Assembly (NCBI GenBank): GCA_024239035.1
Contig: JANBVK010000001.1
Location: 107,010 to 171,009, forward strand
Direction of reading: 5' to 3'
Length of the DNA stretch: 64,000 nucleotides
From: Patescibacteria group bacterium
GTDB taxonomy: Bacteria > Patescibacteriota > Minisyncoccia > UBA6257 > GWB1-50-10
Shown here: one piece after another, positions 1 to 64,000 of the stretch
Position numbering within the stretch: position 1 is the first letter of the stretch
Layout: the number at the start of each line of letters is the position of its first letter
The notes under the pieces: generated by a model
Database searches by the model: none
What the model was told of the DNA's origin: nothing
The model's input: only the letters and a program-made list of their open reading frames with translations
Made by a program: the position numbers and the translations under genes

Positions 1-815
1 CCATTAATTGAATCTCCGCCAGGCAATTGTTTTACTATGGCTGAATCTCCACTAGATAGTAAATCCAACCAACAAACCCCATATGAATCTTGACTGACAC
101 TGTAACCTGGATTCCATGAAGGATCTTTGGAAGCATCATTTTTTTGACGTAAATCATAAACTCCAAAATCTAAGAAGACATTTCCTTCAACACCCACTTG
201 TTCTCCAATTATCTCTCCTTCTACAACCTCTGCATCTTGTACTCCAGTAGTCTTGGAATCCCCTTCTATCGGTTCTGGAAATGTTTCTGCTATGGCGGCT
301 AATTTTGGTGAAAGTTTGTATAAATGATCAAATCTATACCAAATACCACAAGGATTTATGAAATCGAATAAATATTGGACTTCTCCGTCTTGTAAATATC
401 TGCTTCCTTCACTAATATAACCATCGAGAGGGGCCCTAACGATTACATCTTCTTTTTTAGAATTATCAAACCGGAATCCCCCATGGGGGTTGAAGGCCCC
501 ACCTCTTATTTGTCCTGGATAAAGTATAGATGTTGCTAAACTAACGTCTACTGGAGATTTCAGTACCAAAGGATCTGGACATGTTGGAGGATTTCCTTGG
601 CTACTCCACTCGTTACCATCATACCTCCAAGAAACTCTGCTTATGGGTCTACTATCATCTTCTTCAATAATATCTTCCCTAGTACTCTCTTGAAAACCAG
701 TACTTTCACCAGAATCTTCATATGTTTTAAACAAATTTGAGTTGTTAAACAAAAAAAATCCTCCAACGGCTAAAACTAATCCTAATACGATTCCAATGAT
801 TAATTCTTTTTTCAT
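1..815 (-). CDS. Membrane-anchored extracytoplasmic protein, partial (C-terminus beyond window start). N-terminal 50 aa are paralogous to the next gene.
   Basis: ATG at 813-815 (minus). Translation begins MKKELIIGIVLGLVLAVGGFFLFNNSN, near-identical to the N-terminus of ORF 817..2052. Open frame continues to position 1. Confidence 0.6.
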   Translation of the reverse strand, partial: MKKELIIGIVLGLVLAVGGFFLFNNSNLFKTYEDSGESTGFQESTREDIIEEDDSRPISRVSWRYDGNEWSSQGNPPTCPDPLVLKSPVDVSLATSILYPGQIRGGAFNPHGGFRFDNSKKEDVIVRAPLDGYISEGSRYLQDGEVQYLFDFINPCGIWYRFDHLYKLSPKLAAIAETFPEPIEGDSKTTGVQDAEVVEGEIIGEQVGVEGNVFLDFGVYDLRQKNDASKDPSWNPGYSVSQDSYGVCWLDLLSSGDSAIVKQLPGGDSIN

Positions 816-816
816 T

Positions 817-2052
817 TTATCTTTCTAATTCTTCAAAACTCTTAAAAGCCCATGAGCCTTCTCCACAATTCGGTTCTATATTTTCTCCTACCTTTAATGT
901 CGTCGGACTAGTTAATTGCACAAGAATGCTGATGGGCGATGGTTTTTTATGTAGGTCCGTCGATTTTTGATCGAGTAAATTATCGAAACAATAAATATTT
1001 TCATCTTTAATGTCTTTAAAGTCTCTATTAACTAATCCAGAATTTGTTGGTGTAAAGTAATAAACTGCCGGTTCTAAAGTTTCCAGGAATCCAATAGCCA
1101 TGGCTCCTATTGTTGAGTTCTGAAAATCGTGCATCAAAGAAAGTTCTGGTCTTATAAATTTACTTTTAGAATTTTTAACAAACCATGTTCCTTGAGCGGT
1201 CCCTTTTATATCCTGATTAACTTCCCCACAGATGGGGTTTGTTGTTCTTCTGTCTTCGCGTTCTCCTAATAAAGATTTGAGTTGTATTTTAAGATCAGCA
1301 TTAAAATAATCCAAAGGACACACAAGATACCTTTGCCATTTTTGCCATCTGGAGGTATTTGCATAGTCTAATTCTTTTTCTCTGTAATCTGACAAACTGA
1401 AATCCAAGGGGCGCTGCCAAAATAATTTTCCCATAGTTCCCAATTGTTCCCCTGCAGAAACTTTAATGCTTAACTTTTTTGTACAAGTATGCCCTTTAAA
1501 TCTGCCAAATTCGTAATCCTCACAACGCTCATATGGAGGTTTTATTTCTAATTTTAATTTATCTGAAACAGTTGACAGGTGCAGGAAAAAACCTTCAACT
1601 TCTTTGCATGGAGAAAAATGAAGCGAATAGTCTTTGGAATTTGGAACTGGTTTTGCCATATCGTCCTCAATTATTTCTGTGATCCACATGTCTCCCGGAG
1701 AATAAAAAGCTCTTTCTATTGGTGCATCCTCTTCGGTTCTATAGGTATAAAGGTAAACGTGGTCAGTTGGATAGATATGTTCCGGGGCTTCACCAATAAA
1801 GCCTAAAGGTCTTATGTACCATAAGTCATCAAAGTTAATTGGTGTTTCTGTAAACAAATCTTTTCTACCCTCACAAGAAGGAATATCCAAAGATGTTTTT
1901 TGAAATTGGTCTTCCCTTACGTTTTCTTGAAAATCACTAATTTCACCAGAACCTTCATATTTTTTAAACGAGTTTGAGTTATTAAACAAAAAAAATCCTC
2001 CGACTGCTAAAATTAAAACTACTATAATTCCAATTATCAGCCCTTTTTTCAT
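817..2052 (-). CDS. Membrane-anchored hypothetical extracytoplasmic protein (N-terminal TM anchor, divergent ectodomain)
   Basis: 411-aa ORF with an N-terminal hydrophobic anchor MKKGLIIGIIVVLILAVGGFFLF. Tandem paralog of the upstream partial gene. 4-nt overlap with the next gene. Confidence 0.6.
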   Translation of the reverse strand: MKKGLIIGIIVVLILAVGGFFLFNNSNSFKKYEGSGEISDFQENVREDQFQKTSLDIPSCEGRKDLFTETPINFDDLWYIRPLGFIGEAPEHIYPTDHVYLYTYRTEEDAPIERAFYSPGDMWITEIIEDDMAKPVPNSKDYSLHFSPCKEVEGFFLHLSTVSDKLKLEIKPPYERCEDYEFGRFKGHTCTKKLSIKVSAGEQLGTMGKLFWQRPLDFSLSDYREKELDYANTSRWQKWQRYLVCPLDYFNADLKIQLKSLLGEREDRRTTNPICGEVNQDIKGTAQGTWFVKNSKSKFIRPELSLMHDFQNSTIGAMAIGFLETLEPAVYYFTPTNSGLVNRDFKDIKDENIYCFDNLLDQKSTDLHKKPSPISILVQLTSPTTLKVGENIEPNCGEGSWAFKSFEELER

Positions 2053-3569
2053 AGTCCCATTAACCTATCTGCATTTTTATAAGCGAATTTTTCCTGAATC
2101 TCCGGGCTGAGTCCTCCTATGAAGTCTCTCGCAAACCATGTAACTTCGCCGTATACATCGTCATCGAAATGCCAAGAATAGAGGGCATCTGTTCCCCACA
2201 TTATTCTGTCTGGGTGGGCCTCTATTAGTGGCTTCCAGTAACGTAGTGCAGATGCTAAAATCCTATGATACATTTCATCGGAGTGTAAATTATTCAGGAA
2301 TTCTTCCTTGGTCATACCATCTATAGGTAGGCTATATGGATACATCAAACCCGCATCTATTGAGTAGTAGATATTATCATGCTCCCGGATAAGAAGCGGA
2401 ATAATTTTCTCCACCCCCTCATCACTATGCAGAAGGACTTTTGTTTTAGGATTGTCTCGTAACGCGTCATGTAAGTCATCAAGGTCACTCTCTCTTGGAT
2501 GAATCATGACTACTAAATTATTCAGAGCGGCGTAATCATAGAGCTCATACATCTCATCATCATTCAACCGAATATCCTTGTAGAGAGGATTTTCACTATC
2601 CACATGTATCTCGCCTATTCCTTTAATAGGATATTTTTTGACGTAGTCATCTATCAATTTTGTTGTAAAATACTTTCTCGACTTAATACCACTAAGACTA
2701 TCGGGAAAAAGGAAAGGATGTATTCTACCACAATATCTATTACCTATTTCCATGGCCTGCTTCAAAAAGGGATTAGTCCATTTTTTTTCTCTAATAACAA
2801 AAAAGTCATGGTTTAATGGAAGGAAACCGATTAAGCCGGTGACACCAAGAGTATCAAACATAGTAAAGATTTCATCTGCGTTATCTGAATTTATCAAGAG
2901 TTTAGTGTACTCAATTCCTTCCGGTGAATCTTGTGAATCTTGACCGGTTAGATGGAGATGTGCATCAAACAACGGACCGTCGTATTTCTCTTCAGGAAAA
3001 GATAGAGGTGAGGAGAGAAGGTTTGTATCAAGAATAAATGTTTTTGCGCTATCTTCTCCAATTCCATCGTGAACGAATCGGGCTATCTCTTTAGTAGAGT
3101 TGCCAACGACAGAGTAAAGTTTGTAGATGGTAGTTCCTGTCCCCTCTTTATTTATTTTAAATGTGGCGATGTCGCCATATTTCTGGACAATCGCATCATA
3201 CTCTGCAGTTATTGGAGGAAGAATATCTTCATTTGTCTCTGGTCTGGAGAGTTCATAAACAGTGAGCCCATCCACACTTACGTTCTTATCAGAGTTGGAT
3301 TCTTTATGTGGGATGTAGCTGGCAACCGTTACAGACTGAAGACCTTCCACTTCCACACTTGTCCATAAAGACGTTGTCTCAACGTTGACCTTCACTAGAT
3401 ACGTATCAGGAGGAGAGCCAAGAGTATTGGGTTCTGCGTTATATTCAAACGGCTTTTCAGTAATGACGCATGGTTCATTAAAATTATTCTCAATCTGTTT
3501 ATCTATAAAGAACGCTCCTCCCGCAATCACTCCAATAATAACTGGCACGAGAATTAATAGTTTTTTCAT
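2049..3569 (-). CDS. Membrane-anchored amidohydrolase-superfamily protein (HxH metal-binding motif)
   Basis: Motifs DAHLHLTG and GEIHVD are typical of metal-dependent amidohydrolases of the TatD/amidohydrolase-2 type. Likely start at the MKKLLILVPVIIGVIAGGAFF signal-anchor (3569) rather than the ORF-track start at 3665. Confidence 0.55.
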   Translation of the reverse strand: MKKLLILVPVIIGVIAGGAFFIDKQIENNFNEPCVITEKPFEYNAEPNTLGSPPDTYLVKVNVETTSLWTSVEVEGLQSVTVASYIPHKESNSDKNVSVDGLTVYELSRPETNEDILPPITAEYDAIVQKYGDIATFKINKEGTGTTIYKLYSVVGNSTKEIARFVHDGIGEDSAKTFILDTNLLSSPLSFPEEKYDGPLFDAHLHLTGQDSQDSPEGIEYTKLLINSDNADEIFTMFDTLGVTGLIGFLPLNHDFFVIREKKWTNPFLKQAMEIGNRYCGRIHPFLFPDSLSGIKSRKYFTTKLIDDYVKKYPIKGIGEIHVDSENPLYKDIRLNDDEMYELYDYAALNNLVVMIHPRESDLDDLHDALRDNPKTKVLLHSDEGVEKIIPLLIREHDNIYYSIDAGLMYPYSLPIDGMTKEEFLNNLHSDEMYHRILASALRYWKPLIEAHPDRIMWGTDALYSWHFDDDVYGEVTWFARDFIGGLSPEIQEKFAYKNADRLMGL

Positions 3570-3671
3570 ATTCAAGTTTATTTTTAAGTTTGCCATTACT
3601 TGTCTTGTACAAAAAGCCTTTTTAAAAATCCTGACACAAATCCCCGATTCTAGCAATTTATACAATAAAAA

Positions 3672-3762
3672 CCTAACGGCTCAACGACGGGTGTCGTTGA
3701 GCCGTTAAGATTACACCATCCGCCACGTCCTCACTTCATCTACGTACATAAGCGTGGACGGT
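3672..3762. repeat. Two-hairpin intergenic repeat, copy 1 (perfect 14-bp stem AACGGCTCAACGAC/GTCGTTGAGCCGTT)
   Basis: About 90 bp nearly identical to 36377..36466. The first hairpin is perfect here; the second is degenerate here but perfect in copy 2. Confidence 0.6.
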
Positions 3763-3789
3763 TAGAGCTCACATTGATATGATGGGGTT

Positions 3790-4908
3790 ATGACATCAAA
3801 ATCTAAAAAAATTGTTAGTAAATTATTTACGGAAGCCGATATAAAAATTAACGGCAGCCGGCCGTGGGACATTCAGACACACAACGAAAAACTTTTTGAC
3901 CGTCTAATAAACCAGGGTTCTATGGGTTTGGGAGAGTCTTATATGGACGGCTGGTGGGACACAGAAAAACTCGATCAGTTTTTTTACAAGATTTTTAGCG
4001 CTGGATTAGATAAAAAAATTAAGTACGACTGGAACCTTATCTTTGCATACTTAAAATCCAAGATACTAAACACGCAGACAAAACAACGAGCCAGGAAGGT
4101 GGCTGAAGAACACTATGATCTCAGCGCAGAGCTGTATGAATCGTTCCTGGATCCATATAATCAATACACGTGTGGATACTTCAAAAACACTAAAGATCTC
4201 AATAAAGCGCAGGAGCAAAAGCTTCGTCTTATCTGTGAGAAATTGCAGCTTTCGCCGCAAGATAAAGTCCTGGATATTGGCTGTGGCTGGGGAGGATTTG
4301 CTAAATTTGCTTCCGAACACTACAACTGTCATGTTACCGGCTTGACCATCTCAGATAAGCAGCTTAAATACGCCAAAAAATATTGCCGAGGACTTCCGGT
4401 TAAAATCATTAAATCAGACTACAGAGACATCAGCGGCAAATACGATAAAATAGTGATTTGCGGCATGATAGAGCACGTTGGCTATAAAAATTACAGGACT
4501 ATCATGAAAGTTGTTCACCGTTCTTTAAAAGATGATGGTCTTTTTCTATTACATACCATCGGAGGAAATACTTCAGTGACCACCGCAGATCCATGGATAT
4601 TAAAATATATTTTCCCGAATTCTATGCTTCCATCGATCAAACAAATTTCCTCCGCGACAGAGAGGCTGTTCGTTATTGAAGATTGGCACAATTTTAGTAC
4701 GCATTACTATAAAACATTGATGGCTTGGTTCGATAACTTTGATCGCAACTGGCAGAAATTAAAATCTCAATATGATGAACGTTTCTATCGAATGTGGAAA
4801 TACTATTTACTTTCTTTTGCAGGATCATTTCAGGCGCGTAAAAATCAGCTCTGGCAAATCGTATTCTCAAAGAAGGGTTTGCCGGGCGGATACACTTCAA
4901 TCAGGTAA
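3790..4908 (+). CDS. cfa: Cyclopropane-fatty-acyl-phospholipid synthase (SAM-dependent methyltransferase)
   Basis: LDIGCGWGGFAKFASEHYNCHVTGLTISDKQLKYAK SAM-binding motif. Overall CFA-synthase-like sequence and length (372 aa). Confidence 0.85.
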   Translation: MTSKSKKIVSKLFTEADIKINGSRPWDIQTHNEKLFDRLINQGSMGLGESYMDGWWDTEKLDQFFYKIFSAGLDKKIKYDWNLIFAYLKSKILNTQTKQRARKVAEEHYDLSAELYESFLDPYNQYTCGYFKNTKDLNKAQEQKLRLICEKLQLSPQDKVLDIGCGWGGFAKFASEHYNCHVTGLTISDKQLKYAKKYCRGLPVKIIKSDYRDISGKYDKIVICGMIEHVGYKNYRTIMKVVHRSLKDDGLFLLHTIGGNTSVTTADPWILKYIFPNSMLPSIKQISSATERLFVIEDWHNFSTHYYKTLMAWFDNFDRNWQKLKSQYDERFYRMWKYYLLSFAGSFQARKNQLWQIVFSKKGLPGGYTSIR

Positions 4909-4963
4909 CCAGTTTTCTAGACAACTGACTAGTGATTCAGTAAACTAGACATAAGAAAACACC

Positions 4964-5608
4964 ATGAATAAACTCTATATTTTTCTAATCTTAGTAATTC
5001 TAATTTTAACAGGCAGTTATTTTATATTTGCCCGAGACACAGAAGAAAAACCTATAAACAATAATACATCAACCCCACCTACAACCAACACGATAACCCC
5101 ACCTACAACTGAACCTACAACTAACATGATTGCAACAATAAAAACTAATTTCGGCGAGATTAAACTGGAGCTTTTCGATAAAGACGCGCCAAAGACGGTA
5201 GAAAATTTCGTGAAACTCGCCGAGTCCGGCTTTTATGACGGCGTAAAATTCCATCGGGTAATCAAAGGATTTATGATCCAGGGCGGCGACCCTCTAAGTA
5301 AGGATGATTCCCTTAAAAACAGATGGGGCACAGGCGGCCCCGGCTACACTTTCGAAGACGAAATCCACGCAAATAACCGCAACGTCGCAGGCACCATCTC
5401 TATGGCGAACGCCGGCCCGGACACTAACGGCAGCCAGTTCTTCATTAACACTGCTAACAATAACTCTCTTGATGCCAAACACACCGTTTTCGGCAAAGTA
5501 ATAGCAGGAATGGATGTCGTTCAAAGCATTGAAAATACTGCGACCGCCGGCCCCGACCGCCCCGTCGACGACGTAATAATTGAAAGCGTCAAGATTACAG
5601 GCAACTAA
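4964..5608 (+). CDS. ppiB: Peptidyl-prolyl cis-trans isomerase, cyclophilin type, with N-terminal signal/anchor and Thr/Pro-rich linker
   Basis: [34 protein letters not shown] and HTVFGKV cyclophilin motifs. Confidence 0.85.
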
Positions 5609-5655
5609 CTAGTTCGCTAATTCCTGCCTGCCGGCAGGCACGGCGTACGAATGGT

Positions 5656-6783
5656 ATGCGCAAGGCGCTACTCATATTACTTTTCATCATTGTTATAGCC
5701 GGGGGACTGCTTTTTGTCTCTCGCGATAAACTTGAGAGAAATTTTTTTAAGCCAACCGATACTAGTCTGGAGAAAGGCGTGCAGGAGGTGCCAGACGAAG
5801 ATATTAAGATAATCGCTGAAGATCTCAACATTCCATGGGAAGTTGCTTTTTTACCGAGCGGCGAGATACTTGTTACCGAGCGTACAGGGACTCTTCTTAT
5901 AATCGGGGTGGATAGAATAAAAATTCCCATTGAAGGCGTCGAGCATGTCGGCGAAGGCGGGTTGCTCGGCCTTGCTCTACATCCTGACTTTAGTGAAAAT
6001 AAATGGATCTATCTCTACCTTACAACGAGAACCGACACGGGGCTTGTTAATCGTGTTGAGCGCTATCGCCTCTTTGAAAATCAACTCTCTGACAAAACGA
6101 CTATCATTGATAACATTCCGGGAGCTTTATTCCATGACGGCGGACGAATTGCCTTTGGTCCCGACGGATATTTGTACGTAACAACGGGAGACGCCGGAGA
6201 CGGTGCCTCAGCCCAAGATACGGAAGCGCTGTCAGGAAAAATTTTGCGACTGTCGGATGATGGATCAATCCCTCCAGGGAATCCATTTGGCAACGCCGTG
6301 TACTCATACGGCCATAGAAATGCTCAGGGTCTTGCGTGGGATACGGCAGGGAATCTTTGGGCAACAGAGCATGGAAGGTCAGGGACCCGTTCCGGATTTG
6401 ATGAGCTAAACTTTATAGAGAAGGGGCAGAATTACGGATGGCCGGTTATTCAAGGTGACGAGGAAAAAGAAGGAATGATAAATCCCGTCATCCACTCTGG
6501 TCCGGACGAGACATGGGCTCCTGCGGGGGCATTATATTATAACGGGAGCATCTTCTTTACAGGATTAAGAGGAGAATCTATTTACGAATCAGACATTCAA
6601 GACGGACGCGTCTCCGATATACGCATACATCTGCGGGGGAAGTTCGGCCGATTGCGTGCAATGAGCATTGGATCAGACGGCTTTTTTTACATCACGACTT
6701 CCAATACTGACGGGCGCGGTAAAAAACATATAGGAGACGATAAGATCATCCGGATCAATCCAACTATCTTTTCGTCAACTTAA
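5656..6783 (+). CDS. PQQ-dependent soluble sugar (aldose) dehydrogenase, beta-propeller (YliI/GSDH family)
   Basis: NIPWEVAFLPSGEILVTERTG, HDGGRIAFGPDGYLYVTTGD and GHRNAQGLAWD motifs are characteristic of the glucose/sorbosone dehydrogenase family. N-terminal TM/signal. Confidence 0.75.
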   Translation: MRKALLILLFIIVIAGGLLFVSRDKLERNFFKPTDTSLEKGVQEVPDEDIKIIAEDLNIPWEVAFLPSGEILVTERTGTLLIIGVDRIKIPIEGVEHVGEGGLLGLALHPDFSENKWIYLYLTTRTDTGLVNRVERYRLFENQLSDKTTIIDNIPGALFHDGGRIAFGPDGYLYVTTGDAGDGASAQDTEALSGKILRLSDDGSIPPGNPFGNAVYSYGHRNAQGLAWDTAGNLWATEHGRSGTRSGFDELNFIEKGQNYGWPVIQGDEEKEGMINPVIHSGPDETWAPAGALYYNGSIFFTGLRGESIYESDIQDGRVSDIRIHLRGKFGRLRAMSIGSDGFFYITTSNTDGRGKKHIGDDKIIRINPTIFSST

Positions 6784-6824
6784 TACCTTCCCCTACAACC
6801 CTCAGAACATTCCTTCCAAAAAGA

Positions 6825-6856
6825 AAAGACCTCGTCAACATATGGACGAGGTCTTT
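6825..6856. terminator. Bidirectional hairpin between convergent genes (12-bp perfect stem AAAGACCTCGTC/GACGAGGTCTTT)
   Basis: Inverted repeat located between the 3' ends of the + gene ending at 6783 and the - gene ending at 6855. Confidence 0.6.
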
Positions 6857-7460
6857 ACTGACCTAGCGCGAATCTCAGTTTCCGCGACTTTCGCGAAAGG
6901 AATGCAACAGTGCTATCCAATACCAGCCCCACAACCGGGTAGGCAAAATCCTGTGGCTGACCGCTGTAGCGGAGTGCGACCACAATGATTCCTAGAGCGA
7001 ACGCGCTCATCCACACATACCACGCAAGCGGCTCTTCATTGTTCGGATCCCGCCAGACACCTTCAATGGTCGGCAGAAACCCGATTGATATCGCCGTGAT
7101 TATGAGTAGGTTCGCATAAGTTGCCTCCCTACTCACCCACCACACGAAAATTGCAGCAAAACCAATAGTAAGAATGACTAACTCGTGTCTTGTGGGTCTT
7201 ACAAACTTATTGCGCAGGAGTACGCTCCAGAAAATGAGGGTTGCACCAATTGTCCCGGCAATCACCTGCAGCGACTTTACCCAATCAGCGCTCATTGCGA
7301 AGTACGAACCGGCATTTAAACTCATCAAAAAGAACACGATCATCCATGTCACAACATTCGGCCTCGAGCTCCCCTTCTGTGCTTGGTGGTTATAGAGTAT
7401 ATACGCTAAAAGATGAAGAACTGCGACAACAACACCCAAATAAGTGGTGAATCGTTCCAA
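6855..7460 (-). CDS. Hypothetical polytopic membrane protein
   Basis: 201-aa ORF with about 5-6 hydrophobic segments. No recognisable catalytic motif. Confidence 0.5.
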   Translation of the reverse strand: MERFTTYLGVVVAVLHLLAYILYNHQAQKGSSRPNVVTWMIVFFLMSLNAGSYFAMSADWVKSLQVIAGTIGATLIFWSVLLRNKFVRPTRHELVILTIGFAAIFVWWVSREATYANLLIITAISIGFLPTIEGVWRDPNNEEPLAWYVWMSAFALGIIVVALRYSGQPQDFAYPVVGLVLDSTVAFLSRKSRKLRFALGQ

Positions 7461-7655
7461 GAGTCACTCTCCTTTCATTTAAGATTCCTTGTTTTAGAGC
7501 TTTCTAGAAAATAAGGCAATATTATGGTTATGTCAAACAAAAACATCGGCTCAGACCTGTTTGAGCCGATGTCTTGATATATCGTTCTGATATAATTACT
7601 CTATACAACCAAGAAATTAGAGAACCTCCTTAAATCCCTCTAGAATCAAACGTAT

Positions 7656-8252
7656 ATGGAAAAGCCAAATACGGACACAACGGACACAAGAAAGAAACCT
7701 CTTATTTTAGTACTGGGGGGGACTTACGGCGTGGGTAAAACTACTCTCGCTCACCAGCTCTCTAAAGAATTAAATATCCCCCACCAAGCCGGCTTGGGTT
7801 TTTGCTACTATACTCTTAAAACTCTCCTACCAGATAATCCAATTGTTAAAAATTGGGGACTGTATAATACGTCAAATAAAACCTCCATAAAGAGAATATT
7901 ATTCCGGGAAGCCAAGTTAATTAGCAAAGTTATTCACACTCTTATAGATTCCGCCACTAAAACGGGAGAAAATTACATAATAGAGGGTCTCCAATTACTT
8001 CCTAAATACCTTCCTTTTGAGAAAATTCGCTACTGCGTTCTTACTGTTACCGATGCTGACGAATACAAAAGACGATTTGAACACCCCACAGAAACAAGAA
8101 CGAAACGCTTAAACAGCTCTACTCTCGAGATCGCAAAAACCATTGAAGAAATAATCCTAGAAGAGGCAGCACCTTACAATGTCCCTGTTTTTGATAATGT
8201 TTCACTAATCAGCGAAACATCGCAAAAAATTAGGGAGCATTTTGGGATTTAG
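7656..8252 (+). CDS. P-loop NTPase/kinase-like protein (Walker A GGTYGVGKTT)
   Basis: LVLGGTYGVGKTTLA Walker A near the N-terminus. Size and layout resemble small nucleotide/2-phosphoglycerate-kinase-like P-loop proteins. Confidence 0.5.
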   Translation: MEKPNTDTTDTRKKPLILVLGGTYGVGKTTLAHQLSKELNIPHQAGLGFCYYTLKTLLPDNPIVKNWGLYNTSNKTSIKRILFREAKLISKVIHTLIDSATKTGENYIIEGLQLLPKYLPFEKIRYCVLTVTDADEYKRRFEHPTETRTKRLNSSTLEIAKTIEEIILEEAAPYNVPVFDNVSLISETSQKIREHFGI

Positions 8253-8977
8253 GGTCTGCGTTTCCGCAACCGAATTTTCTTAACTCGCTCAAATAGTGGC
8301 TGATAAAGGTCTTCTCTGGGGTCAATATATAATTCCTGACGCGACGGCGCCCGATCAGTAAAGACGACCGGCGCCTCTTTGATAATGGTAAGTGGCTGCC
8401 GCTCGGCCCCCTCCCCCATAACCAAAATAGCAGCAGTAGCCAAACTGTCAGCCACGTCGGTCTTCGTTCGCTTCATAGTGCGGCCAAAAATATCCTTACT
8501 GCCGCGATAATCACGGATTCCTTCAAAACCGGCATACCCGAGCGCCACACCCATAATACTGGAACATAAAGGATATAAATGGCTATCAGTAATTAATACT
8601 CCTAACTTTTTTACGCCGTAATGTTTCTGCAGTTTTTTACGAATTATCCGAGCCGTCCGAAAACTATCTTTTGGCAACAACGCTAACTTACCGTCTGCAT
8701 TCGACCGATCAATGCCGGCAGACCTCATAACCACACCATCTTTAATGGTAAGCCATGCATATTTTGTCCTCATCACCCACTGGCTCTCTTTTTTAATTAA
8801 CTGTTCTTTAGTTTTTTTATTGATAATTCGTCGTGTTCTCCCCTCGGAAAAAGACACTATTTTTGACGTAATAACCAAAATGGATTTTTCAGACAACCGC
8901 GGTACCTTTCCGACAATAAAATCAAAAAGATCCTCCCCTTCTCTAAAAATCCGAGTTTTAATTGGTTGCACATTCAT
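8249..8977 (-). CDS. F420-0:gamma-glutamyl ligase (CofE)-like family protein
   Basis: ITSKIVSFSEGR and LITDSHLYP segments resemble the CofE/F420-ligase fold. Probable ATG at 8975-8977 preceded by AGGAG; the ORF-track start (8995) is a GTG. Confidence 0.45.
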   Translation of the reverse strand: MNVQPIKTRIFREGEDLFDFIVGKVPRLSEKSILVITSKIVSFSEGRTRRIINKKTKEQLIKKESQWVMRTKYAWLTIKDGVVMRSAGIDRSNADGKLALLPKDSFRTARIIRKKLQKHYGVKKLGVLITDSHLYPLCSSIMGVALGYAGFEGIRDYRGSKDIFGRTMKRTKTDVADSLATAAILVMGEGAERQPLTIIKEAPVVFTDRAPSRQELYIDPREDLYQPLFERVKKIRLRKRRP

Positions 8978-8988
8978 GGATGCTCCTA

Positions 8989-9056
8989 CCCCCACACCTA
9001 ATGAGGATTGCGAAGCTCACGCTTCGTAAGAAGCAAATCCTCATTAGGTGTGGGGG
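8989..9056. promoter_or_regulatory. Long perfect inverted repeat (21-bp arms CCCCCACACCTAATGAGGATT ... AATCCTCATTAGGTGTGGGGG, 26-nt loop with an inner hairpin) just upstream of the CofE-like start and its AGGAG
   Basis: Seen directly in the sequence. Sits between the upstream terminator and the start codon. Confidence 0.5.
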
Positions 9057-9094
9057 GTAATTACTCGATAATAACGAAAAAGGTTTCTTTATGC

Positions 9095-9137
9095 AAAACA
9101 AAAAGGGTGCTTGAGACCTGAATCTCAAACACCCCCC
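9095..9137 (-). terminator. Rho-independent terminator of gene 9161..9625 (hairpin GGGTGCTTGAGA...TCTCAAACACCC followed by a T-run on the minus strand)
   Basis: GC-rich hairpin plus a TTTTTGTTTT run in the minus orientation, 25 nt after the stop. Confidence 0.6.
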
Positions 9138-9160
9138 TTTACTACACCCTTCGTGAAATC

Positions 9161-9625
9161 CTAACCGCTGGTCAAGGCAACCTGATTTTCTGCTTCGATA
9201 CGCTTCGCAACGCTTTTAACGAAAGCCCTGCGCTTCTTTTCATCACCGTGACTATCACCGAGCCTCAACTGGGCAACCTCTTCGCTCCACTGACGAGCCA
9301 CCTCATCCCCTCCAAGTTGGCGCTCAAGGCGTCCCAAGGGAACCAGGACTTTGTCAACAAGAAGATGAGAGAGACTGATGATCGTCATCGTGGAAAGACG
9401 TTCCGGGTCAATCCCAGAAATCAGATCGTAAAACTGGCTTCCAAAACTTCCGTTCTGGAGACACATAAGGCGGTCCACTCCGTTTGCACGTGCCGTTTGT
9501 CGAACCCGTTCGGGTGTCAGAGCAGAGATGACTTCACCCAAATCGCGAATTCCTTGCCTGATCGTCCCGAGTTTCGGAAACTGCTCCTTCTGCGATCCGC
9601 CTTTTCCAGCCCTTTCGTTTGTCAT
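9161..9625 (-). CDS. Hypothetical protein encoded in a locally GC-rich segment (possible foreign origin)
   Basis: 154-aa ORF with protein-like composition and its own terminator. The overlapping + strand ORF 9248..9691 looks like antisense noise. Local GC is clearly above the window average. Confidence 0.45.
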   Translation of the reverse strand: MTNERAGKGGSQKEQFPKLGTIRQGIRDLGEVISALTPERVRQTARANGVDRLMCLQNGSFGSQFYDLISGIDPERLSTMTIISLSHLLVDKVLVPLGRLERQLGGDEVARQWSEEVAQLRLGDSHGDEKKRRAFVKSVAKRIEAENQVALTSG

Positions 9626-9783
9626 AACCCCTCGCTGTGGTGGTTAGGTAAAAGGGTATATACAACGTACCACATTCAGCTTAACTTATAGTAATTAAGC
9701 CGTCAACAAAGCCGTATAGAGACAAAACCGGAATGTGGTAAAATAAAGATTAAAGGTCGCAGTATAATTATCTTTATTTAAAC

Positions 9784-10065
9784 ATGGCAAACACGGTAAT
9801 AAAAAAAGACGGAACTAAGAAGCCTTTTGATAGTGAGAAAATCAGAAAATCAATCGAGTCTGCCGCCGAAGAAGCGGGTCTGGAAAAAGAAAGAATTAGC
9901 GAAATCGTAAACCAGGTTGCAAATGAAACAATGCAATTGGCGGAAGGAAAAGAAGAAATTGCCACCAGCGAGCTTAAAGAAAAAATCCTAAGCACCCTTG
10001 ATACGGTTGAGCCGTCAGTCTCGGCGGCGTGGCGGGAATATGACAGCAAACGCAAAGCCCAGTAA
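9784..10065 (+). CDS. Stand-alone ATP-cone domain protein
   Basis: VIKKDGTKKPFDSEKIRKSIESA matches the ATP-cone signature of the NrdR/NrdD N-terminus. No zinc ribbon. 93 aa. Confidence 0.55.
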   Translation: MANTVIKKDGTKKPFDSEKIRKSIESAAEEAGLEKERISEIVNQVANETMQLAEGKEEIATSELKEKILSTLDTVEPSVSAAWREYDSKRKAQ

Positions 10066-10096
10066 GACTCTTAGTAAATTAGCGGAATATCCACAT

Positions 10097-10137
10097 CAGA
10101 ACCTCCGACAAGGCGTCGGAGGTTCTGATTTCTTACT
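10097..10137 (+). terminator. Rho-independent terminator (13-bp perfect stem CAGAACCTCCGAC/GTCGGAGGTTCTG followed by ATTTCTT)
   Basis: Starts about 30 nt after the stop of the ATP-cone gene. Confidence 0.7.
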
Positions 10138-10180
10138 AAAACCTCTTATATTTCACGAACAATAGTGTTAAAATTAAAGG

Positions 10181-10708
10181 ATGAACTTTAAAAACCCATC
10201 TTTTAATATTCTAATTATCGTAACACTCCTGTTACTTAGCGTCTCAGTCTCTAATGCCCATATAAGCATTGGTGAATACGCCGGAACTCACGCCGTATCA
10301 TTTGACCCCGAGCCGCGCTCACCATTTGTCGGAGAAACGGTGGATATGGATTTCTACCTGCGCGATTTGAGCGGTAACTTTGCAAACGAGCCCTTCTTGA
10401 TAACGGTAAACGTTCAAAAAGTCCTGCCTGATGATTCTGAGATTACAATCTTTACCACCGAACCAGAGATTATAATAGACGGCAACTATAAAACGAATTA
10501 CAAATTTACCGAACCGGGACACTATCGCTTGGAATTTAATTTTCAAAGACCGAGCGAACCAGACATTAGTCGCGAAGGTATTTTTGATATTGAAGTACGC
10601 GATACGACTGGCGGAACCTCTACCACAACTATTCTTATTCTCTTGGTTCTCACTGCTATCCTTGCATTTACTGCCAGTTCTATCTTTACCAAACGCAGGA
10701 CATCCTAA
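10181..10708 (+). CDS. Hypothetical secreted protein with C-terminal TM anchor
   Basis: N-terminal signal peptide and a C-terminal hydrophobic segment followed by KRRTS. Confidence 0.5.
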   Translation: MNFKNPSFNILIIVTLLLLSVSVSNAHISIGEYAGTHAVSFDPEPRSPFVGETVDMDFYLRDLSGNFANEPFLITVNVQKVLPDDSEITIFTTEPEIIIDGNYKTNYKFTEPGHYRLEFNFQRPSEPDISREGIFDIEVRDTTGGTSTTTILILLVLTAILAFTASSIFTKRRTS

Positions 10709-10740
10709 CCCTGAAAACTTACCCGTCAACGGGTTCACTT

Positions 10741-13227
10741 ATGACAGAATCGCACGGAAAAATCAGATGTGTAATAACAAAATTTACGCTTGTTATTGGC
10801 GCTACCGTAGCTTTTTGGTTTCTGGGGATAAATTCAGTTTCCGCCGCCAACGTAAGTGTGGTATTACCAAACGGCGGAGAATGCTTAACCGTCGGCACAA
10901 AATTTACCATAGAGATAGCCTCCGATGCTAATCATGTTGCTCTCTATTATCGGGCTGATGGCGCCCAACCAGCTCATCTTGACTCGTCTTTAATCAAACA
11001 CCCTCTCCAGCAAACAACTTGGGGCTGGACCCCTTCAACCGATGACATCTCTGAAACCGGACGCATTTGGGTAGAGGGCCACCTTAATAATCACAACTCC
11101 ACCGGTGACTGGGATGATTCTAATGCCGACTTTGCGGTACGAGCAGATTGTTCTGGCGGCAACGGCGGCAACGGCGGCAACGGCGGTGGCGGCAGCGTTA
11201 CCAGCGCCGGCGGCAAACTAGCACATCGTCCAGAGATTGAAATTATCTCTCCTAAGAAAGGGGTTTTCAACGACTCAATCAAAATTGATTACAAAGCCAC
11301 AGATAAAAACGATGAACTCGGACAAGAAAACCTAGGTCTGGGTAGCGCTCCGGTTTCTATTTTTTATTCAAAAAGCACTGACGTAATAAGACTTAAGAAA
11401 CTCATTGCTAAAAACCTGCCAGCCGTTGGTTTATATGATTGGGACATTACCGATATCCCCGACAGAGACGACTATGCAATTATAATTGAGGCCACTGATA
11501 ATTCTAAAGAAGTAGGTCAAGCAATTTCTGAAACCTTTTCAATCGACAGCACTGTACCGGTGGTCAAAGTATATTCTTCGGGAGCCGAGATTTCCTGGCT
11601 TACTAAAAATAAAACATATTCCTTTATTGAATACGGCCCAATAAGCAACGAATACACTTCAAGAACTGATTTTGATACTGAGCTTACTAAAGAATACTAC
11701 GCATTAATTGAAAATCTCACAGCAAGCACGACTTATTACTTTCGCACTATCGCAGGACGGGCTTTTGACAAAGAGATAACAGTATCAGAAGAGTTCAGTT
11801 TCTCTACTCCGCTCTCACCAACGCAGGTAAGCGGTTTATTTGGGGTAGCCGGCGCAAGCACTACTCTCCTCTCGTGGATAAACCCTCCCGACTCGGATTT
11901 CCAAGAAACCGCCATTGTAAGAAGAGGAGATCGCTTTGCTAAAAACCAGGAAGATGGAGAAGTTATTTTCCGAGGCGATGAAACTTATTACCGTGATTCC
12001 ACCCTTACAAATGGCACTACTTACTATTATTCTATCTTCAGCATTAACTCTAATAATAATGTCTCTCTGCCAGTTAATATCACACTTACCCCCAAGGATA
12101 ATTTACTGCCGGCGCCGGCTCCCCCGCCGCCCGAGGATGATAGCACAAGCACTCTATCCAGAGTCCGTGCTCCTTCCTCTGAGCCCGGTGAAAACGCCGT
12201 CACTCTGCGCTGGAGGAATCCGGAAAGTGAAAATTTTCTCGGCATTCAAATCATCCGAAATGAAGATTCATTACCAGCAAACGCTTTTGACGGCAAGGTA
12301 ATTTTTCGGGGGCGGACTGAGATTTTCAAAGACTCGGGACTAATGGCTGATAAAAGATATTTCTACGGCATTTTTGTTTTTGGATGGACGAGCAATTTCT
12401 CGTCCGCCGCGTTAACTGCCAGCGTGACTCAGCCGCTCACCCAAACCCCCGAACCATTAACTTCCTCAACGTCCCTCCAAGAATTTGAAGAATTTATTAT
12501 TGAAAACAAGCCAAAAATCATCCAAACAGATATCGCCAAATTACAAAACAAGATTAAGGAACTCTCGTCACTCACCGAAAAAGAGTTAGGAATGATCCTC
12601 TCTGAAATTAAAGAAATACTAAATAAAATTAAGGAAGTTTCTATGTTTGTTGTTCCGGAAAAAATTGAAGAAAAACCGTCCCGCATCACCAAAACGCTTC
12701 AATTTGGCGCGGAAGACGAGGAAGTTAGAACCCTCCAGGAAATACTCAGGGGTTTCCCCGACATTTACCCCGAAGGAATTACAACGGGTTACTTCGGAGA
12801 ACTAACACGAAGGGCAATTCAGCGTCTCCAAACAAGTTTCGGTATCGCATCCTCGGGAGATGAAACAACCAGCGGCTACGGATTGGTCGGTTCGAAAACT
12901 AGAATAGCGCTAAACGCCCTAAAAGAAAGAAAGGTGCAAACCGTAATCATTGAACCTGAAAAATTTAACCCTAAAACTACCATAATACCCGTAGGCGGCA
13001 TAGTCCGTTGGATAAACAACGATACGAATGTTTCCTGGCCGGCCGCAGACATTCACGACACTCACTCCAACTATCCCGAGTCCGGCGGTTGTATCAGCAG
13101 CGCCTTTGATGCTTGTCGGGATTTGCAGAAAGGAGAAGATTACTATTTCATTTTCAATATACCCGGCACGTGGGAATACCACGACCACGTAAAACCTGAC
13201 AGAGTTGGGGAAATTATTGTAAAATAA
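10741..13227 (+). CDS. Large secreted multidomain protein with Gly-rich linker, FN3-like beta-sandwich repeats, peptidoglycan-binding (PG_binding_1-like) domain and C-terminal cupredoxin-like His-motif domain
   Basis: Signal peptide ending SVSA-ANV. A GGNGGNGGNGGGGS linker. Repeated TxYYFRT/TTYYYSIF beta-sandwich signatures. EEVRTLQEILRGFPDIYPEGITTGYFGELTRRAIQRLQ resembles a peptidoglycan-binding domain. C-terminal WINNDTNVSWPAADIHDTHS...WEYHDHV. Confidence 0.6.
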   Translation: MTESHGKIRCVITKFTLVIGATVAFWFLGINSVSAANVSVVLPNGGECLTVGTKFTIEIASDANHVALYYRADGAQPAHLDSSLIKHPLQQTTWGWTPSTDDISETGRIWVEGHLNNHNSTGDWDDSNADFAVRADCSGGNGGNGGNGGGGSVTSAGGKLAHRPEIEIISPKKGVFNDSIKIDYKATDKNDELGQENLGLGSAPVSIFYSKSTDVIRLKKLIAKNLPAVGLYDWDITDIPDRDDYAIIIEATDNSKEVGQAISETFSIDSTVPVVKVYSSGAEISWLTKNKTYSFIEYGPISNEYTSRTDFDTELTKEYYALIENLTASTTYYFRTIAGRAFDKEITVSEEFSFSTPLSPTQVSGLFGVAGASTTLLSWINPPDSDFQETAIVRRGDRFAKNQEDGEVIFRGDETYYRDSTLTNGTTYYYSIFSINSNNNVSLPVNITLTPKDNLLPAPAPPPPEDDSTSTLSRVRAPSSEPGENAVTLRWRNPESENFLGIQIIRNEDSLPANAFDGKVIFRGRTEIFKDSGLMADKRYFYGIFVFGWTSNFSSAALTASVTQPLTQTPEPLTSSTSLQEFEEFIIENKPKIIQTDIAKLQNKIKELSSLTEKELGMILSEIKEILNKIKEVSMFVVPEKIEEKPSRITKTLQFGAEDEEVRTLQEILRGFPDIYPEGITTGYFGELTRRAIQRLQTSFGIASSGDETTSGYGLVGSKTRIALNALKERKVQTVIIEPEKFNPKTTIIPVGGIVRWINNDTNVSWPAADIHDTHSNYPESGGCISSAFDACRDLQKGEDYYFIFNIPGTWEYHDHVKPDRVGEIIVK
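11155..11196 (+). repeat. In-frame hexanucleotide microsatellite (GGCAAC/GGCGGC)n encoding a Gly-Asn-Gly repeat
   Basis: ggcggcaacggcggcaacggcggcaacggcggtggcggcagc. Confidence 0.8.
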
Positions 13228-13235
13228 AAATAAGA

Positions 13236-13775
13236 ATGAAAAAAATTATAACAATCTCAATTGCTGTTCTAATTCTGGGGTTGGCAGCTTTTTTTATCTT
13301 CTTTTATCCGCAGGGAGAACAGGCCCAAGTAGACCTATCTCAAATCCCTCCTACTCCTGCCGTTACCACCTCTCCCGAACCCATCATCCCATCCCAAGAA
13401 GAACCGATCCCTCAAATCCCAGAGACCGAAGAAGAAACAGAAATATCTCTTCCTGTCCCTTCTCCTCCACCTGCGCCTCCCCGGGAACCGCAAGAGTTTA
13501 TCGTAACTATCTACAGCAACGAGAGGGCAGAACCGGCTAACCCAACCATTCGCGTGGGCGACACGGTAACTTTCATAAACGCTGATAATGAACTCCATTG
13601 GCCAGGCGCTGATCCCCACCCGACCCACAGTTCTCTCCCCCCATTTGATGCCCTGGGCGGTATTTCCAAAGGTCAAAGTTTCTCATACACATTTCGAAAA
13701 ACTGGAAGTTTTGGATATCACGAACACCTTCTCGATGACCCACCCACATTAGGTGTAGTCACTGTTCTACCTTAA
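13236..13775 (+). CDS. Secreted/anchored small protein with Pro-rich linker and C-terminal cupredoxin-like His-motif domain (paralogous to the C-terminus of the upstream large protein)
   Basis: FINADNELHWPGADPHPTHS...FGYHEHL aligns with WINNDTNVSWPAADIHDTHS...WEYHDHV of gene 10741..13227. Confidence 0.55.
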   Translation: MKKIITISIAVLILGLAAFFIFFYPQGEQAQVDLSQIPPTPAVTTSPEPIIPSQEEPIPQIPETEEETEISLPVPSPPPAPPREPQEFIVTIYSNERAEPANPTIRVGDTVTFINADNELHWPGADPHPTHSSLPPFDALGGISKGQSFSYTFRKTGSFGYHEHLLDDPPTLGVVTVLP

Positions 13776-13790
13776 TCCTTCTCTCAAATA

Positions 13791-15587
13791 ATGAGGTTTA
13801 AAATCAAAAATATAAGTATTTTCTGGCAGTTCGTATTGCTGGGGGTAATTATATTTACCATCATTGGAATTTTCCTCTCCAGTCTCATCGCCCCGGCGCT
13901 TATCCGCCTTACTCTACAACAACGGGAGCTGACCTCGGTAGTTTTTGCTAACCGGTTGGCTGCTGAATTTCTTTTACCAGAAGATTTTGTAAGGCCTGCA
14001 GAAGGAGAAAGCCGGGAACGCTTTGAACTTTTCGCGAACAACCTGCAAATTCCAGGGTTATTTCGAGTCAAAATCTGGAACCCTGAAGGGATTATTGTGT
14101 ATTCAGATATAGAAGAACTTATTGGGAAAAGGTTTCCATTACGCTCCGAACTTCAAAACGCGTTTAATCTGAAAACAGAAGTTAATTTAATAAAATTCGA
14201 TCCAAACGAACCGCAATATTTCTATGAGCTGTCCTTTGGAGAAGGCATAGAGGCCTACGCACCCCTTACCTTTGGTGCTTCCCCCGAAGTGATGGGAGTA
14301 GTAGGAACCTATGCTCGATCCGGATTCTTGCAGGAACAAATTAACGAAATTAAAAATCGTTTTGTACTAAGTATCGGACTATCTTTGGCTTTAATGTTTG
14401 CCGCACTTTCGTTTATCGTCTGGCGGGCTTCACGTACGGTTGACACCCAACGAAAAGAACTCTCAAAATATGCCACCGGCCTTGAAGAAATGGTAAAAGA
14501 AAGAACCGCCGAACTAGAAGAAGAAAGAACCAAACTCTCACAAATCACTCAACATATGAAAACCGGCGTCATTCTCTTAGATAAACAAGGAAAGGTTGTT
14601 TTTGTAAATAGGGAGGTTAAAGCTATGTTGTCGCTTAAAGATAAGGGAGAAGATAAAGCGCTTGAGATGCTCTATGCTAAATTCCCAAAATTAAATCTCA
14701 AAGAACTTATTTTAAAGTGCCTCTCGGGCCAACCCTCCAACATATCTGAAGCTGAGTCGGACGAGAAAATATTTGAAATATTATCTGGCTGCTTGCCTGA
14801 GCCTGGTAAAGGTTTTTTTGGCCACCTTATTTGGATACGAGACATTACTGAAGAAAAAGAACTTGACCGCGCGAAGACCGAATTCGTCGCCATTGCTTCG
14901 CACCAACTTAGAACCCCTCTCTCTACCATCAACTGGTACACGGAAATGCTCCTCAGCGGTGATAGGGGAAAAATAACAAAAGATCAGGAAACTTATTTGA
15001 AAGAAATCTACCACGGTAGCAAAAGAATGGTTGATTTGATTAATTCTCTCCTAAACGTTTCACGGATTGAATTAGGTACTTTTTCTGTTGAGCCAAAGTC
15101 GGTAAAACTTATAGAAATTGCCGACAGTGTAATAGGTGAACTTTTTCCAAAAATTAAAAACAAAAAATTAAAAATAGAAAAGGAGTATGATAAAGACCTG
15201 CCAATTATGAACGCCGATCCAAAACTTATGAGAATGGTCCTTCAAAACTTACTCGCAAACTCGGTTAACTATACTCCTGAAGGAGGGAGAATAAGTTTAA
15301 CAATTAAAAGACAGGGATCCGATGTATTTATCAAGGTTAGAGATACCGGCTATGGCATCCCCAAGGACCAGCAATCAAAAATTTTTGATAAACTATTCCG
15401 AGCCGACAACGTGATAGAAAAACAAACTGATGGCACGGGTTTGGGTCTATATACAGTAAAAGCGGTGGTGGAGCAATCCGGGGGCAAAATTCGGTTTGAA
15501 TCGGAAGAAAACAAAGGTACAACCTTCTACGTTACAATCCCTCTAAGCGGGATGATAAAGAAAGAAGGAGCCAAAAGACTCACTTGA
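13791..15587 (+). CDS. Sensor histidine kinase (two N-terminal TM segments, HisKA and HATPase_c)
   Basis: H-box FVAIASHQLRTPLSTI. G-boxes DTGYGIP and GTGLGLYTVKAVVEQSGG. Confidence 0.85.
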   Translation: MRFKIKNISIFWQFVLLGVIIFTIIGIFLSSLIAPALIRLTLQQRELTSVVFANRLAAEFLLPEDFVRPAEGESRERFELFANNLQIPGLFRVKIWNPEGIIVYSDIEELIGKRFPLRSELQNAFNLKTEVNLIKFDPNEPQYFYELSFGEGIEAYAPLTFGASPEVMGVVGTYARSGFLQEQINEIKNRFVLSIGLSLALMFAALSFIVWRASRTVDTQRKELSKYATGLEEMVKERTAELEEERTKLSQITQHMKTGVILLDKQGKVVFVNREVKAMLSLKDKGEDKALEMLYAKFPKLNLKELILKCLSGQPSNISEAESDEKIFEILSGCLPEPGKGFFGHLIWIRDITEEKELDRAKTEFVAIASHQLRTPLSTINWYTEMLLSGDRGKITKDQETYLKEIYHGSKRMVDLINSLLNVSRIELGTFSVEPKSVKLIEIADSVIGELFPKIKNKKLKIEKEYDKDLPIMNADPKLMRMVLQNLLANSVNYTPEGGRISLTIKRQGSDVFIKVRDTGYGIPKDQQSKIFDKLFRADNVIEKQTDGTGLGLYTVKAVVEQSGGKIRFESEENKGTTFYVTIPLSGMIKKEGAKRLT

Positions 15588-15635
15588 CCGTTAAACTTCT
15601 AGACTAGTAAAAACTAATTGTTGTATAATTAAACC

Positions 15636-16067
15636 ATGGCAAATCTAGACAAGTCGGCACAAAAAAATAAAACAATTCTAGTTGTAGAGGACGAACGATC
15701 CTTACTTGATGTAGTTAAGGAAAAACTTGAAATTGATGGTTTCAATGTTATAACAGCGCGGTCAGTAGAAGAGGCATTACCTTATTTAGAAGACCCAGAA
15801 AAAATAAGTGTAATCTGGTTAGACCACTACCTTATAGGTAAAGAAAGCGGCTTGGATTTGGTCGCTAGGCTAAAAAGCGGTGATTCAAAATGGAAAAATA
15901 TCCCCATTTTCGTCGTTTCCAATACTGCTAGTAGTAATAATATACGGACATATATAAAATTAGGTGCCTACAAATATTATACTAAAGCTGATTATAGTCT
16001 AAAATCCATTATTAAAGACATTAAAGAATCTATAAAGGAACGGGAACAACAACCAAAACCTAACTGA
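15636..16067 (+). CDS. Response-regulator receiver-domain protein (stand-alone REC)
   Basis: ILVVEDERSLLDVV...VIWLDHYL receiver signature. No output domain. Confidence 0.7.
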   Translation: MANLDKSAQKNKTILVVEDERSLLDVVKEKLEIDGFNVITARSVEEALPYLEDPEKISVIWLDHYLIGKESGLDLVARLKSGDSKWKNIPIFVVSNTASSNNIRTYIKLGAYKYYTKADYSLKSIIKDIKESIKEREQQPKPN

Positions 16068-16079
16068 ATTTCCTAAAGT

Positions 16080-16481
16080 ATGCCCGATAAACCCAAGAAA
16101 ATCCTTATTGTTGAGGACGAAATACCAATGCTAAAGGCATTGGCTGATAAATTTTCCCAGAGTGGATTTGAGACATTTAAAGCAAAAAACGGTGCGGAGG
16201 GTTTAGCTACCGCCCTAAAAGAACACCCTGATTTAATCCTACTTGATCTTATTATGCCAAAAATGGACGGGACGAAAGTGATGGAAAAATTACGGGAAGA
16301 CTCCTGGGGGAAAGACGTTCCAATCATCGTCCTTACTAACCTGAATTTGGAAGAAATGGAAATATTGGAGAAAAGTAAAATACCGGATAAGGTGAAAAAA
16401 GGTAAACCACTTCAGTATTTAGTAAAAACCGATATGAAACTCGAAGACATCTTAGAAAAAGTCAAAAAAGCTCTCGGTTAA
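16080..16481 (+). CDS. Response-regulator receiver-domain protein (CheY-like, stand-alone)
   Basis: KILIVEDEIPMLKAL...DLILLDLIMPKMDG...K receiver motifs. Confidence 0.8.
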   Translation: MPDKPKKILIVEDEIPMLKALADKFSQSGFETFKAKNGAEGLATALKEHPDLILLDLIMPKMDGTKVMEKLREDSWGKDVPIIVLTNLNLEEMEILEKSKIPDKVKKGKPLQYLVKTDMKLEDILEKVKKALG

Positions 16482-16484
16482 AAG

Positions 16485-16519
16485 AAAACACACCCCAGTC
16501 GGGGTGTGTTTTCTTTTGT
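16485..16519. terminator. Rho-independent terminator (ACACACCCC-AGTC-GGGGTGTGT plus TTTTCTTTTGT), possibly bidirectional (A-run on the other side)
   Basis: Directly follows the stop of 16080..16481 and abuts the 3' end of tRNA-Gly on the opposite strand. Confidence 0.75.
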
Positions 16520-16590
16520 GTGCGGGATACGGGAATCGAACCCGTGTCTCAACCTTGGGAAGGTCGCATTCTACCACTAAACTAATCCCG
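16520..16590 (-). tRNA. tRNA-Gly (anticodon CCC), no encoded CCA
   Basis: Minus-strand cloverleaf GCGGGAT...ATCCCGC acceptor, T-arm ACGGG-TTCGATT-CCCGT, anticodon loop UUCCCAA. Confidence 0.8.
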
Positions 16591-16659
16591 CCTTCGCCAG
16601 CCATAGCTGGCTTCGGCGGGCAAGCCCGCTGAAGCATGCGACGGCTGGATATATATTAT

Positions 16660-16974
16660 TTATTGTGATGTACTTGTGACGTTCGGAACAATTATTATTA
16701 ACCCCTCCCCCTCTTCACGATAATTAAATTGGGACTTCAGTTCCTTGAGAAGATTCTCCGGATTCTGGAAATATTCTATCCGAGAAGTGAGCGTCCTATT
16801 CTCTTCCTCAAGTGATTTTAAAACTTCACTTAATTCTGCCGCTTCTTTTCCTAATAAATTTTTCTCCTGCACCAGATTATAAACCCCCCACCCCAAGAGA
16901 GCAATAACTATAATTAAAACCAAAACCTTCCATAACGGCATCACCTCCATTATAACGTCCTTTCGGATTACCAT
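16660..16974 (-). CDS. Septum-formation initiator family protein (FtsB/DivIC-like: TM plus coiled coil)
   Basis: Single TM WKVLVLIIVIALLGWGVY followed by heptad-rich LSEVLKSLEEENRTLTSRIEYFQN. True start may be the internal Met around 16941. Confidence 0.5.
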   Translation of the reverse strand: MVIRKDVIMEVMPLWKVLVLIIVIALLGWGVYNLVQEKNLLGKEAAELSEVLKSLEEENRTLTSRIEYFQNPENLLKELKSQFNYREEGEGLIIIVPNVTSTSQ

Positions 16975-16986
16975 CCAACCAAAAAA

Positions 16987-17169
16987 GTAGTTGATAATCT
17001 TTTCTGTAATATGCCGGAGCGAAGCTATAAATTAACGAATGAAAAACAGAAAAGTAGAAAAACAGCGCTGTTTGAGCGAAACGAGTTCGCTGTTTTTCGT
17101 CAAGCTTTTCTGTTTTGAGGAGTATAATTTATCTGAGTAAAGGCGATTGCAGAGAAGATTATCAACTAC
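16987..17169. repeat. Repeat element family, copy A (about 183 bp, 20-bp terminal inverted repeats, core bidirectional terminator hairpin). 3' TIR overlaps the lepA stop codon.
   Basis: 5' arm GTAGTTGATAATCTTTTCTG and 3' arm CAGAGAAGATTATCAACTAC. Core AAAAACAGCGCTGTTTGAGCGAAACGAGTTCGCTGTTTTT. More than 85% identical to the copies at 48800 and 50523. Confidence 0.75.
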
Positions 17170-18959
17170 TTCTTCAACAGTTCCCTAAACACATCCGGCG
17201 TAATCTTCGCTTGAGAACGCTCCTTTAAACGTTTCTTGCCCTTCTTCTGCTTCTGCCATAGTTTCATTTTCCTCGTCCTGTCCCCGCCGTAAAGATGACC
17301 GGTAACGTTCTTTTTTAAAGCCTGAATGTCCTCTCGCGCAATTATATTCGCCCCCACCGCTGCCTGAATCGGCTGTGCAAACTGCTGTCGCGGTAAAAGT
17401 TTCTTAAGACGCTTAATCATCTCCCGCCCTTCTTGTTCATAAGTGCTTTTAGGAAAAAACCGGCTAAGCCCCGGTACCAATATCCCAGAAATCAGCACAT
17501 CAACCCGCAGGACATCCGATTTTTTATAGCCGGCTAGCTCATAGCTAAAAGAGGCATACCCCTCTGTTGCAGACTTTAATTTATCATCAAAATCGCTTAT
17601 AAGTTCCGCTAAAGGCATATCCGCATCTAACTTAACCCTGTCCTGTAATGTTTCAGTCATAATATTACTCAACCGAAAAAGCTTCTGGAGCGGAAAAAGA
17701 CTATTAATGTGGTTTTCGGGAACAATTATCTCAATCCTCACCATCGGTTCCCAAATCTCATCAAAATTTTCGGGTAAATCTTCGGGTTTTATAATTTCAA
17801 TGTCAGTACCTTTAACTTTCACTCGATACACCACCGACGGAAACGTATTCATAATACTGATCCCGAACTCCCGCCTCAAACGTTCCGCAGTAATCTCAAA
17901 ATGGAGACGGCCTAAAAATCCAATTTTAAACCCCCTGCCCAGCACTTCATTTTGGTCAGGATCAACGGTCAAAGACGAATCATTAAGTTTAAGTTTTTGT
18001 AACCCGCGTTTTAAAAGTTCATGGTCATTGCTGTCTTCCGGATAAAAAGATACAAACACCACCGGCTTCGGCTCCTTATAACCCGTAAGGGGCTGATAAC
18101 TAGTCGCTGGTTGCTGGTTACTGGGGACTATAATAGTGTCCCCTATTTTAATCTTTTCCGGATCCTTGACGCCGGTTGCAATATAACCGATCTCCCCGGG
18201 CTTAATTTCGAGTACCGACTTTAGCTCGGGAATAAAATAACCCAATTCCTTAATCTTAGAACCAGTCTTAGTCGCCAAGAGGTATATGTTATCATCACTC
18301 TTAATTTTCCCGCTAAAAACTCTAACAGACGCAACGACACCCTTATGGTCGTCGTAGAAAGAATCAAAAATGAGAGCACGAGTGTGATTGCTTTCGTCTT
18401 TGGGTGACGGTATGCAGCGAACAACTCCTTCAAGTAATTCTTTAACGCCTTCTCCTGTCTTCCCCGAAACAAGAAAAATATCTTTCTGCGATACCCCTAG
18501 AAGTTGTGCAACCTCACGAACAGCTCTCTGTAGTCGATTGTCGCTGCGGTCCTCGAATAAGTCTATCTTACTTACCGCGCCGATAATTTTTAACCCTGCC
18601 GCTTTCGCTGCTCGAAAGTTCGCCAGAGTCTGCGCCTGAATCCCCTGCCCGGCATCAACGAGTAAAATCGCTCCCTCCACCGCTACAAGAGCCCGGGAAA
18701 CCTCGTAAGAGAAATCAGAATGGCCGGGAGTGTCAATAAGATTTAGGTCATAAGTTTCAGCTTTCAAGTTATAACTCATCCGCACGGGAGCCATCTTAAT
18801 CGTAATCCCCCGCTCCCGCTCAAGCTCAAGCTGATCCAAGTACTGCGCTTTCATCCGCCTCTCCGGAACCGTCCCCGTAATCTCTAAAAACCTATCCGCA
18901 AGCGTGGATTTACCGTGATCGATGTGAGCGATTATACAGAAATTCCTTATGTTCTTCAT
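17166..18959 (-). CDS. lepA: Translation elongation factor 4 (LepA/EF4)
   Basis: NFCIIAHIDHGKSTLADR G1 motif, DTPGH, and full-length (597 aa) LepA-like sequence including the LepA-specific C-terminal domain. Confidence 0.95.
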   Translation of the reverse strand: MKNIRNFCIIAHIDHGKSTLADRFLEITGTVPERRMKAQYLDQLELERERGITIKMAPVRMSYNLKAETYDLNLIDTPGHSDFSYEVSRALVAVEGAILLVDAGQGIQAQTLANFRAAKAAGLKIIGAVSKIDLFEDRSDNRLQRAVREVAQLLGVSQKDIFLVSGKTGEGVKELLEGVVRCIPSPKDESNHTRALIFDSFYDDHKGVVASVRVFSGKIKSDDNIYLLATKTGSKIKELGYFIPELKSVLEIKPGEIGYIATGVKDPEKIKIGDTIIVPSNQQPATSYQPLTGYKEPKPVVFVSFYPEDSNDHELLKRGLQKLKLNDSSLTVDPDQNEVLGRGFKIGFLGRLHFEITAERLRREFGISIMNTFPSVVYRVKVKGTDIEIIKPEDLPENFDEIWEPMVRIEIIVPENHINSLFPLQKLFRLSNIMTETLQDRVKLDADMPLAELISDFDDKLKSATEGYASFSYELAGYKKSDVLRVDVLISGILVPGLSRFFPKSTYEQEGREMIKRLKKLLPRQQFAQPIQAAVGANIIAREDIQALKKNVTGHLYGGDRTRKMKLWQKQKKGKKRLKERSQAKITPDVFRELLKK

Positions 18960-19495
18960 AAATCGAATTCATGGACGGAAACATTGCCTATGTGAGGCGT
19001 TTTTTCTGAAAATAGATGGTGCGCAAGACGCACAATGCCACTGTGTGTCACAACAAGAATAATTTTATCGTGATAATCACGCTTTGATCCTTCTATAAAT
19101 TGAATTAGCCGCTGCTTGACGTCTTTCACTGATTCTCCTCCATACGGACGGAAGTCGTACTGTTGATTTCTACTAGCAATCTTATTAACCTTACCCTTTG
19201 TTTCCTGTTCTATCTCATCCCACGATTTTCCTGCAAGCGAACCAAACGAACGATCTTCTAAGTTCTTGTCTAACACTAAGGGCTTGTTAAAGCGCTGCTT
19301 GATAGCCTCCGCGGTTTGACTTGCCCGCTTGAGCGGAGAAGAAATAATGACGTCAAAATCACCGCTCAATTCTGCTGCAAGATCCTCTGCTTGCTTCATA
19401 CCTACCTCATTAAGCGGAGCATCTATGTCACTTCCCATAGGTTTTCCCTCTCTATTATAATCTGTCTCCCCGTGCCGAACAAAAATAAATTTCAT
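18956..19495 (-). CDS. Histidine phosphatase family protein (phosphoglycerate-mutase-like)
   Basis: FVRHGETDYN catalytic RHG motif and a later H in VVTHSGIVR. 4-nt overlap with lepA. Confidence 0.85.
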   Translation of the reverse strand: MKFIFVRHGETDYNREGKPMGSDIDAPLNEVGMKQAEDLAAELSGDFDVIISSPLKRASQTAEAIKQRFNKPLVLDKNLEDRSFGSLAGKSWDEIEQETKGKVNKIASRNQQYDFRPYGGESVKDVKQRLIQFIEGSKRDYHDKIILVVTHSGIVRLAHHLFSEKTPHIGNVSVHEFDL

Positions 19496-19503
19496 AAATG
19501 AAT

Positions 19504-19533
19504 TCTACACTATCTCCACCCAATAACACTAAT
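19504..19533 (-). pseudogene. Relic of a Cys-rich-paralog 3' end (degenerate copy of the conserved ...QAEVV-stop nucleotide block) just upstream of the phosphatase start
   Basis: ctacactatctccacccaataacacta matches ttacactacctccgcctgataacactg (the 3' end of all four paralogs) at 21 of 27 positions. Confidence 0.45.
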
Positions 19534-19549
19534 TTTTCCCTCAACTTTT

Positions 19550-21337
19550 TTACACTACCTCCGCCTGATAACACTGCTCGCAATAAACTATCTCCTCCCT
19601 ATCTGGTGCGTATGACGTTTCAAACTCGTTGGGACACCTGCCTTCCAGGTGATGATTATGCTTCGTGGTGTTTTTGTACACCTTGTAATCACACACGCAT
19701 TGACGATGAAAAAGCTGAGGTCGATTTCTCCACGCAACTCTATCAAAGTGTCTACAATTGAAACAAAGCCGAGGTAACGGCAAATTCAGTTGGCGATAAA
19801 ATTGAAGTTCTTGGAAAGTAATACGAAAGGCCGTTGCACAATTTTCTCCACATTGCTCAGGATGATTATTATTTTCATCATGCTGGCATTGAATGACTTC
19901 TTTTAAGATGTCATCACCCAACTTTTGAATTTGATCGGGAAGTTCATCTGAGGTTTTAGTTATCGAATATGCCCTCTCTTTTGGTCTACGCCAGTTGTAA
20001 CCCTGCGCTTTTGCTTCTTTTTCCGTAAGCGGGAAATATTCATGTGCCTGTGTTTCACTGTATCCAAATGCACTCATATCTGGCGGGAAAAATTCACCGT
20101 ATTTATACACCCGTCCTTTTGCATCAACATAAGGCATTTTGTTCATATGTTTAATGATTTTCGGAACCATCGCTCTATAGTCTTCTTTCGAATATTGCCT
20201 ATTTAAAATGCAGTATTGCTTGCTCTTCAATGCTACACAGCCAAACAAATTGTTTGATTGACGACAATTTACTGTATAGCGAGATTCATTTGCCGCAAAT
20301 GATTCAGCTGTAAAAAATGTGTTATAGATACCGTGGCCGGTGGCAATAATATCATAGGTAAGCTCTGTACCTTCGGAAGATGTAACATCCATGCCGTCTT
20401 TATTTGGACCATAAATCACGCTTTGGCAATGAGCCATATTTTGAGCAGTGCCCACAAAAAAACAATTACGAAGCTCTGTTGCATTATAGAGATAATCACC
20501 AGTACAATTTTTTGCTTGTACGCTATGCTGATATTTGACGGGGTGTTTGAGCCATACTTCCATTGCTTGTCCTCGAGCACGCTCAATACCAGACCAAGAA
20601 TCAAGTCTCATTTCTGCAAGCTTTTTTTGATATTCCTCCTTGCCGTAAGATTCATTGAAAATATGATAGCTCTTATTTCGCAACCCTGAACAACCAAAAC
20701 AACTATCACATCCGACACAATCCTGACTGAACCATACGTCGTTACACGAAGTGCAGCTTCGTGAGAAGAAGGTTTTATACGAATCATTGGTGTTGATACA
20801 GTAGTAGCAAAGCTCACATCCTTTACAGTTGACCATATCTATACACTGCTTACTCCTCAGTAATGTGACACTGTAAGCGCTATCCTCTAGGTATCCTGCA
20901 TCAAAACACAAGTAGCAGTTTTTTGCCCATGCTGCGATACTGTAATCACTGTTTGTTTTTTCCATAGACCACATAGGAGCCCATGGAACTTTGTTAAACA
21001 AGTCCCTGATTTGTTCAAAGAATGGTTTTGAGAAATCATACTCCATTCCATAATCCATGGGGTCCCATGCATCACTCTCCCAGTATTCGTAATCATAAAC
21101 TGGCATTGGAGCATCGGGAGGAATTAAGGTAAATATTTTCTTTCCTGTGGCATCACAAGTACGTTCGTAAAGGTATCGCATGTTGCGAAAAGACATCCGA
21201 CGCATTGCTCGGCATTTCCAACAAAACGTCGGCACCGGCACTTTTATCTTCTCATAAAACGCAAAATCTTGAGCCTCAACCTCAAATGAGTTCTTACAGT
21301 TCTGACATAGTCGTTTTTCGGCTTGGAAATCAGACAT
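19550..21337 (-). CDS. Cys-rich multi-CxxC zinc-ribbon protein, paralog 1 of a 4-5 member family (cytoplasmic, 595 aa)
   Basis: N-terminal CQNCKNSF...CWKCR and C-terminal RCPNEF...YCEQCYQAEVV zinc-ribbon-like motifs. Internal CKGCELCYYC and DCVGCDSCFGC clusters. No signal peptide. Confidence 0.8.
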   Translation of the reverse strand: MSDFQAEKRLCQNCKNSFEVEAQDFAFYEKIKVPVPTFCWKCRAMRRMSFRNMRYLYERTCDATGKKIFTLIPPDAPMPVYDYEYWESDAWDPMDYGMEYDFSKPFFEQIRDLFNKVPWAPMWSMEKTNSDYSIAAWAKNCYLCFDAGYLEDSAYSVTLLRSKQCIDMVNCKGCELCYYCINTNDSYKTFFSRSCTSCNDVWFSQDCVGCDSCFGCSGLRNKSYHIFNESYGKEEYQKKLAEMRLDSWSGIERARGQAMEVWLKHPVKYQHSVQAKNCTGDYLYNATELRNCFFVGTAQNMAHCQSVIYGPNKDGMDVTSSEGTELTYDIIATGHGIYNTFFTAESFAANESRYTVNCRQSNNLFGCVALKSKQYCILNRQYSKEDYRAMVPKIIKHMNKMPYVDAKGRVYKYGEFFPPDMSAFGYSETQAHEYFPLTEKEAKAQGYNWRRPKERAYSITKTSDELPDQIQKLGDDILKEVIQCQHDENNNHPEQCGENCATAFRITFQELQFYRQLNLPLPRLCFNCRHFDRVAWRNRPQLFHRQCVCDYKVYKNTTKHNHHLEGRCPNEFETSYAPDREEIVYCEQCYQAEVV

Positions 21338-21440
21338 AGCGTGTTGAGGCGAAATCCTGAGGAAAACCGAAGGGCTCCGGTTCGATAGTGAACTTTTGTT
21401 TGCAATTCTGACATTTCGAAGACACTGAGCTTGTCGAATG
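21338..21440 (-). pseudogene. Relic 5' fragment of a Cys-rich paralog (encodes CQNCKQKFTIEPE..DFA then stop) immediately upstream of the paralog 1 start
   Basis: tccggttcgatagtgaacttttgtttgcaattctgacat matches the paralog 2 5' coding region 23231..23271 at 32 of 41 positions. Frame is disrupted. Confidence 0.5.
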
Positions 21441-21464
21441 TGGTTTCGTTTCGGAATTCATAAA

Positions 21465-21502
21465 TTAATTACGTAATTAAATACGTATTTTAATACGTAA
21501 AT
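21465..21502. promoter_or_regulatory. Array of three TACGTA-centred palindromes at 12-bp spacing (AATTACGTAATT, AATACGTATT, TAATACGTAAAT) in the paralog 1 upstream region
   Basis: TACGTA at 21470, 21482 and 21494. The first two are perfect palindromes. Confidence 0.5.
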
Positions 21503-23290
21503 TCATACTACCTCCGCCTGATAACATTGTTCGCAGTAAACAATCTCCTTCCTCTCCGGAGCGTATGATGTCTCAAACTCGTTAGGGCATCTTCCTTCCA
21601 AGTGGTGGGAATGTTTTGTAGTGTTTTTGTATTTTGTAGCTTGCTCTGAGCCTGTCGAAGAGTCACACACGCACTGGCGGTGCCAAAGGTTTATAGGATT
21701 TCTTCTTCTGAAACGTGCATAATACCGGCAGTTGGGACATAGCCTAGGGAGAGGGATATTCATTTTTCTATAAAAATTGAGTTCATCAGAAACAATTCGG
21801 AAAGCCGTTACACACCTCTCTCCACATTTGCCCTGATGTGCACAACTAATAACTTCTTTCACAATACTGTCATCAACGTCTCTTATATGGTCAGGAAGTT
21901 GCTCTGCAGAGACAGTGATCTGATAAGAAGGTTTTTCGAGGTCACGCCAATTAAATCCTTGAGCAAGAGCGCGTTCTTTATCCAGCGGAAAGTAATCATA
22001 GGCCGGCGTTTCATTATAGGGGAAGGGAGACAGTTCTGTTGGAAAGAATTCTCCGTGAGCATATATCTTTCCCTTTTTATCTTTATATGACGCCTCGTTC
22101 AAGTGGTCTATAATTTGAAGAACAAGCTCCTCATATTTTTCTTTAGTATATTCTTTGTTTAAAATGCAATACTCCTTCTTGCGAAGTCCGATACACCCAA
22201 ATAAATCATGGCATCCGTTTTTACATATGTCACAATAGGTAATATTTCGCACTTCTGGCCAGGCATCCGAAGATAATTTCACATTGTAGGCATTCACGCC
22301 CATGGTGTTCACCTCATAGTTCAATTCCATCACGCAACACCCGTTGTTGATATCCATGGAATCCTTCGCTTTATTTACAAAAAGGCAATATCGGCAGTTT
22401 TCAAGTTCAGCCCCATTGAAACAGTGATAACAATCTTTAGAGTATGAAATCGTGTTTCCAACGACATTTGTTACGTTTTTAGTATAGGCATGTTTGTGCA
22501 ATGCTTTCTTTCTCATTGCTTCAAATTTAGCGGCATACGTTGAAAAATTCTTATACGAACCCGTATCAATGTCTTTCATTTTTTGCTTATAGTCCTCTTT
22601 GGTACATTGCTTATTTTCAAACACGTGAGACTTGTTCCAAATATTGCTGCTTAAAAAGCAATCTTGGGAACCCCTGGCATCGAAACAGAACGAAAGCCCC
22701 GTAGAACTCGCACAGTTTTCAACAAATATAAGTTGTGACACCTCGAGGCATTCGATACATTCATAACAATACTCTCCCCGGAGCACTATGAAACAATCAA
22801 CCAAGTTTTTAGAGTTCAAAATTCTGTAGCTATACATCGAGTCCTCGTTGTCCGAGCCTGAAAAAATGAGATAGCAATTTTTGCAATTTGCAATCTGGTT
22901 TGCGTATTCACAATTCACGCATTTATCAACTTGGAGCGCTACTCGAGGTACTTTATTCTGCAGCTCCTTAAATTGTGTAAAGAACGGTTTATTAAAATTG
23001 TATTCTCTTCCATATTGCGTTCCATCCCACTTATCTGAATACCAGCACTCTCGGCAATATACGGGGAAAGTCACATCCTGAGGATACATAGCAATAATAT
23101 CCTTGCGACAAAGGTCACATATTCGTTTATGAAGGCTTCTCTCATTTCGCCAAGAAAGTCTGCGTTGCAGCCGGCACGGAGGACACCACGTAGGCGCCGG
23201 CACTTTTATCTTCTCATAAAACGCAAAATCATCCGGTTCGATGGTAAACTGGTTTTTGCAGTTTTGACACTGTCTGGCCTCTTGTGTCAT
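21503..23290 (-). CDS. Cys-rich multi-CxxC zinc-ribbon protein, paralog 2
   Basis: Same architecture and termini as paralog 1 (CQNCKNQF...CPPCR at the N-terminus, YCEQCYQAEVV at the C-terminus). 35-bp nucleotide-identical patch with paralog 1 (GCCGGCACTTTTATCTTCTCATAAAACGCAAAATC). Confidence 0.8.
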   Translation of the reverse strand: MTQEARQCQNCKNQFTIEPDDFAFYEKIKVPAPTWCPPCRLQRRLSWRNERSLHKRICDLCRKDIIAMYPQDVTFPVYCRECWYSDKWDGTQYGREYNFNKPFFTQFKELQNKVPRVALQVDKCVNCEYANQIANCKNCYLIFSGSDNEDSMYSYRILNSKNLVDCFIVLRGEYCYECIECLEVSQLIFVENCASSTGLSFCFDARGSQDCFLSSNIWNKSHVFENKQCTKEDYKQKMKDIDTGSYKNFSTYAAKFEAMRKKALHKHAYTKNVTNVVGNTISYSKDCYHCFNGAELENCRYCLFVNKAKDSMDINNGCCVMELNYEVNTMGVNAYNVKLSSDAWPEVRNITYCDICKNGCHDLFGCIGLRKKEYCILNKEYTKEKYEELVLQIIDHLNEASYKDKKGKIYAHGEFFPTELSPFPYNETPAYDYFPLDKERALAQGFNWRDLEKPSYQITVSAEQLPDHIRDVDDSIVKEVISCAHQGKCGERCVTAFRIVSDELNFYRKMNIPLPRLCPNCRYYARFRRRNPINLWHRQCVCDSSTGSEQATKYKNTTKHSHHLEGRCPNEFETSYAPERKEIVYCEQCYQAEVV

Positions 23291-23300
23291 GGGTTATAAA

Positions 23301-25403
23301 TCACTTCCTAAGCGTCAAATCCAATATCACCCTCGCGTCCGGATCTTCATCTTCATAAATGAATATTGGGCTATTTGACTCCGACCAAACATAACCTAAC
23401 GGCGCCCCGAGAGTTACCCTCAAATTGCTCTTTACACCTGATTGGCGTTCAAAGATAAACCGGAACCTCTTTCCTGAACTCACACGAACTTGGTTGCCGC
23501 TCGGCGTTTGGTAACGCAGGTTCAACGTGCGGGTCTTCCCGGCCGGCGTCGTAAACCACGTTGCAAAAACACTTTTCCCGTGCGCTTCCATACTCCAGGC
23601 ATCATAGCCGGCAATGAGCACTCTGGTCTCCTCAATCTCTTGAAGATCGGCATTTACAGCGTATCCCTCACCATCATAATCAGGCCTCCGAAAACTTTTA
23701 GTACTGTTTCCTTTCAAAGAGACTAGGGTGGAGGCGGGATTTGTAAATATTTGAATAAAATTCTGATTATCTTTACGCCACCAGGGATCTTCTTGTTTAT
23801 CCCCTTCGTGTTTCCGTTCAATTGTTAAATCAGTAAAAACACCGCCGTCAGTATCAATATCCAGTCTTACCTCCAGCCGCTGCCGAACAAAAGCATCACT
23901 TTTACCGCCGGCGATATTAGCATCCACCACTGCAAGATACGAGCCCCAAAAACTGCTGGGCAACGGATAAACAGCACCGTCAATATTCTTAGAATTTAAG
24001 AAAGCCGCTAGGTCACCTTCTTTCGCAAAAATCATAATGTCTTTTTTGGTAATATGCCTTTCTAACTCATCAATTAGAGACCTTTGTCCTTCTTCTCCCA
24101 TCTGATCTAACCTCTCAAGAATGAGAGGAGTTAGCACGCTCAATACTTTTTTCGGATTCTCTCCTTTTTTCTTATCCCGGCCCGTTTCAACCTCTTTCTG
24201 AATCTCAATCAAAAAGTTATCTCGGTCTACCACTAAATCATATTCCTCTATCGGGACCGGACCAATAATACCGAGAATGGTCTCCATCACATTAATGTTT
24301 AGGGCAATAACGCCCTTGAAAGTAACGTCCTGCTCTTTGTAAAGTTTAGAGTTCTCTAAAAACCCCGTCACTGTTCTGGCAGAAGTAGGAAAGTCAAAAA
24401 ACCAATTAGCGTCTCTCGCTCCCCAATCCTTAGTTACTAACTGGAGCGGATCGGGCGGAATCACTTTTAATTCAAGGTTAAGAGGATGATCCGGCCAATA
24501 AATATCCTGAACTTCCAGGTTGGTCATCTGACCCCGCTCTACCTGCAAATCTGCGTAACTGCCAATAAAACCGCCGCCAGGTCTGATTTCGGCCGGATTT
24601 TGAAATAAAAGAAGAATATGGATCTCGTCTTCCGAATCAATAAGAGCAAGGAGCCCACCCAAGAAGCTGTCCAGATTATGAAGATCGGAACTATATTTAA
24701 GGTATTGATCGCCAATCTGCCCCTCAACGTTTTCAAAGAAAGAAGAAATAGATTTAAGGTTGGCGGCTGTATTTCTTATTGATTCAATCTGGCCAGTGAC
24801 TCCCTGTATTGACCCACGGATACCTTCTAAACGGTCAACAAGAGCTTGGCCGTCATTTTGGAAGTAATAAAAACCGTTCCCTTTCAGATCATTTAATGCC
24901 TCGGAGAGTTCTAAAAAATTAAGATTCAGGGCACTAATCTGACTTAAAAAGGCACCTGCTTCTTTAAAGGCCGGCAAGATGCTGCCGACGACGCTAAAGA
25001 GCACTCGGTTTTGCGGTCTCTCTAAAATGGCATTCAAACTTGATAATTCTTCAGTATTTTCTTTTAGGGCCAAACCAGCTTCAGCGGGTTCAAAAGCTCT
25101 GAGCGCCCCAACTGAAAAGGTAAAATTACTTACAATCTTATCTCCCTTCTCCACAATAAGCGCTTTTACTTCTTTGAGATTGAACGCAAGAAGAGTACCC
25201 ATAAGAATAAAAACCACCACTACTAAAGCTGTCCCCCATCTCAAAAATTTTTTATAAAATCCAAATCGGGCAGGTTCCTCTTGGAGCACATGAGTTAGAT
25301 TCAACTTAACAAACCTAACCGGCTGTTTATAATTGATACCTGGTTTTCTTATATCAACTAAAACCGGATCAATATTTTTAGCGGGTACAATTCGTTTTTT
25401 CAT
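23301..25403 (-). CDS. Large membrane-anchored extracytoplasmic protein, possibly DUF4012 family (polysaccharide-locus associated)
   Basis: 700 aa with a single N-terminal TM after about 60 residues. Sits next to GT4 and sugar-transferase genes. Confidence 0.4.
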   Translation of the reverse strand: MKKRIVPAKNIDPVLVDIRKPGINYKQPVRFVKLNLTHVLQEEPARFGFYKKFLRWGTALVVVVFILMGTLLAFNLKEVKALIVEKGDKIVSNFTFSVGALRAFEPAEAGLALKENTEELSSLNAILERPQNRVLFSVVGSILPAFKEAGAFLSQISALNLNFLELSEALNDLKGNGFYYFQNDGQALVDRLEGIRGSIQGVTGQIESIRNTAANLKSISSFFENVEGQIGDQYLKYSSDLHNLDSFLGGLLALIDSEDEIHILLLFQNPAEIRPGGGFIGSYADLQVERGQMTNLEVQDIYWPDHPLNLELKVIPPDPLQLVTKDWGARDANWFFDFPTSARTVTGFLENSKLYKEQDVTFKGVIALNINVMETILGIIGPVPIEEYDLVVDRDNFLIEIQKEVETGRDKKKGENPKKVLSVLTPLILERLDQMGEEGQRSLIDELERHITKKDIMIFAKEGDLAAFLNSKNIDGAVYPLPSSFWGSYLAVVDANIAGGKSDAFVRQRLEVRLDIDTDGGVFTDLTIERKHEGDKQEDPWWRKDNQNFIQIFTNPASTLVSLKGNSTKSFRRPDYDGEGYAVNADLQEIEETRVLIAGYDAWSMEAHGKSVFATWFTTPAGKTRTLNLRYQTPSGNQVRVSSGKRFRFIFERQSGVKSNLRVTLGAPLGYVWSESNSPIFIYEDEDPDARVILDLTLRK

Positions 25404-25421
25404 GAATATGCTGCGTTTTTA

Positions 25422-26519
25422 TTAAACCGCAAAACCGTTCTCGGAGACAATATGGCGTATGTTCTCCTTAAACTGAACTTTAGAAAACCGCTCCGCCCGC
25501 TTGCTAATATAAGAACGGTCAAATGACGTTCGCTCAAAATCTTGAACTGCATTCATTAATGTCTGAACGGACTGCTCTCCGAAAAGCAGCCCGGTTTTCC
25601 CGTGCTCAACAATTTCCCTTCCGCCGCCCTCGTTATATGCGATAACCGGCAGACCGCAGGCCTGTGCCTCAGCCGCCACCAACCCGAAATCTTCAATCTG
25701 CGGGAATACTAATGCTTTAGCATTACTGTACATTCGCCGTAACTCACTATCGCTCAAAAAAGGAATAAATTCCACATATTGAGAGTCGGCAAGTTTTTGA
25801 AGTTTGCTCATCTCCGGACCAACCCCAACAATCTTCAATGGTTTTTTTAAACGGTTGAACGCCTTAATCCCTAAATCAAATCCCTTGTAATAAAGCAAAC
25901 GACCCGCCATTAAAAAATATTCTTTCCCGGAAGTAATGGGTTCCGGATAAAAAGTCTCCGTATCAACCGGAGGGTAGACGACGCGTGCCTCCCTGCCGTA
26001 ACACGACTGGACTTTCCCGGCGATAAACTCGGAATTAGCAATAAAGAAATCAACTTTCTGCGCGGCTCTCTTATCCCACGCACGCAGTAAGCGGGCAATA
26101 GGACGAAGGATGCCTTTTGTAAGAGGCCATGGGGAAAAGGGTAAATTCTTCAGATAATCTATCTCCCACGCGTAACGGAGCGGGCTGTGACAATAACTTA
26201 TGTGATATGGGGCGTGTATAGAAATACCTTTGGCGTATCCGGCAGTAGACGAAATAACGAGGTCGTATTTCTCGGGACTCCGTAGTAATCTCGCTGCAAA
26301 GGGCATTAGAGGTATAAAAGCACGATGGCGCCCCCTCACAAAAAAACTATCAAGAATGCTCGTTTTTCTTATGTTTTTCCTGAAAAACCCAAACGTCTTT
26401 TTCTCATCATAAAGGAGAGTATAAAGATCGGCTTTGGGGAAAATTTCAAGGAGAGTCATCAAAACCCTCTCCGCCCCTCCAAATTGGTTCAAATAATCAT
26501 GAAGAATAGCAACACGCAT
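25422..26519 (-). CDS. Glycosyltransferase family 4 (GT-B, retaining)
   Basis: C-terminal FPQIEDFGLVAAEAQACGLPVIAYNEGG (EX7E-type GT4 signature). Confidence 0.85.
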   Translation of the reverse strand: MRVAILHDYLNQFGGAERVLMTLLEIFPKADLYTLLYDEKKTFGFFRKNIRKTSILDSFFVRGRHRAFIPLMPFAARLLRSPEKYDLVISSTAGYAKGISIHAPYHISYCHSPLRYAWEIDYLKNLPFSPWPLTKGILRPIARLLRAWDKRAAQKVDFFIANSEFIAGKVQSCYGREARVVYPPVDTETFYPEPITSGKEYFLMAGRLLYYKGFDLGIKAFNRLKKPLKIVGVGPEMSKLQKLADSQYVEFIPFLSDSELRRMYSNAKALVFPQIEDFGLVAAEAQACGLPVIAYNEGGGREIVEHGKTGLLFGEQSVQTLMNAVQDFERTSFDRSYISKRAERFSKVQFKENIRHIVSENGFAV

Positions 26520-26611
26520 CCCCTCATTTTATAACTTTTTCCTGCCTTGCGCCATAAATTTACCGGAGAAAACCAACCACCAAAAAGATTTTTCTGTTTC
26601 TGAAGAAAACC

Positions 26612-27199
26612 CTAAACCCCCGTGGGGTCAGAAAAGAAAATCCAAACAGTTTTAAAAAGTATCTTTATGTCTAACCAAAGTGACTGATGTTCAACGTAAT
26701 AAAAGTCCAACTCCAATTCCTTAAAATACGGCAAAGCCGACGCGCCGCTCACCTGTGATAGACCGGTGAGTCCGGCTTTTGCAAAATACAATTTCTTAAA
26801 TCCCGGAGGATACTGCGCGACTTCTTCTGGCTCATGCGGCCGCGGTCCCACCAGCGCTAATTCTCCTTTTAAAACGTTTAAAAACTGCGGAAATTCATCC
26901 AACCGAAATTTCCGCAGCAATTTCCCAACCCCCGTAAGTCTCGGGTCGTCCTTAATTTTAAAAAACGGCCCGTCGTTCCGCTCATTCAAATGAGCGAGAT
27001 TTCTTTTTGTAGCATGCGCCCCCTGCACCATTGAGCGGAATTTATATACCTTAATAACCTTTCCCCCGCTTACCCGATCAAGTTTAACTAAAACCGGCCG
27101 ACCGCCATTAAGTACGATCGCCAAAACAATAAAGGGTGTAAGCGGAAGAATAAACAATAACCCACAAACAGCACCTATGATATCAAAAAATCGTTTCAT
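26612..27199 (-). CDS. Sugar transferase (polyprenyl-phosphate glycosyl-1-phosphate transferase, WbaP/EpsL C-terminal domain type)
   Basis: Single TM then KFRSM, DEFPQFLNVLKGELALVGPRP and KAGLTGLSQV motifs typical of bacterial sugar transferases. Confidence 0.85.
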   Translation of the reverse strand: MKRFFDIIGAVCGLLFILPLTPFIVLAIVLNGGRPVLVKLDRVSGGKVIKVYKFRSMVQGAHATKRNLAHLNERNDGPFFKIKDDPRLTGVGKLLRKFRLDEFPQFLNVLKGELALVGPRPHEPEEVAQYPPGFKKLYFAKAGLTGLSQVSGASALPYFKELELDFYYVEHQSLWLDIKILFKTVWIFFSDPTGV

Positions 27200-27867
27200 G
27201 GAATTATTATGACAAACTCACCCTTCTTTTTTTCTCCTTGAAAATGCGATTGAGTCTCCAACATACTCCCCCTAAAAATTTCTTCGTGCAGTTTAGTAAG
27301 TTCTCGCGCAACAATAATTTCATATCCCTCTCCAAAAACTTCACTAATACTCGCCAGAGTTTTCTCCAGGCGGTGCGGTGATTCGTAAAGCACTATTGGT
27401 CTTACCTCAATAATCTCTAATTTTTTAAAAAAAGTCTGTCTCCCCTTCTTGTGGGGTGGATACCCTAAAAACGTAAATCTGTCGGCGTTCACTCCAGAGA
27501 CTGATAAAGCAGTGACAAGCGCCGACGGTCCCGGGATGGGAATAATTTTAGCGTCGGGAAGTTCTTCTTGAATAAATCTTACCAACCTCGAGCCGGGATC
27601 AGAAATCCCGGGCGTCCCTGCGTCAGAGACAAGCGCAACTCGTTCTCCTTTTCGCAACCTGTCACCTACCTCGCCGTGCACTCGCTCTGCTATGTGTTCA
27701 TCGTATCGCTTAAGCGGTTTTTTGACGTCATATTGATTTAGGAGTTTCTTAGTAACCCTCGTATCCTCCGCTAAAATCAAATCAACCTGCTTTAAAATCT
27801 CAAGCGCCCGCAGAGTTATGTCTTTCAAATTACCAATCGGAGTGGCGACAACGTATAATATACCCAT
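27196..27867 (-). CDS. rsmI: 16S rRNA (cytidine1402-2'-O)-methyltransferase RsmI (tetrapyrrole-methylase fold)
   Basis: GILYVVATPIGNLKDITLRALEIL N-terminus, typical of RsmI. Start taken at MGILYVV (the ORF-track start 27903 is probably too long). Confidence 0.8.
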   Translation of the reverse strand: MGILYVVATPIGNLKDITLRALEILKQVDLILAEDTRVTKKLLNQYDVKKPLKRYDEHIAERVHGEVGDRLRKGERVALVSDAGTPGISDPGSRLVRFIQEELPDAKIIPIPGPSALVTALSVSGVNADRFTFLGYPPHKKGRQTFFKKLEIIEVRPIVLYESPHRLEKTLASISEVFGEGYEIIVARELTKLHEEIFRGSMLETQSHFQGEKKKGEFVIIIP

Positions 27868-27917
27868 AATTCTTTGTTTCTTTATGTTTATTATTATACA
27901 CATTATCTCCGCTTAAA

Positions 27918-29018
27918 ATGACCAATAAAATCTTTTGGAAAATAGGAATAGGGGCTGTCTTAATTGTTTTGATTGTCTGGGGAGTGAATTCAGTAAACAA
28001 AGAGCAAGAAAAAGAATTGAGTTTCTCTTATGAGCGCGACCTGGTGTGGGGCGGTTATGGAACAGATGAAGGCGAATTCGACCTGCCTTATGGATCAGAT
28101 ATTGTTAGTATTGACGGAGAAGATTTTATTTTTATCTCGGATTGCCACAACAATAACGTTCAAAAGTTCACTCTCGATGGCGTATTCATTTCTCGGTTCG
28201 GAGAGCTGGGTAGCGAGCCGGGTCAGCTAGACCATCCTGCAGACATTAAAATCGACAAAGACAAAAATATCTGGGTAGTTGAGGAGGATAACCGACGTCT
28301 CTCAATATTCAATTATAATGGGGAGTTCATTGATAATTTTGAGATAACTGCAAAAGCAGCGATAGGAGATACAGGGGAGATTTATGGCATTACTTCTGAA
28401 CCTTTAAGCGTCGCGTTTGATAGTCAGGGAAATACTTACTTGTCCGATTTCGGAATGAGCCGGGTTTTTAAATTTAGTCCTTCGGGTGATATATCGTTTA
28501 TGTTAGGATACGGCGTTGAAGCAGGAGAAATTAGTATAAGGACCGAAGAAGTAAGTATAGGGACCGGTGATGGTGAATTTGATGGAAACTATTACATCGA
28601 AGTTGATAGCCAGGACAATCTCTATGTCGTGGATCGAGGCAACCATCGTATCCAAAAGTTCGACCCTAATGGCAACTTCCTGCTTAAATGGGGTAGGAAC
28701 GGCGGCGACGGGACACCAGGCAACCAGCCGGGTGAATTCAACTGGCCGCACGAAATAGCTATTGATAAATACGACAATGTTTATATCGCGGATACCTTTA
28801 ACAAGAGGATTCAAATTTTCAACAGCAACGGAGGATTCCTCCATCAATTCGGCGGTGATGGCGTATTCACGGCCCCTAAAACGGTAGCGGTTGATGAGAA
28901 GTTAACTTTATTTATAGGCGATGTTGGGGGTGAAACCACCTATGACGAGGAAGAAAGAGAGTTCCACTACGGACACGAAGATGAAGTAACGATTAGCCGA
29001 TGGAAGAACGTATATTAA
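27918..29018 (+). CDS. NHL-repeat beta-propeller protein with N-terminal TM anchor
   Basis: Repeated YVVDRGNHRIQKFD and YIADTFNKRIQIFN NHL signatures. Confidence 0.75.
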   Translation: MTNKIFWKIGIGAVLIVLIVWGVNSVNKEQEKELSFSYERDLVWGGYGTDEGEFDLPYGSDIVSIDGEDFIFISDCHNNNVQKFTLDGVFISRFGELGSEPGQLDHPADIKIDKDKNIWVVEEDNRRLSIFNYNGEFIDNFEITAKAAIGDTGEIYGITSEPLSVAFDSQGNTYLSDFGMSRVFKFSPSGDISFMLGYGVEAGEISIRTEEVSIGTGDGEFDGNYYIEVDSQDNLYVVDRGNHRIQKFDPNGNFLLKWGRNGGDGTPGNQPGEFNWPHEIAIDKYDNVYIADTFNKRIQIFNSNGGFLHQFGGDGVFTAPKTVAVDEKLTLFIGDVGGETTYDEEEREFHYGHEDEVTISRWKNVY

Positions 29019-29058
29019 ATTAAGCCCTCTACAGCGCAAGGTAAAATCTCTTTTTCTG

Positions 29059-29130
29059 TAGCCCCAAGGGGAATCGAACCCCTGTTTTCAGGATGAGAAC
29101 CTGATGTCCTGGCCACTAGACGATGGGGCC
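29059..29130 (-). tRNA. tRNA-Glu (anticodon CUC), no encoded CCA
   Basis: GGCCCCATCGTCTAGTGGCCAGGACATCAGGTTCTCATCCTGAAAACAGGGGTTCGATTCCCCTTGGGGCTA, closely resembling bacterial tRNA-Glu. Anticodon loop UUCUCAU. Confidence 0.85.
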
Positions 29131-29138
29131 AATTTAGC

Positions 29139-30470
29139 CTACAACCCCCGCCTGCCGGTAGGCAGGTAATTGTCATACAATCCCCGCTTCCTCAACCAGC
29201 GCCCGCTCTGCCGTACCAGTAACTCCCTCGCCCGGGCAGGTTCGGCCATCACTTCCTTAACAACTCTCTCCATCCTCACCGACTGCGATCCTTTCACTAA
29301 AATCAAATCTTCTTTCCGGATTTCCTCCTGCAGCCGCCTACCGCATTCACGGACGCTCATGAAGCTCAATACTTTCTTCCGAGGAAAGCCCGCACGAACC
29401 GCAGACTCAGCAATAAATTTAGCCCGTGTGCCAACGGTAAACAATAGATCTGTGCTCTTCGCTGCTAGCCGCCCCGCTCCTTTATGCGCCTCTATTGTGT
29501 ACTTTCCCAACTCCAGCATATCACCGAGAACCGCAATCTTTCTCTTAGCTTTTAAACTTCTTAACGTATCCAATGCCTCGTGCATTGCAACCGGCGAAGC
29601 GTTATAGGTATCATCAATAATAACACTCTCCTTAATGCCGCCCAATGCTCTAAGCCGGCCGGGCGGAGATCTGTAACCTGATAAGGCATCAGCAATTTTA
29701 GCCAAATTCATTCCATAAATCAAACCCACCGCAACGGCCGCCGCCGCCGCATAAGCGTGGGCCCTGCTCAAAACTTTTGTAAGCCGCACCGATACAGAAT
29801 TCCCTCCATATCTTAGCTTAAAAGTTATACCTGTAAACTTCTTATCAAAATGGTTTTGAAAACCGCTGATGCGTATATCAACGCCCCCTGAAAACCCGAA
29901 CGTCATGGGGTGAGCCCGGCTCTCTTTTTTCATTTCCAAAACGGCGATATCATCGGCGTTTAAAACTGAAAAACCGGTTACCGGCAAACTTTTTACAAGT
30001 TTTAACTTTTCCTGCGCCACTGCTTCCGGCCCGGCAAAAAACTCAACATGCACCGGAATCTCCCCCAATGCGGTTACAACGCCGATATGCGGCCGGGCAA
30101 CGTCAAGAAGATATTTCATGTCTCCCGGTCTGTCCACGCCGTATTCCAAAACCAAAATCTCCGGATAAGAGGGGTTCTTAACGAAAATTTGAAATAAAGA
30201 AGAAGTAATTACTCTAAACCAAAAGAACAACCCTCCGGTAGAATCCCAATCTCCCAAAATTGTAAGCGGCAATCCTAGTTCGTTGTTAAAGCTCTTTAAA
30301 GAAACTCTCACCCGCCGGCTATGACCTAAAACGGTCACCAATGCCGCCTTAGTGGAAGTCTTGCCGACGTTACCGGTTACGCCAACGATACCGGGCTTAT
30401 AACGCCTTAGAGTAAGCCTGGCCAGTATCTTTAACTTCCAGGCTAAAATTTTGATAAAAGGATTCCTCAT
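29139..30470 (-). CDS. murF: UDP-N-acetylmuramoyl-tripeptide--D-alanyl-D-alanine ligase (Mur ligase, most likely MurF)
   Basis: GVTGNVGKTSTKAA P-loop of Mur ligases. Located downstream of ftsI in the division/cell-wall cluster. Confidence 0.7.
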   Translation of the reverse strand: MRNPFIKILAWKLKILARLTLRRYKPGIVGVTGNVGKTSTKAALVTVLGHSRRVRVSLKSFNNELGLPLTILGDWDSTGGLFFWFRVITSSLFQIFVKNPSYPEILVLEYGVDRPGDMKYLLDVARPHIGVVTALGEIPVHVEFFAGPEAVAQEKLKLVKSLPVTGFSVLNADDIAVLEMKKESRAHPMTFGFSGGVDIRISGFQNHFDKKFTGITFKLRYGGNSVSVRLTKVLSRAHAYAAAAAVAVGLIYGMNLAKIADALSGYRSPPGRLRALGGIKESVIIDDTYNASPVAMHEALDTLRSLKAKRKIAVLGDMLELGKYTIEAHKGAGRLAAKSTDLLFTVGTRAKFIAESAVRAGFPRKKVLSFMSVRECGRRLQEEIRKEDLILVKGSQSVRMERVVKEVMAEPARARELLVRQSGRWLRKRGLYDNYLPTGRRGL

Positions 30471-30499
30471 GCCGCTTGTTATATGTTACACGATGCATA

Positions 30500-32089
30500 T
30501 CACTGACTCAATTTATCCGGCGGAATATTATAATAATTCAAAACGTATTCCGCCAACTCCCTGAATGCCGGCACAACCGTCAAGCCAGCCAAAGAACTCT
30601 CAGGCTTATCTAATTTTAAAAGAATAACAAATCTGGAGTTACTTGCCGGAGCGAAACCAACGAAAGTGTGAATAAGCTCTTCCGTATAACCGCCTTTCTC
30701 AAAATCGGGAATCTGAGCCGTTCCCGTTTTCCCGGCCACCCGATACTGAGGAATGGCCGCAACGACCGCTTTCTCCACCGCCCGTTCCATCATCGTGGTA
30801 ACCTGACGAGCCGTCTCCTTGCTTACCACCCGCCGGACCACGTACGGCTCGGCCTCCCCATCAGTGTAAGGTCTCATAAGCAATCCGCCGTTTGCAATGG
30901 CTGAGAAAGCATTAATCAGTTGAACGGGCGTTACGGCTGTTCCTTGGCCAAACGAAGCAGTGGCAAAATCAATTGCCCGGGCGTCTTTTCTTTCTAAGTT
31001 CCTCAAACTTCCTCCTGCCTCATCCGGTAGATCAACATCCGTTCTTTCCCCAAACCCGAATTTCTTCAAGTATTCGTAAAAAATTTGATGCCCCGTTTCC
31101 TGCTCCGCAAAAACCGCGCCCGTGTTCACTGATTTCTCAATCACTTTAGACATAGTAATTTCACCGTATGCCTTCTTGTCCCAATTCCGAATCGTCTTTC
31201 CGTTTAAAGTAACGCTCCCCTTGTCAACATATGTCGTCTCTGGAGTAATCGCTCCGCTGTCAATGCCGGCCGCCATAGTGAGCGGCTTAAACACAGACCC
31301 GGGCTCATAGATATACTGGACGGCCGGATTCAAAAAACTCCCGATAGGAAACTCACTATAAGCGTTCGGGTCAAAATCCGGAGCGTTGGCTAATGCCAAA
31401 ACTTTCCCCGTAGCGGGTTCTTGGATAATGACTGTTCCTCCACTCGCCTTAAATCGCGAAACAAGTTCTCTCAGCGTCTGCTCGGCCTGCGATTGAAGGG
31501 TGATATCAATCGTCAAATGCACGTCGTCTCCCTCGGCTAAATCCCCGTTACGGAGTTTCTCAATCCCATAGAGTCCCGCCGGCTCGTCATTCTCGGTATT
31601 TACCCCCACAAAGCCGGTAAGATGCGACGCCAACTTACCATATGAGTAGAAACGGTACTGTTTTTTATTAAAATAGACGCCTTCTAAGGCTATGTCCCGA
31701 ATAGCTGAAATCTGTTCCGGAGAAGCCCGGTCAACCAGTAACCTGAACGAACTTTCCGGATTATCGAGAACTTCTTGCAAATCCTCCTCTTCCCAACCAA
31801 CGATTGGAGCCAGGACTTTAGCAGCTAAGTAAGAATTACCGATCTCCTTCGGGGAAGCAAAGATGACCGGATAGTCGCGGTTCAGAGCCACCCGCGCAGC
31901 GCTACCGTTTCTATCAGTAAAAAAGATTTGTCCCCGCCTCAATTCAAGTTCCGCCTGAAACTCATTTCTCGCTTGGGCTCTTTCAAAATAATAATTCCCA
32001 TCTTTAACCTGCAAATCGTAAAGTTTAAGACCAAGCAGGCCGTAGCTCAATCCAAATATTAAAGTTAAAGCGAAGAATCGGAAAGCCAT
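30500..32089 (-). CDS. ftsI: Penicillin-binding protein transpeptidase (FtsI/PBP3-like)
   Basis: SxxK (GSVFKP), SxN (SVNT) and KTGT motifs. N-terminal TM. Division-cluster context. Confidence 0.85.
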   Translation of the reverse strand: MAFRFFALTLIFGLSYGLLGLKLYDLQVKDGNYYFERAQARNEFQAELELRRGQIFFTDRNGSAARVALNRDYPVIFASPKEIGNSYLAAKVLAPIVGWEEEDLQEVLDNPESSFRLLVDRASPEQISAIRDIALEGVYFNKKQYRFYSYGKLASHLTGFVGVNTENDEPAGLYGIEKLRNGDLAEGDDVHLTIDITLQSQAEQTLRELVSRFKASGGTVIIQEPATGKVLALANAPDFDPNAYSEFPIGSFLNPAVQYIYEPGSVFKPLTMAAGIDSGAITPETTYVDKGSVTLNGKTIRNWDKKAYGEITMSKVIEKSVNTGAVFAEQETGHQIFYEYLKKFGFGERTDVDLPDEAGGSLRNLERKDARAIDFATASFGQGTAVTPVQLINAFSAIANGGLLMRPYTDGEAEPYVVRRVVSKETARQVTTMMERAVEKAVVAAIPQYRVAGKTGTAQIPDFEKGGYTEELIHTFVGFAPASNSRFVILLKLDKPESSLAGLTVVPAFRELAEYVLNYYNIPPDKLSQ

Positions 32090-32376
32090 TGGTTACTGTT
32101 TAAGTAATCCGGGTTTCTCTCTAAAACCAAACTATGCTCCGATGCCAGCCCTCCTAAATTAGCCGGATCAGTTATTTTATAAATATTATTTTTTAAGTCT
32201 GCGTTTAAAGCTTGTCCTTTAACAATATCTTCTTTCAAAGTTTTTAACTGAAAGCGGGTGTCAACCAAAGAGTTATATGTAAATATGTAAACCAAACCTC
32301 CTACTAAAGCGACAGCAAAAACTAAAATCAGAAAACGAACGTAATCTTGATATTCGGATGGTTTAATGATTGTCAT
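32065..32376 (-). CDS. ftsL: Cell division protein FtsL-like small bitopic protein
   Basis: 103 aa, single TM, located between rsmH and ftsI. Confidence 0.55.
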   Translation of the reverse strand: MTIIKPSEYQDYVRFLILVFAVALVGGLVYIFTYNSLVDTRFQLKTLKEDIVKGQALNADLKNNIYKITDPANLGGLASEHSLVLERNPDYLNSNQWLSDSSL

Positions 32377-32383
32377 AAATTTA

Positions 32384-33253
32384 TTAGAGAATTTTTATGG
32401 CGCGGAGTTTAGCAGACCGGCTTCGCGGGTTATCTAAAACTTCTTCCTTGCTCGGAACAATCGGCTTCTTGGTTAAAATTTCTGCTTTTCCCTCTTTAGA
32501 TAAATCCCTAAAGCTGTGTTTAACAATCCTGTCTTCCAAAGAATGAAAAGAGATAACTACCGCCCGCCCGTGAGGATTTAAAATTTCAGGAATACAGTTT
32601 AGAACGGTTTCTAAATTCTTAAGTTCTTGATTTACGAAAATCCGCAATGCCTGAAACGTTCGGGTAGCCGGGTGGATTCTTGCATGAGCGTAACTCTTGG
32701 GAACCACCCCGGAGATTATGTCAGCAAGGACCTTAGAAGTCCTAATTGGTAAATTCTTTTTAATGGCTCTGGCAATTCTGTAAGCAAAGCGTTCTTCGCC
32801 AAAATCTTTAATGATCTTTGCTAATTCCGATTCCTTTAATTTTTCCAGCCATTTATAAACCGGCTTGGACTCCTCCGAATATCTCATATCAAGCTTCTCG
32901 TCGCGCTGAAAGCTAAATCCTTTCTCCGAGCTCTCCAACTGCTCGGAAGAAAGCCCCAAATCAAGCAATAACCCGTCTGCCTTTCCTAATTTTTTATTTT
33001 TTAATATCATCGGCACGTTTTTGTAATTGTCGCTTACTAAAATAACATTTTTACGATTTGCCATTTGCACTTTACGCTTTGCAATTACATCTTTATCCCA
33101 ATCAATCCCTAAGAACTTTCCGCCCGGCATAATTTTCTCCAAAACTGCAGCCGCATGTCCTCCCCCATCAAGTGTCCCGTCAATAAAGAATTCTCCGGGT
33201 TTGGGGTCCAAAAACTCTATTACTTCCCTTAAAAGAACCGGCTTGTGCTTCAT
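32384..33253 (-). CDS. rsmH: 16S rRNA m4C1402 methyltransferase RsmH (MraW)
   Basis: KPVLLREVIEFL...DGTLGGGGH N-terminal motif. Follows mraZ. Confidence 0.9.
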   Translation of the reverse strand: MKHKPVLLREVIEFLDPKPGEFFIDGTLDGGGHAAAVLEKIMPGGKFLGIDWDKDVIAKRKVQMANRKNVILVSDNYKNVPMILKNKKLGKADGLLLDLGLSSEQLESSEKGFSFQRDEKLDMRYSEESKPVYKWLEKLKESELAKIIKDFGEERFAYRIARAIKKNLPIRTSKVLADIISGVVPKSYAHARIHPATRTFQALRIFVNQELKNLETVLNCIPEILNPHGRAVVISFHSLEDRIVKHSFRDLSKEGKAEILTKKPIVPSKEEVLDNPRSRSAKLRAIKIL

Positions 33254-33263
33254 GCCCCATAAA

Positions 33264-33710
33264 TCATATCCCTAGCTCCCCTAATTTTTCCGCTATCTCA
33301 TCAGAGGCCGCTTCGGTCTTGGATTTATACTGCTTCCATGCATCTGCATCCCACACCTCAGCCCGATTAAAAAGCCCCGCAACAACTACCTGCTTTTTCA
33401 GGCCTGCGTATTCTCTCAGATAATCAGGAATTAAAATGCGTCCCTGAACATCGAGACGCACGTCGCTTGCCCCGGCAAGCATAAGCCGGACAAATGCCCG
33501 GGAGTTTGCTTGCGCAAGCGGTAGTGAGGTGAGTTTTTCCACTAACCCTTCCCACTCCTTCAACCCGAAAATAAAGAGCGACCGGTCAAGTCCGCGCGTA
33601 ATAATCGCCCCGGCGCTTAAATCCGTCCTGAACTTCGCCGGAACCGCCATTCGACCTTTAGAATCTAAATTATGTTTGTATTCACCTAATAACATAATCG
33701 TCTCCCCCAC
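33264..33710 (-). CDS. mraZ: Transcriptional regulator MraZ
   Basis: Duplicated DxxxR motifs (LDSKGRMAVP, LDVQGRILIP). 148 aa. Confidence 0.9.
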   Translation of the reverse strand: MGETIMLLGEYKHNLDSKGRMAVPAKFRTDLSAGAIITRGLDRSLFIFGLKEWEGLVEKLTSLPLAQANSRAFVRLMLAGASDVRLDVQGRILIPDYLREYAGLKKQVVVAGLFNRAEVWDADAWKQYKSKTEAASDEIAEKLGELGI

Positions 33711-33911
33711 TTAAAGGAGGTAAAACTCTTTACTCGTGAGTATGTCGGAGAGTGTTATAAAATTCGCGAGAGAGAATGATAAGCAATAGAACAAAATTGT
33801 TGTTTGAGCGAAGCGAGTTTGATTTTGTTCGTCTTTGCTTCATTCAAGCAAGCTTGAATTTTAAACACTCGGAGACTTTTACGAATGAGAAAGAGCTTTA
33901 GCGAACTAACT

Positions 33912-33962
33912 TTATCCCCAGAACTGCCTAGTTATCCCCAGAACTGTCCACAATTCCCCACT
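33912..33962. promoter_or_regulatory. Three TGGGG(A) direct repeats at exact 20-bp spacing (two full TTATCCCCAGAACTG units plus a third partial) about 200 bp upstream of mraZ. Candidate MraZ operator.
   Basis: CCCCA at 33916, 33936 and 33956 on the + strand, which reads TGGGG in the gene orientation. Confidence 0.45.
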
Positions 33963-33997
33963 TGAGTTTAATATTACCCCACCCGATCAAACCGAGT

Positions 33998-34025
33998 CAA
34001 AAACAAAAATCCGCCACCCGGCGGA
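33998..34025 (-). terminator. Rho-independent terminator after cutA (CCGCCGGGTGGCGG plus TTTTTGTTTTT on the minus strand)
   Basis: Hairpin followed by a T-run in the minus orientation, 64 nt after the cutA stop. Confidence 0.65.
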
Positions 34026-34087
34026 ACCAAAAAACCTTTATTCATGCGGATATTAGTTTCTAAAGCACTTAAGTTATTAACAAGTTA

Positions 34088-34411
34088 TCAACCCGTCTCC
34101 CCTCTCAACCATTTCATATAGTCAGCACTAACGTTATCAATGTCTATTGAGCCGACAAACGGCAGCTCATCATTGTGCATTTTTTTAGCTATTCTCTCTA
34201 GTTTTTTAAAATTCTTCGGCAGAGTTTCCATTACCAATAAGCATCCTTTAGCCGTTTCGATCTTGCCGCTCTTCGGCGGCCAAAAGTAACGGGCCAGCAA
34301 CCGCGGAAATATATCAAAACACGCCGCCAATCTTTCTTCCAAAGACTTATTGCCAATATCAGTGGCTTCTTTAACAGTATTACAATTCACCAAAACCCAG
34401 ATGATTTTCAT
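34088..34411 (-). CDS. cutA: Divalent-cation tolerance protein CutA1 family
   Basis: 107 aa. CutA-like sequence: IIWVLVNCNTVKEATDIGNKSLEERLAAC...ELPFVGSIDIDN. Confidence 0.7.
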   Translation of the reverse strand: MKIIWVLVNCNTVKEATDIGNKSLEERLAACFDIFPRLLARYFWPPKSGKIETAKGCLLVMETLPKNFKKLERIAKKMHNDELPFVGSIDIDNVSADYMKWLRGETG

Positions 34412-35292
34412 TTCGTATTTTTAATCCAATTCACAATCGTTCGCGCGAGCTCTTTTTCCTTTCCGGTGAATCCATGGTCAGCACCTTTTATAATCTTACC
34501 GCTAAAAAATTTATCTGATATTTGTTTTTTAAACGCTTCAAGAATTTCTTGGACCGGCCTGTCAGCATACTGTTCCTTCCCACCAATGAGCACGAGGACG
34601 GGAACACGAATTTTCCTTGCCCAATAAAACTTTCTTCTCGGATTATAATACGGAAACGTATCTTCTCTACTACCTTCTTTTGCAATGCTCAAAAATCTCT
34701 CCGCAGACCAGAATGCACCACCCACAAAAGACGGCGGCATAAAAGTTTTTCTTTTTCCTTTTTTAACCATTGCCTTAGCCCATTTAATGGCTAAGCGGTA
34801 TTTTCTGCCGAGATTTTTCTTAAGTATTGGAATGTCGCTAAGCGGCCCAAGAAGACCAATGCCGGCCACACCGCGTTTCCCAACTTTCCAAATATAGTAA
34901 GCAATTTTATTCGCGCCGGTGCTATGCCCCAGGAGAAAAATTTTCTTATAACCCTTCTTTCGCAAAAAACGAATCACAGCGTCAATGTCATATACAGAAT
35001 GTTCAAAACGTTCAAAAGTCGTGCCGCTAAGAACTTTTTTTGTTTTGTTTTTAAGTTTTCTCCTTAGAAAGTTTATGGTCCCCTGTCCTCTGTGGTCAAA
35101 AATCGCAAAGGCAATGTTCCTGTTATTTAAAACGTTTGCCACAGAAAACGTCCATTCGGGCCTGTCGGAGAATCTTCCCGTAAGACCAGAAACCCATAAC
35201 GCAGCTACGCTACTCTTACGCTTCGGTTTGAAAAACAACCCCTCAAGCGGAATCCCGTCTTTGGTAATAATTTGATGAAGTTCAGTAAGCAT
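34408..35292 (-). CDS. Alpha/beta-hydrolase fold protein (GHSxG nucleophile elbow)
   Basis: FLLGHSTGANK nucleophile elbow and a later DH pair. Confidence 0.7.
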   Translation of the reverse strand: MLTELHQIITKDGIPLEGLFFKPKRKSSVAALWVSGLTGRFSDRPEWTFSVANVLNNRNIAFAIFDHRGQGTINFLRRKLKNKTKKVLSGTTFERFEHSVYDIDAVIRFLRKKGYKKIFLLGHSTGANKIAYYIWKVGKRGVAGIGLLGPLSDIPILKKNLGRKYRLAIKWAKAMVKKGKRKTFMPPSFVGGAFWSAERFLSIAKEGSREDTFPYYNPRRKFYWARKIRVPVLVLIGGKEQYADRPVQEILEAFKKQISDKFFSGKIIKGADHGFTGKEKELARTIVNWIKNTK

Positions 35293-35328
35293 GATTTAAA
35301 TTATCTTACTCTCTTAATTTATAGCGAA

Positions 35329-35547
35329 TCAGTCGGTTATTTTCCACTGGACGCGGCCGACGGTACCATCAGTCAAACGCACCTTAACGCCGCGCGGATG
35401 GACGTTCTTTGAGGTTAGAATCTCCTTTACGATCCCCTGGGTGTAATTGTTCGTGCCATAATGCTTTTTCTCAATGATCCAGACGGCATCCCCCGGCTTG
35501 ATCTCACTCCGTCTCGGCGGCGTAGGATTATCAATTCCACGGGTCAT
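35329..35547 (-). CDS. YwbE/DUF2196 family small protein
   Basis: PGDAVWIIEKKHYGTNNYTQGIVKEILTSKNVHPRGVKVRLTDGTVGRVQ matches the YwbE consensus (GIVKDILT...HPHGIKVRL..G.VGRVQ). Confidence 0.65.
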   Translation of the reverse strand: MTRGIDNPTPPRRSEIKPGDAVWIIEKKHYGTNNYTQGIVKEILTSKNVHPRGVKVRLTDGTVGRVQWKITD

Positions 35548-35593
35548 GAATTTATTCTCCTAATTTCTTGTTGGTTGATTCCTTAATATCCTA

Positions 35594-36028
35594 TTACTCT
35601 AAACGTATTCTTGTATTAACGTTAAATCCATTCCTAGCAATATCGGGTAATTCACTTGCTAGAAATCTCGGTAATACGGTTACTTTTGTAACATCAACCC
35701 AGTCAATTTCTGCCAACTCGTGTCCTCCGTGGGTGCTAGCAGCCACATTATGGTTTAGGTAATCTTTGGAATTTTTAATATGAAAATACAGCCCTGGATT
35801 GCTATAACCATTTTTTTCTCTTATTTGATGGATATATATTAAGTTACTAATCTCTGGCTTAACATGCGTTTCTTCAATTAATTCTCTTTCAAGGGCCGAG
35901 AGTATATTTTCACCGGGTTCCATACCACCTCCGGGCAGACACCAAAAATCAGCCGAGGCGTTGTTCCTCACTAAAAGAAACTTGCCTTCATATTCTATTA
36001 TTGCTCTAACTGAGATTGTGTTATTCAT
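35594..36028 (-). CDS. NUDIX hydrolase
   Basis: Nudix box GGGMEPGENILSALERELIEETHV. Confidence 0.85.
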   Translation of the reverse strand: MNNTISVRAIIEYEGKFLLVRNNASADFWCLPGGGMEPGENILSALERELIEETHVKPEISNLIYIHQIREKNGYSNPGLYFHIKNSKDYLNHNVAASTHGGHELAEIDWVDVTKVTVLPRFLASELPDIARNGFNVNTRIRLE

Positions 36029-36055
36029 GAATCTATTTATAGTGATCTCGTCAAA

Positions 36056-36331
36056 TTATTTTTTCCGCATCAACAACAAGCGACGCTCTGGCGTATAGTG
36101 CCACCACGGATGCGACGGAGCGCCGTTCATAAAAGCCACGGCAGCCATAAAAGTGTCCAGTAAACACGGATCATGCCGCTTACCGGTTTTCTTATTAAGT
36201 CTCTCGTAGAGCTTCAATGGGTCATTGTTTTTAAGCTCACTTGGTCTTGTAATACCCACCTCGCGAAAACACCGCGCTATTTTCGGCCCCACGTTCGGGA
36301 TATCTTCTAATTTCTTAATCATACTTTGCAA
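36056..36331 (-). CDS. Helix-hairpin-helix domain protein (Cdd1/mitomycin-resistance-like HhH)
   Basis: LEDIPNVGPKIARCFREVGITRPSEL HhH motif. 91 aa. Confidence 0.5.
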   Translation of the reverse strand: MQSMIKKLEDIPNVGPKIARCFREVGITRPSELKNNDPLKLYERLNKKTGKRHDPCLLDTFMAAVAFMNGAPSHPWWHYTPERRLLLMRKK

Positions 36332-36376
36332 AAACTTTTTCTCCCCCCTAATTTTACCACCTCTTTCACTTAAAAC

Positions 36377-36466
36377 CCTAACGGTTCAACGACACCCATC
36401 GTTGAGCCGTTAAGATTACCGCACGTCTTCACTTCATCCACATATGTGGACAAAGTGAAGACACGC
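36377..36466. repeat. Two-hairpin intergenic repeat, copy 2 (both hairpins intact: AACGGTTCAACG/CGTTGAGCCGTT and GTCTTCACTT-caTCCACATATGTGGAca-AAGTGAAGAC)
   Basis: Matches copy 1 at 3672..3762 except the loop of hairpin 1 (ACCCAT here, GGGTG there). Confidence 0.6.
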
Positions 36467-36523
36467 AAAAATCCAGAAAAAAACAAAAAGCCGCACGCAG
36501 AGCATGCAGCTTTCTGCGGCGGC
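36466..36523 (-). terminator. Rho-independent terminator of the PurM-like gene (GCCGCCGCAGAAAGCTGCATGCTCTGCGTGCGGC plus TTTTTGTTTTTTTCTGG on the minus strand)
   Basis: GC-rich hairpin followed by a long T-run in the minus orientation, 26 nt after the stop. Confidence 0.75.
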
Positions 36524-36548
36524 TGTTACTAGCCATAACGTGTTGCGG

Positions 36549-37739
36549 TCAGCGAACGCCGAGTGTTGCTCCCGAATACTCGAGATCTTTCGGCTTGATG
36601 ACGACCTTCTTCTCATCACTCCGCTCAATGTGTCCGGCATAGCATGCGCCGTAGCGATTGAGGTACTCGTCTCCTTTGAGCACGTCCCAAACTTTCCTCA
36701 CATCAGCTTCCGGCACATAGAGCGCGAAACCCGCACCCATGTTGAAGTTTCCGTATGCCTCCCAATCATCCACCGGACCATGTCTCTGCAAAAAATTGAA
36801 GATCGGTAGTTGCTTCGGCAGGCACTCGATGACGTAGGCGAACGGTTGTGTTGCCCGCATGAGCTTGCGCCAGCCGTGCCCCGTGATGTTCACTGCGTAG
36901 TGGATGTTCACACCACGATCCAAGCAATCCTCGACGAGCGCGACATAGATATACGTAGGGTCGAGTAATGTTTCGCCGTACGTTCGGCCATCGTCGAGTT
37001 TGGTGAGATAGCCGTCCGGCAGAGCGCGCGACGGGAACCATTGCGGAAAGAAAAGATGCGCTAGTCGTCGCCAGAAACCGTCTCTCCGCCCGGCTATCCT
37101 TCGAGCCATCGTGAGGGCGTTCGCGTGGATACCGGAACTCTCGATGAGAATGATAGCATCGCCATGCTGGATGCTGTCTGCCGTGATAAGCCGCTCCTTC
37201 GGCTTCACAATGCCCATCGCTGAACCGGAAAGAACAACCGCCCCCGGCATAACCACGCCCTTGAGAGTTGGTGTTTCGCCGCCACCCCACACACAACGCG
37301 CCAGCGTGCACGCCCTCTTCCAACCCCCGACGAGATCGCGACATCTCTTCTCGTCATTAAACCAGTCAGAGTCGCCGACGGCAAGGTGCATCGCCACCGA
37401 GAGCGGAAGCGCGCCGAGTGTAACCATGTCGTTCACAATCATCGCCACAGTGTCCTGCGCGATGTGATCGTAGTACGACTTACCGGTTAGGCGGTACATA
37501 GCATCAGCTACGAGGTTTTTCGTACCGAGACCCTCCTCAACATGGGCAAAGTAGCTTTTTGCCGCCTCGATGAGATAAGCACTTTCACCCCGACTCATCT
37601 CGACTTCCCGAAACTCGCCATTATTGAGACGACTGATGTTTGTTGCTGTCTCATGCCCGGCGAGTTGCGCCATCCGCTTGAACGGATCCATTGCGCCGTA
37701 ATCAACACCAACGCCGACATATGTCATTCCTCCTATCAT
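36549..37739 (-). CDS. AIR-synthase-related (PurM superfamily) protein, high-GC gene
   Basis: EEGLGTKNLVADAMY (PurM DGVGTK-like) N-terminal domain plus a C-terminal PurM-like domain. About 55% GC against a 40% window background. Confidence 0.6.
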   Translation of the reverse strand: MIGGMTYVGVGVDYGAMDPFKRMAQLAGHETATNISRLNNGEFREVEMSRGESAYLIEAAKSYFAHVEEGLGTKNLVADAMYRLTGKSYYDHIAQDTVAMIVNDMVTLGALPLSVAMHLAVGDSDWFNDEKRCRDLVGGWKRACTLARCVWGGGETPTLKGVVMPGAVVLSGSAMGIVKPKERLITADSIQHGDAIILIESSGIHANALTMARRIAGRRDGFWRRLAHLFFPQWFPSRALPDGYLTKLDDGRTYGETLLDPTYIYVALVEDCLDRGVNIHYAVNITGHGWRKLMRATQPFAYVIECLPKQLPIFNFLQRHGPVDDWEAYGNFNMGAGFALYVPEADVRKVWDVLKGDEYLNRYGACYAGHIERSDEKKVVIKPKDLEYSGATLGVR

Positions 37740-37921
37740 TGACCGCTCCTTTTTCAGTTAGAAATGAACAAATTAAGCTATTTACTCTAGCTTGATTACC
37801 AAAATCACACTAGCGAAAACATCATAAAAAATCAACCATCTGTACCACCTCTTAGTAAATAAAAGGGACGCCCACTGTTTCCAATGTGCGTCCCGTTAGG
37901 ATGAATTTTCCGGCAAGCGAC

Positions 37922-38824
37922 TTATACGCTCGCGACTTCAAGGAGCTCGTCAAGCAGCGAACTGAACACTTGCTCGTGCCGCTCGAGATAGGCGGTGGCT
38001 ACCTGCACTGCCACAGCACCGCTCTCTCGATACTCCCGAATGTCTTTTCCGTGAGTGATGCCGCCAACGCCGATAATCTGAATGCGATCCGGTAGAAGTT
38101 CTCGCAGTTGCCGAACTTGCCCGAGACCAATCGGCTTCATCGCAGGTCCCGCGAACCCGGCAAAGCCACCGCCCGGCGTAATTCTCGGCTTCGCGCCGTT
38201 GTAGCTGAACGCGTTGGGGAAGGTATTCACCGTCGTGACAACCTTGGCCACTTTCGACGCGCCGATAACCTGCGCTAATCCAGCGAGCGCGAAAGGGTCC
38301 GATAAAGGAGATATCTTGACCGACACTTTTGCGTCGGCTCCGACTCTCTCCTCGACACGATGCAGAATCTCGGTGACCAGCGCCGGATCGAAACATGCGA
38401 TGCGCTTCTGCGTACTACCCTGCCACACGTTTGGGCAGCCAAGATTCTGCTCCACGAGGTCTGCCCCACCACCGAACGCGAGCTCCGTGAGGTTTGCATA
38501 CTCCTCCGGTGAGAAACCAGCGACACTCACGAAAAGCGGTTTGTTTTCGCCGTGAGCCACGGCGACCATTTCGGAAATCGTTTCCCTGTAGTACGGCGCG
38601 CCGCGGTTCGGAAGCCCGAGCGAATTGAGCGAGAACATCGGCCCCGCCCAGTAGACATCGCCGGTGTTACCCGTTCGCGGCTCCACGGTGATCGAGCCAA
38701 CCATGACCGCCGCACTGGCTGAACGCGAAAGCTCTTTCACTTCTTCCAGCGATCTGCATGTCCCCGCCGCGTTCATCAGCGGGTGTTCCAATCGGATACC
38801 TGCGACTTCAGTTTGCAGCTCCAT
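37922..38824 (-). CDS. Dihydroorotate-dehydrogenase-like flavoprotein (class 1A-like, active-site Cys in NLGCPNV), high-GC gene
   Basis: NAAGTCRSLEEV, NLGCPN, KISP and GVGGI motifs of a DHOD TIM barrel. Confidence 0.65.
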   Translation of the reverse strand: MELQTEVAGIRLEHPLMNAAGTCRSLEEVKELSRSASAAVMVGSITVEPRTGNTGDVYWAGPMFSLNSLGLPNRGAPYYRETISEMVAVAHGENKPLFVSVAGFSPEEYANLTELAFGGGADLVEQNLGCPNVWQGSTQKRIACFDPALVTEILHRVEERVGADAKVSVKISPLSDPFALAGLAQVIGASKVAKVVTTVNTFPNAFSYNGAKPRITPGGGFAGFAGPAMKPIGLGQVRQLRELLPDRIQIIGVGGITHGKDIREYRESGAVAVQVATAYLERHEQVFSSLLDELLEVASV

Positions 38825-39241
38825 GCCTTTTTCTTCCTCTCTTCGATTGGGAATGTACGATTTCAGCCCGACTATCGGGCTGATTACTAAAATCCGGAAC
38901 GTAGATCTCAGGAGGGCAGAATGACCAGAGAATGTGAAACGGGCCTGTATTGCAACCCATCGCCGACCTCCTTCAGACGATCGTATTCCTTCGCGAGCAC
39001 TTCAGACAACGTTCTATTGAGACTACTCTCGTCTACGTTTGATACAAACCCCACTCCAAAATGATGGAAACCCTTAACATCAGTTCCAGAGCTGAATGTA
39101 TGGAACAGAACAGAAAGAAAGAAATGACAGGACATATACGCCTCCCAATATGAGTAACAAGCAAGTCAAGGTTCTGCGGAAAAGGATGACACCAGCAAGA
39201 CAAATTGTCAATTCCCACCCTTCGCCATTAAAAATGGTCAG

Positions 39242-39315
39242 TGGGCGGAACAGGATTCGAACCCGTGACCTTTCGGATGTGACCCGAACGCTCTAACCAA
39301 CTGAGCTACCCGCCC
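39242..39315 (-). tRNA. tRNA-Val (anticodon CAC), no encoded CCA. The high-GC island abuts its 3' end.
   Basis: GGGCGGGTAGCTCAGTTGGTTAGAGCGTTCGGGTCACATCCGAAAGGTCACGGGTTCGAATCCTGTTCCGCCCA cloverleaf. Confidence 0.8.
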
Positions 39316-39391
39316 ATCATCCACACCACTATTGTACCCCAAGAAACGGAGCCAACAGTTCTTGCTATCACACAAGAATTATTTTTCTCTC

Positions 39392-39763
39392 CTACTGCAA
39401 CTCTACCGTAGCTCCTGCTTCTTCTAGCTTTTTCTTAAGCTCATCTGCTTCCTCCTTATTCAATCCCTCCTTAATCGTCTTCGGAGCACCATCAACTATA
39501 TCTTTTGCTTCCTTAAGACCAACACCGGCCGCTTCCTTAACTATCTTAATCACATTAATCTTCTGATCCCCCGCAACTTTAAGCACTACATTATAAGAAC
39601 TTTTCTCTTCCTTATCGCCGGCTTCTTCTCCGCCGCCTCCAGCCGTAGCGGGCATTGCAGCCGAGACGCCAAACTTTTCCTCCAGCGTTTTCACAAGCTC
39701 GGAGAGCTCAACCACTGAAAGTTTTTCGATTTTTTCTATTATATCACTAAATTTTTCTGCCAT
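39392..39763 (-). CDS. rplL: Ribosomal protein L7/L12
   Basis: [33 protein letters not shown] ... [16 protein letters not shown]...GLKEAKD. Confidence 0.95.
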
Positions 39764-39771
39764 AATATTTT

Positions 39772-40275
39772 TTATTTATTTTCGACCATTTTTGATTTCT
39801 GATCCAAAACATAAAGTAACATTTGGAGCGGCGCAGAGAGCATTCCTACAAGCTGCCCCAAAAGAACTTCCCTGCTTGGCAACTGACCTAAACTAAGAAT
39901 CTCCGCACTCTCAACAAATGCTTTATCTTTTATATTAAAACCGCCGAGTATCTTAAGAGAGCCCTTCTCCTGCTTGGAAAACTTATACACCGTGGATGCA
40001 GTCTCATGAACGTCTTTTGGTGAAAATACCACACCCGTCTGGCCCTCAAAATTTTTTGGATCAAACTCCATCCCAATCTTCTCAAATACAAACTTAAGAA
40101 GGCGTTTCTTCACCACACGAAACACACCACCAATTGCCCGCACTTGTCCTCTAAAATCATTTAACTTATTTACTGATAACCCCGTAAAATCAACTAAAAC
40201 CACCGTCTCGCTTCCTTTGAGATTTTCCACTCCCTGCTCAACTGCTTTATTCTTTTGATCTTTTGTTTTTGCCAT
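39772..40275 (-). CDS. rplJ: Ribosomal protein L10
   Basis: [42 protein letters not shown], adjacent to rplL. Start taken at MAKTKDQ. Confidence 0.9.
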
Positions 40276-40394
40276 AAAAAAAGCGGCATCGTGCCGCAAA
40301 ACATAAAAATCCTTACTCTCCTACATAGGACTTATCCGCCTATTGGCGGACCTATGATCTGCGGATACGTGTACATATTAGCCTACCTCAAGTA
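40276..40394 (-). promoter_or_regulatory. Probable ribosomal-protein L10 leader (autoregulatory 5' UTR) with hairpins GCGGCAtcgtGCCGC and CCGCCtattGGCGG
   Basis: Structured region of about 120 nt between an upstream terminator and the rplJ start. This is the conserved position of the L10 leader in bacteria. Confidence 0.45.
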
Positions 40395-40473
40395 AATGTC
40401 AACACCGCCAAAAAACGAAGCGGCACTGATTGTAAGTGCCGCTTGGTTTTGTACTCTGCTCTGGCGAGATACA

Positions 40474-40665
40474 TCATCGTGCAAAAAGCATTATCACAAC
40501 AACGCCGATCATAATGATGAAAAGGATCCGCTCTAGCCAGTTCCGCCCCTTCTTGCCGTAGAACGGGTGTGGTCGATACTCTCGCCGAATATTTCGAGAC
40601 ATAACCCCTCTCTGTTGAAGTTCTATAAAGATTAATACCTCAAAAAGCCTGTGTGTGTCAAACAA
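40474..40665 (-). CDS. Small hypothetical protein with C-terminal TM (63 aa)
   Basis: ORF followed by the hairpin AAGCGGCACTTACAATCAGTGCCGCTT plus a T-run (minus orientation) at about 40395-40445. Confidence 0.3.
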   Translation of the reverse strand: MFDTHRLFEVLIFIELQQRGVMSRNIRREYRPHPFYGKKGRNWLERILFIIMIGVVVIMLFAR

Positions 40666-40703
40666 AAACCCAACCTTAAATCAGCGCCTCGAAAGGTTTT
40701 TAG

Positions 40704-41786
40704 TTATAATCCCCCCTCCAAGTCCTCAAGTAATTTCTTAGCTTTCGTTGAAAGTTTTTTAGGTGTCTTTAACGTAAAAGAAATATAAAGATCGCCGCGA
40801 TTGTGAATCAAACCAAAAACGGGCATGCCTCTCCCCGGCACCCTAAGCTTGTCTTTAACGTTGAATTCTTGCGGCATAGAAACCTCAAATGTCTCCCCGT
40901 TTATATCTTCAATCTTAATTTTTCTGCCGAGTAGCGCGTCAGTAAAACTAATTTCTCGTTCCATAAGGAGATCTCTTTTATTTCTTGAAAATACCGGGTG
41001 GGGCTTTACTTTGATTACCACATAAAGATCACCGTTTGACCCTTCTCTTTCTCCCGCTTCCCCTGCGCCGCTTACCTTTATAATCTGCCCGTTTTCTACG
41101 CCGGGATTAATGTCAATTATTATCTCTTTCATGCCTAAAACCCTAGCCGCCCCCTCACAAACCTCACAAGGTTTATTCGGCATCTCGCCGCGTCCGGAAC
41201 ACTTCGGACAAGATTTGACCTGGGCAAAATTGCCAAAAAATGTTCTCTTTTGCTCTTTAATCTCCCCTCGCCCCTGACATACGGTGCATGTTGTAAATCC
41301 CTTACTCTTATCATGACCCAATCCCTTACAAGCATCGCAAGAGATATAAGTTTTAAGGCTAATTGTACGCTTAAGTCCTTTATACGCTTCCTCTAATGAA
41401 ATTTCCTGGAGTGTCTCGATATCAGAACCATGAGTATAGGTCTGACGACGCTGCCCGCCAAACTGGCCAAAAAGACTCTCTAACACATCACTTAAATCAA
41501 CCATGTCACCGCCAAAATCAACATTCCAACCTTCTCCAAAACCCGCTTGTCTGTAAGGCGCCCCTCCAGGCGTTCCCTCAAAAACCCCGCCAAACCGGTC
41601 ATACTGCGCCTTCTTTTCTTTATTAGAGAGCACTTGATAAGCCTCATTTACCTCTTTAAATTTCTTCTCGTTGCCGCCTGACTTATCAGGATGATATTTA
41701 TGAGCCAATTGGCGGTAAGCCTTCTTTATGTCCTCGTTTGAAGCATCTTTTGAGACGCCTAAAACTTTGTAATAATCCTCTGTCAT
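40704..41786 (-). CDS. dnaJ: Chaperone DnaJ
   Basis: J-domain HPD motif (AHKYHPDK), G/F region, four CxxCxGxG repeats. Confidence 0.95.
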
Positions 41787-41805
41787 AATTCTATAAATTG
41801 AGTTT

Positions 41806-42849
41806 CTAACTCAACATCACAAATTCCCGACCTCTGTTCTCTAGAGTAATATGAGCGAACCCACTAATCAATAGAAACTTAAATAACACAAACGCCACTA
41901 GTTCTATAAACCAATAAAGCAAAACAGCTATCCCCTTCACACCAAAGAAAAAAGCCAATGCTAAAGCTAAACTTAATGCCGATTTTAAGGCAGCCGACAA
42001 GCCGTTAAAATAATCTTTGGTTATCCTAAAAACCTCTCCTGTTACCGGTGCGCTGGCATTAAGCGGACCAACGACTTTCTCCAATTCTTTTTTTAATTCT
42101 AGGGAAAACCGCCTGACTGCTTCCGCTTTTTCGGGTGGTGGTAAACGCTGGAAATTAATGGCGGGATCGGCCTCTGTCTCCCCCATCGAACTGGGTATCT
42201 TTCTAAGCTGGTTCAGAGCAATAACATCAAGAAAGCTCTGAACAGTTTTATTAAAAGATATGTCGGAAAACACAAGCCCTACAATCGGCTGGGAAGAGGC
42301 AAGTGTCTGACCAACCAGTACCCTACCCAACTCGTCATTAAAATTCCCCCACGAGAAGTAATTCAGATAAAACACTATTGTCAAGAAAATTAGAAGACCG
42401 GTAACGGCTCTGGGTAAAATACTCCTGGCTGTAAAGAAAAATTTTATCTCCAAGCTGTTAGATAATACTCGCTGACCCCTTACGGCCGCAAAAACCAGAA
42501 AAATAAAGAAGATTAAAGAGCCGGCTATCAAAACCAATGAGGGAGAAGGATAAATCCGAGAATAGAAAACAATAAGCGGAGTAATCCCCTGCAAAAACAT
42601 CACTACTACCATATTAAACCTGCCTTTAATAAAAAATATCTGGAGAATCATTACTACTAAGAAACCGCCGCCAAACAAGAGGCTAAAAAACAAACGGCTG
42701 TAGTCAGCTGTCAATAAAAATTTATTGAAGAAGTAAGTAGTAGCAAAAATAAACCCAGCGCCGAATAGAACCAAGATAATTATCTTCCAGAGACTGCGAT
42801 CTTCTTCTGATTCTTTTGATTGGCTAATTACTGTCGGGTTGGGACTCAT
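41806..42849 (-). CDS. Hypothetical polytopic membrane protein
   Basis: About 8 predicted TM segments. Overlaps the dnaK 3' end. Start uncertain (MSPNPTV proposed). Confidence 0.45.
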
Positions 42850-44740
42850 TTGGTTTTTGTTCGTCCGGCTTTTTACTATCGGAGTCGGGCTTATCCTTAG
42901 TATTATACAATGACCCTCCAACTCTTTGAAGTTCCGAAGAAAGCTCAGTTGTTGCTCTTTTAATCGCTTCTATGTCTTCACCGCCCTGTACCTGCTTTAG
43001 GCTTTCTATTTTTTTATTAACGCTGTCTTTGATATCAGCCGAGAGTTTCTCTCCCGCGTCTTTTATGCTTTTCTCCGATGTATAGATAAGCGACTCGGCT
43101 TGATTTTTGGCGTCAATAAGCTCTTTCTTTTTCTGGTCTTCGGCGGCGTGTTCAGTCGCCTCCTTCTTTAGACGTTCAACTTCCTCTTTGTTCAAACTGG
43201 TACTTGCTTCAATCTTCACCGACTGACCCTTATTGGTAGCTTTATCCTTGGCTGAAACGTTCAGGATTCCGTTTACATCAATGTTAAAAGTTACCTCTAC
43301 TTGAGGAACACCGCGAGGCGACGGCGGGACACCATCTAAGATAAAACGAGCAAGTGTCTTATTATCGGCCATCATCGGCCGCTCGCCCTGACCAACATGA
43401 ATCTCAACGGACGTTTGATTGTCGGCAGCGGTCGAGAAAATCTGTTTCTTATCGGTAGGTATAGTTGTGTTTCTGGAGATCATCGGCGTAGCAACGCCGC
43501 CAAGCGTCTCAATTGAGAGCGTGAGAGGCGTAACATCAAGCAGAAGCATATCTTTTACATCTCCCTCTGGCTTACGACCTTCGTCTTTAGCCGCAATAAT
43601 CTCAGCCTGAATCGCCGCCCCGGTAGCCACCACCTCATCGGGATTGATGCCTTTATGAGGTTCCTTGCCAAAAAGTTTCTCTATTGCTTTTTGAATGGCT
43701 GGCATTCGCGTCTGACCGCCAACGAGGATGATCTCGTCAATATCTTGCATCTTCAAGCCGGCTCCTTTCGGCGACGCGGCGGTAACGGCCTCCTTTACCA
43801 GACTGATAGATTTATCAATCATCTCACCAACTAAATCTTCTAACTTAGCGCGGGTAAGTTTCATTAAGAAGTGTTTCGGACCCGATGCATCAGAAGTAAT
43901 GTAGGGTAGGTTCACTTCGGTCTCAAGCGTTGTTGAGAGTTCGTGTTTCGCCCGCTCTACCGCCTCTTTCAATCTCTGAAGAGCTAGTGAGTCCTTGGAT
44001 ATATCAATTCCTTCTTGCTTCTTAAATTCTTTAACAAGATGTTCAATTATTTTTTTATCAAAATCATCTCCTCCTAAGTGAGTGTCGCCGCCGGTCGCTT
44101 TCACCTCAACGGTATTATCAGCCACTTCAAGAATGGAAATATCAAAGGTTCCGCCGCCGAGGTCGTAAACGACTATCTTTTCTTCTTTCTTGAGGTTTAA
44201 ACCGTAGGCGAGCGCCGCTGCCGTCGGTTCGTTTATAACACGTTTCACTTTAAAACCGGCTATCTCGGCAGCGTTTTTAGTGGCTTGCCGCTGACTATCA
44301 TCAAAATAAGCAGGCACGGTGATTACTACTTCATCAATTTTCTCGCCTAAGATGGCTTCGGCATCAGCTTTCATTTTTTGGAGAACCATCGCTGATATTT
44401 CCTCTGGTTTATACCATTTTTCCCCCATCTTAATCTCAACTCCTCCTTGCTCAGAAGCCTTCATCTCAAACGGGAGCCAATCTTTATCGTGTTTCACTTC
44501 CTTGTCAGTAAACTTGCGACCGATTAAGCGCTTCACTGAAAAAATGGTGTTTTTGGGGTTTACGACCGCCTGGCGTTTAGCAAGCAACCCGACAAGCCGC
44601 TCACCCGACTTGCTGGTAGCAACTATTGAAGGGGTAGTGCGACCCCCCTCGTGATTCTCTAAAACGCGCGGTTCACCCCCCTCCGTTACTGCCATCGCGG
44701 AGTTAGTTGTTCCTAAATCTATTCCTAGTATTTTAGCCAT
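42824..44740 (-). CDS. dnaK: Chaperone DnaK (Hsp70)
   Basis: [23 protein letters not shown] and full-length Hsp70 sequence. Confidence 0.97.
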
Positions 44741-44743
44741 GTT

Positions 44744-45250
44744 TTATTTATTTTTATTTTGACCTTTTGATAATTTTACTCTCGCGGGCCTTATAACCTT
44801 ACTACCCAAAATATAACCACCTTCAACTTCTTCGGCCACGGTTCCTGCTTGTTTATCAGATTCTATCTCGCTTACAGCTTCGTGATAATTAGGATCAAAC
44901 GAGTCGCCCGGCCGAACAATAATCTTTTCCAAACCATACTTCTTAAGTATTCCTTCTAACTGGTTCTTGATTAAAGACATGCCTTTCTGGGCCGGACTGT
45001 CTTTCTCTAAAACGGTCAAACCGAGATTAAAACTGTCTAAAATAATAATTAGTTCCGATATTAAAAGTCCGTTGCTCAATTTAGCAAACTGTTCAAATCT
45101 CTGACCCTCTTCTTTCTTATAGTTAATGATATCTGCCTTTGCCCGCCTCCAACCGTTCAAATATTCTTCCCTTTCTCTCTCGCATTTGGTGAGTTTATCC
45201 TGCGGTTCGCCGGTTTTCTCTTTTTTTTCCTTTTTATCTTTCTTTTCCAC
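44744..45250 (-). CDS. grpE: Nucleotide exchange factor GrpE
   Basis: Position between hrcA and dnaK. Coiled-coil N-terminus and GrpE-like C-terminal beta domain. Confidence 0.8.
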   Translation of the reverse strand: MEKKDKKEKKEKTGEPQDKLTKCEREREEYLNGWRRAKADIINYKKEEGQRFEQFAKLSNGLLISELIIILDSFNLGLTVLEKDSPAQKGMSLIKNQLEGILKKYGLEKIIVRPGDSFDPNYHEAVSEIESDKQAGTVAEEVEGGYILGSKVIRPARVKLSKGQNKNK

Positions 45251-45253
45251 GTC

Positions 45254-45958
45254 TTATAATACTTTTTCTAAATATTTTAACAACCCTAATGATTTCTCGT
45301 AGTCCATACGCTTCGGACCAATCGCAATAATAAATATTTCTTCATTGTTTACTACCAACCGCTGCGCCACGACCGAAAGGTGATGGCTTTTAGTAATGGG
45401 GCTCTTGCCAATAAAAACTTGAGGCCAAGCGTCGTCTTCCTGCCACCGGTTGATATTCAGAGCCAATCGATTTGGTAAGAATTCAAAATCTTTTGCCACT
45501 TCCACAAAGTCAGACCGCTCATCTAACTCTAGGTTTGAAAAAAGATCTTTAAAACCGCTGCTCGACATCCGCTCAGCCACCGGTTCATAACCAACGCCGA
45601 GAACTCCCAAGTAGCCTGATAATTCTTGAATCAGCCGGTCCCTCTCTCCTTCTAAAAATTCTTCCATCAAATCAACAAACCGGTCTATGTGGCTATTCAC
45701 TCGAATCTCTTCCTCGCTGTCACGGAGCAAATTCCTCACGAAAAAACGATAAGCCTTGTCAGTCGGAAATCTTCCTCCCGAAGGATGGTTCTGATAAAAG
45801 TAACCCGCTTCGCTCAAATCGTTCAGTTCCCACCGGATCATCGCCGGCCTGATTCCAAAATCATACTTTTGGTACAGACGCTTGGAAGTAATCGGCTGAC
45901 CGGTCTTAATAAATTCTCTCACTCCGCCCTCCAAAATAGATTCTGTTCTAGGCCTCAT
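45254..45958 (-). CDS. hrcA: Heat-inducible transcription repressor HrcA
   Basis: N-terminal winged-helix ILEGGVREFIKTGQPITSKRL. Operon position upstream of grpE-dnaK-dnaJ. Confidence 0.8.
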   Translation of the reverse strand: MRPRTESILEGGVREFIKTGQPITSKRLYQKYDFGIRPAMIRWELNDLSEAGYFYQNHPSGGRFPTDKAYRFFVRNLLRDSEEEIRVNSHIDRFVDLMEEFLEGERDRLIQELSGYLGVLGVGYEPVAERMSSSGFKDLFSNLELDERSDFVEVAKDFEFLPNRLALNINRWQEDDAWPQVFIGKSPITKSHHLSVVAQRLVVNNEEIFIIAIGPKRMDYEKSLGLLKYLEKVL

Positions 45959-45976
45959 TACCGCGTAAGCTTAACA

Positions 45977-46003
45977 TTAGCACTGATGAGCGTCAAGTGC
46001 CAA
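45977..46003. promoter_or_regulatory. CIRCE-like operator (TTAGCACTG-N9-AAGTGCCAA) upstream of hrcA
   Basis: Close match to the CIRCE consensus TTAGCACTC-N9-GAGTGCTAA with 9-nt spacer. Confidence 0.6.
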
Positions 46004-46777
46004 TTAAGGACACGCCGCCGAACTAGTCGCGATGTTGCCGGAGTTGTTAAGTTTCAAATGAAAGCATGAGCCGCCGGGCGCGACGAAAATGATGCCAGCC
46101 GAAGAACTGGCAAACCCTATATCACCGTTAACTTTTAATTTCACCGCCGAAACCGGCCCCGTGCCGATACCGATGCCTCCAGAAAAGAAACCGTCTTTCC
46201 AGTTATTGCCAGCATTACCAATGTCATAAGCGTTGTGCGTATTCGGTAAAACGCTTGAATCAAAAGTAGCGGCCGAAATTTTGGTAATGGCTGTTTTTAA
46301 ACTGCGAGTGGCTTTGGCTTGAAGATTATTAGTGTTGAAATCCAGAGCCAAATCAACTTGAACCACCGTCGGTCCGCCGGGGTTTTCATATTTCGTCACC
46401 AAAAAATTATTCACCTTTACGTTAGAGTCAGTAAGTGCGATAGCGGCACCGGCGCCTTCTTGGATGTATATTGCTGTATTTGAAGCGTCAACATAAATTA
46501 TTGTTGGATCAAGAGTTGAAGACGCCATCCGGAGAGTTAGCGTCGTTGTTGCTATCCCGGCTTCCATATCAACGAGGCTAGACCCGCTCACCGAACGTTG
46601 GATGGTATTCCCCACAAAAGAAATCTGCTGATTTACTTCATTAATGGAATTCTGCCTATTCTGAATTTGAGTAATGGCGGTCAAAATACTCACCAAAAAG
46701 ATAGAACTCACCGCAAAAATAACGGTGTAAATTAGCACCTCTATTAAAGTGAATCCTTGTTTTGACGTATCTCTCAT
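46004..46777 (-). CDS. Type IV pilin / pseudopilin-like protein (prepilin N-terminal methylation motif)
   Basis: KQGFTLIEVLIYTVIFAV class III signal peptide. Confidence 0.8.
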   Translation of the reverse strand: MRDTSKQGFTLIEVLIYTVIFAVSSIFLVSILTAITQIQNRQNSINEVNQQISFVGNTIQRSVSGSSLVDMEAGIATTTLTLRMASSTLDPTIIYVDASNTAIYIQEGAGAAIALTDSNVKVNNFLVTKYENPGGPTVVQVDLALDFNTNNLQAKATRSLKTAITKISAATFDSSVLPNTHNAYDIGNAGNNWKDGFFSGGIGIGTGPVSAVKLKVNGDIGFASSSAGIIFVAPGGSCFHLKLNNSGNIATSSAACP

Positions 46778-46807
46778 AACCCAAGTAAGTTATAATAATT
46801 ATAACAG

Positions 46808-48709
46808 ATGACAAGACCGTTCAATAACGCTTATCAAAATATTCTCTTAGTTCTGATCCTTGGTTTGGCTGCTATTTTGATGTTCAATGCCGCAAGCGGT
46901 GAGTCGGCTATCACGGATGAGCGGGCACACATCCCCGCCGGCTTTGGCTACGTTAAATTCCTGGACTACCGTCTAAATCCCGAACACCCGCCGTTTATAA
47001 AAGCATTATCTGCTCTACCGCTCACCATCCTCGACTTAAACTTTCCAACCGAACACAGAAGCTGGACGGAAGACGTAAACGGCCAGTGGGATGCCGGCAC
47101 TCAATTTCTCTATAAATCAGGAAACGACGCAGATCAAATAGTAACCGTCTCACGGCTCTTCCCTATCGTCCTTACCCTTCTGACTATCGTAATAATCTAT
47201 ATCTGGTCGCGGGAGCTTCTTGGGAACTGGTGGGCTCTTATTCCAGCTTTCCTTTTCGGCCTATCACCAACCGTACTTACCCACGGTCACTATGTCACAA
47301 CCGACATCGGTGCTACTTTTGGCATTCTTCTTGCCACATTTGCTTTCACTAAGTTTCTTCTCAAGCCCTCTAAAACAAATACAATCTGGGCTGGAATCGC
47401 TTTCGGTATTGCGCAAATTACGAAATTTTCAGCTGCCCTGCTTATTCCTTATTTCTTAATTCTTACTTTCTTATTTTATCTAGGACTCGTTTTGCGGGAT
47501 TGGAAGACAACCGAGAGAATCTCTAGAATAAAAAATTCTTTAAGAATCTTTTGGGTGTACCTCCGAGGCATCGTTTTTGTATTTGTAATCGGTGCCCTTG
47601 TTATTTATGCAGTCTATTTCCTCTTCACTATAAACTATCCTCCTGAAAAACACTTAACTGACGCCACTCAAATTCTTACTTCTTTTAGCCCTCACTGGAT
47701 AGCCGACGTAAATCTCGCAATGATTCAAAGTCCCGTGCTCCGACCTATGGGCGAATATACGTTGGGACTTTTAATGGTTCTCCAGCGCTCCGCCGGCGGT
47801 AACACGGGTTATTTCTTAGGCGAAGTCTCGGCTACCGGTTGGTGGTACTACTTCCCTGTTGTGTTTCTGTTAAAAGAACCCCTACCCTCTTTAATTCTAA
47901 TCTTCTTTGCGCTGGGACTCGGTATCTGGCACATCATTAAAAGCCTAAAATCTAAAACCTCCAAATTAAAAACTTTCACAAACTACTTGGGCACTCACCT
48001 TCCTGAATTTGCAATGCTTACGTTTATCGTAATTTACTGGGGATATAGCATGAGAAGTCCTTTGAACATTGGCGTTCGCCATCTATTGCCGACCATGCCT
48101 TTCATTTACATCTTATCCATAAGCAGCATAAAATCATGGGCTAATACGAAATTAGATTTGAAAGACAAATTTATCGCATCGCTCTTCGCCGTTTCAAGCT
48201 ACCTGCGTAAAACATTCATAAAATTCTTATTTCTTGCCATCCTGCTCCTATGGTATCTTGGAGGAACCATAGTCGCAGCTCCTTACTTCCTTTCTTATTT
48301 TAACGAGCTGGGCGGCGGAACTACTAACGGCTACCGTTATGTAACTGATTCAAATTATGACTGGGGTCAGGATTTAAAACGATTACAGGCATTTGTTAAG
48401 GACAAGAATATCGATCTTATCGCAGTGGATTATTTTGGCGGCGGAGATCCTAAATACTACCTTGGTGAAAACGTTGCTGAATATTGGTGGTCAGCGCGGG
48501 GTAATCCCAGGGACATTGGCATTGAATGGTTGGCGGTCTCCATAAACTCCCTGCAGGGCTCTCTAGGAAAAACCGCCCCCGGCTTTGAACGAAAGCCGGA
48601 AGATGAATATCGCTGGCTCCAAGAACTCCGTCCCCCACCCGCCGGGCTGGGCCAGGTACCCACACCCGACTTCCGCGCCGGCACTTCCATATTCATCTAC
48701 CACCTATAA
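46808..48709 (+). CDS. Polytopic membrane glycosyltransferase, GT-C fold (PMT/ArnT-like, GT39/GT83 family)
   Basis: About 12 TM segments. First-loop ITDERAHIPAG (DE motif) and PEHPPF motif typical of polyprenyl-phosphate-sugar-dependent GT-C enzymes. Confidence 0.55.
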   Translation: MTRPFNNAYQNILLVLILGLAAILMFNAASGESAITDERAHIPAGFGYVKFLDYRLNPEHPPFIKALSALPLTILDLNFPTEHRSWTEDVNGQWDAGTQFLYKSGNDADQIVTVSRLFPIVLTLLTIVIIYIWSRELLGNWWALIPAFLFGLSPTVLTHGHYVTTDIGATFGILLATFAFTKFLLKPSKTNTIWAGIAFGIAQITKFSAALLIPYFLILTFLFYLGLVLRDWKTTERISRIKNSLRIFWVYLRGIVFVFVIGALVIYAVYFLFTINYPPEKHLTDATQILTSFSPHWIADVNLAMIQSPVLRPMGEYTLGLLMVLQRSAGGNTGYFLGEVSATGWWYYFPVVFLLKEPLPSLILIFFALGLGIWHIIKSLKSKTSKLKTFTNYLGTHLPEFAMLTFIVIYWGYSMRSPLNIGVRHLLPTMPFIYILSISSIKSWANTKLDLKDKFIASLFAVSSYLRKTFIKFLFLAILLLWYLGGTIVAAPYFLSYFNELGGGTTNGYRYVTDSNYDWGQDLKRLQAFVKDKNIDLIAVDYFGGGDPKYYLGENVAEYWWSARGNPRDIGIEWLAVSINSLQGSLGKTAPGFERKPEDEYRWLQELRPPPAGLGQVPTPDFRAGTSIFIYHL

Positions 48710-48799
48710 ACTACTCCACAAAATAAGATTTTTGTTTCTGAAGAAACCTGTCGGAGCGAGACGGTGAACATAATCCACCGCTTATCACCCAATCAAAAA

Positions 48800-48987
48800 G
48801 TAGTTCATAAATTCTCCTCTGTAGTATGCCGGAGCGAAGTCATAAATTAACGAACGAGAAACTAAAAAGTAGAAAAACAGTGCTGTTTGAGCGAAGCGAG
48901 TTCGCTGTTTTTCGTTAAGCTTTTCTGTTTTGAGGAGTATATATTTATCTGAGTAAAGGCGGCTACAGAGGAGAATTTATGAACTAC
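48800..48987. repeat. Repeat element family, copy B (188 bp, perfect 25-bp TIRs GTAGTTCATAAATTCTCCTCTGTAG / CTACAGAGGAGAATTTATGAACTAC)
   Basis: Core is more than 90% identical to copies A and C. Lies between convergent genes. Confidence 0.75.
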
Positions 48988-48994
48988 ACAACCC

Positions 48995-49789
48995 TTACTG
49001 ATAATAAATCCTGTTTGGCACGCGGAAATCAAAATAAATCACTTTACTAAACTCAAACCGCTTATCCAAATTCTTAATAATCCCCTCCAAGTTATCCGGC
49101 GCAAAATTTAAACTAAAGTAAAATATCGGCCCCGAAGCCACCTCTGCCTGCCACTCCTCGAGAGCTAAATCTCTTATCTCAACGGACGAGACGATAAAAT
49201 CATAATTATCTAGAGTTCCCAATGTTTGAAATACATTCTCTACCCGCACCGGATCGTTAAGAATGGGGTTGCCTAAAATCACCGGACGGTTATTTATATC
49301 TTCAATTTTCAAAATCAAAACCCCCTGAACGTCCGGCACGCGGGCAAAAACAATACCCTGCCGATCAAAACCGTAACAATCATTCTCTAAGACACACCAA
49401 ACCCCGAACAACTCCCTCTCGTGAGCGCCAATGATCACTTTCTTTTCTCCTAAATTCGTCTTGATATTTATCTCTCCCAAAACCGGCAACGAACTGAGAA
49501 ATTCAGGTTTTTTACCAAACTCCCAAAAGAGTATATTATCCGACCCTAATAACGAACGTAGGCGGCTATCACTTATCATTTTTGCATTCAAAGAGGCAAA
49601 TAACACATCGTTAGAAATAAGTTTAGAACCGTTAACCTCAAAACTTTCGACTTTTAAAAAATCGGCATAAAGCACAAAATACGCAAACCCTATAAGCGCG
49701 GCACCGAGGAGAAATCCCGCTCCTGACCACAGCAAAAATCTCAAACGTATTAATCTCTTTTTCTTCTTTTGAAAAGGTAAATCTTGCAT
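48995..49789 (-). CDS. ftsQ: Cell division protein FtsQ/DivIB-like (TM plus POTRA)
   Basis: N-terminal TM then VESFEVNGSKLISNDVLFASL POTRA-like segment. Confidence 0.5.
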   Translation of the reverse strand: MQDLPFQKKKKRLIRLRFLLWSGAGFLLGAALIGFAYFVLYADFLKVESFEVNGSKLISNDVLFASLNAKMISDSRLRSLLGSDNILFWEFGKKPEFLSSLPVLGEINIKTNLGEKKVIIGAHERELFGVWCVLENDCYGFDRQGIVFARVPDVQGVLILKIEDINNRPVILGNPILNDPVRVENVFQTLGTLDNYDFIVSSVEIRDLALEEWQAEVASGPIFYFSLNFAPDNLEGIIKNLDKRFEFSKVIYFDFRVPNRIYYQ

Positions 49790-49795
49790 TGCTTG

Positions 49796-50452
49796 CTATT
49801 CGTAAACCCTCACAGGGAATGAATATGTATACTCTGATGCTCCCTCCTCCTGCACCTCAACGCTCACTGGATAATCACCTTTTGAAAGCCAGGTATGACT
49901 TAAAAATCGAACCTCATCCGGAAAAGATTCTCCTTCCTCTCTTTCTCCATCACCCCAATCAACTGAGTAAATAGAAACTCTATTAATTGATACGATAAGC
50001 GGCGTCCCTACCTTAGTAATAATCGTCGCTGGCGGCGGAGGAACAAGAAAGAGGGAACTCGCCTCAGCTGGAAGTGTTTCGCTCTCACCTCCTGTGATAG
50101 AATTAATCGTTAAAATTCCCTGGGGAGAAACCACGGTTGGAGTATTGTTAACCAAAGAACCTGCAAATGACTGAATTTTCTTTCCTACAGGAAAAATGGT
50201 TTCCGCAACTTTCTGTTTTACGTACTGCTTTGCCGTCTCCTCCGTCTCCTCTTTTGCTTCCCGGACTGCCTGGGCTCTCTCACGTGCCTTATTTTCTAAA
50301 CTATCAACTATACTGCCGAGGAACTGCCCCGCTCCTCCTCTCGTCTCACTCCCCGTATCACCGCTCCACCACCGAGCATACCCAAAGTAACCCCCGTATG
50401 AGATCCCCACAAACAGAAGAACCCAAAATACACCAATAAAGAGACGACGCAT
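49796..50452 (-). CDS. Hypothetical secreted/anchored protein
   Basis: N-terminal TM. No recognisable domains. Confidence 0.45.
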   Translation of the reverse strand: MRRLFIGVFWVLLFVGISYGGYFGYARWWSGDTGSETRGGAGQFLGSIVDSLENKARERAQAVREAKEETEETAKQYVKQKVAETIFPVGKKIQSFAGSLVNNTPTVVSPQGILTINSITGGESETLPAEASSLFLVPPPPATIITKVGTPLIVSINRVSIYSVDWGDGEREEGESFPDEVRFLSHTWLSKGDYPVSVEVQEEGASEYTYSFPVRVYE

Positions 50453-50522
50453 TACACTTATACTACCACTCTCCCCTTACGAATAGTCAAGTAAATCTCT
50501 TTTTACTACCCAACCCTAAAAA

Positions 50523-50639
50523 GTAGTTGATAAATCTTCTCTGTAATATGTCGGAGCGAAGTTATAAATTAACGAACGAGAAACTGAAAAGTAGAAAAAC
50601 AGTGCTGTTTGAGCGAAGCGAGTTCGCTGTTTTTCGTTA
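50523..50639. repeat. Repeat element family, copy C, 3'-truncated after the core hairpin (lacks the 3' TIR)
   Basis: 5' TIR GTAGTTGATAAATCTTCTCTG plus the conserved core to ...CGCTGTTTTTCGTTA. Confidence 0.7.
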
Positions 50640-50669
50640 CCTTATTACACCACATCCCACAAACGTAAT

Positions 50670-50834
50670 CAGCTTTTAGCTGAGGACAGATTGCTTTTCG
50701 GAATATCTCGCAGTCCCGTTGGGCTTGGTCTCGAGCGAGGTGAGAGCCAGCGGGACGAGGGAAAAGAAAGTTTTACCGCTGGAGTAAAACTATTCTGGTT
50801 CCGAAAGGTAACTGTCCGAGGATACTAAAAGCTG
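50670..50834. ncRNA. Candidate structured RNA of about 165 nt (long closing stem with tandem G-A internal loop, 10-bp second stem, mutually exclusive inner helices), abutting the serS stop
   Basis: CAGCTTTTAG pairs CTAAAAGCTG. GGACAG pairs CTGTCC. CTTTTCGGAA pairs TTCCGAAAGG. CCAGCGG/CCGCTGG competes with GTTTTAC/GTAAAAC. Confidence 0.4.
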
Positions 50835-50835
50835 A

Positions 50836-52095
50836 CTACTTCCTTCCTATCTCACTCTTCCCCACATAATCTTTCAGCGCTTTTGGAACTTTGATAGTTC
50901 CCCGCTGAGTTTGATAATTCTCAAATATCGCAACTAAAGTCCGCCCAATAGCAAAAGCTGTAGCGTTCAACATATGGACAAACTCTTTCTTCTCTCCCCT
51001 CATCTCATATTTAGTATTAACGCCGCGCGCTTGAAAATCAGTAGTATTAGAGCACGAATGGGTTTCCCGATAAGTCCCCTCTCCGGGAAGCCACGCCTCA
51101 ATATCATGCTGTTGCGCATCAGTCCAGCCCATATCCCCCGTGCATATCTCAACCACTCTGTAAGGGATATCAAGTTTTTCCATTAACTTTTCCTGAAGAG
51201 AAAGTAAAATTTCATACTCCTTAACCGAATCCTTTGGTTTAGTGAATGAGAACATTTCCACTTTATCAAATTGGTGAACTCGCAAAATCCCTTTAGTATC
51301 TTTACCGTATGAGCCCGCCTCCCTCCTAAAACAGGTTGAAAAACCAACATATCGTCGGGGTAGTGTTTTTTCGTTCAATACCTTATTCATATGCATCGGC
51401 CCTATAGTGTGCTCCGCGCTTCCTACCAAATATAGATCGTCTTTGGGTAAATAATAACGTTCCTCTTTCTGGTCTGCGGCAAGTCTCCCCATACCGGCGA
51501 ATGCCTCAGGACGAATCATTACCGGCGGCACAACCGGAATAAATCCATGTGGTAGAAGCGTGTCATATGCAAGCTTCACAAGCCCGAACTCAAGGAGCAC
51601 TGCGTCCCTTAATATATAACTGAAACGAGTGCCCGTCACTTGAGAGGCGCTCTGAATGTCAATCAAGCCTAAATTTTCTGCTAAATCGAGGTGACTTTTC
51701 GGTTGAAATTTAAACTTCGGTTTCTTGCCAACTTCCCTTAAAACTTTATTAAAAGATTCATCTTTACCAACAGGGACGTCCTTAAAGGGTAAGTTGGGTA
51801 AGTAGCTCAAAACCTCATCTCGTTTTTTACCGAAGGTTTCACTCTCACCTTTTATTTGAATAATGCGCTTCTTTAAAATCTGTGCCCGGTTTAACGAGTA
51901 GTCTCTACGACCTTCAGCGAGTTCACTGGTAACCTTATTTTGCTCCGCTTTAAGTTGATCTAGGGCGGCTATTTTTTTCCTCCACTCATCATCCAATCTA
52001 AGAAACTTATCAACAAGCTTTGGATCAACATTTTTTTTAGTAATTCCTTCTCTTACCTTATCTGGATTTTCGCGAATTATATTTACGTCGAGCAT
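50836..52095 (-). CDS. serS: Seryl-tRNA synthetase
   Basis: Class II motifs, N-terminal coiled coil, 419 aa. Confidence 0.95.
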   Translation of the reverse strand: MLDVNIIRENPDKVREGITKKNVDPKLVDKFLRLDDEWRKKIAALDQLKAEQNKVTSELAEGRRDYSLNRAQILKKRIIQIKGESETFGKKRDEVLSYLPNLPFKDVPVGKDESFNKVLREVGKKPKFKFQPKSHLDLAENLGLIDIQSASQVTGTRFSYILRDAVLLEFGLVKLAYDTLLPHGFIPVVPPVMIRPEAFAGMGRLAADQKEERYYLPKDDLYLVGSAEHTIGPMHMNKVLNEKTLPRRYVGFSTCFRREAGSYGKDTKGILRVHQFDKVEMFSFTKPKDSVKEYEILLSLQEKLMEKLDIPYRVVEICTGDMGWTDAQQHDIEAWLPGEGTYRETHSCSNTTDFQARGVNTKYEMRGEKKEFVHMLNATAFAIGRTLVAIFENYQTQRGTIKVPKALKDYVGKSEIGRK

Positions 52096-52104
52096 AATCT
52101 TAAA

Positions 52105-52509
52105 TTATAAATTAAAGCGTGAAGAATGAAGCTTGTTCGGTTCATATGCATGCATTACCTCAATCTCCGGTTTATATCCTAAATCCTTAATATGATTCTC
52201 CAAATTCTCTCGCAAAGCATGTTGATCGTAACCTATGGCGATAACGTCGGGTTTGTATTTTTTAACAACCTCCCACGTACCAATCTCCATATCACCAACA
52301 ATTACTTCATCAACACCGTCTTCTTTCTTGATATTTTCGAATCGTTCTGCGAGATTAATCTCAGGTAAGTAGCCTTTCAGGTACTGGACAATGTGGTCCT
52401 GCGCCACCACTGCAACTAAATAATCGCCGTGACGGCGGGCCTCCCCAAAAAACGTCCGATGCCCTTCATGAACGCCGTCAAACGTGCCGAATACCATTAC
52501 TCGTTTCAT
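52105..52509 (-). CDS. Cytidylyltransferase-like nucleotidyltransferase (HxGH motif; RibL/TagD-like)
   Basis: VFGTFDGVHEGH near the N-terminus. 134 aa. Confidence 0.6.
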   Translation of the reverse strand: MKRVMVFGTFDGVHEGHRTFFGEARRHGDYLVAVVAQDHIVQYLKGYLPEINLAERFENIKKEDGVDEVIVGDMEIGTWEVVKKYKPDVIAIGYDQHALRENLENHIKDLGYKPEIEVMHAYEPNKLHSSRFNL

Positions 52510-52516
52510 ACTAAAG

Positions 52517-53980
52517 TTACTTTGATTTTCTTTTCATTAACGGGAAAAAAACGGTTTCCCTAATCGGTTTATCCATAAGTATAGCGAATACCCGCTCTGA
52601 CATTCCAAAACCGGCTGCAGGCGGCATACCATATTCCAGCGCCTCTAAAAATTCTTCGTCTAATCTTTGCGCTTCCTTATCTCCTTTTTCACGCAACTTC
52701 ATTTGTTCTTCAAATCTCTCTCTTTGATCAATTGGATCATTTAATTCTGAAAAACCCTTACCAAGCTCTGTTTCTACAGCCATTATCTGAAATCTGGCAA
52801 CTCTCCCTGAATCTTTCTCTAATCGCTTAGCAAGAGGCTCAATCTCAACCGGCGGATTAACCAAAAAACACGGTTGTATTAACTTACGTATAACCGCCTT
52901 TTTGAAAATTATATCTATAATCCTCCCCTTCCCAGCAGTACGCTCATATTCTAATTTTAATTCCTTGGCTTTTTTCTGAAGATCTTCGATTGTTGCTTTC
53001 TCTAAATCAACTCCGGTTTCTTTCTTGAATATTTCATAGTAATCAAGTCGTCTCCACTTCTTTCCCCAGTCAACTTGGTGACCGCACGAATTGACGATAA
53101 GCGTCCCACAAACTTTTTTAACAACGTCTTTGTAAAGTTTTTCTGTAAGCTCCATCATGTCTTCATAATCAGCGTACGCCCAATAACACTCCATCTGGGT
53201 ATAGTCCTGCAGATGCTCCCGATCAATCCCCTCGTTTCTAAAGATCCTTCCAATTTCAAATACTTTCTCATACCCACCAACCAAAAGCTTCTTTAAAGGC
53301 AACTCTAAAGAAATTCTAAGATATAAATCCATATCGAGCGCATTCAAATGCGTAATAAACGGTTCTGCATCTGCACCGCCCGGAACACGCTCAAACACCG
53401 GCATTTCTACCTCTAGAAAATCTGCGCTCTTGAGATGTTCTCTCACGGTATCCCAGAATAAACTTTTCTTAACAAACATCTCTTTAATTTCGGGGTGGAG
53501 AAGTATATCCAGATATCGCTCTCTCAGCTTGGTCTCGACATCCTCTAAGCCGTACCGGTGAGCCGGCAGCGGTTTCAAACTCTTCGCAATCATCCTAACC
53601 TGCTGGACAAGCAGACTTTTCTCTCCCCGCTCTGTATTGAAAACTTTCCCTTGAGCTTCTACAAAATCACCAATATCAAAGGTTTCTTTGATGAGCTTAA
53701 AGTTTTTAACTTTTTCCTCGTTAAAAACGAGTTGAAATTTTCCGGTGCCGTCTTGAATATGAGCAAAAATAATCTTTCCTTGATCCCGCCATGCCATAAT
53801 ACGTCCCGCTACCGCGATTGATTTCTTCGAGCTCTCAAACGCCGAAAAACGCTCGATTATTTCAGCTAACGTTGCATCCCGATGAACCTTTGCAGGATAG
53901 GGATTACCAGTCTCTTCATACTTTCTAAGCTTTTTCTTCCGCTCTTTAACTAGATCTTCAAGCATGCCAATGTTGTCCAA
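52517..53980 (-). CDS. lysS: Lysyl-tRNA synthetase, class II
   Basis: OB-fold N-terminal domain plus class II catalytic core. Length and sequence typical of LysS. Confidence 0.95.
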   Translation of the reverse strand: MDNIGMLEDLVKERKKKLRKYEETGNPYPAKVHRDATLAEIIERFSAFESSKKSIAVAGRIMAWRDQGKIIFAHIQDGTGKFQLVFNEEKVKNFKLIKETFDIGDFVEAQGKVFNTERGEKSLLVQQVRMIAKSLKPLPAHRYGLEDVETKLRERYLDILLHPEIKEMFVKKSLFWDTVREHLKSADFLEVEMPVFERVPGGADAEPFITHLNALDMDLYLRISLELPLKKLLVGGYEKVFEIGRIFRNEGIDREHLQDYTQMECYWAYADYEDMMELTEKLYKDVVKKVCGTLIVNSCGHQVDWGKKWRRLDYYEIFKKETGVDLEKATIEDLQKKAKELKLEYERTAGKGRIIDIIFKKAVIRKLIQPCFLVNPPVEIEPLAKRLEKDSGRVARFQIMAVETELGKGFSELNDPIDQRERFEEQMKLREKGDKEAQRLDEEFLEALEYGMPPAAGFGMSERVFAILMDKPIRETVFFPLMKRKSK

Positions 53981-53994
53981 ATTTTGGAGCCTTC

Positions 53995-54480
53995 TTATTC
54001 TATACCTAAAATTTTATAATCTGTTTCCTTCTTCGGGGTTTCCACATTAACCACATCGCCAACTTTCTTGCCTAAAACCCCTTTGCCAACCGGAGATTCA
54101 TTAGAAATAAAACCCCGTGTAGGCCTAGCTTCACTCGATCCAACAATGGTATACGCTACTATCTCTCCTTTGTCTTTTTCCAGCTTGACTTTAGATCCAA
54201 TTCTAACCGTTGCCGTGCCGCTGGACTTCTTAATAATGGAAGTTTTTCTTAAGAGATTATCGAGTTCGTTAATCTTTTTCTCTAAATTAGATTGTTCCTC
54301 TCGCGCATCCTGATATTCAGAATTCTCTGAAAGATCCCCCAACTCCTTAGCTTGCTTAAGACGCTTGGCAATCTCTTTTCTGCCTTTAGTCTTTAATTCT
54401 GCAAACTCCTTAGATAATTCGTCGTACCGTTCTTGAGATAAGTAAGTTATATCCATGCTGATTTGTATATCTGCGCTCAA
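53995..54480 (-). CDS. greA: Transcription elongation factor GreA
   Basis: N-terminal coiled coil with the acidic-tip-bearing segment LGDLSENSEYQDAREEQ and C-terminal FKBP-like domain. Confidence 0.9.
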   Translation of the reverse strand: MSADIQISMDITYLSQERYDELSKEFAELKTKGRKEIAKRLKQAKELGDLSENSEYQDAREEQSNLEKKINELDNLLRKTSIIKKSSGTATVRIGSKVKLEKDKGEIVAYTIVGSSEARPTRGFISNESPVGKGVLGKKVGDVVNVETPKKETDYKILGIE

Positions 54481-54488
54481 TTTATATA

Positions 54489-56360
54489 TTAGCGCAGTTT
54501 TATTCGGTTCTCATAGTACCACGAAAACACATCTCTAGCTACTGGCACAACGTTTAAACTTCCCTCCCGGGCATCTTCCACCAAAACCAAAATTGCAATC
54601 TGAGGTTCGCCAGCTAACGGATCGTAAGGAGCGTAACCAACAAAGAATGCATTAACTTTTTCATTGTTATTAACCTGAGAGGTACCAGTTTTAGCCGCAA
54701 CGCTAACCGGTAAACCGCTCAAAAGATTAGCGGTCCCGTACGGTCTAACTACCGCATCTCTCATCCCCTGCTGAACCTCTTTTACATAACCGCCAATTCC
54801 CTGACTTATGTCTTTTAAAACGGTGGGTTTACTCCTAATAATTTCTTCCCCCTCACGGTCGATAACCGATTTCATAATACGGAGTTGATAGAATTCACCG
54901 CCCGTAGCTATGGCACTTATGTAGTTTAAAAGAGTAATGGGCGTCACCAATAAATCCCCTTGCCCAATACTTACATTGTAAGTGTCACCCAATCGCCAAG
55001 TTTCCCCTTGTTCATTTTTCCAGTAAGGATCCGGCAGAAAACCAGGAACCTCTCCCGGCAAATCAATTTCTGTCTTCCCTCCCAAATTAAATTTTTGCCA
55101 CCAATCTTTCAACTTAGTAATCCCTAAACCCTGTTGGTTTTTGAATCCACCACCAACTTCGTAAAAATAAACATTGGAAGATCTCGCAAGCGCACTATGA
55201 AGATCAACCCAGCCGTGAGGCCGCCAATCTAAAAAGAGACTTGGGGGAGAATCGGGACTGTAGGGATTGGGGATCTCAATAAAGCCAGCAGAAAAAATTT
55301 CAGTCCCAGGATTAACAACCCCCTCAACCAGAGCCGCTGTAGCGACAAGTGGTTTAATAGTTGAGCCGGGGGCGTACAACCCGCTCACGGCCCGATTGAA
55401 AAAAGGCTGATTATTGCTTTCCAAAAATCCAGCTACGTTATTGGCATCAAAACCCGGAATACTGAAAAGAGCCAAAACCTCACCATTCTGAGGATTAATG
55501 GCAATACCAACGCCTATATTCCTGTCTAACTCAGAAAGCGCCTGCATTAAACGGTTATAAAAGTACTCTTGAAACTCCCGATCGATAAACGTTTCTAACT
55601 TACCGCCCACCTGAGACAACGCTGACACCCTCTTTTCTTTAATCTTGCCTACTGCATCGCGCAAGAAAATCTCCCGTCCGTTTACACCTCGCAAACTGGC
55701 GTCATAGTACGCTTCCAAACCCGCCTTACCAATCTCATCATCAATAAACAAACCCGGACTCTGTTTTAAGTCGTGAACGCTAACCAAACCGGTAAAACCG
55801 AGTAAGTGGGAGAAAGTAAGAGATAATTCATGAACCCTTTTAAAACTCTGTTCAACCCGGAGACCCGGCACGTTATCCGATTCAAGAATAGCTATCTGAT
55901 TATGGTCTAGATCTCCGGTTAAAAAAAGTTTCTCACTAGAACCCCAGTCTTTCTCCTTAATTCTTTGGTCCAATTCTCTCTGATCTATCCCTAAAATCTC
56001 ATTAATTCTCCTAAAAACGGATAACCGATCATCCAAATTTTTAGGCAACTCGTGGGGCACTAAAAAAGTATTAAGAGTCTGCTCATTACGAATTAAGGGA
56101 ATACCAAAACGATCCACAATCACTCCCCGCGGCGCTGGTTCTACTTCAGCATAACTTATATTAGCCAAAGATCGCGATGTATAAAAAGAGTTGTTAAAAA
56201 CCCCCAAATTCACTAATTGGCCAATAACTACTAGAATCAAAAACAGAACCAATACAAAGAAACTTTTAAACACCCTATCACCCAAAGGAACCTCAAGAAG
56301 ATCTTCTTCCACGACCTTATCCGTCAAAATATCTTCTAAATTAATATCCCGTTTATTCAT
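54489..56360 (-). CDS. mrdA: Penicillin-binding protein 2 (elongasome transpeptidase)
   Basis: SxxK (GSTIKP), SSN and KTGT motifs. Lies directly downstream of mreBCD. Confidence 0.85.
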   Translation of the reverse strand: MNKRDINLEDILTDKVVEEDLLEVPLGDRVFKSFFVLVLFLILVVIGQLVNLGVFNNSFYTSRSLANISYAEVEPAPRGVIVDRFGIPLIRNEQTLNTFLVPHELPKNLDDRLSVFRRINEILGIDQRELDQRIKEKDWGSSEKLFLTGDLDHNQIAILESDNVPGLRVEQSFKRVHELSLTFSHLLGFTGLVSVHDLKQSPGLFIDDEIGKAGLEAYYDASLRGVNGREIFLRDAVGKIKEKRVSALSQVGGKLETFIDREFQEYFYNRLMQALSELDRNIGVGIAINPQNGEVLALFSIPGFDANNVAGFLESNNQPFFNRAVSGLYAPGSTIKPLVATAALVEGVVNPGTEIFSAGFIEIPNPYSPDSPPSLFLDWRPHGWVDLHSALARSSNVYFYEVGGGFKNQQGLGITKLKDWWQKFNLGGKTEIDLPGEVPGFLPDPYWKNEQGETWRLGDTYNVSIGQGDLLVTPITLLNYISAIATGGEFYQLRIMKSVIDREGEEIIRSKPTVLKDISQGIGGYVKEVQQGMRDAVVRPYGTANLLSGLPVSVAAKTGTSQVNNNEKVNAFFVGYAPYDPLAGEPQIAILVLVEDAREGSLNVVPVARDVFSWYYENRIKLR

Positions 56361-56364
56361 TTAT

Positions 56365-56820
56365 TCATTCTTTTAAAAAACGAAAAATAGGCCAAATAAC
56401 AAACCCTAAGATAAGATTATACAAAACCTCTCCTAAAACTAAACCCACCGATATCAATGAGAACCGGAATACATTGATAATTAAATAAAAAATCACCGTC
56501 CCCAAAAGAATAGCAATCAAGAAATCCAGCATATTGTTACCGGTTAATATCCGCTTTAAAAAATAAAAACCTATAGCTAAAACTACCACCACCAACACTT
56601 GAGGAAACCAGTAAGGGGTTAGGGTAAAAAACACTGCCGCCATTGATAAAAGCAACGCCCCCAAAAACCAAATATTATCTAGTTTAAAAATAATCAACAA
56701 AAAACTAATAAGAATTAAATTAGGGTTGATACTACCTAAACTTAAAATCCCAGACTGCTGCAGAAAAAACGCGGCAACAACCGCTAAAAATACCAATAAA
56801 AATTTTATGTATATGTTCAC
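56365..56820 (-). CDS. mreD: Rod shape-determining protein MreD-like membrane protein
   Basis: Small polytopic membrane protein in the mreB-mreC-mreD position. Confidence 0.5.
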   Translation of the reverse strand: MNIYIKFLLVFLAVVAAFFLQQSGILSLGSINPNLILISFLLIIFKLDNIWFLGALLLSMAAVFFTLTPYWFPQVLVVVVLAIGFYFLKRILTGNNMLDFLIAILLGTVIFYLIINVFRFSLISVGLVLGEVLYNLILGFVIWPIFRFLKE

Positions 56821-56821
56821 A

Positions 56822-57535
56822 TCAAGGAAAATCTGTTATAACTAAAACCTTATTAATATTCTCCAGCCGATATAACGTTGTTAGCTCGGCAGCAAGCCAC
56901 GCCTCATTCGAAACAGGTTTTACTTCGCCTATAGTTCCAATTAAAAGATTTAGAGGGAAATCGGGAGAAATATTTAAGACCTCATCTCCTAAATTAATAT
57001 TGGCTCCCAGAGAAATTAGATCTAAAGAAGGAGGTGTTCCCCCTTTCAAAAGAGCTTTTGTATCTTCACTGCCGATAATTACACTACTCCGCCATTCAGG
57101 GTTAAAAACGGTTTCAACAACGCTCTGCGATCTCAAAACATCTTTAACTTTCCCCAGAAGAATATTTTCGTTTATTAAAACCGGCATTCCCGGCTCAATT
57201 CCATCCCGAGCACCAATGTTTATGACTACAAAACGCCGATCATTAAAAGGGTAACGTGAATAAACTTGTCCTACTTGGTAAGAAAAATGCTCTGAAATAA
57301 TTACCCCTTCTTCTAACTTACCAAGTTTTGCCAATAAACCTTGATTCTCAAGCTCCAAATCCCGAAATCTTTGATAATCAAATGCCCCATCCCAAAAACT
57401 TAAATTCAGAGCCCTAAATTCTTGGAGAACCCCATTAACACCGCCGCGATAAAAAAATGCCAAAAATAAAAAAAATAAAGTTAAAAAAAGAACTAAAAAA
57501 AATTGTGGAGATTTCATCCCAACAAAAAACTTCAC
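56822..57535 (-). CDS. mreC: Rod shape-determining protein MreC
   Basis: N-terminal TM, coiled coil, beta-rich C-terminal domain. Follows mreB with a 4-nt overlap. Confidence 0.6.
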   Translation of the reverse strand: MKFFVGMKSPQFFLVLFLTLFFLFLAFFYRGGVNGVLQEFRALNLSFWDGAFDYQRFRDLELENQGLLAKLGKLEEGVIISEHFSYQVGQVYSRYPFNDRRFVVINIGARDGIEPGMPVLINENILLGKVKDVLRSQSVVETVFNPEWRSSVIIGSEDTKALLKGGTPPSLDLISLGANINLGDEVLNISPDFPLNLLIGTIGEVKPVSNEAWLAAELTTLYRLENINKVLVITDFP

Positions 57536-58554
57536 CCCAACTTCAAATTGGAAAAATTATCTAAAAGATGACTGTATTTATCGAAATTCTCAACAACAAC
57601 ACCTGTCCCCCTCACAACACAGGTTAAGGGATCGTCTACCAATTTAACTTCAACGCCGGTCTCTTTCTGCAACATCTGATCAACACCCCTCAACATACTG
57701 CCTCCTCCGCACATATAAACTCCGTTTTTATGGACGTCACCAACCAACTCAGGAGGAGAAGCTTCAATTAAATCTTTCAACCCCTCGTGAATAAGTCTTA
57801 GGGGACGACCGAGCCATAGACGCACTTGAGTGTCTTTAACAACAATCTCCCGAGGCAAACCACTTACCACGTCTCTCCCTCTTATCTGCACCTCCAAGCG
57901 TTCTGATTGAGGAATTGCCGCGCCGACAGCGATTTTTATGTCTTCGGCCGTTGGCTCACCAATACTTAACTTAAGTTCATCTCTTACTGACCTTATAATT
58001 TCACTATTCAGGAAATCACCGGCAACCTCAAGTCGTTTTGAGACAACTATCCCATTCATGGAAATAATTGCCATATCAGTCGTGCCGGCACCAATGTCAA
58101 CAACTAAATATGCAGTCGGCTGATGAATATCAAGTTGACTGCCTAGGGCAGCAACAAGCGGCTGCTCGACTAAGTGCACCTCATTTGCACCCGACTCCTT
58201 CAATAAATCTTCTACTGACTTCCTCTCAACCTCCGTTAGATTAGTAGGAACACTTACAATCATTCTCGTAGACCAAGACCACGGAATATGACCATCTTTT
58301 AAAAAGTGTTGAGTCATCTCACGAGCCATATCAAAATCGGCAATAACTCCGTGAATTATAGGCCTCGAAACCGTAACGTGAGCCGGCGTCCGACTCCGCA
58401 TTGTTTTTGCGTGATCACCATAAGCAACAATCCTGTTGGTCCGGTTATTAAAAGCTATAACAGAAGGTTCATTAACCACTACTCCGTTCTTGTTCAAATA
58501 AATCTGAGTCGTATCAGTTCCCAAATCAATGCCGATATGTTTTTTTAAAATCAT
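57532..58554 (-). CDS. mreB: Rod shape-determining protein MreB (actin homolog)
   Basis: IGIDLGT...VVDIGAGTTD...MCGGGSML actin-fold ATPase motifs. Confidence 0.9.
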   Translation of the reverse strand: MILKKHIGIDLGTDTTQIYLNKNGVVVNEPSVIAFNNRTNRIVAYGDHAKTMRSRTPAHVTVSRPIIHGVIADFDMAREMTQHFLKDGHIPWSWSTRMIVSVPTNLTEVERKSVEDLLKESGANEVHLVEQPLVAALGSQLDIHQPTAYLVVDIGAGTTDMAIISMNGIVVSKRLEVAGDFLNSEIIRSVRDELKLSIGEPTAEDIKIAVGAAIPQSERLEVQIRGRDVVSGLPREIVVKDTQVRLWLGRPLRLIHEGLKDLIEASPPELVGDVHKNGVYMCGGGSMLRGVDQMLQKETGVEVKLVDDPLTCVVRGTGVVVENFDKYSHLLDNFSNLKLG

Positions 58555-59810
58555 GATAAAGTTTTTATTATTTCTTCTAATTTCATCAACTTGGTCTCTT
58601 TCTCGTTCCTGTGCTTAACCTCTAGTTTTTCCTGAACTATTGTTTTCTCACTCACCACCAATCTCACGGGCAGACCAATTAGATCGGCGTCGTAGAATTT
58701 TTCCCCTGCATGAACCTGGGCCCGATCATCATAAAGCACTTCTATTCCCGCCTTAGCCAGTTTATTATAAGCAATATCTGCTTGCTTTTTCAATGATGAT
58801 GTCATCTCCCCTACTGCCAGAAGGTGAACTTTGAGGGGAGCAACCGACTCCGGCCAAATAATTCCCTGCTCGTCGTGATGAATCTCGGAAACGGTCCCCA
58901 TCACTCGTCCTAAACCAATACCGTACGAACCCATCACTACATATGCTTTCTTGCCGTCTTTGTTTACAAACTGTAAATTAAAGGCTTCGGAATATTTCGT
59001 ACCAAGCGGAAAGATGTTGCCCACTTCAATAGTTTTTATTTTATCTAGAACTCCTTTTTGACATTCGGGGCACTGGTCTCCTCCTTTGTTTTTAGAAATC
59101 TCTTTATTCTCTGCAAAATTACAGAGGCGGCATAAAACAATCTCATCCTCACCCGCAGGAGACTCCACTTGAAATTCGTGCGTATTCGAAAATGTAAAAT
59201 CCCCGCCGGCGGCAGTGGTATAGATTGATTTTAAGCCGCATCGTTTGAAAATTTTTTCATAGGCGCCTTTTACCTCATTATAGTAACGAAACATATCTTC
59301 TAGAGAAACATGGAAACTGTACAAATCTTTCATTATAAACTCCTTTCCCCGCAGAAGCCCCGATCGAGCCCGCGGCTCATTCCTGAACTTTGACTGGATT
59401 TGATACGCCGCAAACGGCAGGTCTTGATAAGAACTTATGTATTTAGAAACGATATCGGTAAGCACCTCCTCATGTGTCCACCCGAGAACAAAACCGGGGG
59501 TTTTTTCTTCCTTACCTTTCACCTCAAATCCTATCCCAACGTCCCATCGCCCGCTCTTATCCCAATATTTCTTCTCAACGAGCGCGGGCATTAACATCTC
59601 TTGCCCGCCTATAGCGTTCATCTCCTCCCGGATAATAGCCGAAATCTTCCTAATTACCTTCCAACCCAAGGGGAGGTATGAATACACGCCGCCCGAATTT
59701 TTATAAACAAAGCCTCCTCTCTCAAGGAGCTTCGCATTAACACTAACTTCATCCTTAGGGTCCTCCTTATATGTTCTAGAAAAAAGCTCCGACTGCCGCA
59801 TAAACCCCAT
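58551..59810 (-). CDS. proS: Prolyl-tRNA synthetase (short form lacking the editing domain)
   Basis: Class II aaRS motifs, C-terminal anticodon-binding domain, 419 aa. Confidence 0.85.
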   Translation of the reverse strand: MGFMRQSELFSRTYKEDPKDEVSVNAKLLERGGFVYKNSGGVYSYLPLGWKVIRKISAIIREEMNAIGGQEMLMPALVEKKYWDKSGRWDVGIGFEVKGKEEKTPGFVLGWTHEEVLTDIVSKYISSYQDLPFAAYQIQSKFRNEPRARSGLLRGKEFIMKDLYSFHVSLEDMFRYYNEVKGAYEKIFKRCGLKSIYTTAAGGDFTFSNTHEFQVESPAGEDEIVLCRLCNFAENKEISKNKGGDQCPECQKGVLDKIKTIEVGNIFPLGTKYSEAFNLQFVNKDGKKAYVVMGSYGIGLGRVMGTVSEIHHDEQGIIWPESVAPLKVHLLAVGEMTSSLKKQADIAYNKLAKAGIEVLYDDRAQVHAGEKFYDADLIGLPVRLVVSEKTIVQEKLEVKHRNEKETKLMKLEEIIKTLS

Positions 59811-59831
59811 TCTATCAGAAGAAATTGACCG

Positions 59832-60800
59832 CTACAACTCTTCTTTTTCCAGACAGCGGGCCATCGGTAGAAATTTTTTCACCAGGAAGAGTGCGTAGCT
59901 TTTCGGTACATACTTGATGGGTACATGATACAAATCAACCCAGACATGACTGTAAATTGCAAAGAGTATAGATTGTTTTAAATAGTGCCGCTCTTTTTTT
60001 GATAGCTTTCTTTTTTTTAAATATCCCTCTAGAAATTTTTTAGTTAACGCTCTATCCAACCGTCCTTTACTCTCACAATTCCACATAATTGTTTTTCCCA
60101 CATCGAACACAAAAGAGTCCACATACGTATTGCCGAAATCAATCACCCCAGTTAATTTCTCTCCAATAAAAAGTTCGTTGTCGAGTTTGATGTCCACGTG
60201 GATTGGGCCCCGAGGAAGCCATTTGGGCAGACGATTATTCAGAACTCCCCGTTTTACCTCTTCAACAACTGCCTTTAGCTGGGGATGAGTTTGTCTTTTC
60301 ACATAACGATACATTAATGCCATTATTTTAGGGTTTAGGTCGTAAAATCTCCGCCTGCCCCGCATTGTCTTTTTGAACTTACTGCCCAACTTATGAAATT
60401 CTCCAACAAATTCACCAAGCTGATACGCCATCTTTGGTGTAATTCTTTTTGGTTGCCGACCGGGCAAAAATCGATACACGCTTACTGCGTATCCTTTGAA
60501 ATTCTCAAGATATTTTCGGCGTTTTGATGGAATATAATGAGGAACCGGTAAACGTTTCAGGTGTGTAAGAAAATTTATCTCGTGCAGGAGAGCGATTCTC
60601 GGCACGATCTTCATATCCGCAACAACGACTTTCTTGCTGGACAAATTGTGCTTTGCAACGATAAATTTCCCCTTCGGGGTTGTAATTGCTACCTTTGGCG
60701 TCTGATACCCCTGCCGGAAATACGTAATGTTCCCTATCTTACCAAGCTCAAATAAGTCTGTAATCTGCTGATATTCCCTTTTAGAAAAAAATTTAAGCAT
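59832..60800 (-). CDS. APH/CotS/homoserine-kinase-II family protein-kinase-like protein, translationally coupled to the upstream Cys-rich paralog
   Basis: Brenner motif IHVDIKLDN and DFGNT. AUG (MLKFF) 2 nt after the paralog 3 stop with GGAGG 10 nt upstream. The ORF-track start at 60836 overlaps the upstream gene. Confidence 0.65.
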   Translation of the reverse strand: MLKFFSKREYQQITDLFELGKIGNITYFRQGYQTPKVAITTPKGKFIVAKHNLSSKKVVVADMKIVPRIALLHEINFLTHLKRLPVPHYIPSKRRKYLENFKGYAVSVYRFLPGRQPKRITPKMAYQLGEFVGEFHKLGSKFKKTMRGRRRFYDLNPKIMALMYRYVKRQTHPQLKAVVEEVKRGVLNNRLPKWLPRGPIHVDIKLDNELFIGEKLTGVIDFGNTYVDSFVFDVGKTIMWNCESKGRLDRALTKKFLEGYLKKRKLSKKERHYLKQSILFAIYSHVWVDLYHVPIKYVPKSYALFLVKKFLPMARCLEKEEL

Positions 60801-60802
60801 TT

Positions 60803-62551
60803 CTACACCACCTCCGCCTGATAACACTGCTCGCAATATACAGTCTCCGGTCTATCAGGAGAATACGAAGACTGCATAGACTTTCCACATTTCACGCATT
60901 TTCTCTCATACAACTCCAGCACGATAGAGCCGAACTTTTTTCTTTTCTCTGCCAACCGTACACTGTAATGTTTCTGGGGTAAGGGAAGATTATATCTCCT
61001 GTAAAACTCTAATTCTGCCTTTATATAGCGGGATTTCTTATTATTTTCGCTGTCAAAGACAACTTTATTCAAAATATCGTCTTTCACCTCACGAATATCC
61101 TTAGGAAGATCTTTTGAATCAACGATTTCTCCTTCCACCTCATACAAAGTCTCCTGGATATCTTCTGTCCGATATCCATACCTCCTCGCCGTCTCAACGT
61201 CATCATATCCTTTATAGGAGGTAGCAATAGAAATATTGTAGGGAAACGGTGAAAGTTTGGGTGGGAAAAATTCTCCATATTCACCTTTCTCTAACATTTT
61301 TGCCTTTACTTTATCTACCATCTCCCAATAGTCTTTCTCAGCGTACTGCTTATTGAGAATACAGAACGATTTATTTTTAAGTCCGATGCAACCAAAACAG
61401 TCGTGGCAGTTAATACAGAGATCACAATATTCTATCTCACGGCAATCATCAACATCAATGGAAAATTTAATCCCGTAGTTATTGTCACCTGCCCAAGATT
61501 CATAACTAAACTCCGTACCTACACCGCCAACAATATCGTATGAATCTCTGGTTTTCGTAACTCCAATGGAATATGCCACGTTTTCCCCACCAATAATATA
61601 AAAACAAGCGTAACAATTTTTGGAATCCTTAATATAATCACCAAAACTTGCGACCGCTCGGTCGTTGTGAGTTTCTTTATAAAACGCCTTCTTTTTCAAT
61701 TCGGTGAACTTTCCTTTTAAAGAATTTAAAGATTCTCGGTCGCCAAGATTTAACGCTCGTATCTTCTCCTCATAAGCCTTTTTAGTCAACGGTTCATTAA
61801 AAAAGTGGTACTTTTTGTGACGCAAATTCACACAACCAAAACAGTATTCGCAATCTCGACAATCGAAAAGGAAGTAGGAATAGAGACAATGCTTCGAGTG
61901 CTCCACAAAAAAACAATTGAAGAGATCAGAACTTTCGAAACAATCGTAGCAGGTATCAGAGTTTCTCAGTGCAAAACCATCAAAGCAACTTCGCGAATCA
62001 ATCAAAGAAATACTATACGCACTATCTTCAGATTGGTAAGAATCAAAAATTAAATAGCAGTTTTTCAGTCGAGTCGAGTTATTGGTATAATCACTCCTAA
62101 TGCTTGTACTATCAATGTGGAGATTGGGCCGAGGAACGTTCCGCATAAGCTCTCCAAATTGATCAAAGAATCCCCGGCTATCGGTGTAGGCGCTGGCATA
62201 ATCGTTAGGATCCCATTCCTCGCCAAACCACATCTGATGTTCATAAACTTTGTATGGTGTGGTAGGGGGGTACTGAGAAATAATCGACTTTTTAGAAAAA
62301 GATGATACTACCTTAAAAAGATTGTAAGAATTCGTAAAAGCAATTTTTCTCCGTATACGTTCCTTGGGAGATAACGTTGGCAGAGGCACCCGCATTTTCT
62401 TGTAAAACTCAATATCTTCCGGACGAACGTAAAATTTCTCACCAGAAAATCGGCAAGTCCTCCACTGACCTCCCTTCTCATCTAATTCAAGTTTGGAAAA
62501 GTATTCATCCAGCGCTTTATCAAATTGTGGAGTTTTGCTCACTTGATTCAT
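60803..62551 (-). CDS. Cys-rich multi-CxxC zinc-ribbon protein, paralog 3 (N-terminal ribbon Cys lost)
   Basis: Same conserved blocks (KNCYLIFDS, CRDCEYCFGC, CDLCINCHDCFGC, GEFFPPKLSPFPYN, LEFYRRYNLPLP) and YCEQCYQAEVV terminus. Confidence 0.8.
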   Translation of the reverse strand: MNQVSKTPQFDKALDEYFSKLELDEKGGQWRTCRFSGEKFYVRPEDIEFYKKMRVPLPTLSPKERIRRKIAFTNSYNLFKVVSSFSKKSIISQYPPTTPYKVYEHQMWFGEEWDPNDYASAYTDSRGFFDQFGELMRNVPRPNLHIDSTSIRSDYTNNSTRLKNCYLIFDSYQSEDSAYSISLIDSRSCFDGFALRNSDTCYDCFESSDLFNCFFVEHSKHCLYSYFLFDCRDCEYCFGCVNLRHKKYHFFNEPLTKKAYEEKIRALNLGDRESLNSLKGKFTELKKKAFYKETHNDRAVASFGDYIKDSKNCYACFYIIGGENVAYSIGVTKTRDSYDIVGGVGTEFSYESWAGDNNYGIKFSIDVDDCREIEYCDLCINCHDCFGCIGLKNKSFCILNKQYAEKDYWEMVDKVKAKMLEKGEYGEFFPPKLSPFPYNISIATSYKGYDDVETARRYGYRTEDIQETLYEVEGEIVDSKDLPKDIREVKDDILNKVVFDSENNKKSRYIKAELEFYRRYNLPLPQKHYSVRLAEKRKKFGSIVLELYERKCVKCGKSMQSSYSPDRPETVYCEQCYQAEVV

Positions 62552-62558
62552 ACTCTAT

Positions 62559-62582
62559 TTAACAATTCGCGCGAATTGTTAA
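62559..62582. promoter_or_regulatory. Perfect 24-bp palindrome TTAACAATTCGCGCGAATTGTTAA filling the 32-bp spacer between paralogs 4 and 3
   Basis: Self-complementary over all 24 nt. Confidence 0.55.
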
Positions 62583-62583
62583 G

Positions 62584-64000
62584 TCATACTACCTCAGCTT
62601 GATAACACTGTTCGCAATAAACGACTTCTGGTCGGTCAGGGGCATAGGTTGTTTGAATTGACTTACCACATTTCGCACACTTCCGCGCGTAGAGTTTGAA
62701 GGGCCCCCGGCGGCGGAGACGATCAAGATAACGGCAGTTAAAACATTTCAGCGGTACAGGAATGAGCATCTTTCGATAAAACTCCAACTCTGGCTGAATT
62801 AAGCGGTAATTGAAACTACAACCCGTACACTTCAGCACTTCCTTCACAATGCTGTCAGGAATGTCTTTAATATGATCCGGTATATCTTCGGGTTGAATCG
62901 TTTCGTGGCCTTTCGTACGGGGAATATCATCTTCCCATCGAAATCCTTCAGCAACTGCCTGCTCTTTAGATAAAGGATAATTCTCTTGGGCTGGCGTCTC
63001 GTTGTAGGCGAAAAACGCAAGTCTTAGTGGAAAATATGAACCATATAATCCATCCTGTTCCATCTGTCTAACTATCTGATCTCGCATTTTACTGTAGTCT
63101 GATTCACTATACTGTTTATTTAAAATATAGTACTTTCCATTCTTCAACCCATCACATCCGAAACATTCCTCTGATCTACTCATGCCAAAACAGTACCGAA
63201 GTCCTCTGCAAGAATCACACCCCCATGACCCAATTACATTGTACGAGTATCCAACCGCAACGGTTTCCAACAAAAGCTCAGAGTCATACCCATATCCCAT
63301 AACGTCATAGCTATCCCTAGTAGATTTTGTAGCAAACTCAAATTTACAATCCTCTGATTCAGTTACCTCGAAACAGTGTTTACAATTCTTCGAATTGAAA
63401 ATATACTCCCCTTCTGAACCAACAGACTTTAAATTATTATTCTGCCTACGAGGGAACTGAAGCGCATGCTCCTCAAATTTCTCAAGCGCATCTTGAACCT
63501 TTTTATAACTCCCGGCAATCTCGGCAACTCTTTTCTCATATTCTTCTTTAGACAACGCTTCATTAAAAAAGTGATACTGCTTGTTACGCAAATTAACGCA
63601 CCCAAAGCAATCTTGACAGTTACTACAACCAAGTAAAAACCACGAGTTCAAACAGCTCATCACGTTCTGACCGTACCGCACGCCGTGGCTTTTATGCCCG
63701 TTAATGCATTCGTAAGATTGTTCAAGACTAATCGCGAAATAGATATCCAAAGAATCCCGACAATCTTTCACCCCACGCGAATAAGCTACATCTTCGTTAT
63801 AACCGCTATTAAATATTAAATAACAATTCTTGTTATATCCGGCGAAATTTTGGTATTCACTATTAACACTCGTACCTATCGTTGTATAAACGCTTTTCTT
63901 CGGTACCTTCAGCATTAACTCCTGTAATTGATCAAAGAACGCCCTCGAAGGATTATAATCTCGGGCAAAAGACTTTGCATCCCATTTATCTGAGTTATAA
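62584..64000 (-). CDS. Cys-rich multi-CxxC zinc-ribbon protein, paralog 4, 5'-truncated by the window edge
   Basis: The frame remains open upstream of the ORF-track Met to the window end (reads ...YNSDKWDAKSFARDYNPSRAFFDQLQELMLKVPKK, homologous to the WDxxxYGxEYxFxKPFFxQ block of the other copies). Ends YCEQCYQAEVV. Confidence 0.75.
   Translation of the reverse strand, partial: YNSDKWDAKSFARDYNPSRAFFDQLQELMLKVPKKSVYTTIGTSVNSEYQNFAGYNKNCYLIFNSGYNEDVAYSRGVKDCRDSLDIYFAISLEQSYECINGHKSHGVRYGQNVMSCLNSWFLLGCSNCQDCFGCVNLRNKQYHFFNEALSKEEYEKRVAEIAGSYKKVQDALEKFEEHALQFPRRQNNNLKSVGSEGEYIFNSKNCKHCFEVTESEDCKFEFATKSTRDSYDVMGYGYDSELLLETVAVGYSYNVIGSWGCDSCRGLRYCFGMSRSEECFGCDGLKNGKYYILNKQYSESDYSKMRDQIVRQMEQDGLYGSYFPLRLAFFAYNETPAQENYPLSKEQAVAEGFRWEDDIPRTKGHETIQPEDIPDHIKDIPDSIVKEVLKCTGCSFNYRLIQPELEFYRKMLIPVPLKCFNCRYLDRLRRRGPFKLYARKCAKCGKSIQTTYAPDRPEVVYCEQCYQAEVV

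Follow-up and report, generated by a model that had tools for sequence, protein, structure and literature searches.

In reduced genomes such as those of Rickettsia and Mycobacterium leprae, pseudogene decay leaves short remnants of genes in intergenic spacers. A comparable sequence was analysed here in a Patescibacteria group bacterium (GCA_024239035.1, contig JANBVK010000001.1, positions 107,010 to 171,009), in a stretch of 64,000 nt referred to below as the window. The relic, 27 nt long, resembles the remnants of reduced genomes in being a few dozen formerly coding bases between intact genes, subject to neutral drift and recognisable only through intact homologues. Its host likewise has a small (~0.73 Mb), streamlined genome. 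It differs from them in that its intact counterpart is a paralog in the same gene array and not the orthologue of a sister species; no orthologue of a lost gene was found at the relic position.

Integrative elements in tRNA and tmRNA genes have attachment sites with duplicated 3' gene ends. The relic is similarly a direct repeat of a gene 3' end downstream of the intact gene. It is, however, only 18 nt away from that gene, is accompanied by neither an integrase nor an inserted element, and is 78% identical to the intact end where attachment-site duplications are nearly 100% identical. Partial copies in tandem arrays, produced by unequal recombination or gene conversion, offer a further comparison: the 3' and 5' ends of the family repeat at every junction, and one such copy was seen in another genome (locus L034, below). 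The relic differs from these in preceding an unrelated gene, a histidine phosphatase, and no second copy of its junction is present in the 64 kb.

The window itself contains an intact family end arranged for translational coupling, at the junction of paralog B with a kinase gene. There GGAGG lies 10 nt from the kinase ATG and the stop codon 2 nt from it. The relic has GGAGA, 18 nt from the phosphatase ATG, and no upstream frame ends there. An earlier note on this DNA had described the two ends as lying at the same distance from the following start codon; the relic stop is in fact 9 nt from the ATG.

Leaderless genes are marked by TANNNT some 12 nt before their start codon (Zheng et al., 2011, PMC3160421). 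In the same way, TAGAAT occupies positions -12 to -7 before the phosphatase, an offset that is enriched in the window and in Patescibacteria loci. Here the hexamer differs from described leaderless promoters in being built from a fossil stop codon, and its function is predicted from sequence.

Genes of the window

The genes and gene fragments on which the analysis draws are as follows.

17166-18959, minus strand: lepA
18956-19495, minus strand: histidine phosphatase gene (His_Phos_1; Pfam PF00300, E 1.4e-43), its stop overlapping the lepA start
19550-21337, minus strand: paralog D, 595 aa, last intact member of the local array
21339-21461, minus strand: a further family fragment, the stump of an N-terminus (MNSETKPHSTSSVSSKCQNCKQKFTIEPEPFGF...), immediately 5' of D, whose start it overlaps; detected by tblastn with the four family genes masked
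21503-23290, minus strand: paralog C, 595 aa, its start 10 nt downstream of the DUF4012 gene
23301-25403, minus strand: DUF4012 gene
60803-62551, minus strand: paralog B, 582 aa, upstream of an APH-type kinase gene
62584-64000, minus strand: paralog A, its frame running off the window end

On the minus strand the order is DUF4012, C, a 165-nt gap, D, a 54-nt gap, phosphatase and lepA. Paralogs A and B are located 41 kb from C and D. The only family fragments that tblastn detected in the window outside the four genes were the 5' stump and the relic, which flank D. The phosphatase start was fixed by its RHG motif (residues 7-9) and by orthologues beginning MKFIFVRHGE.

The family consists of Cys-rich proteins of ~590 aa whose genes lie in tandem arrays, the longest with ten or more members. 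Homologues of D numbered 5795 at E<=1e-30, essentially all of them unnamed Patescibacteria or Parcubacteria MAG proteins, and the family is large, uncharacterised and specific to Patescibacteria. C and D matched no Pfam and no NCBIfam family, and a PDB sequence search with D gave no match. For A and B, Pfam gave nothing beyond a C-terminal CxxC-x17-CxxC zinc finger (PF23477), matched below threshold. A literature search for the family yielded nothing relevant, and an exact look-up of the paralog B protein found it absent from the record. In another genome (L020, GCA_040384425.1) 11 family genes, 9 of them whole, form one run with a spacing of 6-12 nt, interrupted only by a single 47-nt gap and by two unrelated genes.

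The four window copies are old paralogs, mutually 33-44% identical (44% for D and C). All four proteins end in YCEQCYQAEVV, and in the family alignment no part is better conserved than this C-terminal motif. In their last 30 codons C and D agree at 93% of protein residues and at only 53% of third positions, so the similarity of the 3' ends reflects protein-level conservation; recent gene conversion between the C and D ends was rejected on the same third-position value. Orthologues of D, 60-68% identical in protein, are found in many genomes, inside arrays with further members downstream. A recent foreign origin of D was rejected, its GC and GC3 being ordinary. The suggestion in the earlier note that D (its paralog 1) was added to the locus later finds no support in these data: D belongs to an old subfamily with orthologues in arrays, and its composition is unremarkable.

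Sequence and position of the relic

The 54-nt gap between D and the phosphatase was divided into the following parts, listed with the D end to which the relic was compared.

19496-19504, minus strand: junction, 9 nt (AATTCATTT), from the relic stop to the phosphatase ATG
19505-19531, minus strand: relic, derived by decay from the final 8 codons and stop of a family member; old frame TAG-CYWVEIV-TAG
19532-19549, minus strand: spacer, 18 nt (AAAAGTTGAGGGAAAAAT), between the D stop and the relic; not repeated in the window and without a hairpin
19550-19576, minus strand: intact 3' end of D (QCYQAEVV-stop), the reference copy

On the minus strand the gap reads TAA-AAAAGTTGAGGGAAAAAT-TAGTGTTATTGGGTGGAGATAGTGTAG-AATTCATTT-ATG. 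The relic, TAGTGTTATTGGGTGGAGATAGTGTAG (19531-19505, minus strand), is identical to the D end, CAGTGTTATCAGGCGGAGGTAGTGTAA (19576-19550, minus strand), at 21 of 27 positions, and at 21 of 25 in the core. The two copies are on the same strand with their stops aligned and lie 45 nt apart. An independent repeat search returned them as a 28-nt direct repeat, 82% identical, with a spacing of 45. The match of 21 in 27 and the shared orientation, both taken from the earlier note, were reproduced by the alignment and by the repeat search, and its mRNA-sense reading of the relic, GGAGAUAGUGUAGAAUUCAUUUAUG, is correct.

The six differences from the D end are C>T (three), A>G (two) and G>A (one). Identity to the other paralog ends is 21/27 for B, 18 for C and 17 for A, and the TAG stop of the relic is shared with B. 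Homology to D is limited to 25-28 nt. Neither the 9 nt 3' of the relic nor the 18 nt between the copies has anything matching in D, the spacer agreeing with the 18 nt that precede the D end at 3/18 positions. Gapped extension of the whole 54-nt gap against the last 90 nt of D, under three scoring schemes, left an ungapped 25-mer as the best alignment. Part of the relic also resembles a stretch inside D (19584-19602, 84% over 19 nt), and the motif GGAG-A/G-TAGT recurs locally.

The relic is non-coding: an in-frame TAG stands directly 5' of it, seven sense codons are left and there is no start codon. The region through the relic is identical in a second, independent Logan assembly (L001).

Several ways of producing such a repeat were considered and set aside. 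A tandem (slippage) duplication of the last 45 nt of D was rejected: of the 24/45 matches, 21 belong to the 27 relic positions and 3 to the 18 positions before them, and TRF found no array. A CRISPR-like repeat-spacer-repeat arrangement was rejected because there are only two degenerate copies and the spacers elsewhere are irregular (2-82 nt). For a diversity-generating retroelement, the mismatches are not adenine-specific and the repeat is only 27 nt long, lying over the most conserved residues.

Significance of the match

Both strands of the window were scanned for 27-mers with at least 21 matches to any of the four paralog ends; only the four true ends and the relic were returned. Of 300 dinucleotide shuffles of the 64 kb, 3 contained a match of >=21/27 to at least one of the four ends on one strand or the other (P ~0.01). 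When the 54-nt gap was locally aligned to the last 119 or 90 nt of D, the observed score was reached in 1 and 0 of 1000 shuffles, respectively, and for the B end in 3 and 0 of 1000.

A position weight matrix (PWM) of the family 3' end was built from 137 intact 27-nt ends, and 80 loci with family members were fetched. The relic scores 14.4 bits on this matrix, a modest value beside the 32-34 bits of intact ends. In shuffled data, 14.4 bits is reached by 0.8 hits per 1.08 Mb over both strands, or ~0.05 expected hits per 64-kb window. The similarity to the family 3' terminus is significant, and the relic is collinear with the gene model and on the same strand as the array. The earlier note had described a decayed family 3' end abutting the phosphatase start in the right orientation, and this description holds.

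The 54-nt gap was also aligned with the DNA upstream of the phosphatase in three other genomes (L017, L018 and L019). Alignment was at chance level (P 0.15, 0.93 and 0.39, respectively), and for this reason an origin of the relic as orthologous intergenic DNA was rejected.

Phosphatase locus in relatives

The nearest homologues of the phosphatase outside the host genome have amino acid identities of 80% (L017), 61% (L018) and 59% (L019), 80% being the closest relative in the collections searched. Among GTDB representative genomes the nearest homologues are 54% and 48% identical, with no synteny. In L018 the order is DUF4012, palindrome, an 88-aa ArsR/SmtB-type HTH gene, palindrome, phosphatase and lepA, and DNA homology to the window ends at the DUF4012 stop codon and restarts at the phosphatase ATG. 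In L017 a paralog 3' end (...YCEQCYQLEVV-stop) is followed by palindrome, HTH gene, palindrome and phosphatase. The loci L019, L102, L103 and L104 have other neighbours 5' of the phosphatase. The 9-nt junction of the window (19496-19504) is unlike the sequence 5' of the phosphatase in L017 and L018.

No homologue of the HTH gene was found in the window. The palindrome is represented there by one copy.

62561-62580, plus strand: palindrome AACAATTCGCGCGAATTGTT, separating paralogs A and B; relatives have it on either side of the ArsR-type gene that precedes the phosphatase

A conserved ArsR-type repressor with a AATTCGCGCGAATT operator accompanies the family.

Neither a family end nor a relic was found near the phosphatase start in any of the six orthologous contexts (L017, L018, L019, L102, L103 and L104; best PWM score <1 bit), and in the same six contexts no intact family gene occupies the relic position. 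JGI metagenomes were searched by pattern for a paralog end lying no more than 30 nt from MKFIFVRHG, with 0 hits. Since the closest relatives have the HTH-operator module before the phosphatase and none of the six contexts has a paralog end there, the HTH-operator arrangement is ancestral, the arrangement of the window derived and the relic specific to the host lineage. The ancestral coupling of phosphatase and paralog that had been proposed finds no support in the same loci, with HTH gene and operator in L017 and L018 and no paralog end in the four further contexts or in the JGI scan.

At fourfold-degenerate sites the phosphatase genes of the window and L017 differ by 26% (16/61). The relic and the D end differ at 22% of positions, a value of the same order, and the paralog ends among themselves differ at 2-4 of 27 positions. 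An origin of the relic after the split from L017 is compatible with these numbers, which are too small for dating.

Orphan 3' ends in other genomes

The 240 nt downstream of intact family ends in other genomes were scanned, on the strand of the gene, for another 27-mer resembling a family end. Such orphan ends were found behind 11-14 of 180 intact ends (6-8%), and 0 of 180 equal-sized control windows inside genes contained an end-like 27-mer. Orphan ends are a recurrent by-product of the family arrays, and the cases are heterogeneous. The earlier note had counted the lack of a comparable relic in related genomes against its reading. At the orthologous position there is indeed none; taken broadly, the expectation fails, as orphan ends recur.

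The orphan end of L034 forms the left edge of a tract of ~200 nt that is present, nearly identical, at another junction of the same array. The tract comprises 27 nt from the end of one gene, the junction itself and ~170 nt from the start of the gene that follows, and its presence at two junctions shows that junction-spanning copies or conversions do occur. The orphan of L032 retains a native ATGA overlap with the next paralog. Those of L037, L028, L083 and L063 are part of 29-42-nt tandem units with hairpins; in L037 ~20 nt within a 39-nt tandem unit are identical to the end of its own gene. Orphans that resemble the end of their own gene are also found in L060 (an unusual CYLKEVV), L034 (EVI-stop) and L029 (CYN). 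Strongly folding elements contain the orphans of L035 and L060 (z -5.5 and -3.0), and z is -3.6 for L037. The spacers between end copies are irregular (2-82 nt), and truncated family members of 154-331 aa also occur. What emerges is a very large, unnamed Patescibacteria family with arrays of at least ten genes, junctions that recombine and orphan ends in many genomes.

Origin of the relic

The relic is best read as the non-coding remainder of a family 3' end, left by an array member that was lost or was copied only in part (probability roughly 0.6). The host lineage remodelled the interval from DUF4012 to phosphatase-lepA, which now holds C, D and two family fragments. In this process an array member downstream of D would have been almost wholly deleted, or a partial, junction-spanning copy would have been placed there. 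After either event, what remains would be the stop codon with the 8 codons before it, joined to the following start codon through a 9-nt junction typical of the arrays. The stump was presumably left behind as the lineage contracted its array and lost the HTH-operator module. It has drifted and is not translated now. The form of the junction, TAG followed by 9 nt beginning AAT and by ATG, is also seen at three intact junctions of L020 (TAGaatcagcgcATG, TAGaatagcgatATG and TAGaatgatcctATG), which makes it plausible that a paralog end once adjoined the phosphatase start. Loss of neighbouring genes explains the present layout at least as well as a later arrival of D.

Set against a lost member are the following observations. 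No relative shows an intact gene in the D-phosphatase interval or a paralog end next to the phosphatase, and the lost gene is itself inferred. The closest relatives have the HTH gene and operator at this place, which calls for a minimum of two events. The ends of D and B match the relic equally well (21/27 each).

A copying event at D itself was weighed against loss of a member. Slippage, templated repair at a breakpoint or a short conversion patch may have produced the relic from the 3' end of D; it would then never have been part of a gene of its own and would have decayed since. Its distance of 18 nt from the D stop, the in-frame offset (45 nt) and the 21/27 identity to D agree with this, as do the orphan ends elsewhere that resemble the end of their own gene (L037, L060, L034 and L029). 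Nevertheless, a local copy is unlikely: the spacer matches D at 3/18 positions, the 9 nt after the relic are unlike the 3' flank of D, there is no tandem duplicate, and TRF reported no array at the relic. The relic is moreover as close to the end of B, whose TAG stop it has, and its TAG-AAT-N6-ATG resembles a native array junction. The same junction form, together with the survival of GGAG in the relic, would also suit the scenario of the earlier note, according to which the phosphatase was first coupled to an upstream paralog, D was inserted or substituted later and the relic still gives the ribosome-binding site. The 5' stump (21461-21339) and the 3' stump around D could then represent a single gene that kept both ends and had its interior replaced by D. 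This scenario must be considered improbable. GGAG is 18 nt from the ATG in a genome in which SD-like motifs are rare, no paralog end adjoins the start in the six contexts (the relatives with 80% and 61% identity included), and the metagenome scan was empty. D is an old orthologous subfamily of normal composition, usually located inside arrays, and replacement of an interior needs two simultaneous illegitimate joints, which is not more economical than two deletions.

The remaining account is a chance likeness of a purine-rich, low-complexity intergenic stretch to the family 3' end. The match is short and has 6 mismatches, a part of it resembles the second stretch in D (84% over 19 nt at 19584-19602), and a hit at its PWM score has an expectation of ~0.05 per window. 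Chance is nonetheless the least probable of the readings and was already disfavoured by the shuffles (3/300 over the window; 1/1000 and 0/1000 for the 54-nt gap against the D end); chance similarity was a ground for refutation named in the earlier note. The relic also lies directly downstream of a family member, on the same strand and with stops aligned, and the like arrangement stands behind 6-8% of family members elsewhere and in 0/180 controls.

As the vestige of a lost or partly copied member, the relic is a real but ordinary gene remnant, a scar of gene-array remodelling. It matters little in itself; it marks the remodelling of the array and the loss of a repressor-operator before phosphatase-lepA in a reduced genome.

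Ribosome-binding, RNA structure and promoter readings

The earlier note had suggested that the relic still provides the ribosome-binding site of the phosphatase gene. The GGAG of the relic ends 18 nt before the ATG and not ~5-10 nt before it, and its fifth base is A (GGAGA). Within 30 nt of the start, an SD-like 4-mer is present in ~10 of the 51 window genes, and no SD-like motif was found upstream of the phosphatase orthologues in L017 and L018. A role as Shine-Dalgarno site was rejected on the spacing and on the rarity of SD use. The relic region showed no hairpin, its folds of -5.7 and -8.8 kcal/mol (z +1.2 and +1.7) being worse than those of shuffles, and contained no terminator and no Rfam family.

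The stop codon of the relic and the next three bases form a hexamer resembling a -10 box.

19502-19507, minus strand: TAGAAT, -10-like hexamer made of the relic stop and AAT; candidate leaderless promoter element at -12 to -7, 6 nt before the phosphatase ATG

Hexamers matching TATAAT at 5 or more of 6 positions were counted by their distance from start codons. Exactly 6 nt before the ATG they occur in 6 of the 51 window genes, the phosphatase included, compared with ~1 at other offsets. In Patescibacteria loci the 6-nt offset is occupied in 7.3% of 467 starts and in 0.2% of internal ATGs; values for the same starts are 3.4% and 4.3% at offsets 7 and 8 and 0.4-3.2% elsewhere. This enriched geometry fits the scarcity of SD motifs. 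Of the whole relic, the stop codon alone has a plausible role today. It may now serve as a -10 box for a leaderless phosphatase-lepA transcript, in place of a lost operator-controlled promoter.

A consensus scan of the gap gave no -35/-10 pair and no TG extension; GTG stands directly before TAGAAT. The -10 hexamer stands alone, and by chance a hexamer of >=5/6 is expected at any one offset in ~1-2% of starts.

A wider role for array junctions can be drawn from the same hexamers, tentatively and with the odds against it. Junctions would double as promoters, a stop codon and three bases (TAGAAT or TAAAAT) acting as a leaderless -10 element. The stump would then have been kept for its promoter, which replaced the ArsR-repressed one, when the remainder of its gene was deleted, and the orphan ends that recur in many Patescibacteria would be retained expression signals and not neutral debris.

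The leaderless-promoter signature is clear in the phylum. Leaderless promoters would explain the missing Shine-Dalgarno sites in most window genes as well as mis-started public gene calls, of which the phosphatase is an example.

Paralog family and gene arrays

The family of Cys-rich proteins to which paralogs A-D belong was found to be very large (5795 matches at E ≤ 1e-30) and seems to be confined to Patescibacteria. Neither Pfam nor NCBIfam has a model for it, and a sequence comparison with the PDB gave no relative. Arrays of at least 10 family genes, each of about 590 aa and with junctions of 6-12 nt, were present in GCA_040384425.1 (whole locus).

Downstream of paralog B, an APH-type kinase gene follows at what is, judged from its layout, a classic coupled junction:

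60798-60836, junction of the B stop and the kinase ATG; stop 2 nt before the ATG, GGAGG 10 nt upstream

In another genome (L065, 11609-12580) a family member has this kinase (82% identical) as its immediate downstream neighbour, and the adjacency of family member and kinase is therefore conserved.

Junctions between paralogs C and D

Two features were located between C (21503-23290) and D (19550-21337):

21459-21508, minus strand, junction from the C stop to an N-terminal fragment; ATGAAT overlap, repeated start sequence, palindromes
21339-21461, minus strand, N-terminal fragment of a family member (43 codons, MNSETKPHSTSSVSSKCQNCKQKFTIEPEPFGF...), directly upstream of D

The stop of C overlaps ATGAAT, and the fragment begins 45 nt downstream of this with the same TATGAATT. 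The two copies of TATGAATT are separated by 37 AT-rich nt containing two perfect palindromes, ACGTATT-AA-AATACGT and TTAATTACGTAATTAA, and a 12-nt repeat was called here by TRF. The region has the appearance of a former ATGA-overlap junction that received a small insertion and had 8 nt of its target duplicated. The stop of the fragment in turn overlaps the ATG of D. The 'ET(K)HSTSS' leader is found again at the start of several different paralogs in other genomes, including the L031 orthologue of D and genes of L029; in three L034 genes at least the first 15 residues are identical, as are the first 30 in two of these. The leader thus behaves, at the sequence level, like a 5' module copied from gene to gene.

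Sequences around the relic

Two further features were found near the relic, the decayed copy of the family 3' end between D and the histidine phosphatase gene:

19498-19761, plus strand, antisense ORF of 87 codons spanning the relic and the end of D
19584-19602, minus strand, weaker purine-rich core inside D (ATAGGGAGGAGATAGTTTA), the third copy; 84% identity with the relic across 19 nt

The antisense ORF had no NCBIfam family match and is probably spurious; its repeated TLSPPNNT / TLPPPDNT simply mirrors the direct repeat of the relic and the D end. The third core copy, which shows that the purine-rich motif is locally repetitive, lies in D's codons for DREEIVY and reflects the likeness of the peptides EIVY and EVV-stop.

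Orphan 3' ends in other genomes

Some orphan 3' ends (extra family-end-like 27-mers downstream of intact family genes) were part of conserved, strongly folding elements. Instead of being debris, these may have a function, as terminators or regulatory RNAs:

L035, 3669-3754 and 5624-5709, 86-nt folding element present twice, z -5.5
L037, 1996-2073, tandem units of 39 nt, with a stop codon enclosed by the GCGAAG...CTTCGC hairpin of each unit
L060, 3789-3885
L029, 11786-11859; L034, 6395-6463; L063, 5282-5356; spacer with GAAGTCCCGCCGAAGCTTTGGCGAAGGCGGA common to all three

Palindrome and probable HTH repressor gene

A palindrome with the core AATTCGCGCGAATT was located as follows:

Window, 62561-62580, between paralogs A and B
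L017, 100-123 and 496-520, both sides of the HTH gene
L018, approximately 2862-2884 and 3246-3270, both sides of the HTH gene
L071, 2684 and 2993, both sides of the HTH gene
L078 (492), L099 (8087) and L070, between family members
L092, 20995

The gene flanked in the relatives L017, L018 and L071 encodes an ArsR/SmtB-type HTH protein of 88-90 aa, of which no homologue was found within the window. A conserved, autoregulated repressor linked to the Cys-rich family probably has the palindrome as its operator.

Gene calls and start signals

Public ENA calls for this genome place the start of the phosphatase (18956-19495, P0001) at Met20, giving 160 aa, which would cost the catalytic RHG motif, and begin D (P0072) 44 residues late (551 aa). 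The D protein was found under no NCBI source and the C protein was present there (KJI72_00440), so D may be annotated as a pseudogene at NCBI. A sharp peak of -10-like hexamers lay 6 nt before the start codon, both window-wide and among 467 gene starts (loci L017-L101), 7.3% of which had one there. SD-like motifs were rare, being present in about 10 of the 51 genes of the window, and the two observations suggest that leaderless transcription is widespread in these bacteria.

Follow-up and report, generated by a model that had tools for sequence, protein, structure and literature searches.

Four genes in the window, the whole stretch of 64,000 nucleotides analyzed here, encode members of a large family of cysteine-rich proteins in which a zf_Tbcl + zf_Tbcl_2 treble-clef pair at either end encloses two homologous beta-solenoid halves. 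Across the family, these genes are reciprocally linked to genes for soluble VirD4/TrwB-like ATPases. We tentatively favor a reading in which they would be zinc-stabilised cytoplasmic proteins that serve these ATPases as clients, cargo or adaptors.

As presented in Table 1, the two adjacent minus-strand ORFs of 595 aa reported by an initial annotation (p1 and p2, cluster 1) were borne out, together with their expected number of about 30-40 Cys per copy, and the two further copies that it placed about 37 kb away correspond to p3 and p4. The p1 and p2 proteins share 44% identity (tblastn E 3e-155), and p3 and p4 stand at 33-35% identity. The family had been thought to encode about 5% of the window; it was measured at 10.5% of the bases (6,742 nt), cluster 1 alone representing 5.6%. 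Cysteine makes up 6.0% of the family proteins vs 0.71% of the neighboring proteins, the four copies hold 58% of the Cys codons of the window, and chance is excluded as a source of this richness. For p1, the gene annotated in the public ENA record (551 aa) starts at Met45 and thereby misses the conserved finger of the N-terminus; the correct start is therefore that of the 595-aa ORF, at 21337. In addition, a relic ORF in the p2-p1 spacer is the remnant of a lost paralog, and p3 no longer has the CxNCR knuckle or the cysteines of its N-terminal finger.

All the motifs quoted in the initial annotation are present in p1 and most of them in p2. CKGCELCYYC and DCVGCDSCFGC are spellings specific to p1; p2 carries EYCYECIEC at the first of these two cluster positions and has lost the second. 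The YCEQCYQAEVV end, described as invariant, is indeed identical in 4/4 window copies. The reported lack of signal peptide and TM segment was also found, with polar N-termini and a maximal 19-residue Kyte-Doolittle mean of about 1.0; the family proteins are predicted to be cytoplasmic.

Table 1. Family genes in the window and segments of the p1 protein.
Feature	Position	Strand	Description
Paralog p1	19550..21337	-	595 aa, 34 Cys; best-conserved subfamily, orthologues at 60-68% identity
Paralog p2	21503..23290	-	595 aa, 41 Cys; second N-terminal CxxC-x17-CxxC finger intact
Paralog p3	60803..62551	-	582 aa, 24 Cys; C-terminal CxxC-x17-CxxC finger canonical
Paralog p4	62584..64000	-	Partial, 5' end beyond the window; C-terminal finger at the Pfam zf_Tbcl_2 gathering score
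Relic ORF in p2-p1 spacer	21330..21461	-	43 codons; family N-terminus MNSETK...CQNCKQKFTIEPE, decaying afterwards
N-terminal treble-clef finger (zf_Tbcl-like), p1 residues 8-56	21170..21316	-	Ligands C11, C14, C39, C42
Degenerate second finger, p1 residues 57-86	21080..21169	-	CxxC-x17-CxxC intact in p2 and about 1/3 of the family
WDxxxYGxxYDFxxPFFxQFxxLxxxVP block, p1 residues 87-128	20954..21079	-	W91, F106, Q109, P118 96-100% conserved
Solenoid half B1, p1 residues 129-231	20645..20953	-	About 8.5 copies of the 12-residue repeat
Solenoid half B2, p1 residues 280-381	20195..20500	-	Homologous to B1, fewer Cys; terminates in LFGCxxLxxKxYCILNxQYSKExY
Helix, YGEFFPxxxSPFxYNET block and linker, p1 residues 382-482	19892..20194	-	Low entropy
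Second zf_Tbcl-like finger, p1 residues 483-546	19700..19891	-	C500, C525, C528 plus C484 or C496; homologous to N-terminal module
C-terminal zf_Tbcl_2 finger, p1 residues 547-595	19553..19699	-	C547/549, C568, C586, C589; His-rich insert; YCEQCYQAEVV end; Pfam and NCBIfam matches

Treble-clef fingers around a duplicated core

The AF2 model of p1 reached a pLDDT of 87.2 and a pTM of 0.89, the confidence being lowest in solenoid half B1 (pLDDT 64-76) and pLDDT being 87-98 in half B2. Comparisons with hhalign indicate that the finger module (residues 8-56 against 498-551, 99%, E 6e-18) and the solenoid half (B1 against B2, 99.8%, E 5.6e-30) are each duplicated internally. These duplications are absent from the initial annotation. 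The most conserved stretch of the protein is formed by its last 28 residues (568-595; entropy of 1.39 bits vs 2.09 overall), over which the window paralogs share 74% identity vs 16-52% in the other segments. In the YGEFFP block, G414, F416, P418 and Y426 are 92-99% conserved.

The terminal modules were first described as zinc ribbons, an assignment that we refine to treble-clef zf_Tbcl (PF13451-like) and zf_Tbcl_2 (PF23477/TIGR04272). Against Pfam zf_Tbcl_2 (cut-off 27), the excised C-termini of p4, p3 and p1 scored 27.6, 26.8 and 18.3 bits, so that only p4 reaches the cut-off; scores against TIGR04272 were 19-21.5 bits, under the cut-off of 36. Spacing of CxxC-x17-CxxC is exact in p3, p4 and the second N-terminal finger of p2, and the C-terminal finger of p1 and p2 keeps C568-x17-C586-x2-C589 with the first Cys shifted by an insert. 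For Pfam zf_Tbcl (cut-off 24), p2 (19.3 bits) and p1 (14.8 bits) both remained below threshold and the C-terminal copy gave no match. The zf_Tbcl pattern C-x2-C...F-x-I...FY...P-x-P-x2-C-x2-CR is present, both copies are mutually homologous, and the N-terminal finger of p1, which includes a basic helix CRxxRRxxFRN, had BFVD zinc-ribbon matches at probability 1.0.

The four terminal modules share Cys spacing and flanking motifs with zf_Tbcl and zf_Tbcl_2, and models of phage 'putative zinc-ribbon domain' proteins superpose at 0.5 A over 40 residues. By contrast, the experimentally studied members are small, stand-alone proteins, whereas two finger pairs here flank a 420-residue core and the last finger of p1 and p2 is split by a His-rich insert. 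Finger cysteines are retained or lost across the family as whole sets (r 0.85-1.0), with r = 0.98-1.0 for C64, C82 and C85 (p1 numbering) and an all-or-none co-occurrence in the second zf_Tbcl-like finger (r = 0.85-0.92); those of the N-terminal finger are 94-96% conserved. The metal in these fingers is probably zinc rather than another, as indirectly indicated by the set-wise retention of their cysteines, the experimental evidence for zinc coming only from a distant case, the CxxC-x17-CxxC domain of M. mazei proteins, in which Zn was found by ICP-MS (PMC12704099).

The cysteine-lined 12-residue solenoid

Half B1 follows the repeat x-x-[S/C]-x-x-C-[YF]-x-C-x-[ND]-x, with Cys at every third position only. 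Its period-3 power was 21 times the variance, a value reached by 0/5,000 shuffles, and period 3 was significant in B2 too. Maxima of the solenoid autocorrelation were observed at lags 12 and 24, not 18, and the AF2 model places beta-bridges every 6 residues. The discrete C-x2-C-x2-C-x2-C clusters of the initial annotation are instead the visible part of this strict period-3, 12-residue repeat. Cysteines of the solenoid show no co-occurrence across the family and are lost one by one, a pattern indicating that the multi-CxxC runs are neither discrete Fe-S nor Zn sites. A multi-cluster Fe-S electron-transfer protein, which the high Cys content and the C-x2-C-x2-C-x2-C runs could evoke, is highly improbable. 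The spacing is unlike that of ferredoxin, as previously noted, since the CxxCxxCxxxCP motif is absent, and Pfam Fer4 gave no match. Moreover, solenoid cysteines are replaceable singly, the run at residues 171-180 of p1 is only 15-76% conserved, and the only conserved 4-Cys sets are of the finger type, a domain type that binds Zn (PMC12704099).

The closest PDB fold matches were weak and included antifreeze solenoids. The beetle (Tenebrio) antifreeze protein TmAFP, with the coil TCTxSxNCxxAx, has in common with the family a 12-residue repeat, a small Cys/Ser/Ala at every third position and a very Cys-rich solenoid; its every-third residues point inward and its core contains Cys2-Cys8 disulfides (PMC8038014). 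However, no PDB sequence match supported homology to the beetle proteins, the TxT ice-binding face is absent from the family consensus, and the family consists of bacterial cytoplasmic proteins with zinc fingers and without signal peptide, for which disulfides are therefore not expected, unlike in TmAFP. The AF2 geometry of the family solenoid is only moderately confident. For a protein of the cytoplasm, a Cys-lined 12-residue solenoid is an uncommon structural arrangement.

Most of the weak fold matches were to acyltransferases and gamma-carbonic anhydrases built on a left-handed beta-helix. Together with the invariant acidic or polar residues E151, D167, D317, N228 and N379, and with one homologue (P0240) fused to a GNAT acetyltransferase, they would fit an enzyme on such a helix, comparable to hexapeptide acyltransferases or gamma-carbonic anhydrases, the paralogs of which would each act on a substrate of their own. 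We consider this quite improbable, since the family period is 12 and not 18, the [LIV]-G motif (hexapeptide pattern [LIV]-[GAED]-X2-[STAV]-X) and a conserved catalytic His are absent, and the Hexapep profile (PF00132) gave no Pfam match even at E <= 1.

Another reading, which we hold to be unlikely, is that of a thiol/metal buffer or redox-switched chaperone, whose 24-41 Cys per copy, many of them along the inside of the solenoid, would have a part in storage or sensing of Zn, Cu or Fe, or else make disulfides reversibly. The share of the window's Cys codons held by the family, the inward period-3 Cys/Ser logic seen in TmAFP with its core disulfides, and a metallothionein-like variability, with independent loss of cysteines, are consistent with it. 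In contrast, B2 and many members have Ser, Val or Ala at the same positions, so that Cys is dispensable for the fold and for the role of the solenoid, and the strict non-Cys blocks (WD/PFF, GEFFP) and four fingers exceed the needs of a buffer.

Family distribution and gene neighborhood

Clustered at 50% identity, the homologues still make up more than 5,000 groups, and the named matches are all from Parcubacteria/Paceibacteria, which are ultra-small bacteria of the CPR/Patescibacteria. No Pfam, NCBIfam or PDB family was found to span the whole protein, in agreement with the initial view that the family is not a characterised one; it lacks a name and a structure as well as a Pfam or NCBIfam model. 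The genes usually stand in tandem arrays, which elsewhere reach 9 copies, an aspect not seen in the initial annotation, and their intergenic gaps are operon-like (median of 12 bp). The paralogs are ancient, the closest relative being in another genome for 143/148 of them. The genome of the window copies carries a fifth paralog. Paceibacteria, with genomes of only about 0.7-1 Mb, retain 5 to >9 copies of a 590-residue protein. Among PADLOC anti-phage defence profiles, p1 and p2 had no match and p3 had one weak, unrelated match.

The neighbors listed for cluster 1 were confirmed, and each of them is encoded on the minus strand: DUF4012, GT4, Bac_transf and TP_methylase/RsmI upstream, His_Phos_1 and LepA downstream. 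However, the meaning attached to this polysaccharide-operon setting did not hold, since DUF4012, GT4, the sugar transferase, the His phosphatase or LepA were repeated in 0/79 other loci and did not recur beside the closest orthologues of p1. Genes found around the window copies and their orthologues include lepA, aaRS genes, the mraY-ftsW-murG cluster and mreBCD.

Linkage to VirD4/TrwB-like ATPases

The recurrent neighbor of the family is a soluble VirD4/TrwB-like ATPase, above Pfam cut-offs, which was found in 35/79 family-centred loci and was directly adjacent in 20. Reciprocally, the family was present in 71/80 ATPase-centred metagenome loci, and in 46/47 of those of at least 12 kb; the related loci are phylogenetically non-independent, the 80 ATPase-centred ones representing one orthologue group (84-100% identity), and inheritance of gene order may account for some of the linkage. 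This linkage was missed by the initial annotation. In the usual cassette, ATPase-A is followed by 1 to 6 family genes, these by ATPase-B and then dnaJ; overall, the family copy number ranges from 0 to 6. The link was seen in at least two distinct gene-order contexts and the ATPase-adjacent members belong to more than one subfamily. No VirD4-like gene was found within the window, nor within 10 kb of the closest orthologues of p1 or of the fifth paralog; the linkage thus holds for the family, not for these copies. ATPase-A itself carries a zf_Tbcl_2 finger (54.8 bits), and a CxxC-x15-19-CxxC motif was detected in 61/64 long ATPase paralogs vs 3/114 short ones.

Alternatively, the proteins could be housekeeping nucleic-acid-binding scaffolds that have nothing to do with the ATPase, with basic treble-clef helices on RNA or DNA, solenoids as spacers or oligomerisation surfaces, and VirD4 adjacency as inherited synteny only. 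The pI values of the finger modules, 9.3 and 8.4, are basic and their CRxxRRxxxRN helix is conserved; the translation and cell-wall genes around the window copies, the age of the paralogs and the operon-like gaps would also suit such a role. We nevertheless regard it as rather unlikely, because the full-length proteins are slightly acidic, with a median pI of 6.1, no conserved housekeeping neighbor was found across the 79 family-centred loci, and the ATPase link is reciprocal, involves diverse subfamilies and at least two gene orders, and extends to a shared finger.

Patescibacteria possess about two VirD4-like genes per genome, almost all far from virB4; 5,713 homologues were described in 2,918 genomes, mostly away from secretion channel genes (PMC12102498). 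The reciprocal linkage provides a concrete, testable partner for these abundant orphan genes. In the client, cargo or adaptor reading, a rigid core of two tightly wound homologous beta-solenoids, with a narrow interior lined by Cys/Ser at each third residue, bears a treble-clef pair at each end, and the family would work with the orphan soluble hexameric ATPases that Paceibacteria encode. The C-terminal finger, which hardly varies and whose type is also present on one ATPase paralog, may provide all members with a docking or 'address' module, and the faster-evolving solenoid and linker surfaces may give the paralogs differing specificities. The shared zf_Tbcl_2 finger and the highly conserved C-terminus are suggestive of physical recognition or translocation by the ATPase; the interaction itself is inferred, as is what may be bound or moved.

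Known substrates of the coupling ATPases of the FtsK/VirD4 superfamily include the mycobacterial PE/PPE-ESX families and the Xanthomonas T4SS effectors, whose VirD4-interacting domain is conserved at the C-terminus. As in those systems, multigene arrays adjoin a coupling ATPase that is itself conserved, the constant part lies at the extreme C-terminus, and evolution is faster and copy number variable among the cargo-like genes. By contrast, no secretion channel genes lie near the family loci, the Paceibacteria ATPases have no membrane anchor of their own, and the whole architecture is conserved, not the C-terminus alone; this differs from typical modular effectors and speaks against the favored reading. 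A 65-kDa protein with several zinc sites would also be awkward for a channel needing an unfolded substrate. It is a doubtful proposition that the family, with its arrays of diversifying members, may be the long-sought cargo of these orphan ATPases, which would recognise the invariant C-terminal finger and export the proteins, perhaps to host cells; it would then be the first effector family of CPR episymbionts. Less likely still, the thiol-lined solenoid might hold a chain of metal ions.

The cassette is placed between dnaK and dnaJ. Under the buffer or chaperone reading, taken as a whole an unlikely one, the siting of many arrays inside the dnaK...dnaJ operon would be explained by a function in proteostasis or stress; the presence of CutA1 as a neighbor in 5 loci is also consistent with this reading. 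Within the cassette, divergence is highest in the family genes (48% identity vs 59-87% for the flanking genes).

Family members in the window and family extent

The window carries four paralogs of the family, two of them adjacent (p1 and p2) and two further on (p3 and p4, the latter cut by the window end). As presented in the table, the initial annotation had placed the p1 and p2 reading frames exactly, and the two further copies it had claimed are present as p3 and p4. p1 and p2 share 44% identity (E 3e-155). The family had been credited with about 5% of the window; we measured 10.5% (6,742 of 64,000 bases) for the four copies together, corresponding to 11% of the coding residues and 58% of the window's Cys codons. 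Family-wide, the Cys content is 6.0%, compared to 0.71% in neighbouring proteins. Neither a hydrophobic segment nor a signal-like N-terminus was found in the window copies, in agreement with the reported lack of signal peptide and TM segment. The public gene call of p1 begins at Met45 and leaves out the conserved N-terminal finger; therefore, the 595-aa start is the correct one. The source genome, a 729-kb scaffold of a Patescibacteria MAG, possesses at least one further family copy, P0112.

Coordinates of family members, candidate elements and related features
Feature	Location	Strand	Description
p1	window 19550-21337	minus	595 aa, 34 Cys
p2	window 21503-23290	minus	595 aa, 41 Cys
p3	window 60803-62551		paralog, 33-35% identity
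p4	window 62584 to window end		paralog, 33-35% identity
P0112	same genome, between gluRS and M23 peptidase		fifth family copy
Probable paralog remnant	window 21330-21461	minus	43-codon ORF
TACGTA triplet	window 21470-21499		candidate operator
Antisense ORF in p1/p2	window 20333-20689	plus	118 aa
Antisense ORF in p1/p2	window 21836-22090	plus	84 aa
GC-rich segment	window 36000-40000		GC 50-51%
hrcA-grpE-dnaK-x-dnaJ operon	window 40704-45958
Gene between dnaK and dnaJ	window 41806-42921		371 aa, unannotated
Plasmid pCfviMP1 ORF	L165 3103-3507		134 aa, unannotated
Long ATPase paralog	L091 4242-6437; others L085-L164, L001-L079
HEPN-like protein and 460-aa membrane protein	L037 6229-6747; L011 4918-6303		upstream of one ATPase paralog

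No whole-protein family was found for p1 and p2 in Pfam (0 families at E <= 1) or NCBIfam, and PDB sequence searches with a single sequence, the family profile and the excised solenoid gave no match to the whole protein, in agreement with the earlier remark that no characterised family was recognised. The family is nevertheless very large: we recovered 5,795 homologues in a 90%-identity database and 5,098 clusters at 50% identity, 2,194 of which fell below E 1e-30 and were nearly all full length (550-600 aa). All the named matches came from the Parcubacteria/Paceibacteria branch of Patescibacteria (Nomura-, Staskawicz-, Lipton-, Jorgensen-, Giovannonibacteria, 'Minisyncoccia' and others). The sequences are already public as 'hypothetical protein', and we found no family model, structure or paper describing them; a literature search on the family or its domains in CPR returned no description. 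PADLOC defence profiles gave nothing useful, and Rfam and tRNA scans nothing related.

A phage family was also considered and rejected: tblastn against phages gave no family match and IMG/VR viral contigs a single marginal fragment at a contig edge. The only PHROGs match was a weak one of the solenoid repeats to phrog_15341 (function unknown). Against plasmids, tblastn returned one composition-type match, an ORF downstream of topoisomerase III on Campylobacter fetus plasmid pCfviMP1. Hexads of the form x-[ND]-C-x-x-C, with xxC triplets numbering about 30, make up nearly all of this ORF, which resembles a pure form of the solenoid repeat in the family. Among its PDB matches, the Tenebrio antifreeze protein 1EZG ranked second and was not significant (E 0.58), and a homologue search with the ORF as query was empty.

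Finger and solenoid architecture

An AlphaFold2 model of p1, built on a 58-sequence alignment, was confident (pLDDT 87.2, pTM 0.89), less so at residues 130-230 (pLDDT 64-76). Profile-profile comparison identified two internal duplications in p1, residues 12-65 with 498-551 (99%, E 6e-18) and residues 130-240 with 280-390 (99.8%, E 5.6e-30). The duplicated end module matched Pfam zf_Tbcl (PF13451) below threshold, and the last ~35 residues matched zf_Tbcl_2 (PF23477/TIGR04272, 'CxxC-x17-CxxC'), reaching the cut-off in p4; a second zf_Tbcl_2-type finger follows the N-terminal one in p2 and about one third of the family. From N- to C-terminus, the layout is [zf_Tbcl + zf_Tbcl_2] - WD/PFF block - solenoid B1 - helices - solenoid B2 - GEFFP block - [zf_Tbcl + zf_Tbcl_2]. 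Within the family, conservation peaks in the zf_Tbcl_2 finger that closes the protein (residues 568-595), where the entropy is 1.39 bits versus 2.09 overall and the window paralogs share 74% identity versus 16-52% for other segments. Treble-clef fingers and the beta-solenoid are both well-known folds. For the complete protein, and for its pairing with VirD4-like ATPases, there is no known counterpart.

We analyzed Cys conservation and co-occurrence in a 414-sequence alignment. Finger Cys were conserved at 86-99% and were retained or lost set-wise (C64/C82/C85, r = 0.98-1.0; C500/C525/C528, r = 0.85-0.92), as expected of discrete metal sites. [quoted passage not shown] By contrast, no correlation was seen between solenoid positions in whether a Cys was present. 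Over residues 130-231, Cys were confined to every third column, with a frequency close to zero (<=0.02) in the other two phases, and the period-3 power reached 21x the variance, a value attained by none of 5,000 shuffles; half B2 was also significant. Profile autocorrelation showed maxima at lags 12 and 24, and the repeat reads x-x-[S/C]-x-x-C-[YF]-x-C-x-[ND]-x. It follows the same in/out logic as the Tenebrio antifreeze beta-helix, whose repeat TCTxSxNCxxAx points C2, S5, C8 and A11 inward (PMC8038014). Therefore, what had been described as C-x2-C-x2-C-x2-C clusters is the visible portion of a narrow Cys/Ser-lined solenoid, and discrete zinc sites or ferredoxin-like clusters within it were rejected; the non-ferredoxin nature of the C-x2-C runs was confirmed. 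That these are Fe-S proteins appears highly improbable. An LbH-type enzyme is very unlikely, one case giving a weak hint in its favour: the metagenomic homologue P0240 (731 aa) is a family member fused to an N-terminal GNAT acetyltransferase domain.

Tandem arrays and window neighbours

Across 79 related genome loci, the genes are arrayed in tandem on the same strand, as many as 9 copies within 22 kb, with operon-like gaps (median 12 bp, many 4-bp overlaps). Median identity was 44% between neighbouring copies of one locus. For 143 of 148 paralogs, the closest relative lay in another genome; the paralogs are old. Fixed orthologous paralog sets were sought across arrays, with no clean collinearity. 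The window neighbours (DUF4012, GT4, sugar transferase, RsmI, histidine phosphatase and LepA) recurred in none of the 79 other loci and were absent beside the closest orthologues of p1, where a second, preceding family gene is all that is shared. The proposed embedding in a cell-envelope polysaccharide operon is therefore incidental, and this operon was rejected as a conserved context.

Several other features were observed in the window. Between p2 and p1 lies a 43-codon ORF that encodes some 30 N-terminal residues of a family member (MNSETK...CQNCKQKFTIEPE) before it decays. It overlaps the p1 start codon in another reading frame and is probably what remains of a paralog since deleted. Directly after the p2 stop codon lie three TACGTA palindromes exactly 12 bp apart, which could be an operator; paired sites are unique within the window (0 expected from shuffles), and the triple site was absent from other family loci. 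Two antisense ORFs inside p1/p2 are most likely spurious. The GC-rich segment (~42% GC elsewhere), over AIR-synthase-related and dihydroorotate dehydrogenase-like genes, may be foreign.

Association with VirD4-like ATPases

The sole recurrent neighbour was a soluble P-loop ATPase passing the Pfam cut-offs for T4SS-DNA_transf (VirD4) and TrwB_AAD_bind. Of the 79 loci, 35 contained it; in 28 it lay no more than two genes from a family member, and in 20 immediately next to one, related loci in these counts being phylogenetically non-independent; we estimate that ~4% of random 20-gene windows would contain a VirD4-like gene. At least two gene orders were found, secDF - sigma70_r4/HARE-HTH - membrane protein - HEPN-like protein - ATPase - cutA1 - family genes, and dnaK - x - ATPase-A (long paralog) - family genes - ATPase-B (short paralog) - dnaJ, and the adjacent family members belong to more than a single subfamily. 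The link was also strong in the reciprocal direction: 80 metagenome loci centred on ATPase-B contained the family in 71 cases (directly adjacent in 61), and in 46 of 47 when the locus was at least 12 kb, with 0 to 6 copies between the two ATPase genes. For locus pairs with ATPase-B 85-92% identical, identity was 74% for ATPase-A, 76% for DnaJ, 59-65% for other flanking genes and 48% for the best family pair; thus, within a very conserved frame, the family genes change fastest. ATPase-A itself possesses a zf_Tbcl_2 finger behind its ATPase domain (54.8 bits), a motif present in 61 of 64 long paralogs versus 3 of 114 short ones.

The best-supported reading, a tentative one, is that of cytoplasmic, zinc-stabilised finger-solenoid proteins that may be clients, cargo or adaptors acting with orphan VirD4-like ATPases, on indirect grounds for both metals and binding. 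Docking to the ATPases would fall to the constant C-terminal finger, and function specific to each paralog would come from the diverging surfaces of solenoid and linker. The boldest reading, that the proteins are cargo actually exported by the ATPases, again on indirect grounds, is doubtful. A thiol/metal buffer or redox-switched chaperone tied to the dnaK operon is equally doubtful. ATPase-independent, nucleic-acid-binding scaffolds are an unlikely reading, less so than these two. No VirD4-like gene was found within the window or in the loci of P0112 and p1's orthologues.

In the window's own dnaK operon, an unannotated gene occupies the position of the ATPase-family-ATPase cassette of related genomes; it showed no homology to the spacer gene of cassette-bearing genomes. 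Two genes lie upstream of one ATPase paralog: one encodes a 460-aa membrane protein, the other a small protein that is anchored in the membrane and has a HEPN-like R-x4-H motif (PADLOC CARF_HEPN match, weak). In the phage family phrog_5156, the C-terminal half gives a strong match to the ATPase domain and the N-terminal half only a very weak one to the 460-aa protein (E 0.067), so that a fusion of ATPase and membrane protein is no more than tentative. The long ATPase paralog continues after its finger into a ~250-residue Pro/Ser/Lys-rich tail, likely disordered. Across many metagenomes, the short paralog that precedes dnaJ keeps 85-91% identity, a higher conservation than that of DnaJ itself.

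Follow-up and report, generated by a model that had tools for sequence, protein, structure and literature searches.

Near-identical 3' ends in a family of Patescibacteria paralogs: protein constraint on a zinc finger and, probably, occasional short gene conversion

Why should four paralogous genes, encoding proteins that are only 34.8–44.7% identical, finish in almost the same 36 bases? The genes lie in the 64,000-nucleotide stretch of a Patescibacteria contig analyzed here (the window), and a sequence-only reading had proposed that their shared 3' ends reflect selection or homogenization at the level of DNA or RNA. All four are on the minus strand, and their open reading frames and translations confirm that they are paralogs. 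Paralog 1 (p1, 19550..21337) encodes a cysteine-rich protein of 595 amino acids that combines zinc ribbons with a beta-solenoid core, and ends in VYCEQCYQAEVV followed by a TAA stop. Paralog 2 (p2, 21503..23290), also of 595 amino acids and 44.7% identical to p1, is in tandem with it and stops with TGA. Paralog 3 (p3, 60803..62551) is a 582 amino acid ORF ending in TAG, and paralog 4 (p4, 62584..>64000) ends in TGA, its 5' end being cut at the window edge with the frame open to base 64000. Spacers of 55, 165, and 32 bases follow p1, p2, and p4, respectively, the second of these separating p2 from p1. Every copy is a full-length ORF with its own start and stop, allowing for the 5' end of p4 beyond the window. 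The last 12 codons occupy 19553..19588 in p1, 21506–21541 in p2, 60806–60841 in p3, and 62587–62622 in p4.

What the 36 bases encode is the second CxxC knuckle and C-terminal tail of a treble-clef zinc finger at the very end of the protein. The protein is ~590 amino acids long and starts with an N-terminal zinc ribbon, which is followed by a cysteine-rich beta-solenoid core, C-terminal zinc-ribbon modules, and lastly the finger; the AlphaFold2 model of p1 has a pLDDT of 88 and a pTM of 0.90. More than 5,795 homologues of p1 were found, and all those given a name by a source belong to Patescibacteria; literature searches found no description of the family, which is large, uncharacterized, and Patescibacteria-specific. 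The nearest homologue among 5.8 billion proteins is only 68% identical to p1, so there is no sister strain with which to date any exchanged tract. Family members are organized in tandem arrays, with as many as nine copies in a 20 kb locus, and the second-knuckle tail is their most conserved part. Its consensus is [IV][VI]YCExCY[QN]xE[VI]x-COOH; across the 236 members collected, the cysteines are 100% conserved, Y(-6) 98%, E(-3) 97%, Y(-11) 93%, and E(-9) 90%, and the protein ends exactly six residues past the last cysteine in every one of the 236.

Two of the four paralogs, p3 (CVKC-x17-CEQC) and p4 (CAKC-x17-CEQC), have the C-x2-C-x17-C-x2-C arrangement in their translations; in p1 and p2 the first knuckle is CVC (CxC) instead, and a long insert is present. 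The 17-residue separation is that of TIGR04272 and PF23477 (zf_Tbcl_2; CxxC-x17-CxxC, a probable treble-clef), and the likeness extends to a conserved aromatic residue on either side of the second knuckle. The profile matches cover the last ~35 residues of p3 and p4 (residues 546–579 of p3 with both profiles) and lie below the curated cut-offs: 21.8 and 23.8 bits for p3 and p4 against 27 for PF23477, and 19.0 and 21.5 bits against 36 for TIGR04272. Neither profile matched p1, p2, or p5. The difference from those families is that the finger here does not make up a small protein but caps a beta-solenoid one. Zinc binding by such domains has been shown for small proteins of M. mazei (PMC12704099), and the terminal finger is predicted to bind zinc too. 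The abundance of zinc-binding cysteines and the absence of an N-terminal signal sequence from the translations suggest that the protein is probably cytoplasmic.

The similarity of the 3' ends is easily reproduced. All four genes end in VYCEQCYQAEVV, and the strings first quoted for them were correct; the 21-mer CTGATAACACTGCTCGCAATA occurs four times with no more than three mismatches, as against zero in shuffled sequence. In pairwise comparisons, 30–34 of the last 36 sense bases are identical (83–94%), and 28 of the 36 columns are the same in all four genes. The stop codon, which had been counted as part of the shared block, is not, as is obvious from the four stops given above, and synonymous positions are not generally conserved either: synonymous differences are present in eight of the 12 codon columns, and third positions are invariant in only four of 12. 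Most of the nucleotide similarity is accounted for by the protein, because the amino acids alone fix 24 of the 36 bases, because most tail residues (Y, C, E, and Q) have just two codons, and because the family has weak codon preferences. Ten of the 12 positions use either two-fold degenerate codons or valine and alanine codons with ordinary variation, and the preferences, for TGC, GAG, CAG, and TGT, are mild and position-specific, with the last codon tending to end in A.

The family as a whole allowed this to be put on a quantitative footing. Among same-genome paralogs in 45 genomes, 1909 synonymous identities were observed in the tail and 1888 were expected, a ratio of 1.01 (CI 0.97–1.06), and observed/expected values are uniform along the gene at 0.91–1.10. 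Tail synonymous identity therefore equals that of the gene body, and the suggestion that the 3' block as a whole reflects more than protein constraint fails; uniform synonymous divergence was also the very result that the sequence-only reading had named as counting against it. General synonymous conservation of the tail is thus ruled out by the 45-genome comparison.

In the window itself a modest excess is seen, in a block that was picked after the fact. Forty-six of 72 codon pairs in the tail are the same codon where ~32–35 are expected (P ~0.003), and the tail is the top-ranked of 77 blocks in this genome. The P value and the ranking come from a codon-usage simulation, which was used instead of resampling columns within the four paralogs; the latter gave a small P, but the pools are too small. 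In the tail, p1 (19557..19585) and p3 (60810–60838) share a 29-base exact run, TATTGCGAGCAGTGTTATCAGGCGGAGGT, with a P of 0.01 or 0.025 uncorrected for multiple tests; this borderline run may be a short conversion tract. Apart from p1/p3, no tail pair is significant: p1 and p2 share a tail run of 20 bases, and the four remaining pairs are unremarkable. The case for conversion in the window's own 3' tail is weak, comprising one borderline post hoc pair, and the downstream flanks differ as well as the stop codons.

A patch common to the 5' ends of p1 and p2 had been flagged as well, and it is real, though of 34 bases and not 35, lying at 21235..21268 in p1 and 23197–23230 in p2. The patch codes for DFAFYEKIKVP in the N-terminal zinc ribbon and sits in a hotspot found across the family. 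By a GENECONV-type criterion, which asks for an identical fragment longer than the pair's overall matching would predict, it is significant in permutation (P of 0.002 and 0.005), and it probably arose by short-tract gene conversion between these adjacent paralogs. When the longest exact run per pair was used as the permutation statistic, 27 of 444 same-genome pairs reached P ≤ 0.01, a sixfold excess over the 4.4 expected, with runs of up to 98 bases. Among 1,332 different-genome pairs taken as a control, 13 reached that level where 13.3 were expected, the longest run being 28 bases and the locations scattered. Seventeen of the 27 significant runs start in columns 4–29, corresponding to the 5' zinc ribbon, and six are within the last ~70 columns, corresponding to the 3' zinc finger; adjacent copies are significant in 13.2% of pairs, non-adjacent copies in 2.7%. 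Tail runs reaching 29 bases or more are found in 1.0% of same-genome pairs versus 0.03% of different-genome pairs, a difference of ~30-fold, and runs that cross the stop codon into the spacer in 7/490 versus 18/27,240. Note that the tail was part of the pattern used to gather the loci, a bias that should oppose, not favor, a same-genome signal.

A DNA-level process in this family is therefore real but sporadic. The idea of homogenization was right for the family, and at both of the ends singled out for it, and wrong for the 3' block taken as a whole, which is mostly explained by protein constraint. The mechanism we propose is that same-genome paralogs would now and then swap short tracts, of ~24–98 bases, by gene conversion, usually with an adjacent copy and almost exclusively in the 5' zinc ribbon or the 3' zinc finger; such events would have given the p1/p2 patch and may have given the p1/p3 tail run. 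Conversion in the tail must be rare or old, because the family-wide synonymous excess there is nil on average. For conversion reaching the very last codons, most pairs are without downstream homology to serve as an anchor. Overall, protein constraint for most of the block, jointly with occasional short gene conversion between same-genome paralogs, is in our judgment the probable explanation.

The residues themselves carry a related signal. The variable tail positions -8, -5, -4, and -1 tend to be the same across the paralogs of a genome and to differ between orthologues. In a quartet test, the gene body gave 9885 sites with the orthologue pattern, 1182 with the genome pattern, and 960 with the cross pattern, so that 82% of informative sites are orthologue-like; the four variable tail positions gave 36, 68, and 12, respectively. 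This tracking of the genome is limited to the first ~20 and last ~7 columns. Codon identity at concordant sites is raised at both ends (58 vs. 46.8 in the tail and 117 vs. 102.6 at the N-terminus) and close to its reference in the interior control (751 vs. 745.5). Conversion, and not selection, would be the most economical reason for the concordance. Selection on the protein could yield concordant residues without any exchange of DNA. Dropping quartets with shared tail runs, as a way of parting the two, was rejected as circular, because shared residues themselves lengthen runs.

Three other explanations were weighed against constraint with conversion. That protein constraint and chance suffice, the 3' block of the window having no DNA-level process behind it and simply being the most similar one chosen by eye, we hold to be rather unlikely. 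The family-wide ratio of 1.01, the differing stop codons, and the uncorrected P values of the p1/p3 run all agree with it, as does the occurrence of similar strings elsewhere: the 29-mer is present with at most one mismatch in the unrelated loci L051 and L068, a 17-mer is exact in L051 and L062, and eight different-genome pairs also carry tail runs of at least 29 bases. Such runs are nevertheless far commoner within genomes, the tail is the extreme block of its genome, and neither the p1/p2 5' patch nor the clear same-genome excess of long runs is anticipated by chance. A further explanation, somewhat less likely again, replaces conversion by selection that tunes both ends of all paralogs to one genome-specific interactor, be it a coupling-protein-like ATPase encoded nearby, a protein binding the C-terminus, or the paralogs themselves in head-to-tail contact. 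It is consistent with genome-tracking residues being found at the two protein ends only, where average synonymous identity is near background, with the fixed distance from the last cysteine to the end of the protein, and with the presence, in 25 of 72 genomes, of a TrwB/VirD4/HerA-like P-loop ATPase beside or inside the arrays; end-to-end stacking of the beta-solenoid core is also conceivable. Such an ATPase is, however, absent from the vicinity of the paralogs in this window, leaving the partner hypothetical, and exact nucleotide tracts and raised codon identity at the same two ends are not predicted by protein selection alone. The more specific form of this idea, that the tail ...CY[QN]xE[VI]x-COOH and the N-terminal zinc ribbon make up a genome-specific recognition code read by a shared partner, which every paralog of a genome has to go on matching, we regard as unlikely.

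That the tail harbors a functional nucleotide element (a Shine–Dalgarno site for the next gene, a structure in the mRNA, or a recombination site devoted to the shuffling of cassettes among paralogs) is very improbable. In its favor, GCGGAGGT occurs in p1–p3, and p3 has GGAGG at 60811..60815, 10 bases upstream of the ATG (60800–60798) of the downstream gene, an APH-family kinase gene (59832..60800; Pfam APH match). With a GGAGG-like motif 5–13 bases upstream of a start codon as the criterion, however, no start codon lies within range of p1, p2, or p4. Across the family, just 26 of 224 tails contain GGAGG, and GAG is not preferred at position -3 (35% vs. 37% in the gene body). The embedded Shine–Dalgarno site that had been suggested thus fits p3 only, where the sequence makes it a likely ribosome-binding site for the APH-family gene and nothing more. 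An embedded structure, also suggested, fared no better: RNAalifold on five 3' ends returned a weak consensus of -7.4 kcal/mol with one compensatory pair, and Rfam found only three tRNAs elsewhere in the window and nothing at the tails. Conserved ends around a diverged core superficially recall antigenic-variation cassettes such as Anaplasma msp2/p44 and Neisseria pilE/pilS, in which conserved ends surround a variable core; the many diverged copies and DNA-level exchange at the best-conserved 5' and 3' ends are alike. Unlike those systems, in which silent partial donors and one expression site trade variable cores, there are no silent or truncated donors here and no N-terminal (hydrophobic) signal sequence. 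Cassette shuffling is not seen, because the gene bodies follow the orthologue pattern as stable lineages and all copies are full-length; a cassette system was rejected on the same quartet counts. A Shine–Dalgarno, RNA-structure, or recombination-site function is thus unsupported, and largely refuted for the family.

Constraint with occasional conversion has closer relatives among concerted multigene families. Duplicated tuf genes and the Neisseria opa genes evolve in concert by short-tract gene conversion, and the present family resembles such cases, as recognized by GENECONV-type tests, in its long identical same-genome fragments, the enrichment of adjacent copies, and its genome-tracking residues. 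It differs in that its tracts are very short and confined to two conserved ends, whereas the bodies are stable orthologous lineages 35–45% identical to their neighbors, and in an average synonymous signal close to nil. A more distant comparison is with type IV secretion substrates, whose C-terminal recognition signals are read by coupling proteins. The tail here is likewise of fixed length, has an invariant glutamate, and finishes on hydrophobic residues, and the VirD4/TrwB-like ATPase is the commonest array neighbor in other genomes, a likeness of context only. In contrast, no ATPase stands beside the window copies, no other secretion components were identified, and zinc-stabilized folded proteins are unlikely translocation substrates.

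The striking by-eye match is thus the product of a near-invariant zinc knuckle written in two-fold degenerate codons, and a hidden DNA or RNA signal is unnecessary. The tail match itself is of little importance; the wider picture of the family is of moderate value. Patescibacteria live as episymbionts, and if the recognition code were true, candidate partners would be the TrwB/VirD4-like ATPase, found in or beside the arrays of roughly one genome in three, or other paralogs, stacked head to tail as a beta-solenoid filament, and the family would be a Patescibacteria-specific repertoire of cargo or assembly subunits. As it stands, an unnamed, abundant, and highly expanded Patescibacteria family appears to evolve in concert within genomes at both of its ends, where conversion tracts are concentrated, a clean natural case of paralogs that are ancient except in the islands of homology to which conversion is confined. 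The protein termini, together with the frequent coupling-protein-like ATPase neighbor, are starting points for the function of the family.

The four minus-strand paralogs of the window, p1 (19550..21337), p2 (21503..23290), p3 (60803..62551), and p4 (62584 to beyond base 64000), share 34.8-44.7% protein identity. A fifth copy lies on the same 729,382-base contig (locus L001, 10001-11782; 593 amino acids, C-terminal end VVYCEQCYQSEVV), immediately after a Glu/Gln-tRNA synthetase-like gene; the window has an APH-family kinase gene next after p3, with a prolyl-tRNA synthetase-like gene (58551..59810) beyond it. All four window copies end in VYCEQCYQAEVV, and the 21-mer CTGATAACACTGCTCGCAATA occurs four times at up to three mismatches, versus none in 100 shuffles. 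The sequence-only reading quoted these 3'-end strings correctly, and took their identity to extend over synonymous positions and the stop codon. Any two of the four have 30-34 of the last 36 sense bases in common and 28 columns are invariant across all of them, 24 of which are first and second codon positions, set by the identical amino acids. As to synonymous identity, the third position is indeed invariant in four of the 12 codons, but the other eight codon columns contain synonymous differences; the stop codons (TAA, TGA, TAG, and TGA for p1 to p4, respectively) were wrongly included.

The last ~35 residues of p3 and p4 give sub-threshold matches to Pfam PF23477 (probable treble-clef zinc finger) and NCBIfam TIGR04272 (CxxC-x17-CxxC), and the C-x2-C-x17-C-x2-C spacing can be read straight from both sequences; the 3' block is therefore predicted to comprise the second zinc knuckle and the six residues that follow it. 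Domains of this type in small proteins of Methanosarcina mazei bind zinc (PMC12704099). More than 5,795 homologues are present in databases, all unnamed, and those whose source is named come from Patescibacteria in every case. One member (L023) comes from a short contig (CAZMJP010000035.1, 1,831 bases) assigned to an "uncultured Gammaproteobacteria" bin; misbinning is the more probable explanation than an occurrence of the family outside Patescibacteria. In the 80 loci taken from species-representative genomes, the genes lie in tandem, with as many as nine copies per array, and all 236 complete members (loci L003-L082 and the window) end exactly six residues past the last cysteine. Their tail consensus is [IV][VI]YCExCY[QN]xE[VI]x, where, counting back from the C-terminal residue (-1), the cysteines are conserved at 100%, Y(-6) at 98%, E(-3) at 97%, Y(-11) at 93%, and E(-9) at 90%.

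In other genomes the commonest array neighbor, seen in 25 of 72, is a TrwB/VirD4/HerA-like P-loop ATPase of ~510 amino acids with TrwB_AAD_bind, DUF87, TraG-D_C, and T4SS-DNA_transf matches, usually <200 bases away and on the same strand (loci including L003, L011, L013, L017, L027 [15096-16631], L030, L036, and L040). Loci with the ATPase average 4.0 family copies versus 2.4 without. Also frequently interleaved with the arrays are genes for an unannotated membrane protein of ~470 amino acids without a Pfam match (18 genomes) and for CutA1 (14 genomes). A search of the window for homologues of the ATPase and membrane protein found neither, and its sole CutA1-like ORF is not adjacent to the paralogs.

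Within the window, tail codons were identical in 46 of 72 pairwise comparisons, against 31.7 expected from family codon usage (P about 0.003, which is optimistic because the block was chosen by eye for its similarity), ranking the tail first among 77 blocks; amino-acid-matched sites of p1-p4 themselves gave an expectation of 34.9. This excess is modest. The decisive test of conservation beyond protein constraint is the family-wide one, covering 45 genomes with at least two copies and drawing its expectation from gene-body sites matched for genome and residue. Where same-genome paralogs have the same tail residue, the codon was also the same at 1,909 sites versus 1,888 expected, a ratio of 1.01 (bootstrap interval over genomes 0.97-1.06), and this ratio is flat (0.91-1.10) along the gene. 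Synonymous divergence is thus uniform, the outcome that the sequence-only reading had itself named as its refutation, and its proposal that more than protein constraint acts on the block does not hold for the block as a whole. Mild position-specific codon preferences exist family-wide (TGC at -10, GAG at -9, CAG at -8, and TGT at -7), and the last sense codon strongly prefers to end in A (GTA 53% versus 22% in the body; GCA 50% versus 24%). Unrelated genomes carry the p1/p3 tail 29-mer at no more than one mismatch (L051, L068) or have exact copies of its 17-mer core (L051 and L062), so constraint on the protein is enough to produce strings of this kind. The 3' block amounts to a conserved zinc-finger tail.

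An embedded Shine-Dalgarno sequence or RNA structure had also been suggested and is rejected. From its position, the GGAGG in the tail could act as a ribosome-binding site for one gene only, the APH-family gene beginning 2 bases past the p3 stop; the other copies are followed by spacers of 32-165 bases, GGAGG is present in just 26 of the 224 family tails, and position -3 shows no preference for GAG. Neither a convincing common fold nor an Rfam match was found across the five 3' ends. A cassette-shuffling system is excluded because all copies are complete genes whose bodies follow orthology.

Other repeats occur in the window. A non-coding intergenic family of ~129 bases (16998-17126, 48813-48941, and 50535-50663, 78-91% identical; partial copy at 33780-33832) contains the hairpin AAAAACAGCGCTGTTTGAGCGAAACGAGTTCGCTGTTTTT. 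A 49-base repeat (3666-3714 and 36371-36419, 86% identical) has a GC-rich, terminator-like hairpin at its core, AACGGCTCAACGAC...GTCGTTGAGCCGTT. A 143-base direct repeat, 81% identical, lies just upstream of ORF 817..2052 (673-815) and at the 3' end of that ORF (1910-2052), and points to another pair of neighboring related sequences.

Exact runs were evaluated by permuting codon-match states among identical-residue sites per amino-acid class and comparing the longest run for each pair. Among 444 same-genome pairs, 27 reached P ≤ 0.01 (4.4 expected) and 12 reached P ≤ 0.0025 (1.1 expected), with runs of up to 98 bases, whereas different-genome pairs matched for body identity were calibrated (13 of 1,332 at P ≤ 0.01 versus 13.3 expected), their longest run being 28 bases and the positions scattered. 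In 17 of the 27 significant pairs the run begins within the N-terminal zinc ribbon (profile columns 4-29), and in six it lies within the last ~70 columns. Adjacent tandem copies were significant in 13.2% of cases and non-adjacent ones in 2.7% (Fisher P = 5e-5). Runs crossing the stop codon into the spacer were found in 7 of 490 same-genome pairs versus 18 of 27,240 different-genome pairs; in some arrays, 30-32-base exact runs span the stop codon and spacer to the start of the next gene (e.g., L007 4711-6451 versus 8206-9985; L003 9988-11725 versus 16078-17845), and the junction of tandem copies can therefore be homogenized as a unit. This pattern bears the signature of short-tract gene conversion among neighboring paralogs, restricted to islands of highest homology; at the family level, sporadic conversion at gene ends, one of the possibilities raised by the sequence-only reading, is real. 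So is the p1/p2 5' patch that it reported: 34 bases at 21235-21268 and 23197-23230, with a permutation P of 0.002-0.005, and probably an instance of such conversion. For the p1/p3 tail run the significance is borderline (P 0.01-0.025), and the longest-run test gave no signal for the remaining four window pairs. Conversion is a better explanation for the p1/p2 patch than for the four-way tail identity.

The tail x positions vary freely among p1 orthologues at 60-68% identity, yet are identical in p1-p4 despite 35-45% protein identity. At the four variable tail positions (-8, -5, -4, and -1), the within-genome minus between-genome match at matched body identity is 0.11, 0.10, 0.09, and 0.21, versus a mean of 0.01 (standard deviation 0.045) for body columns. 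In 190 quartets from 114 genome pairs, restricted to those in which the gene body makes orthology clear, the orthologue, genome, and cross patterns numbered 9885, 1182, and 960 at body sites but 36, 68, and 12 at the four tail positions (36, 67, and 12, no change, without the genome of the window); the genome-pattern fraction is 0.59 in the tail (bootstrap 0.30-0.82) versus 0.098 in the body. The signal is limited to the first ~20 and last ~7 columns, the same two regions where exact runs cluster. Codon identity at concordant sites is raised in the tail (58 versus 46.8) and N-terminus (117 versus 102.6), with interior control sites at 751 versus 745.5. Repeated short conversions, mostly old, with synonymous traces largely decayed, probably gave rise to the genome-concordant tail residues; a less likely alternative that would yield the same residue pattern is that selection draws all paralogs towards a common partner. 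The protein family is uncharacterized; phenomena of this kind are known.
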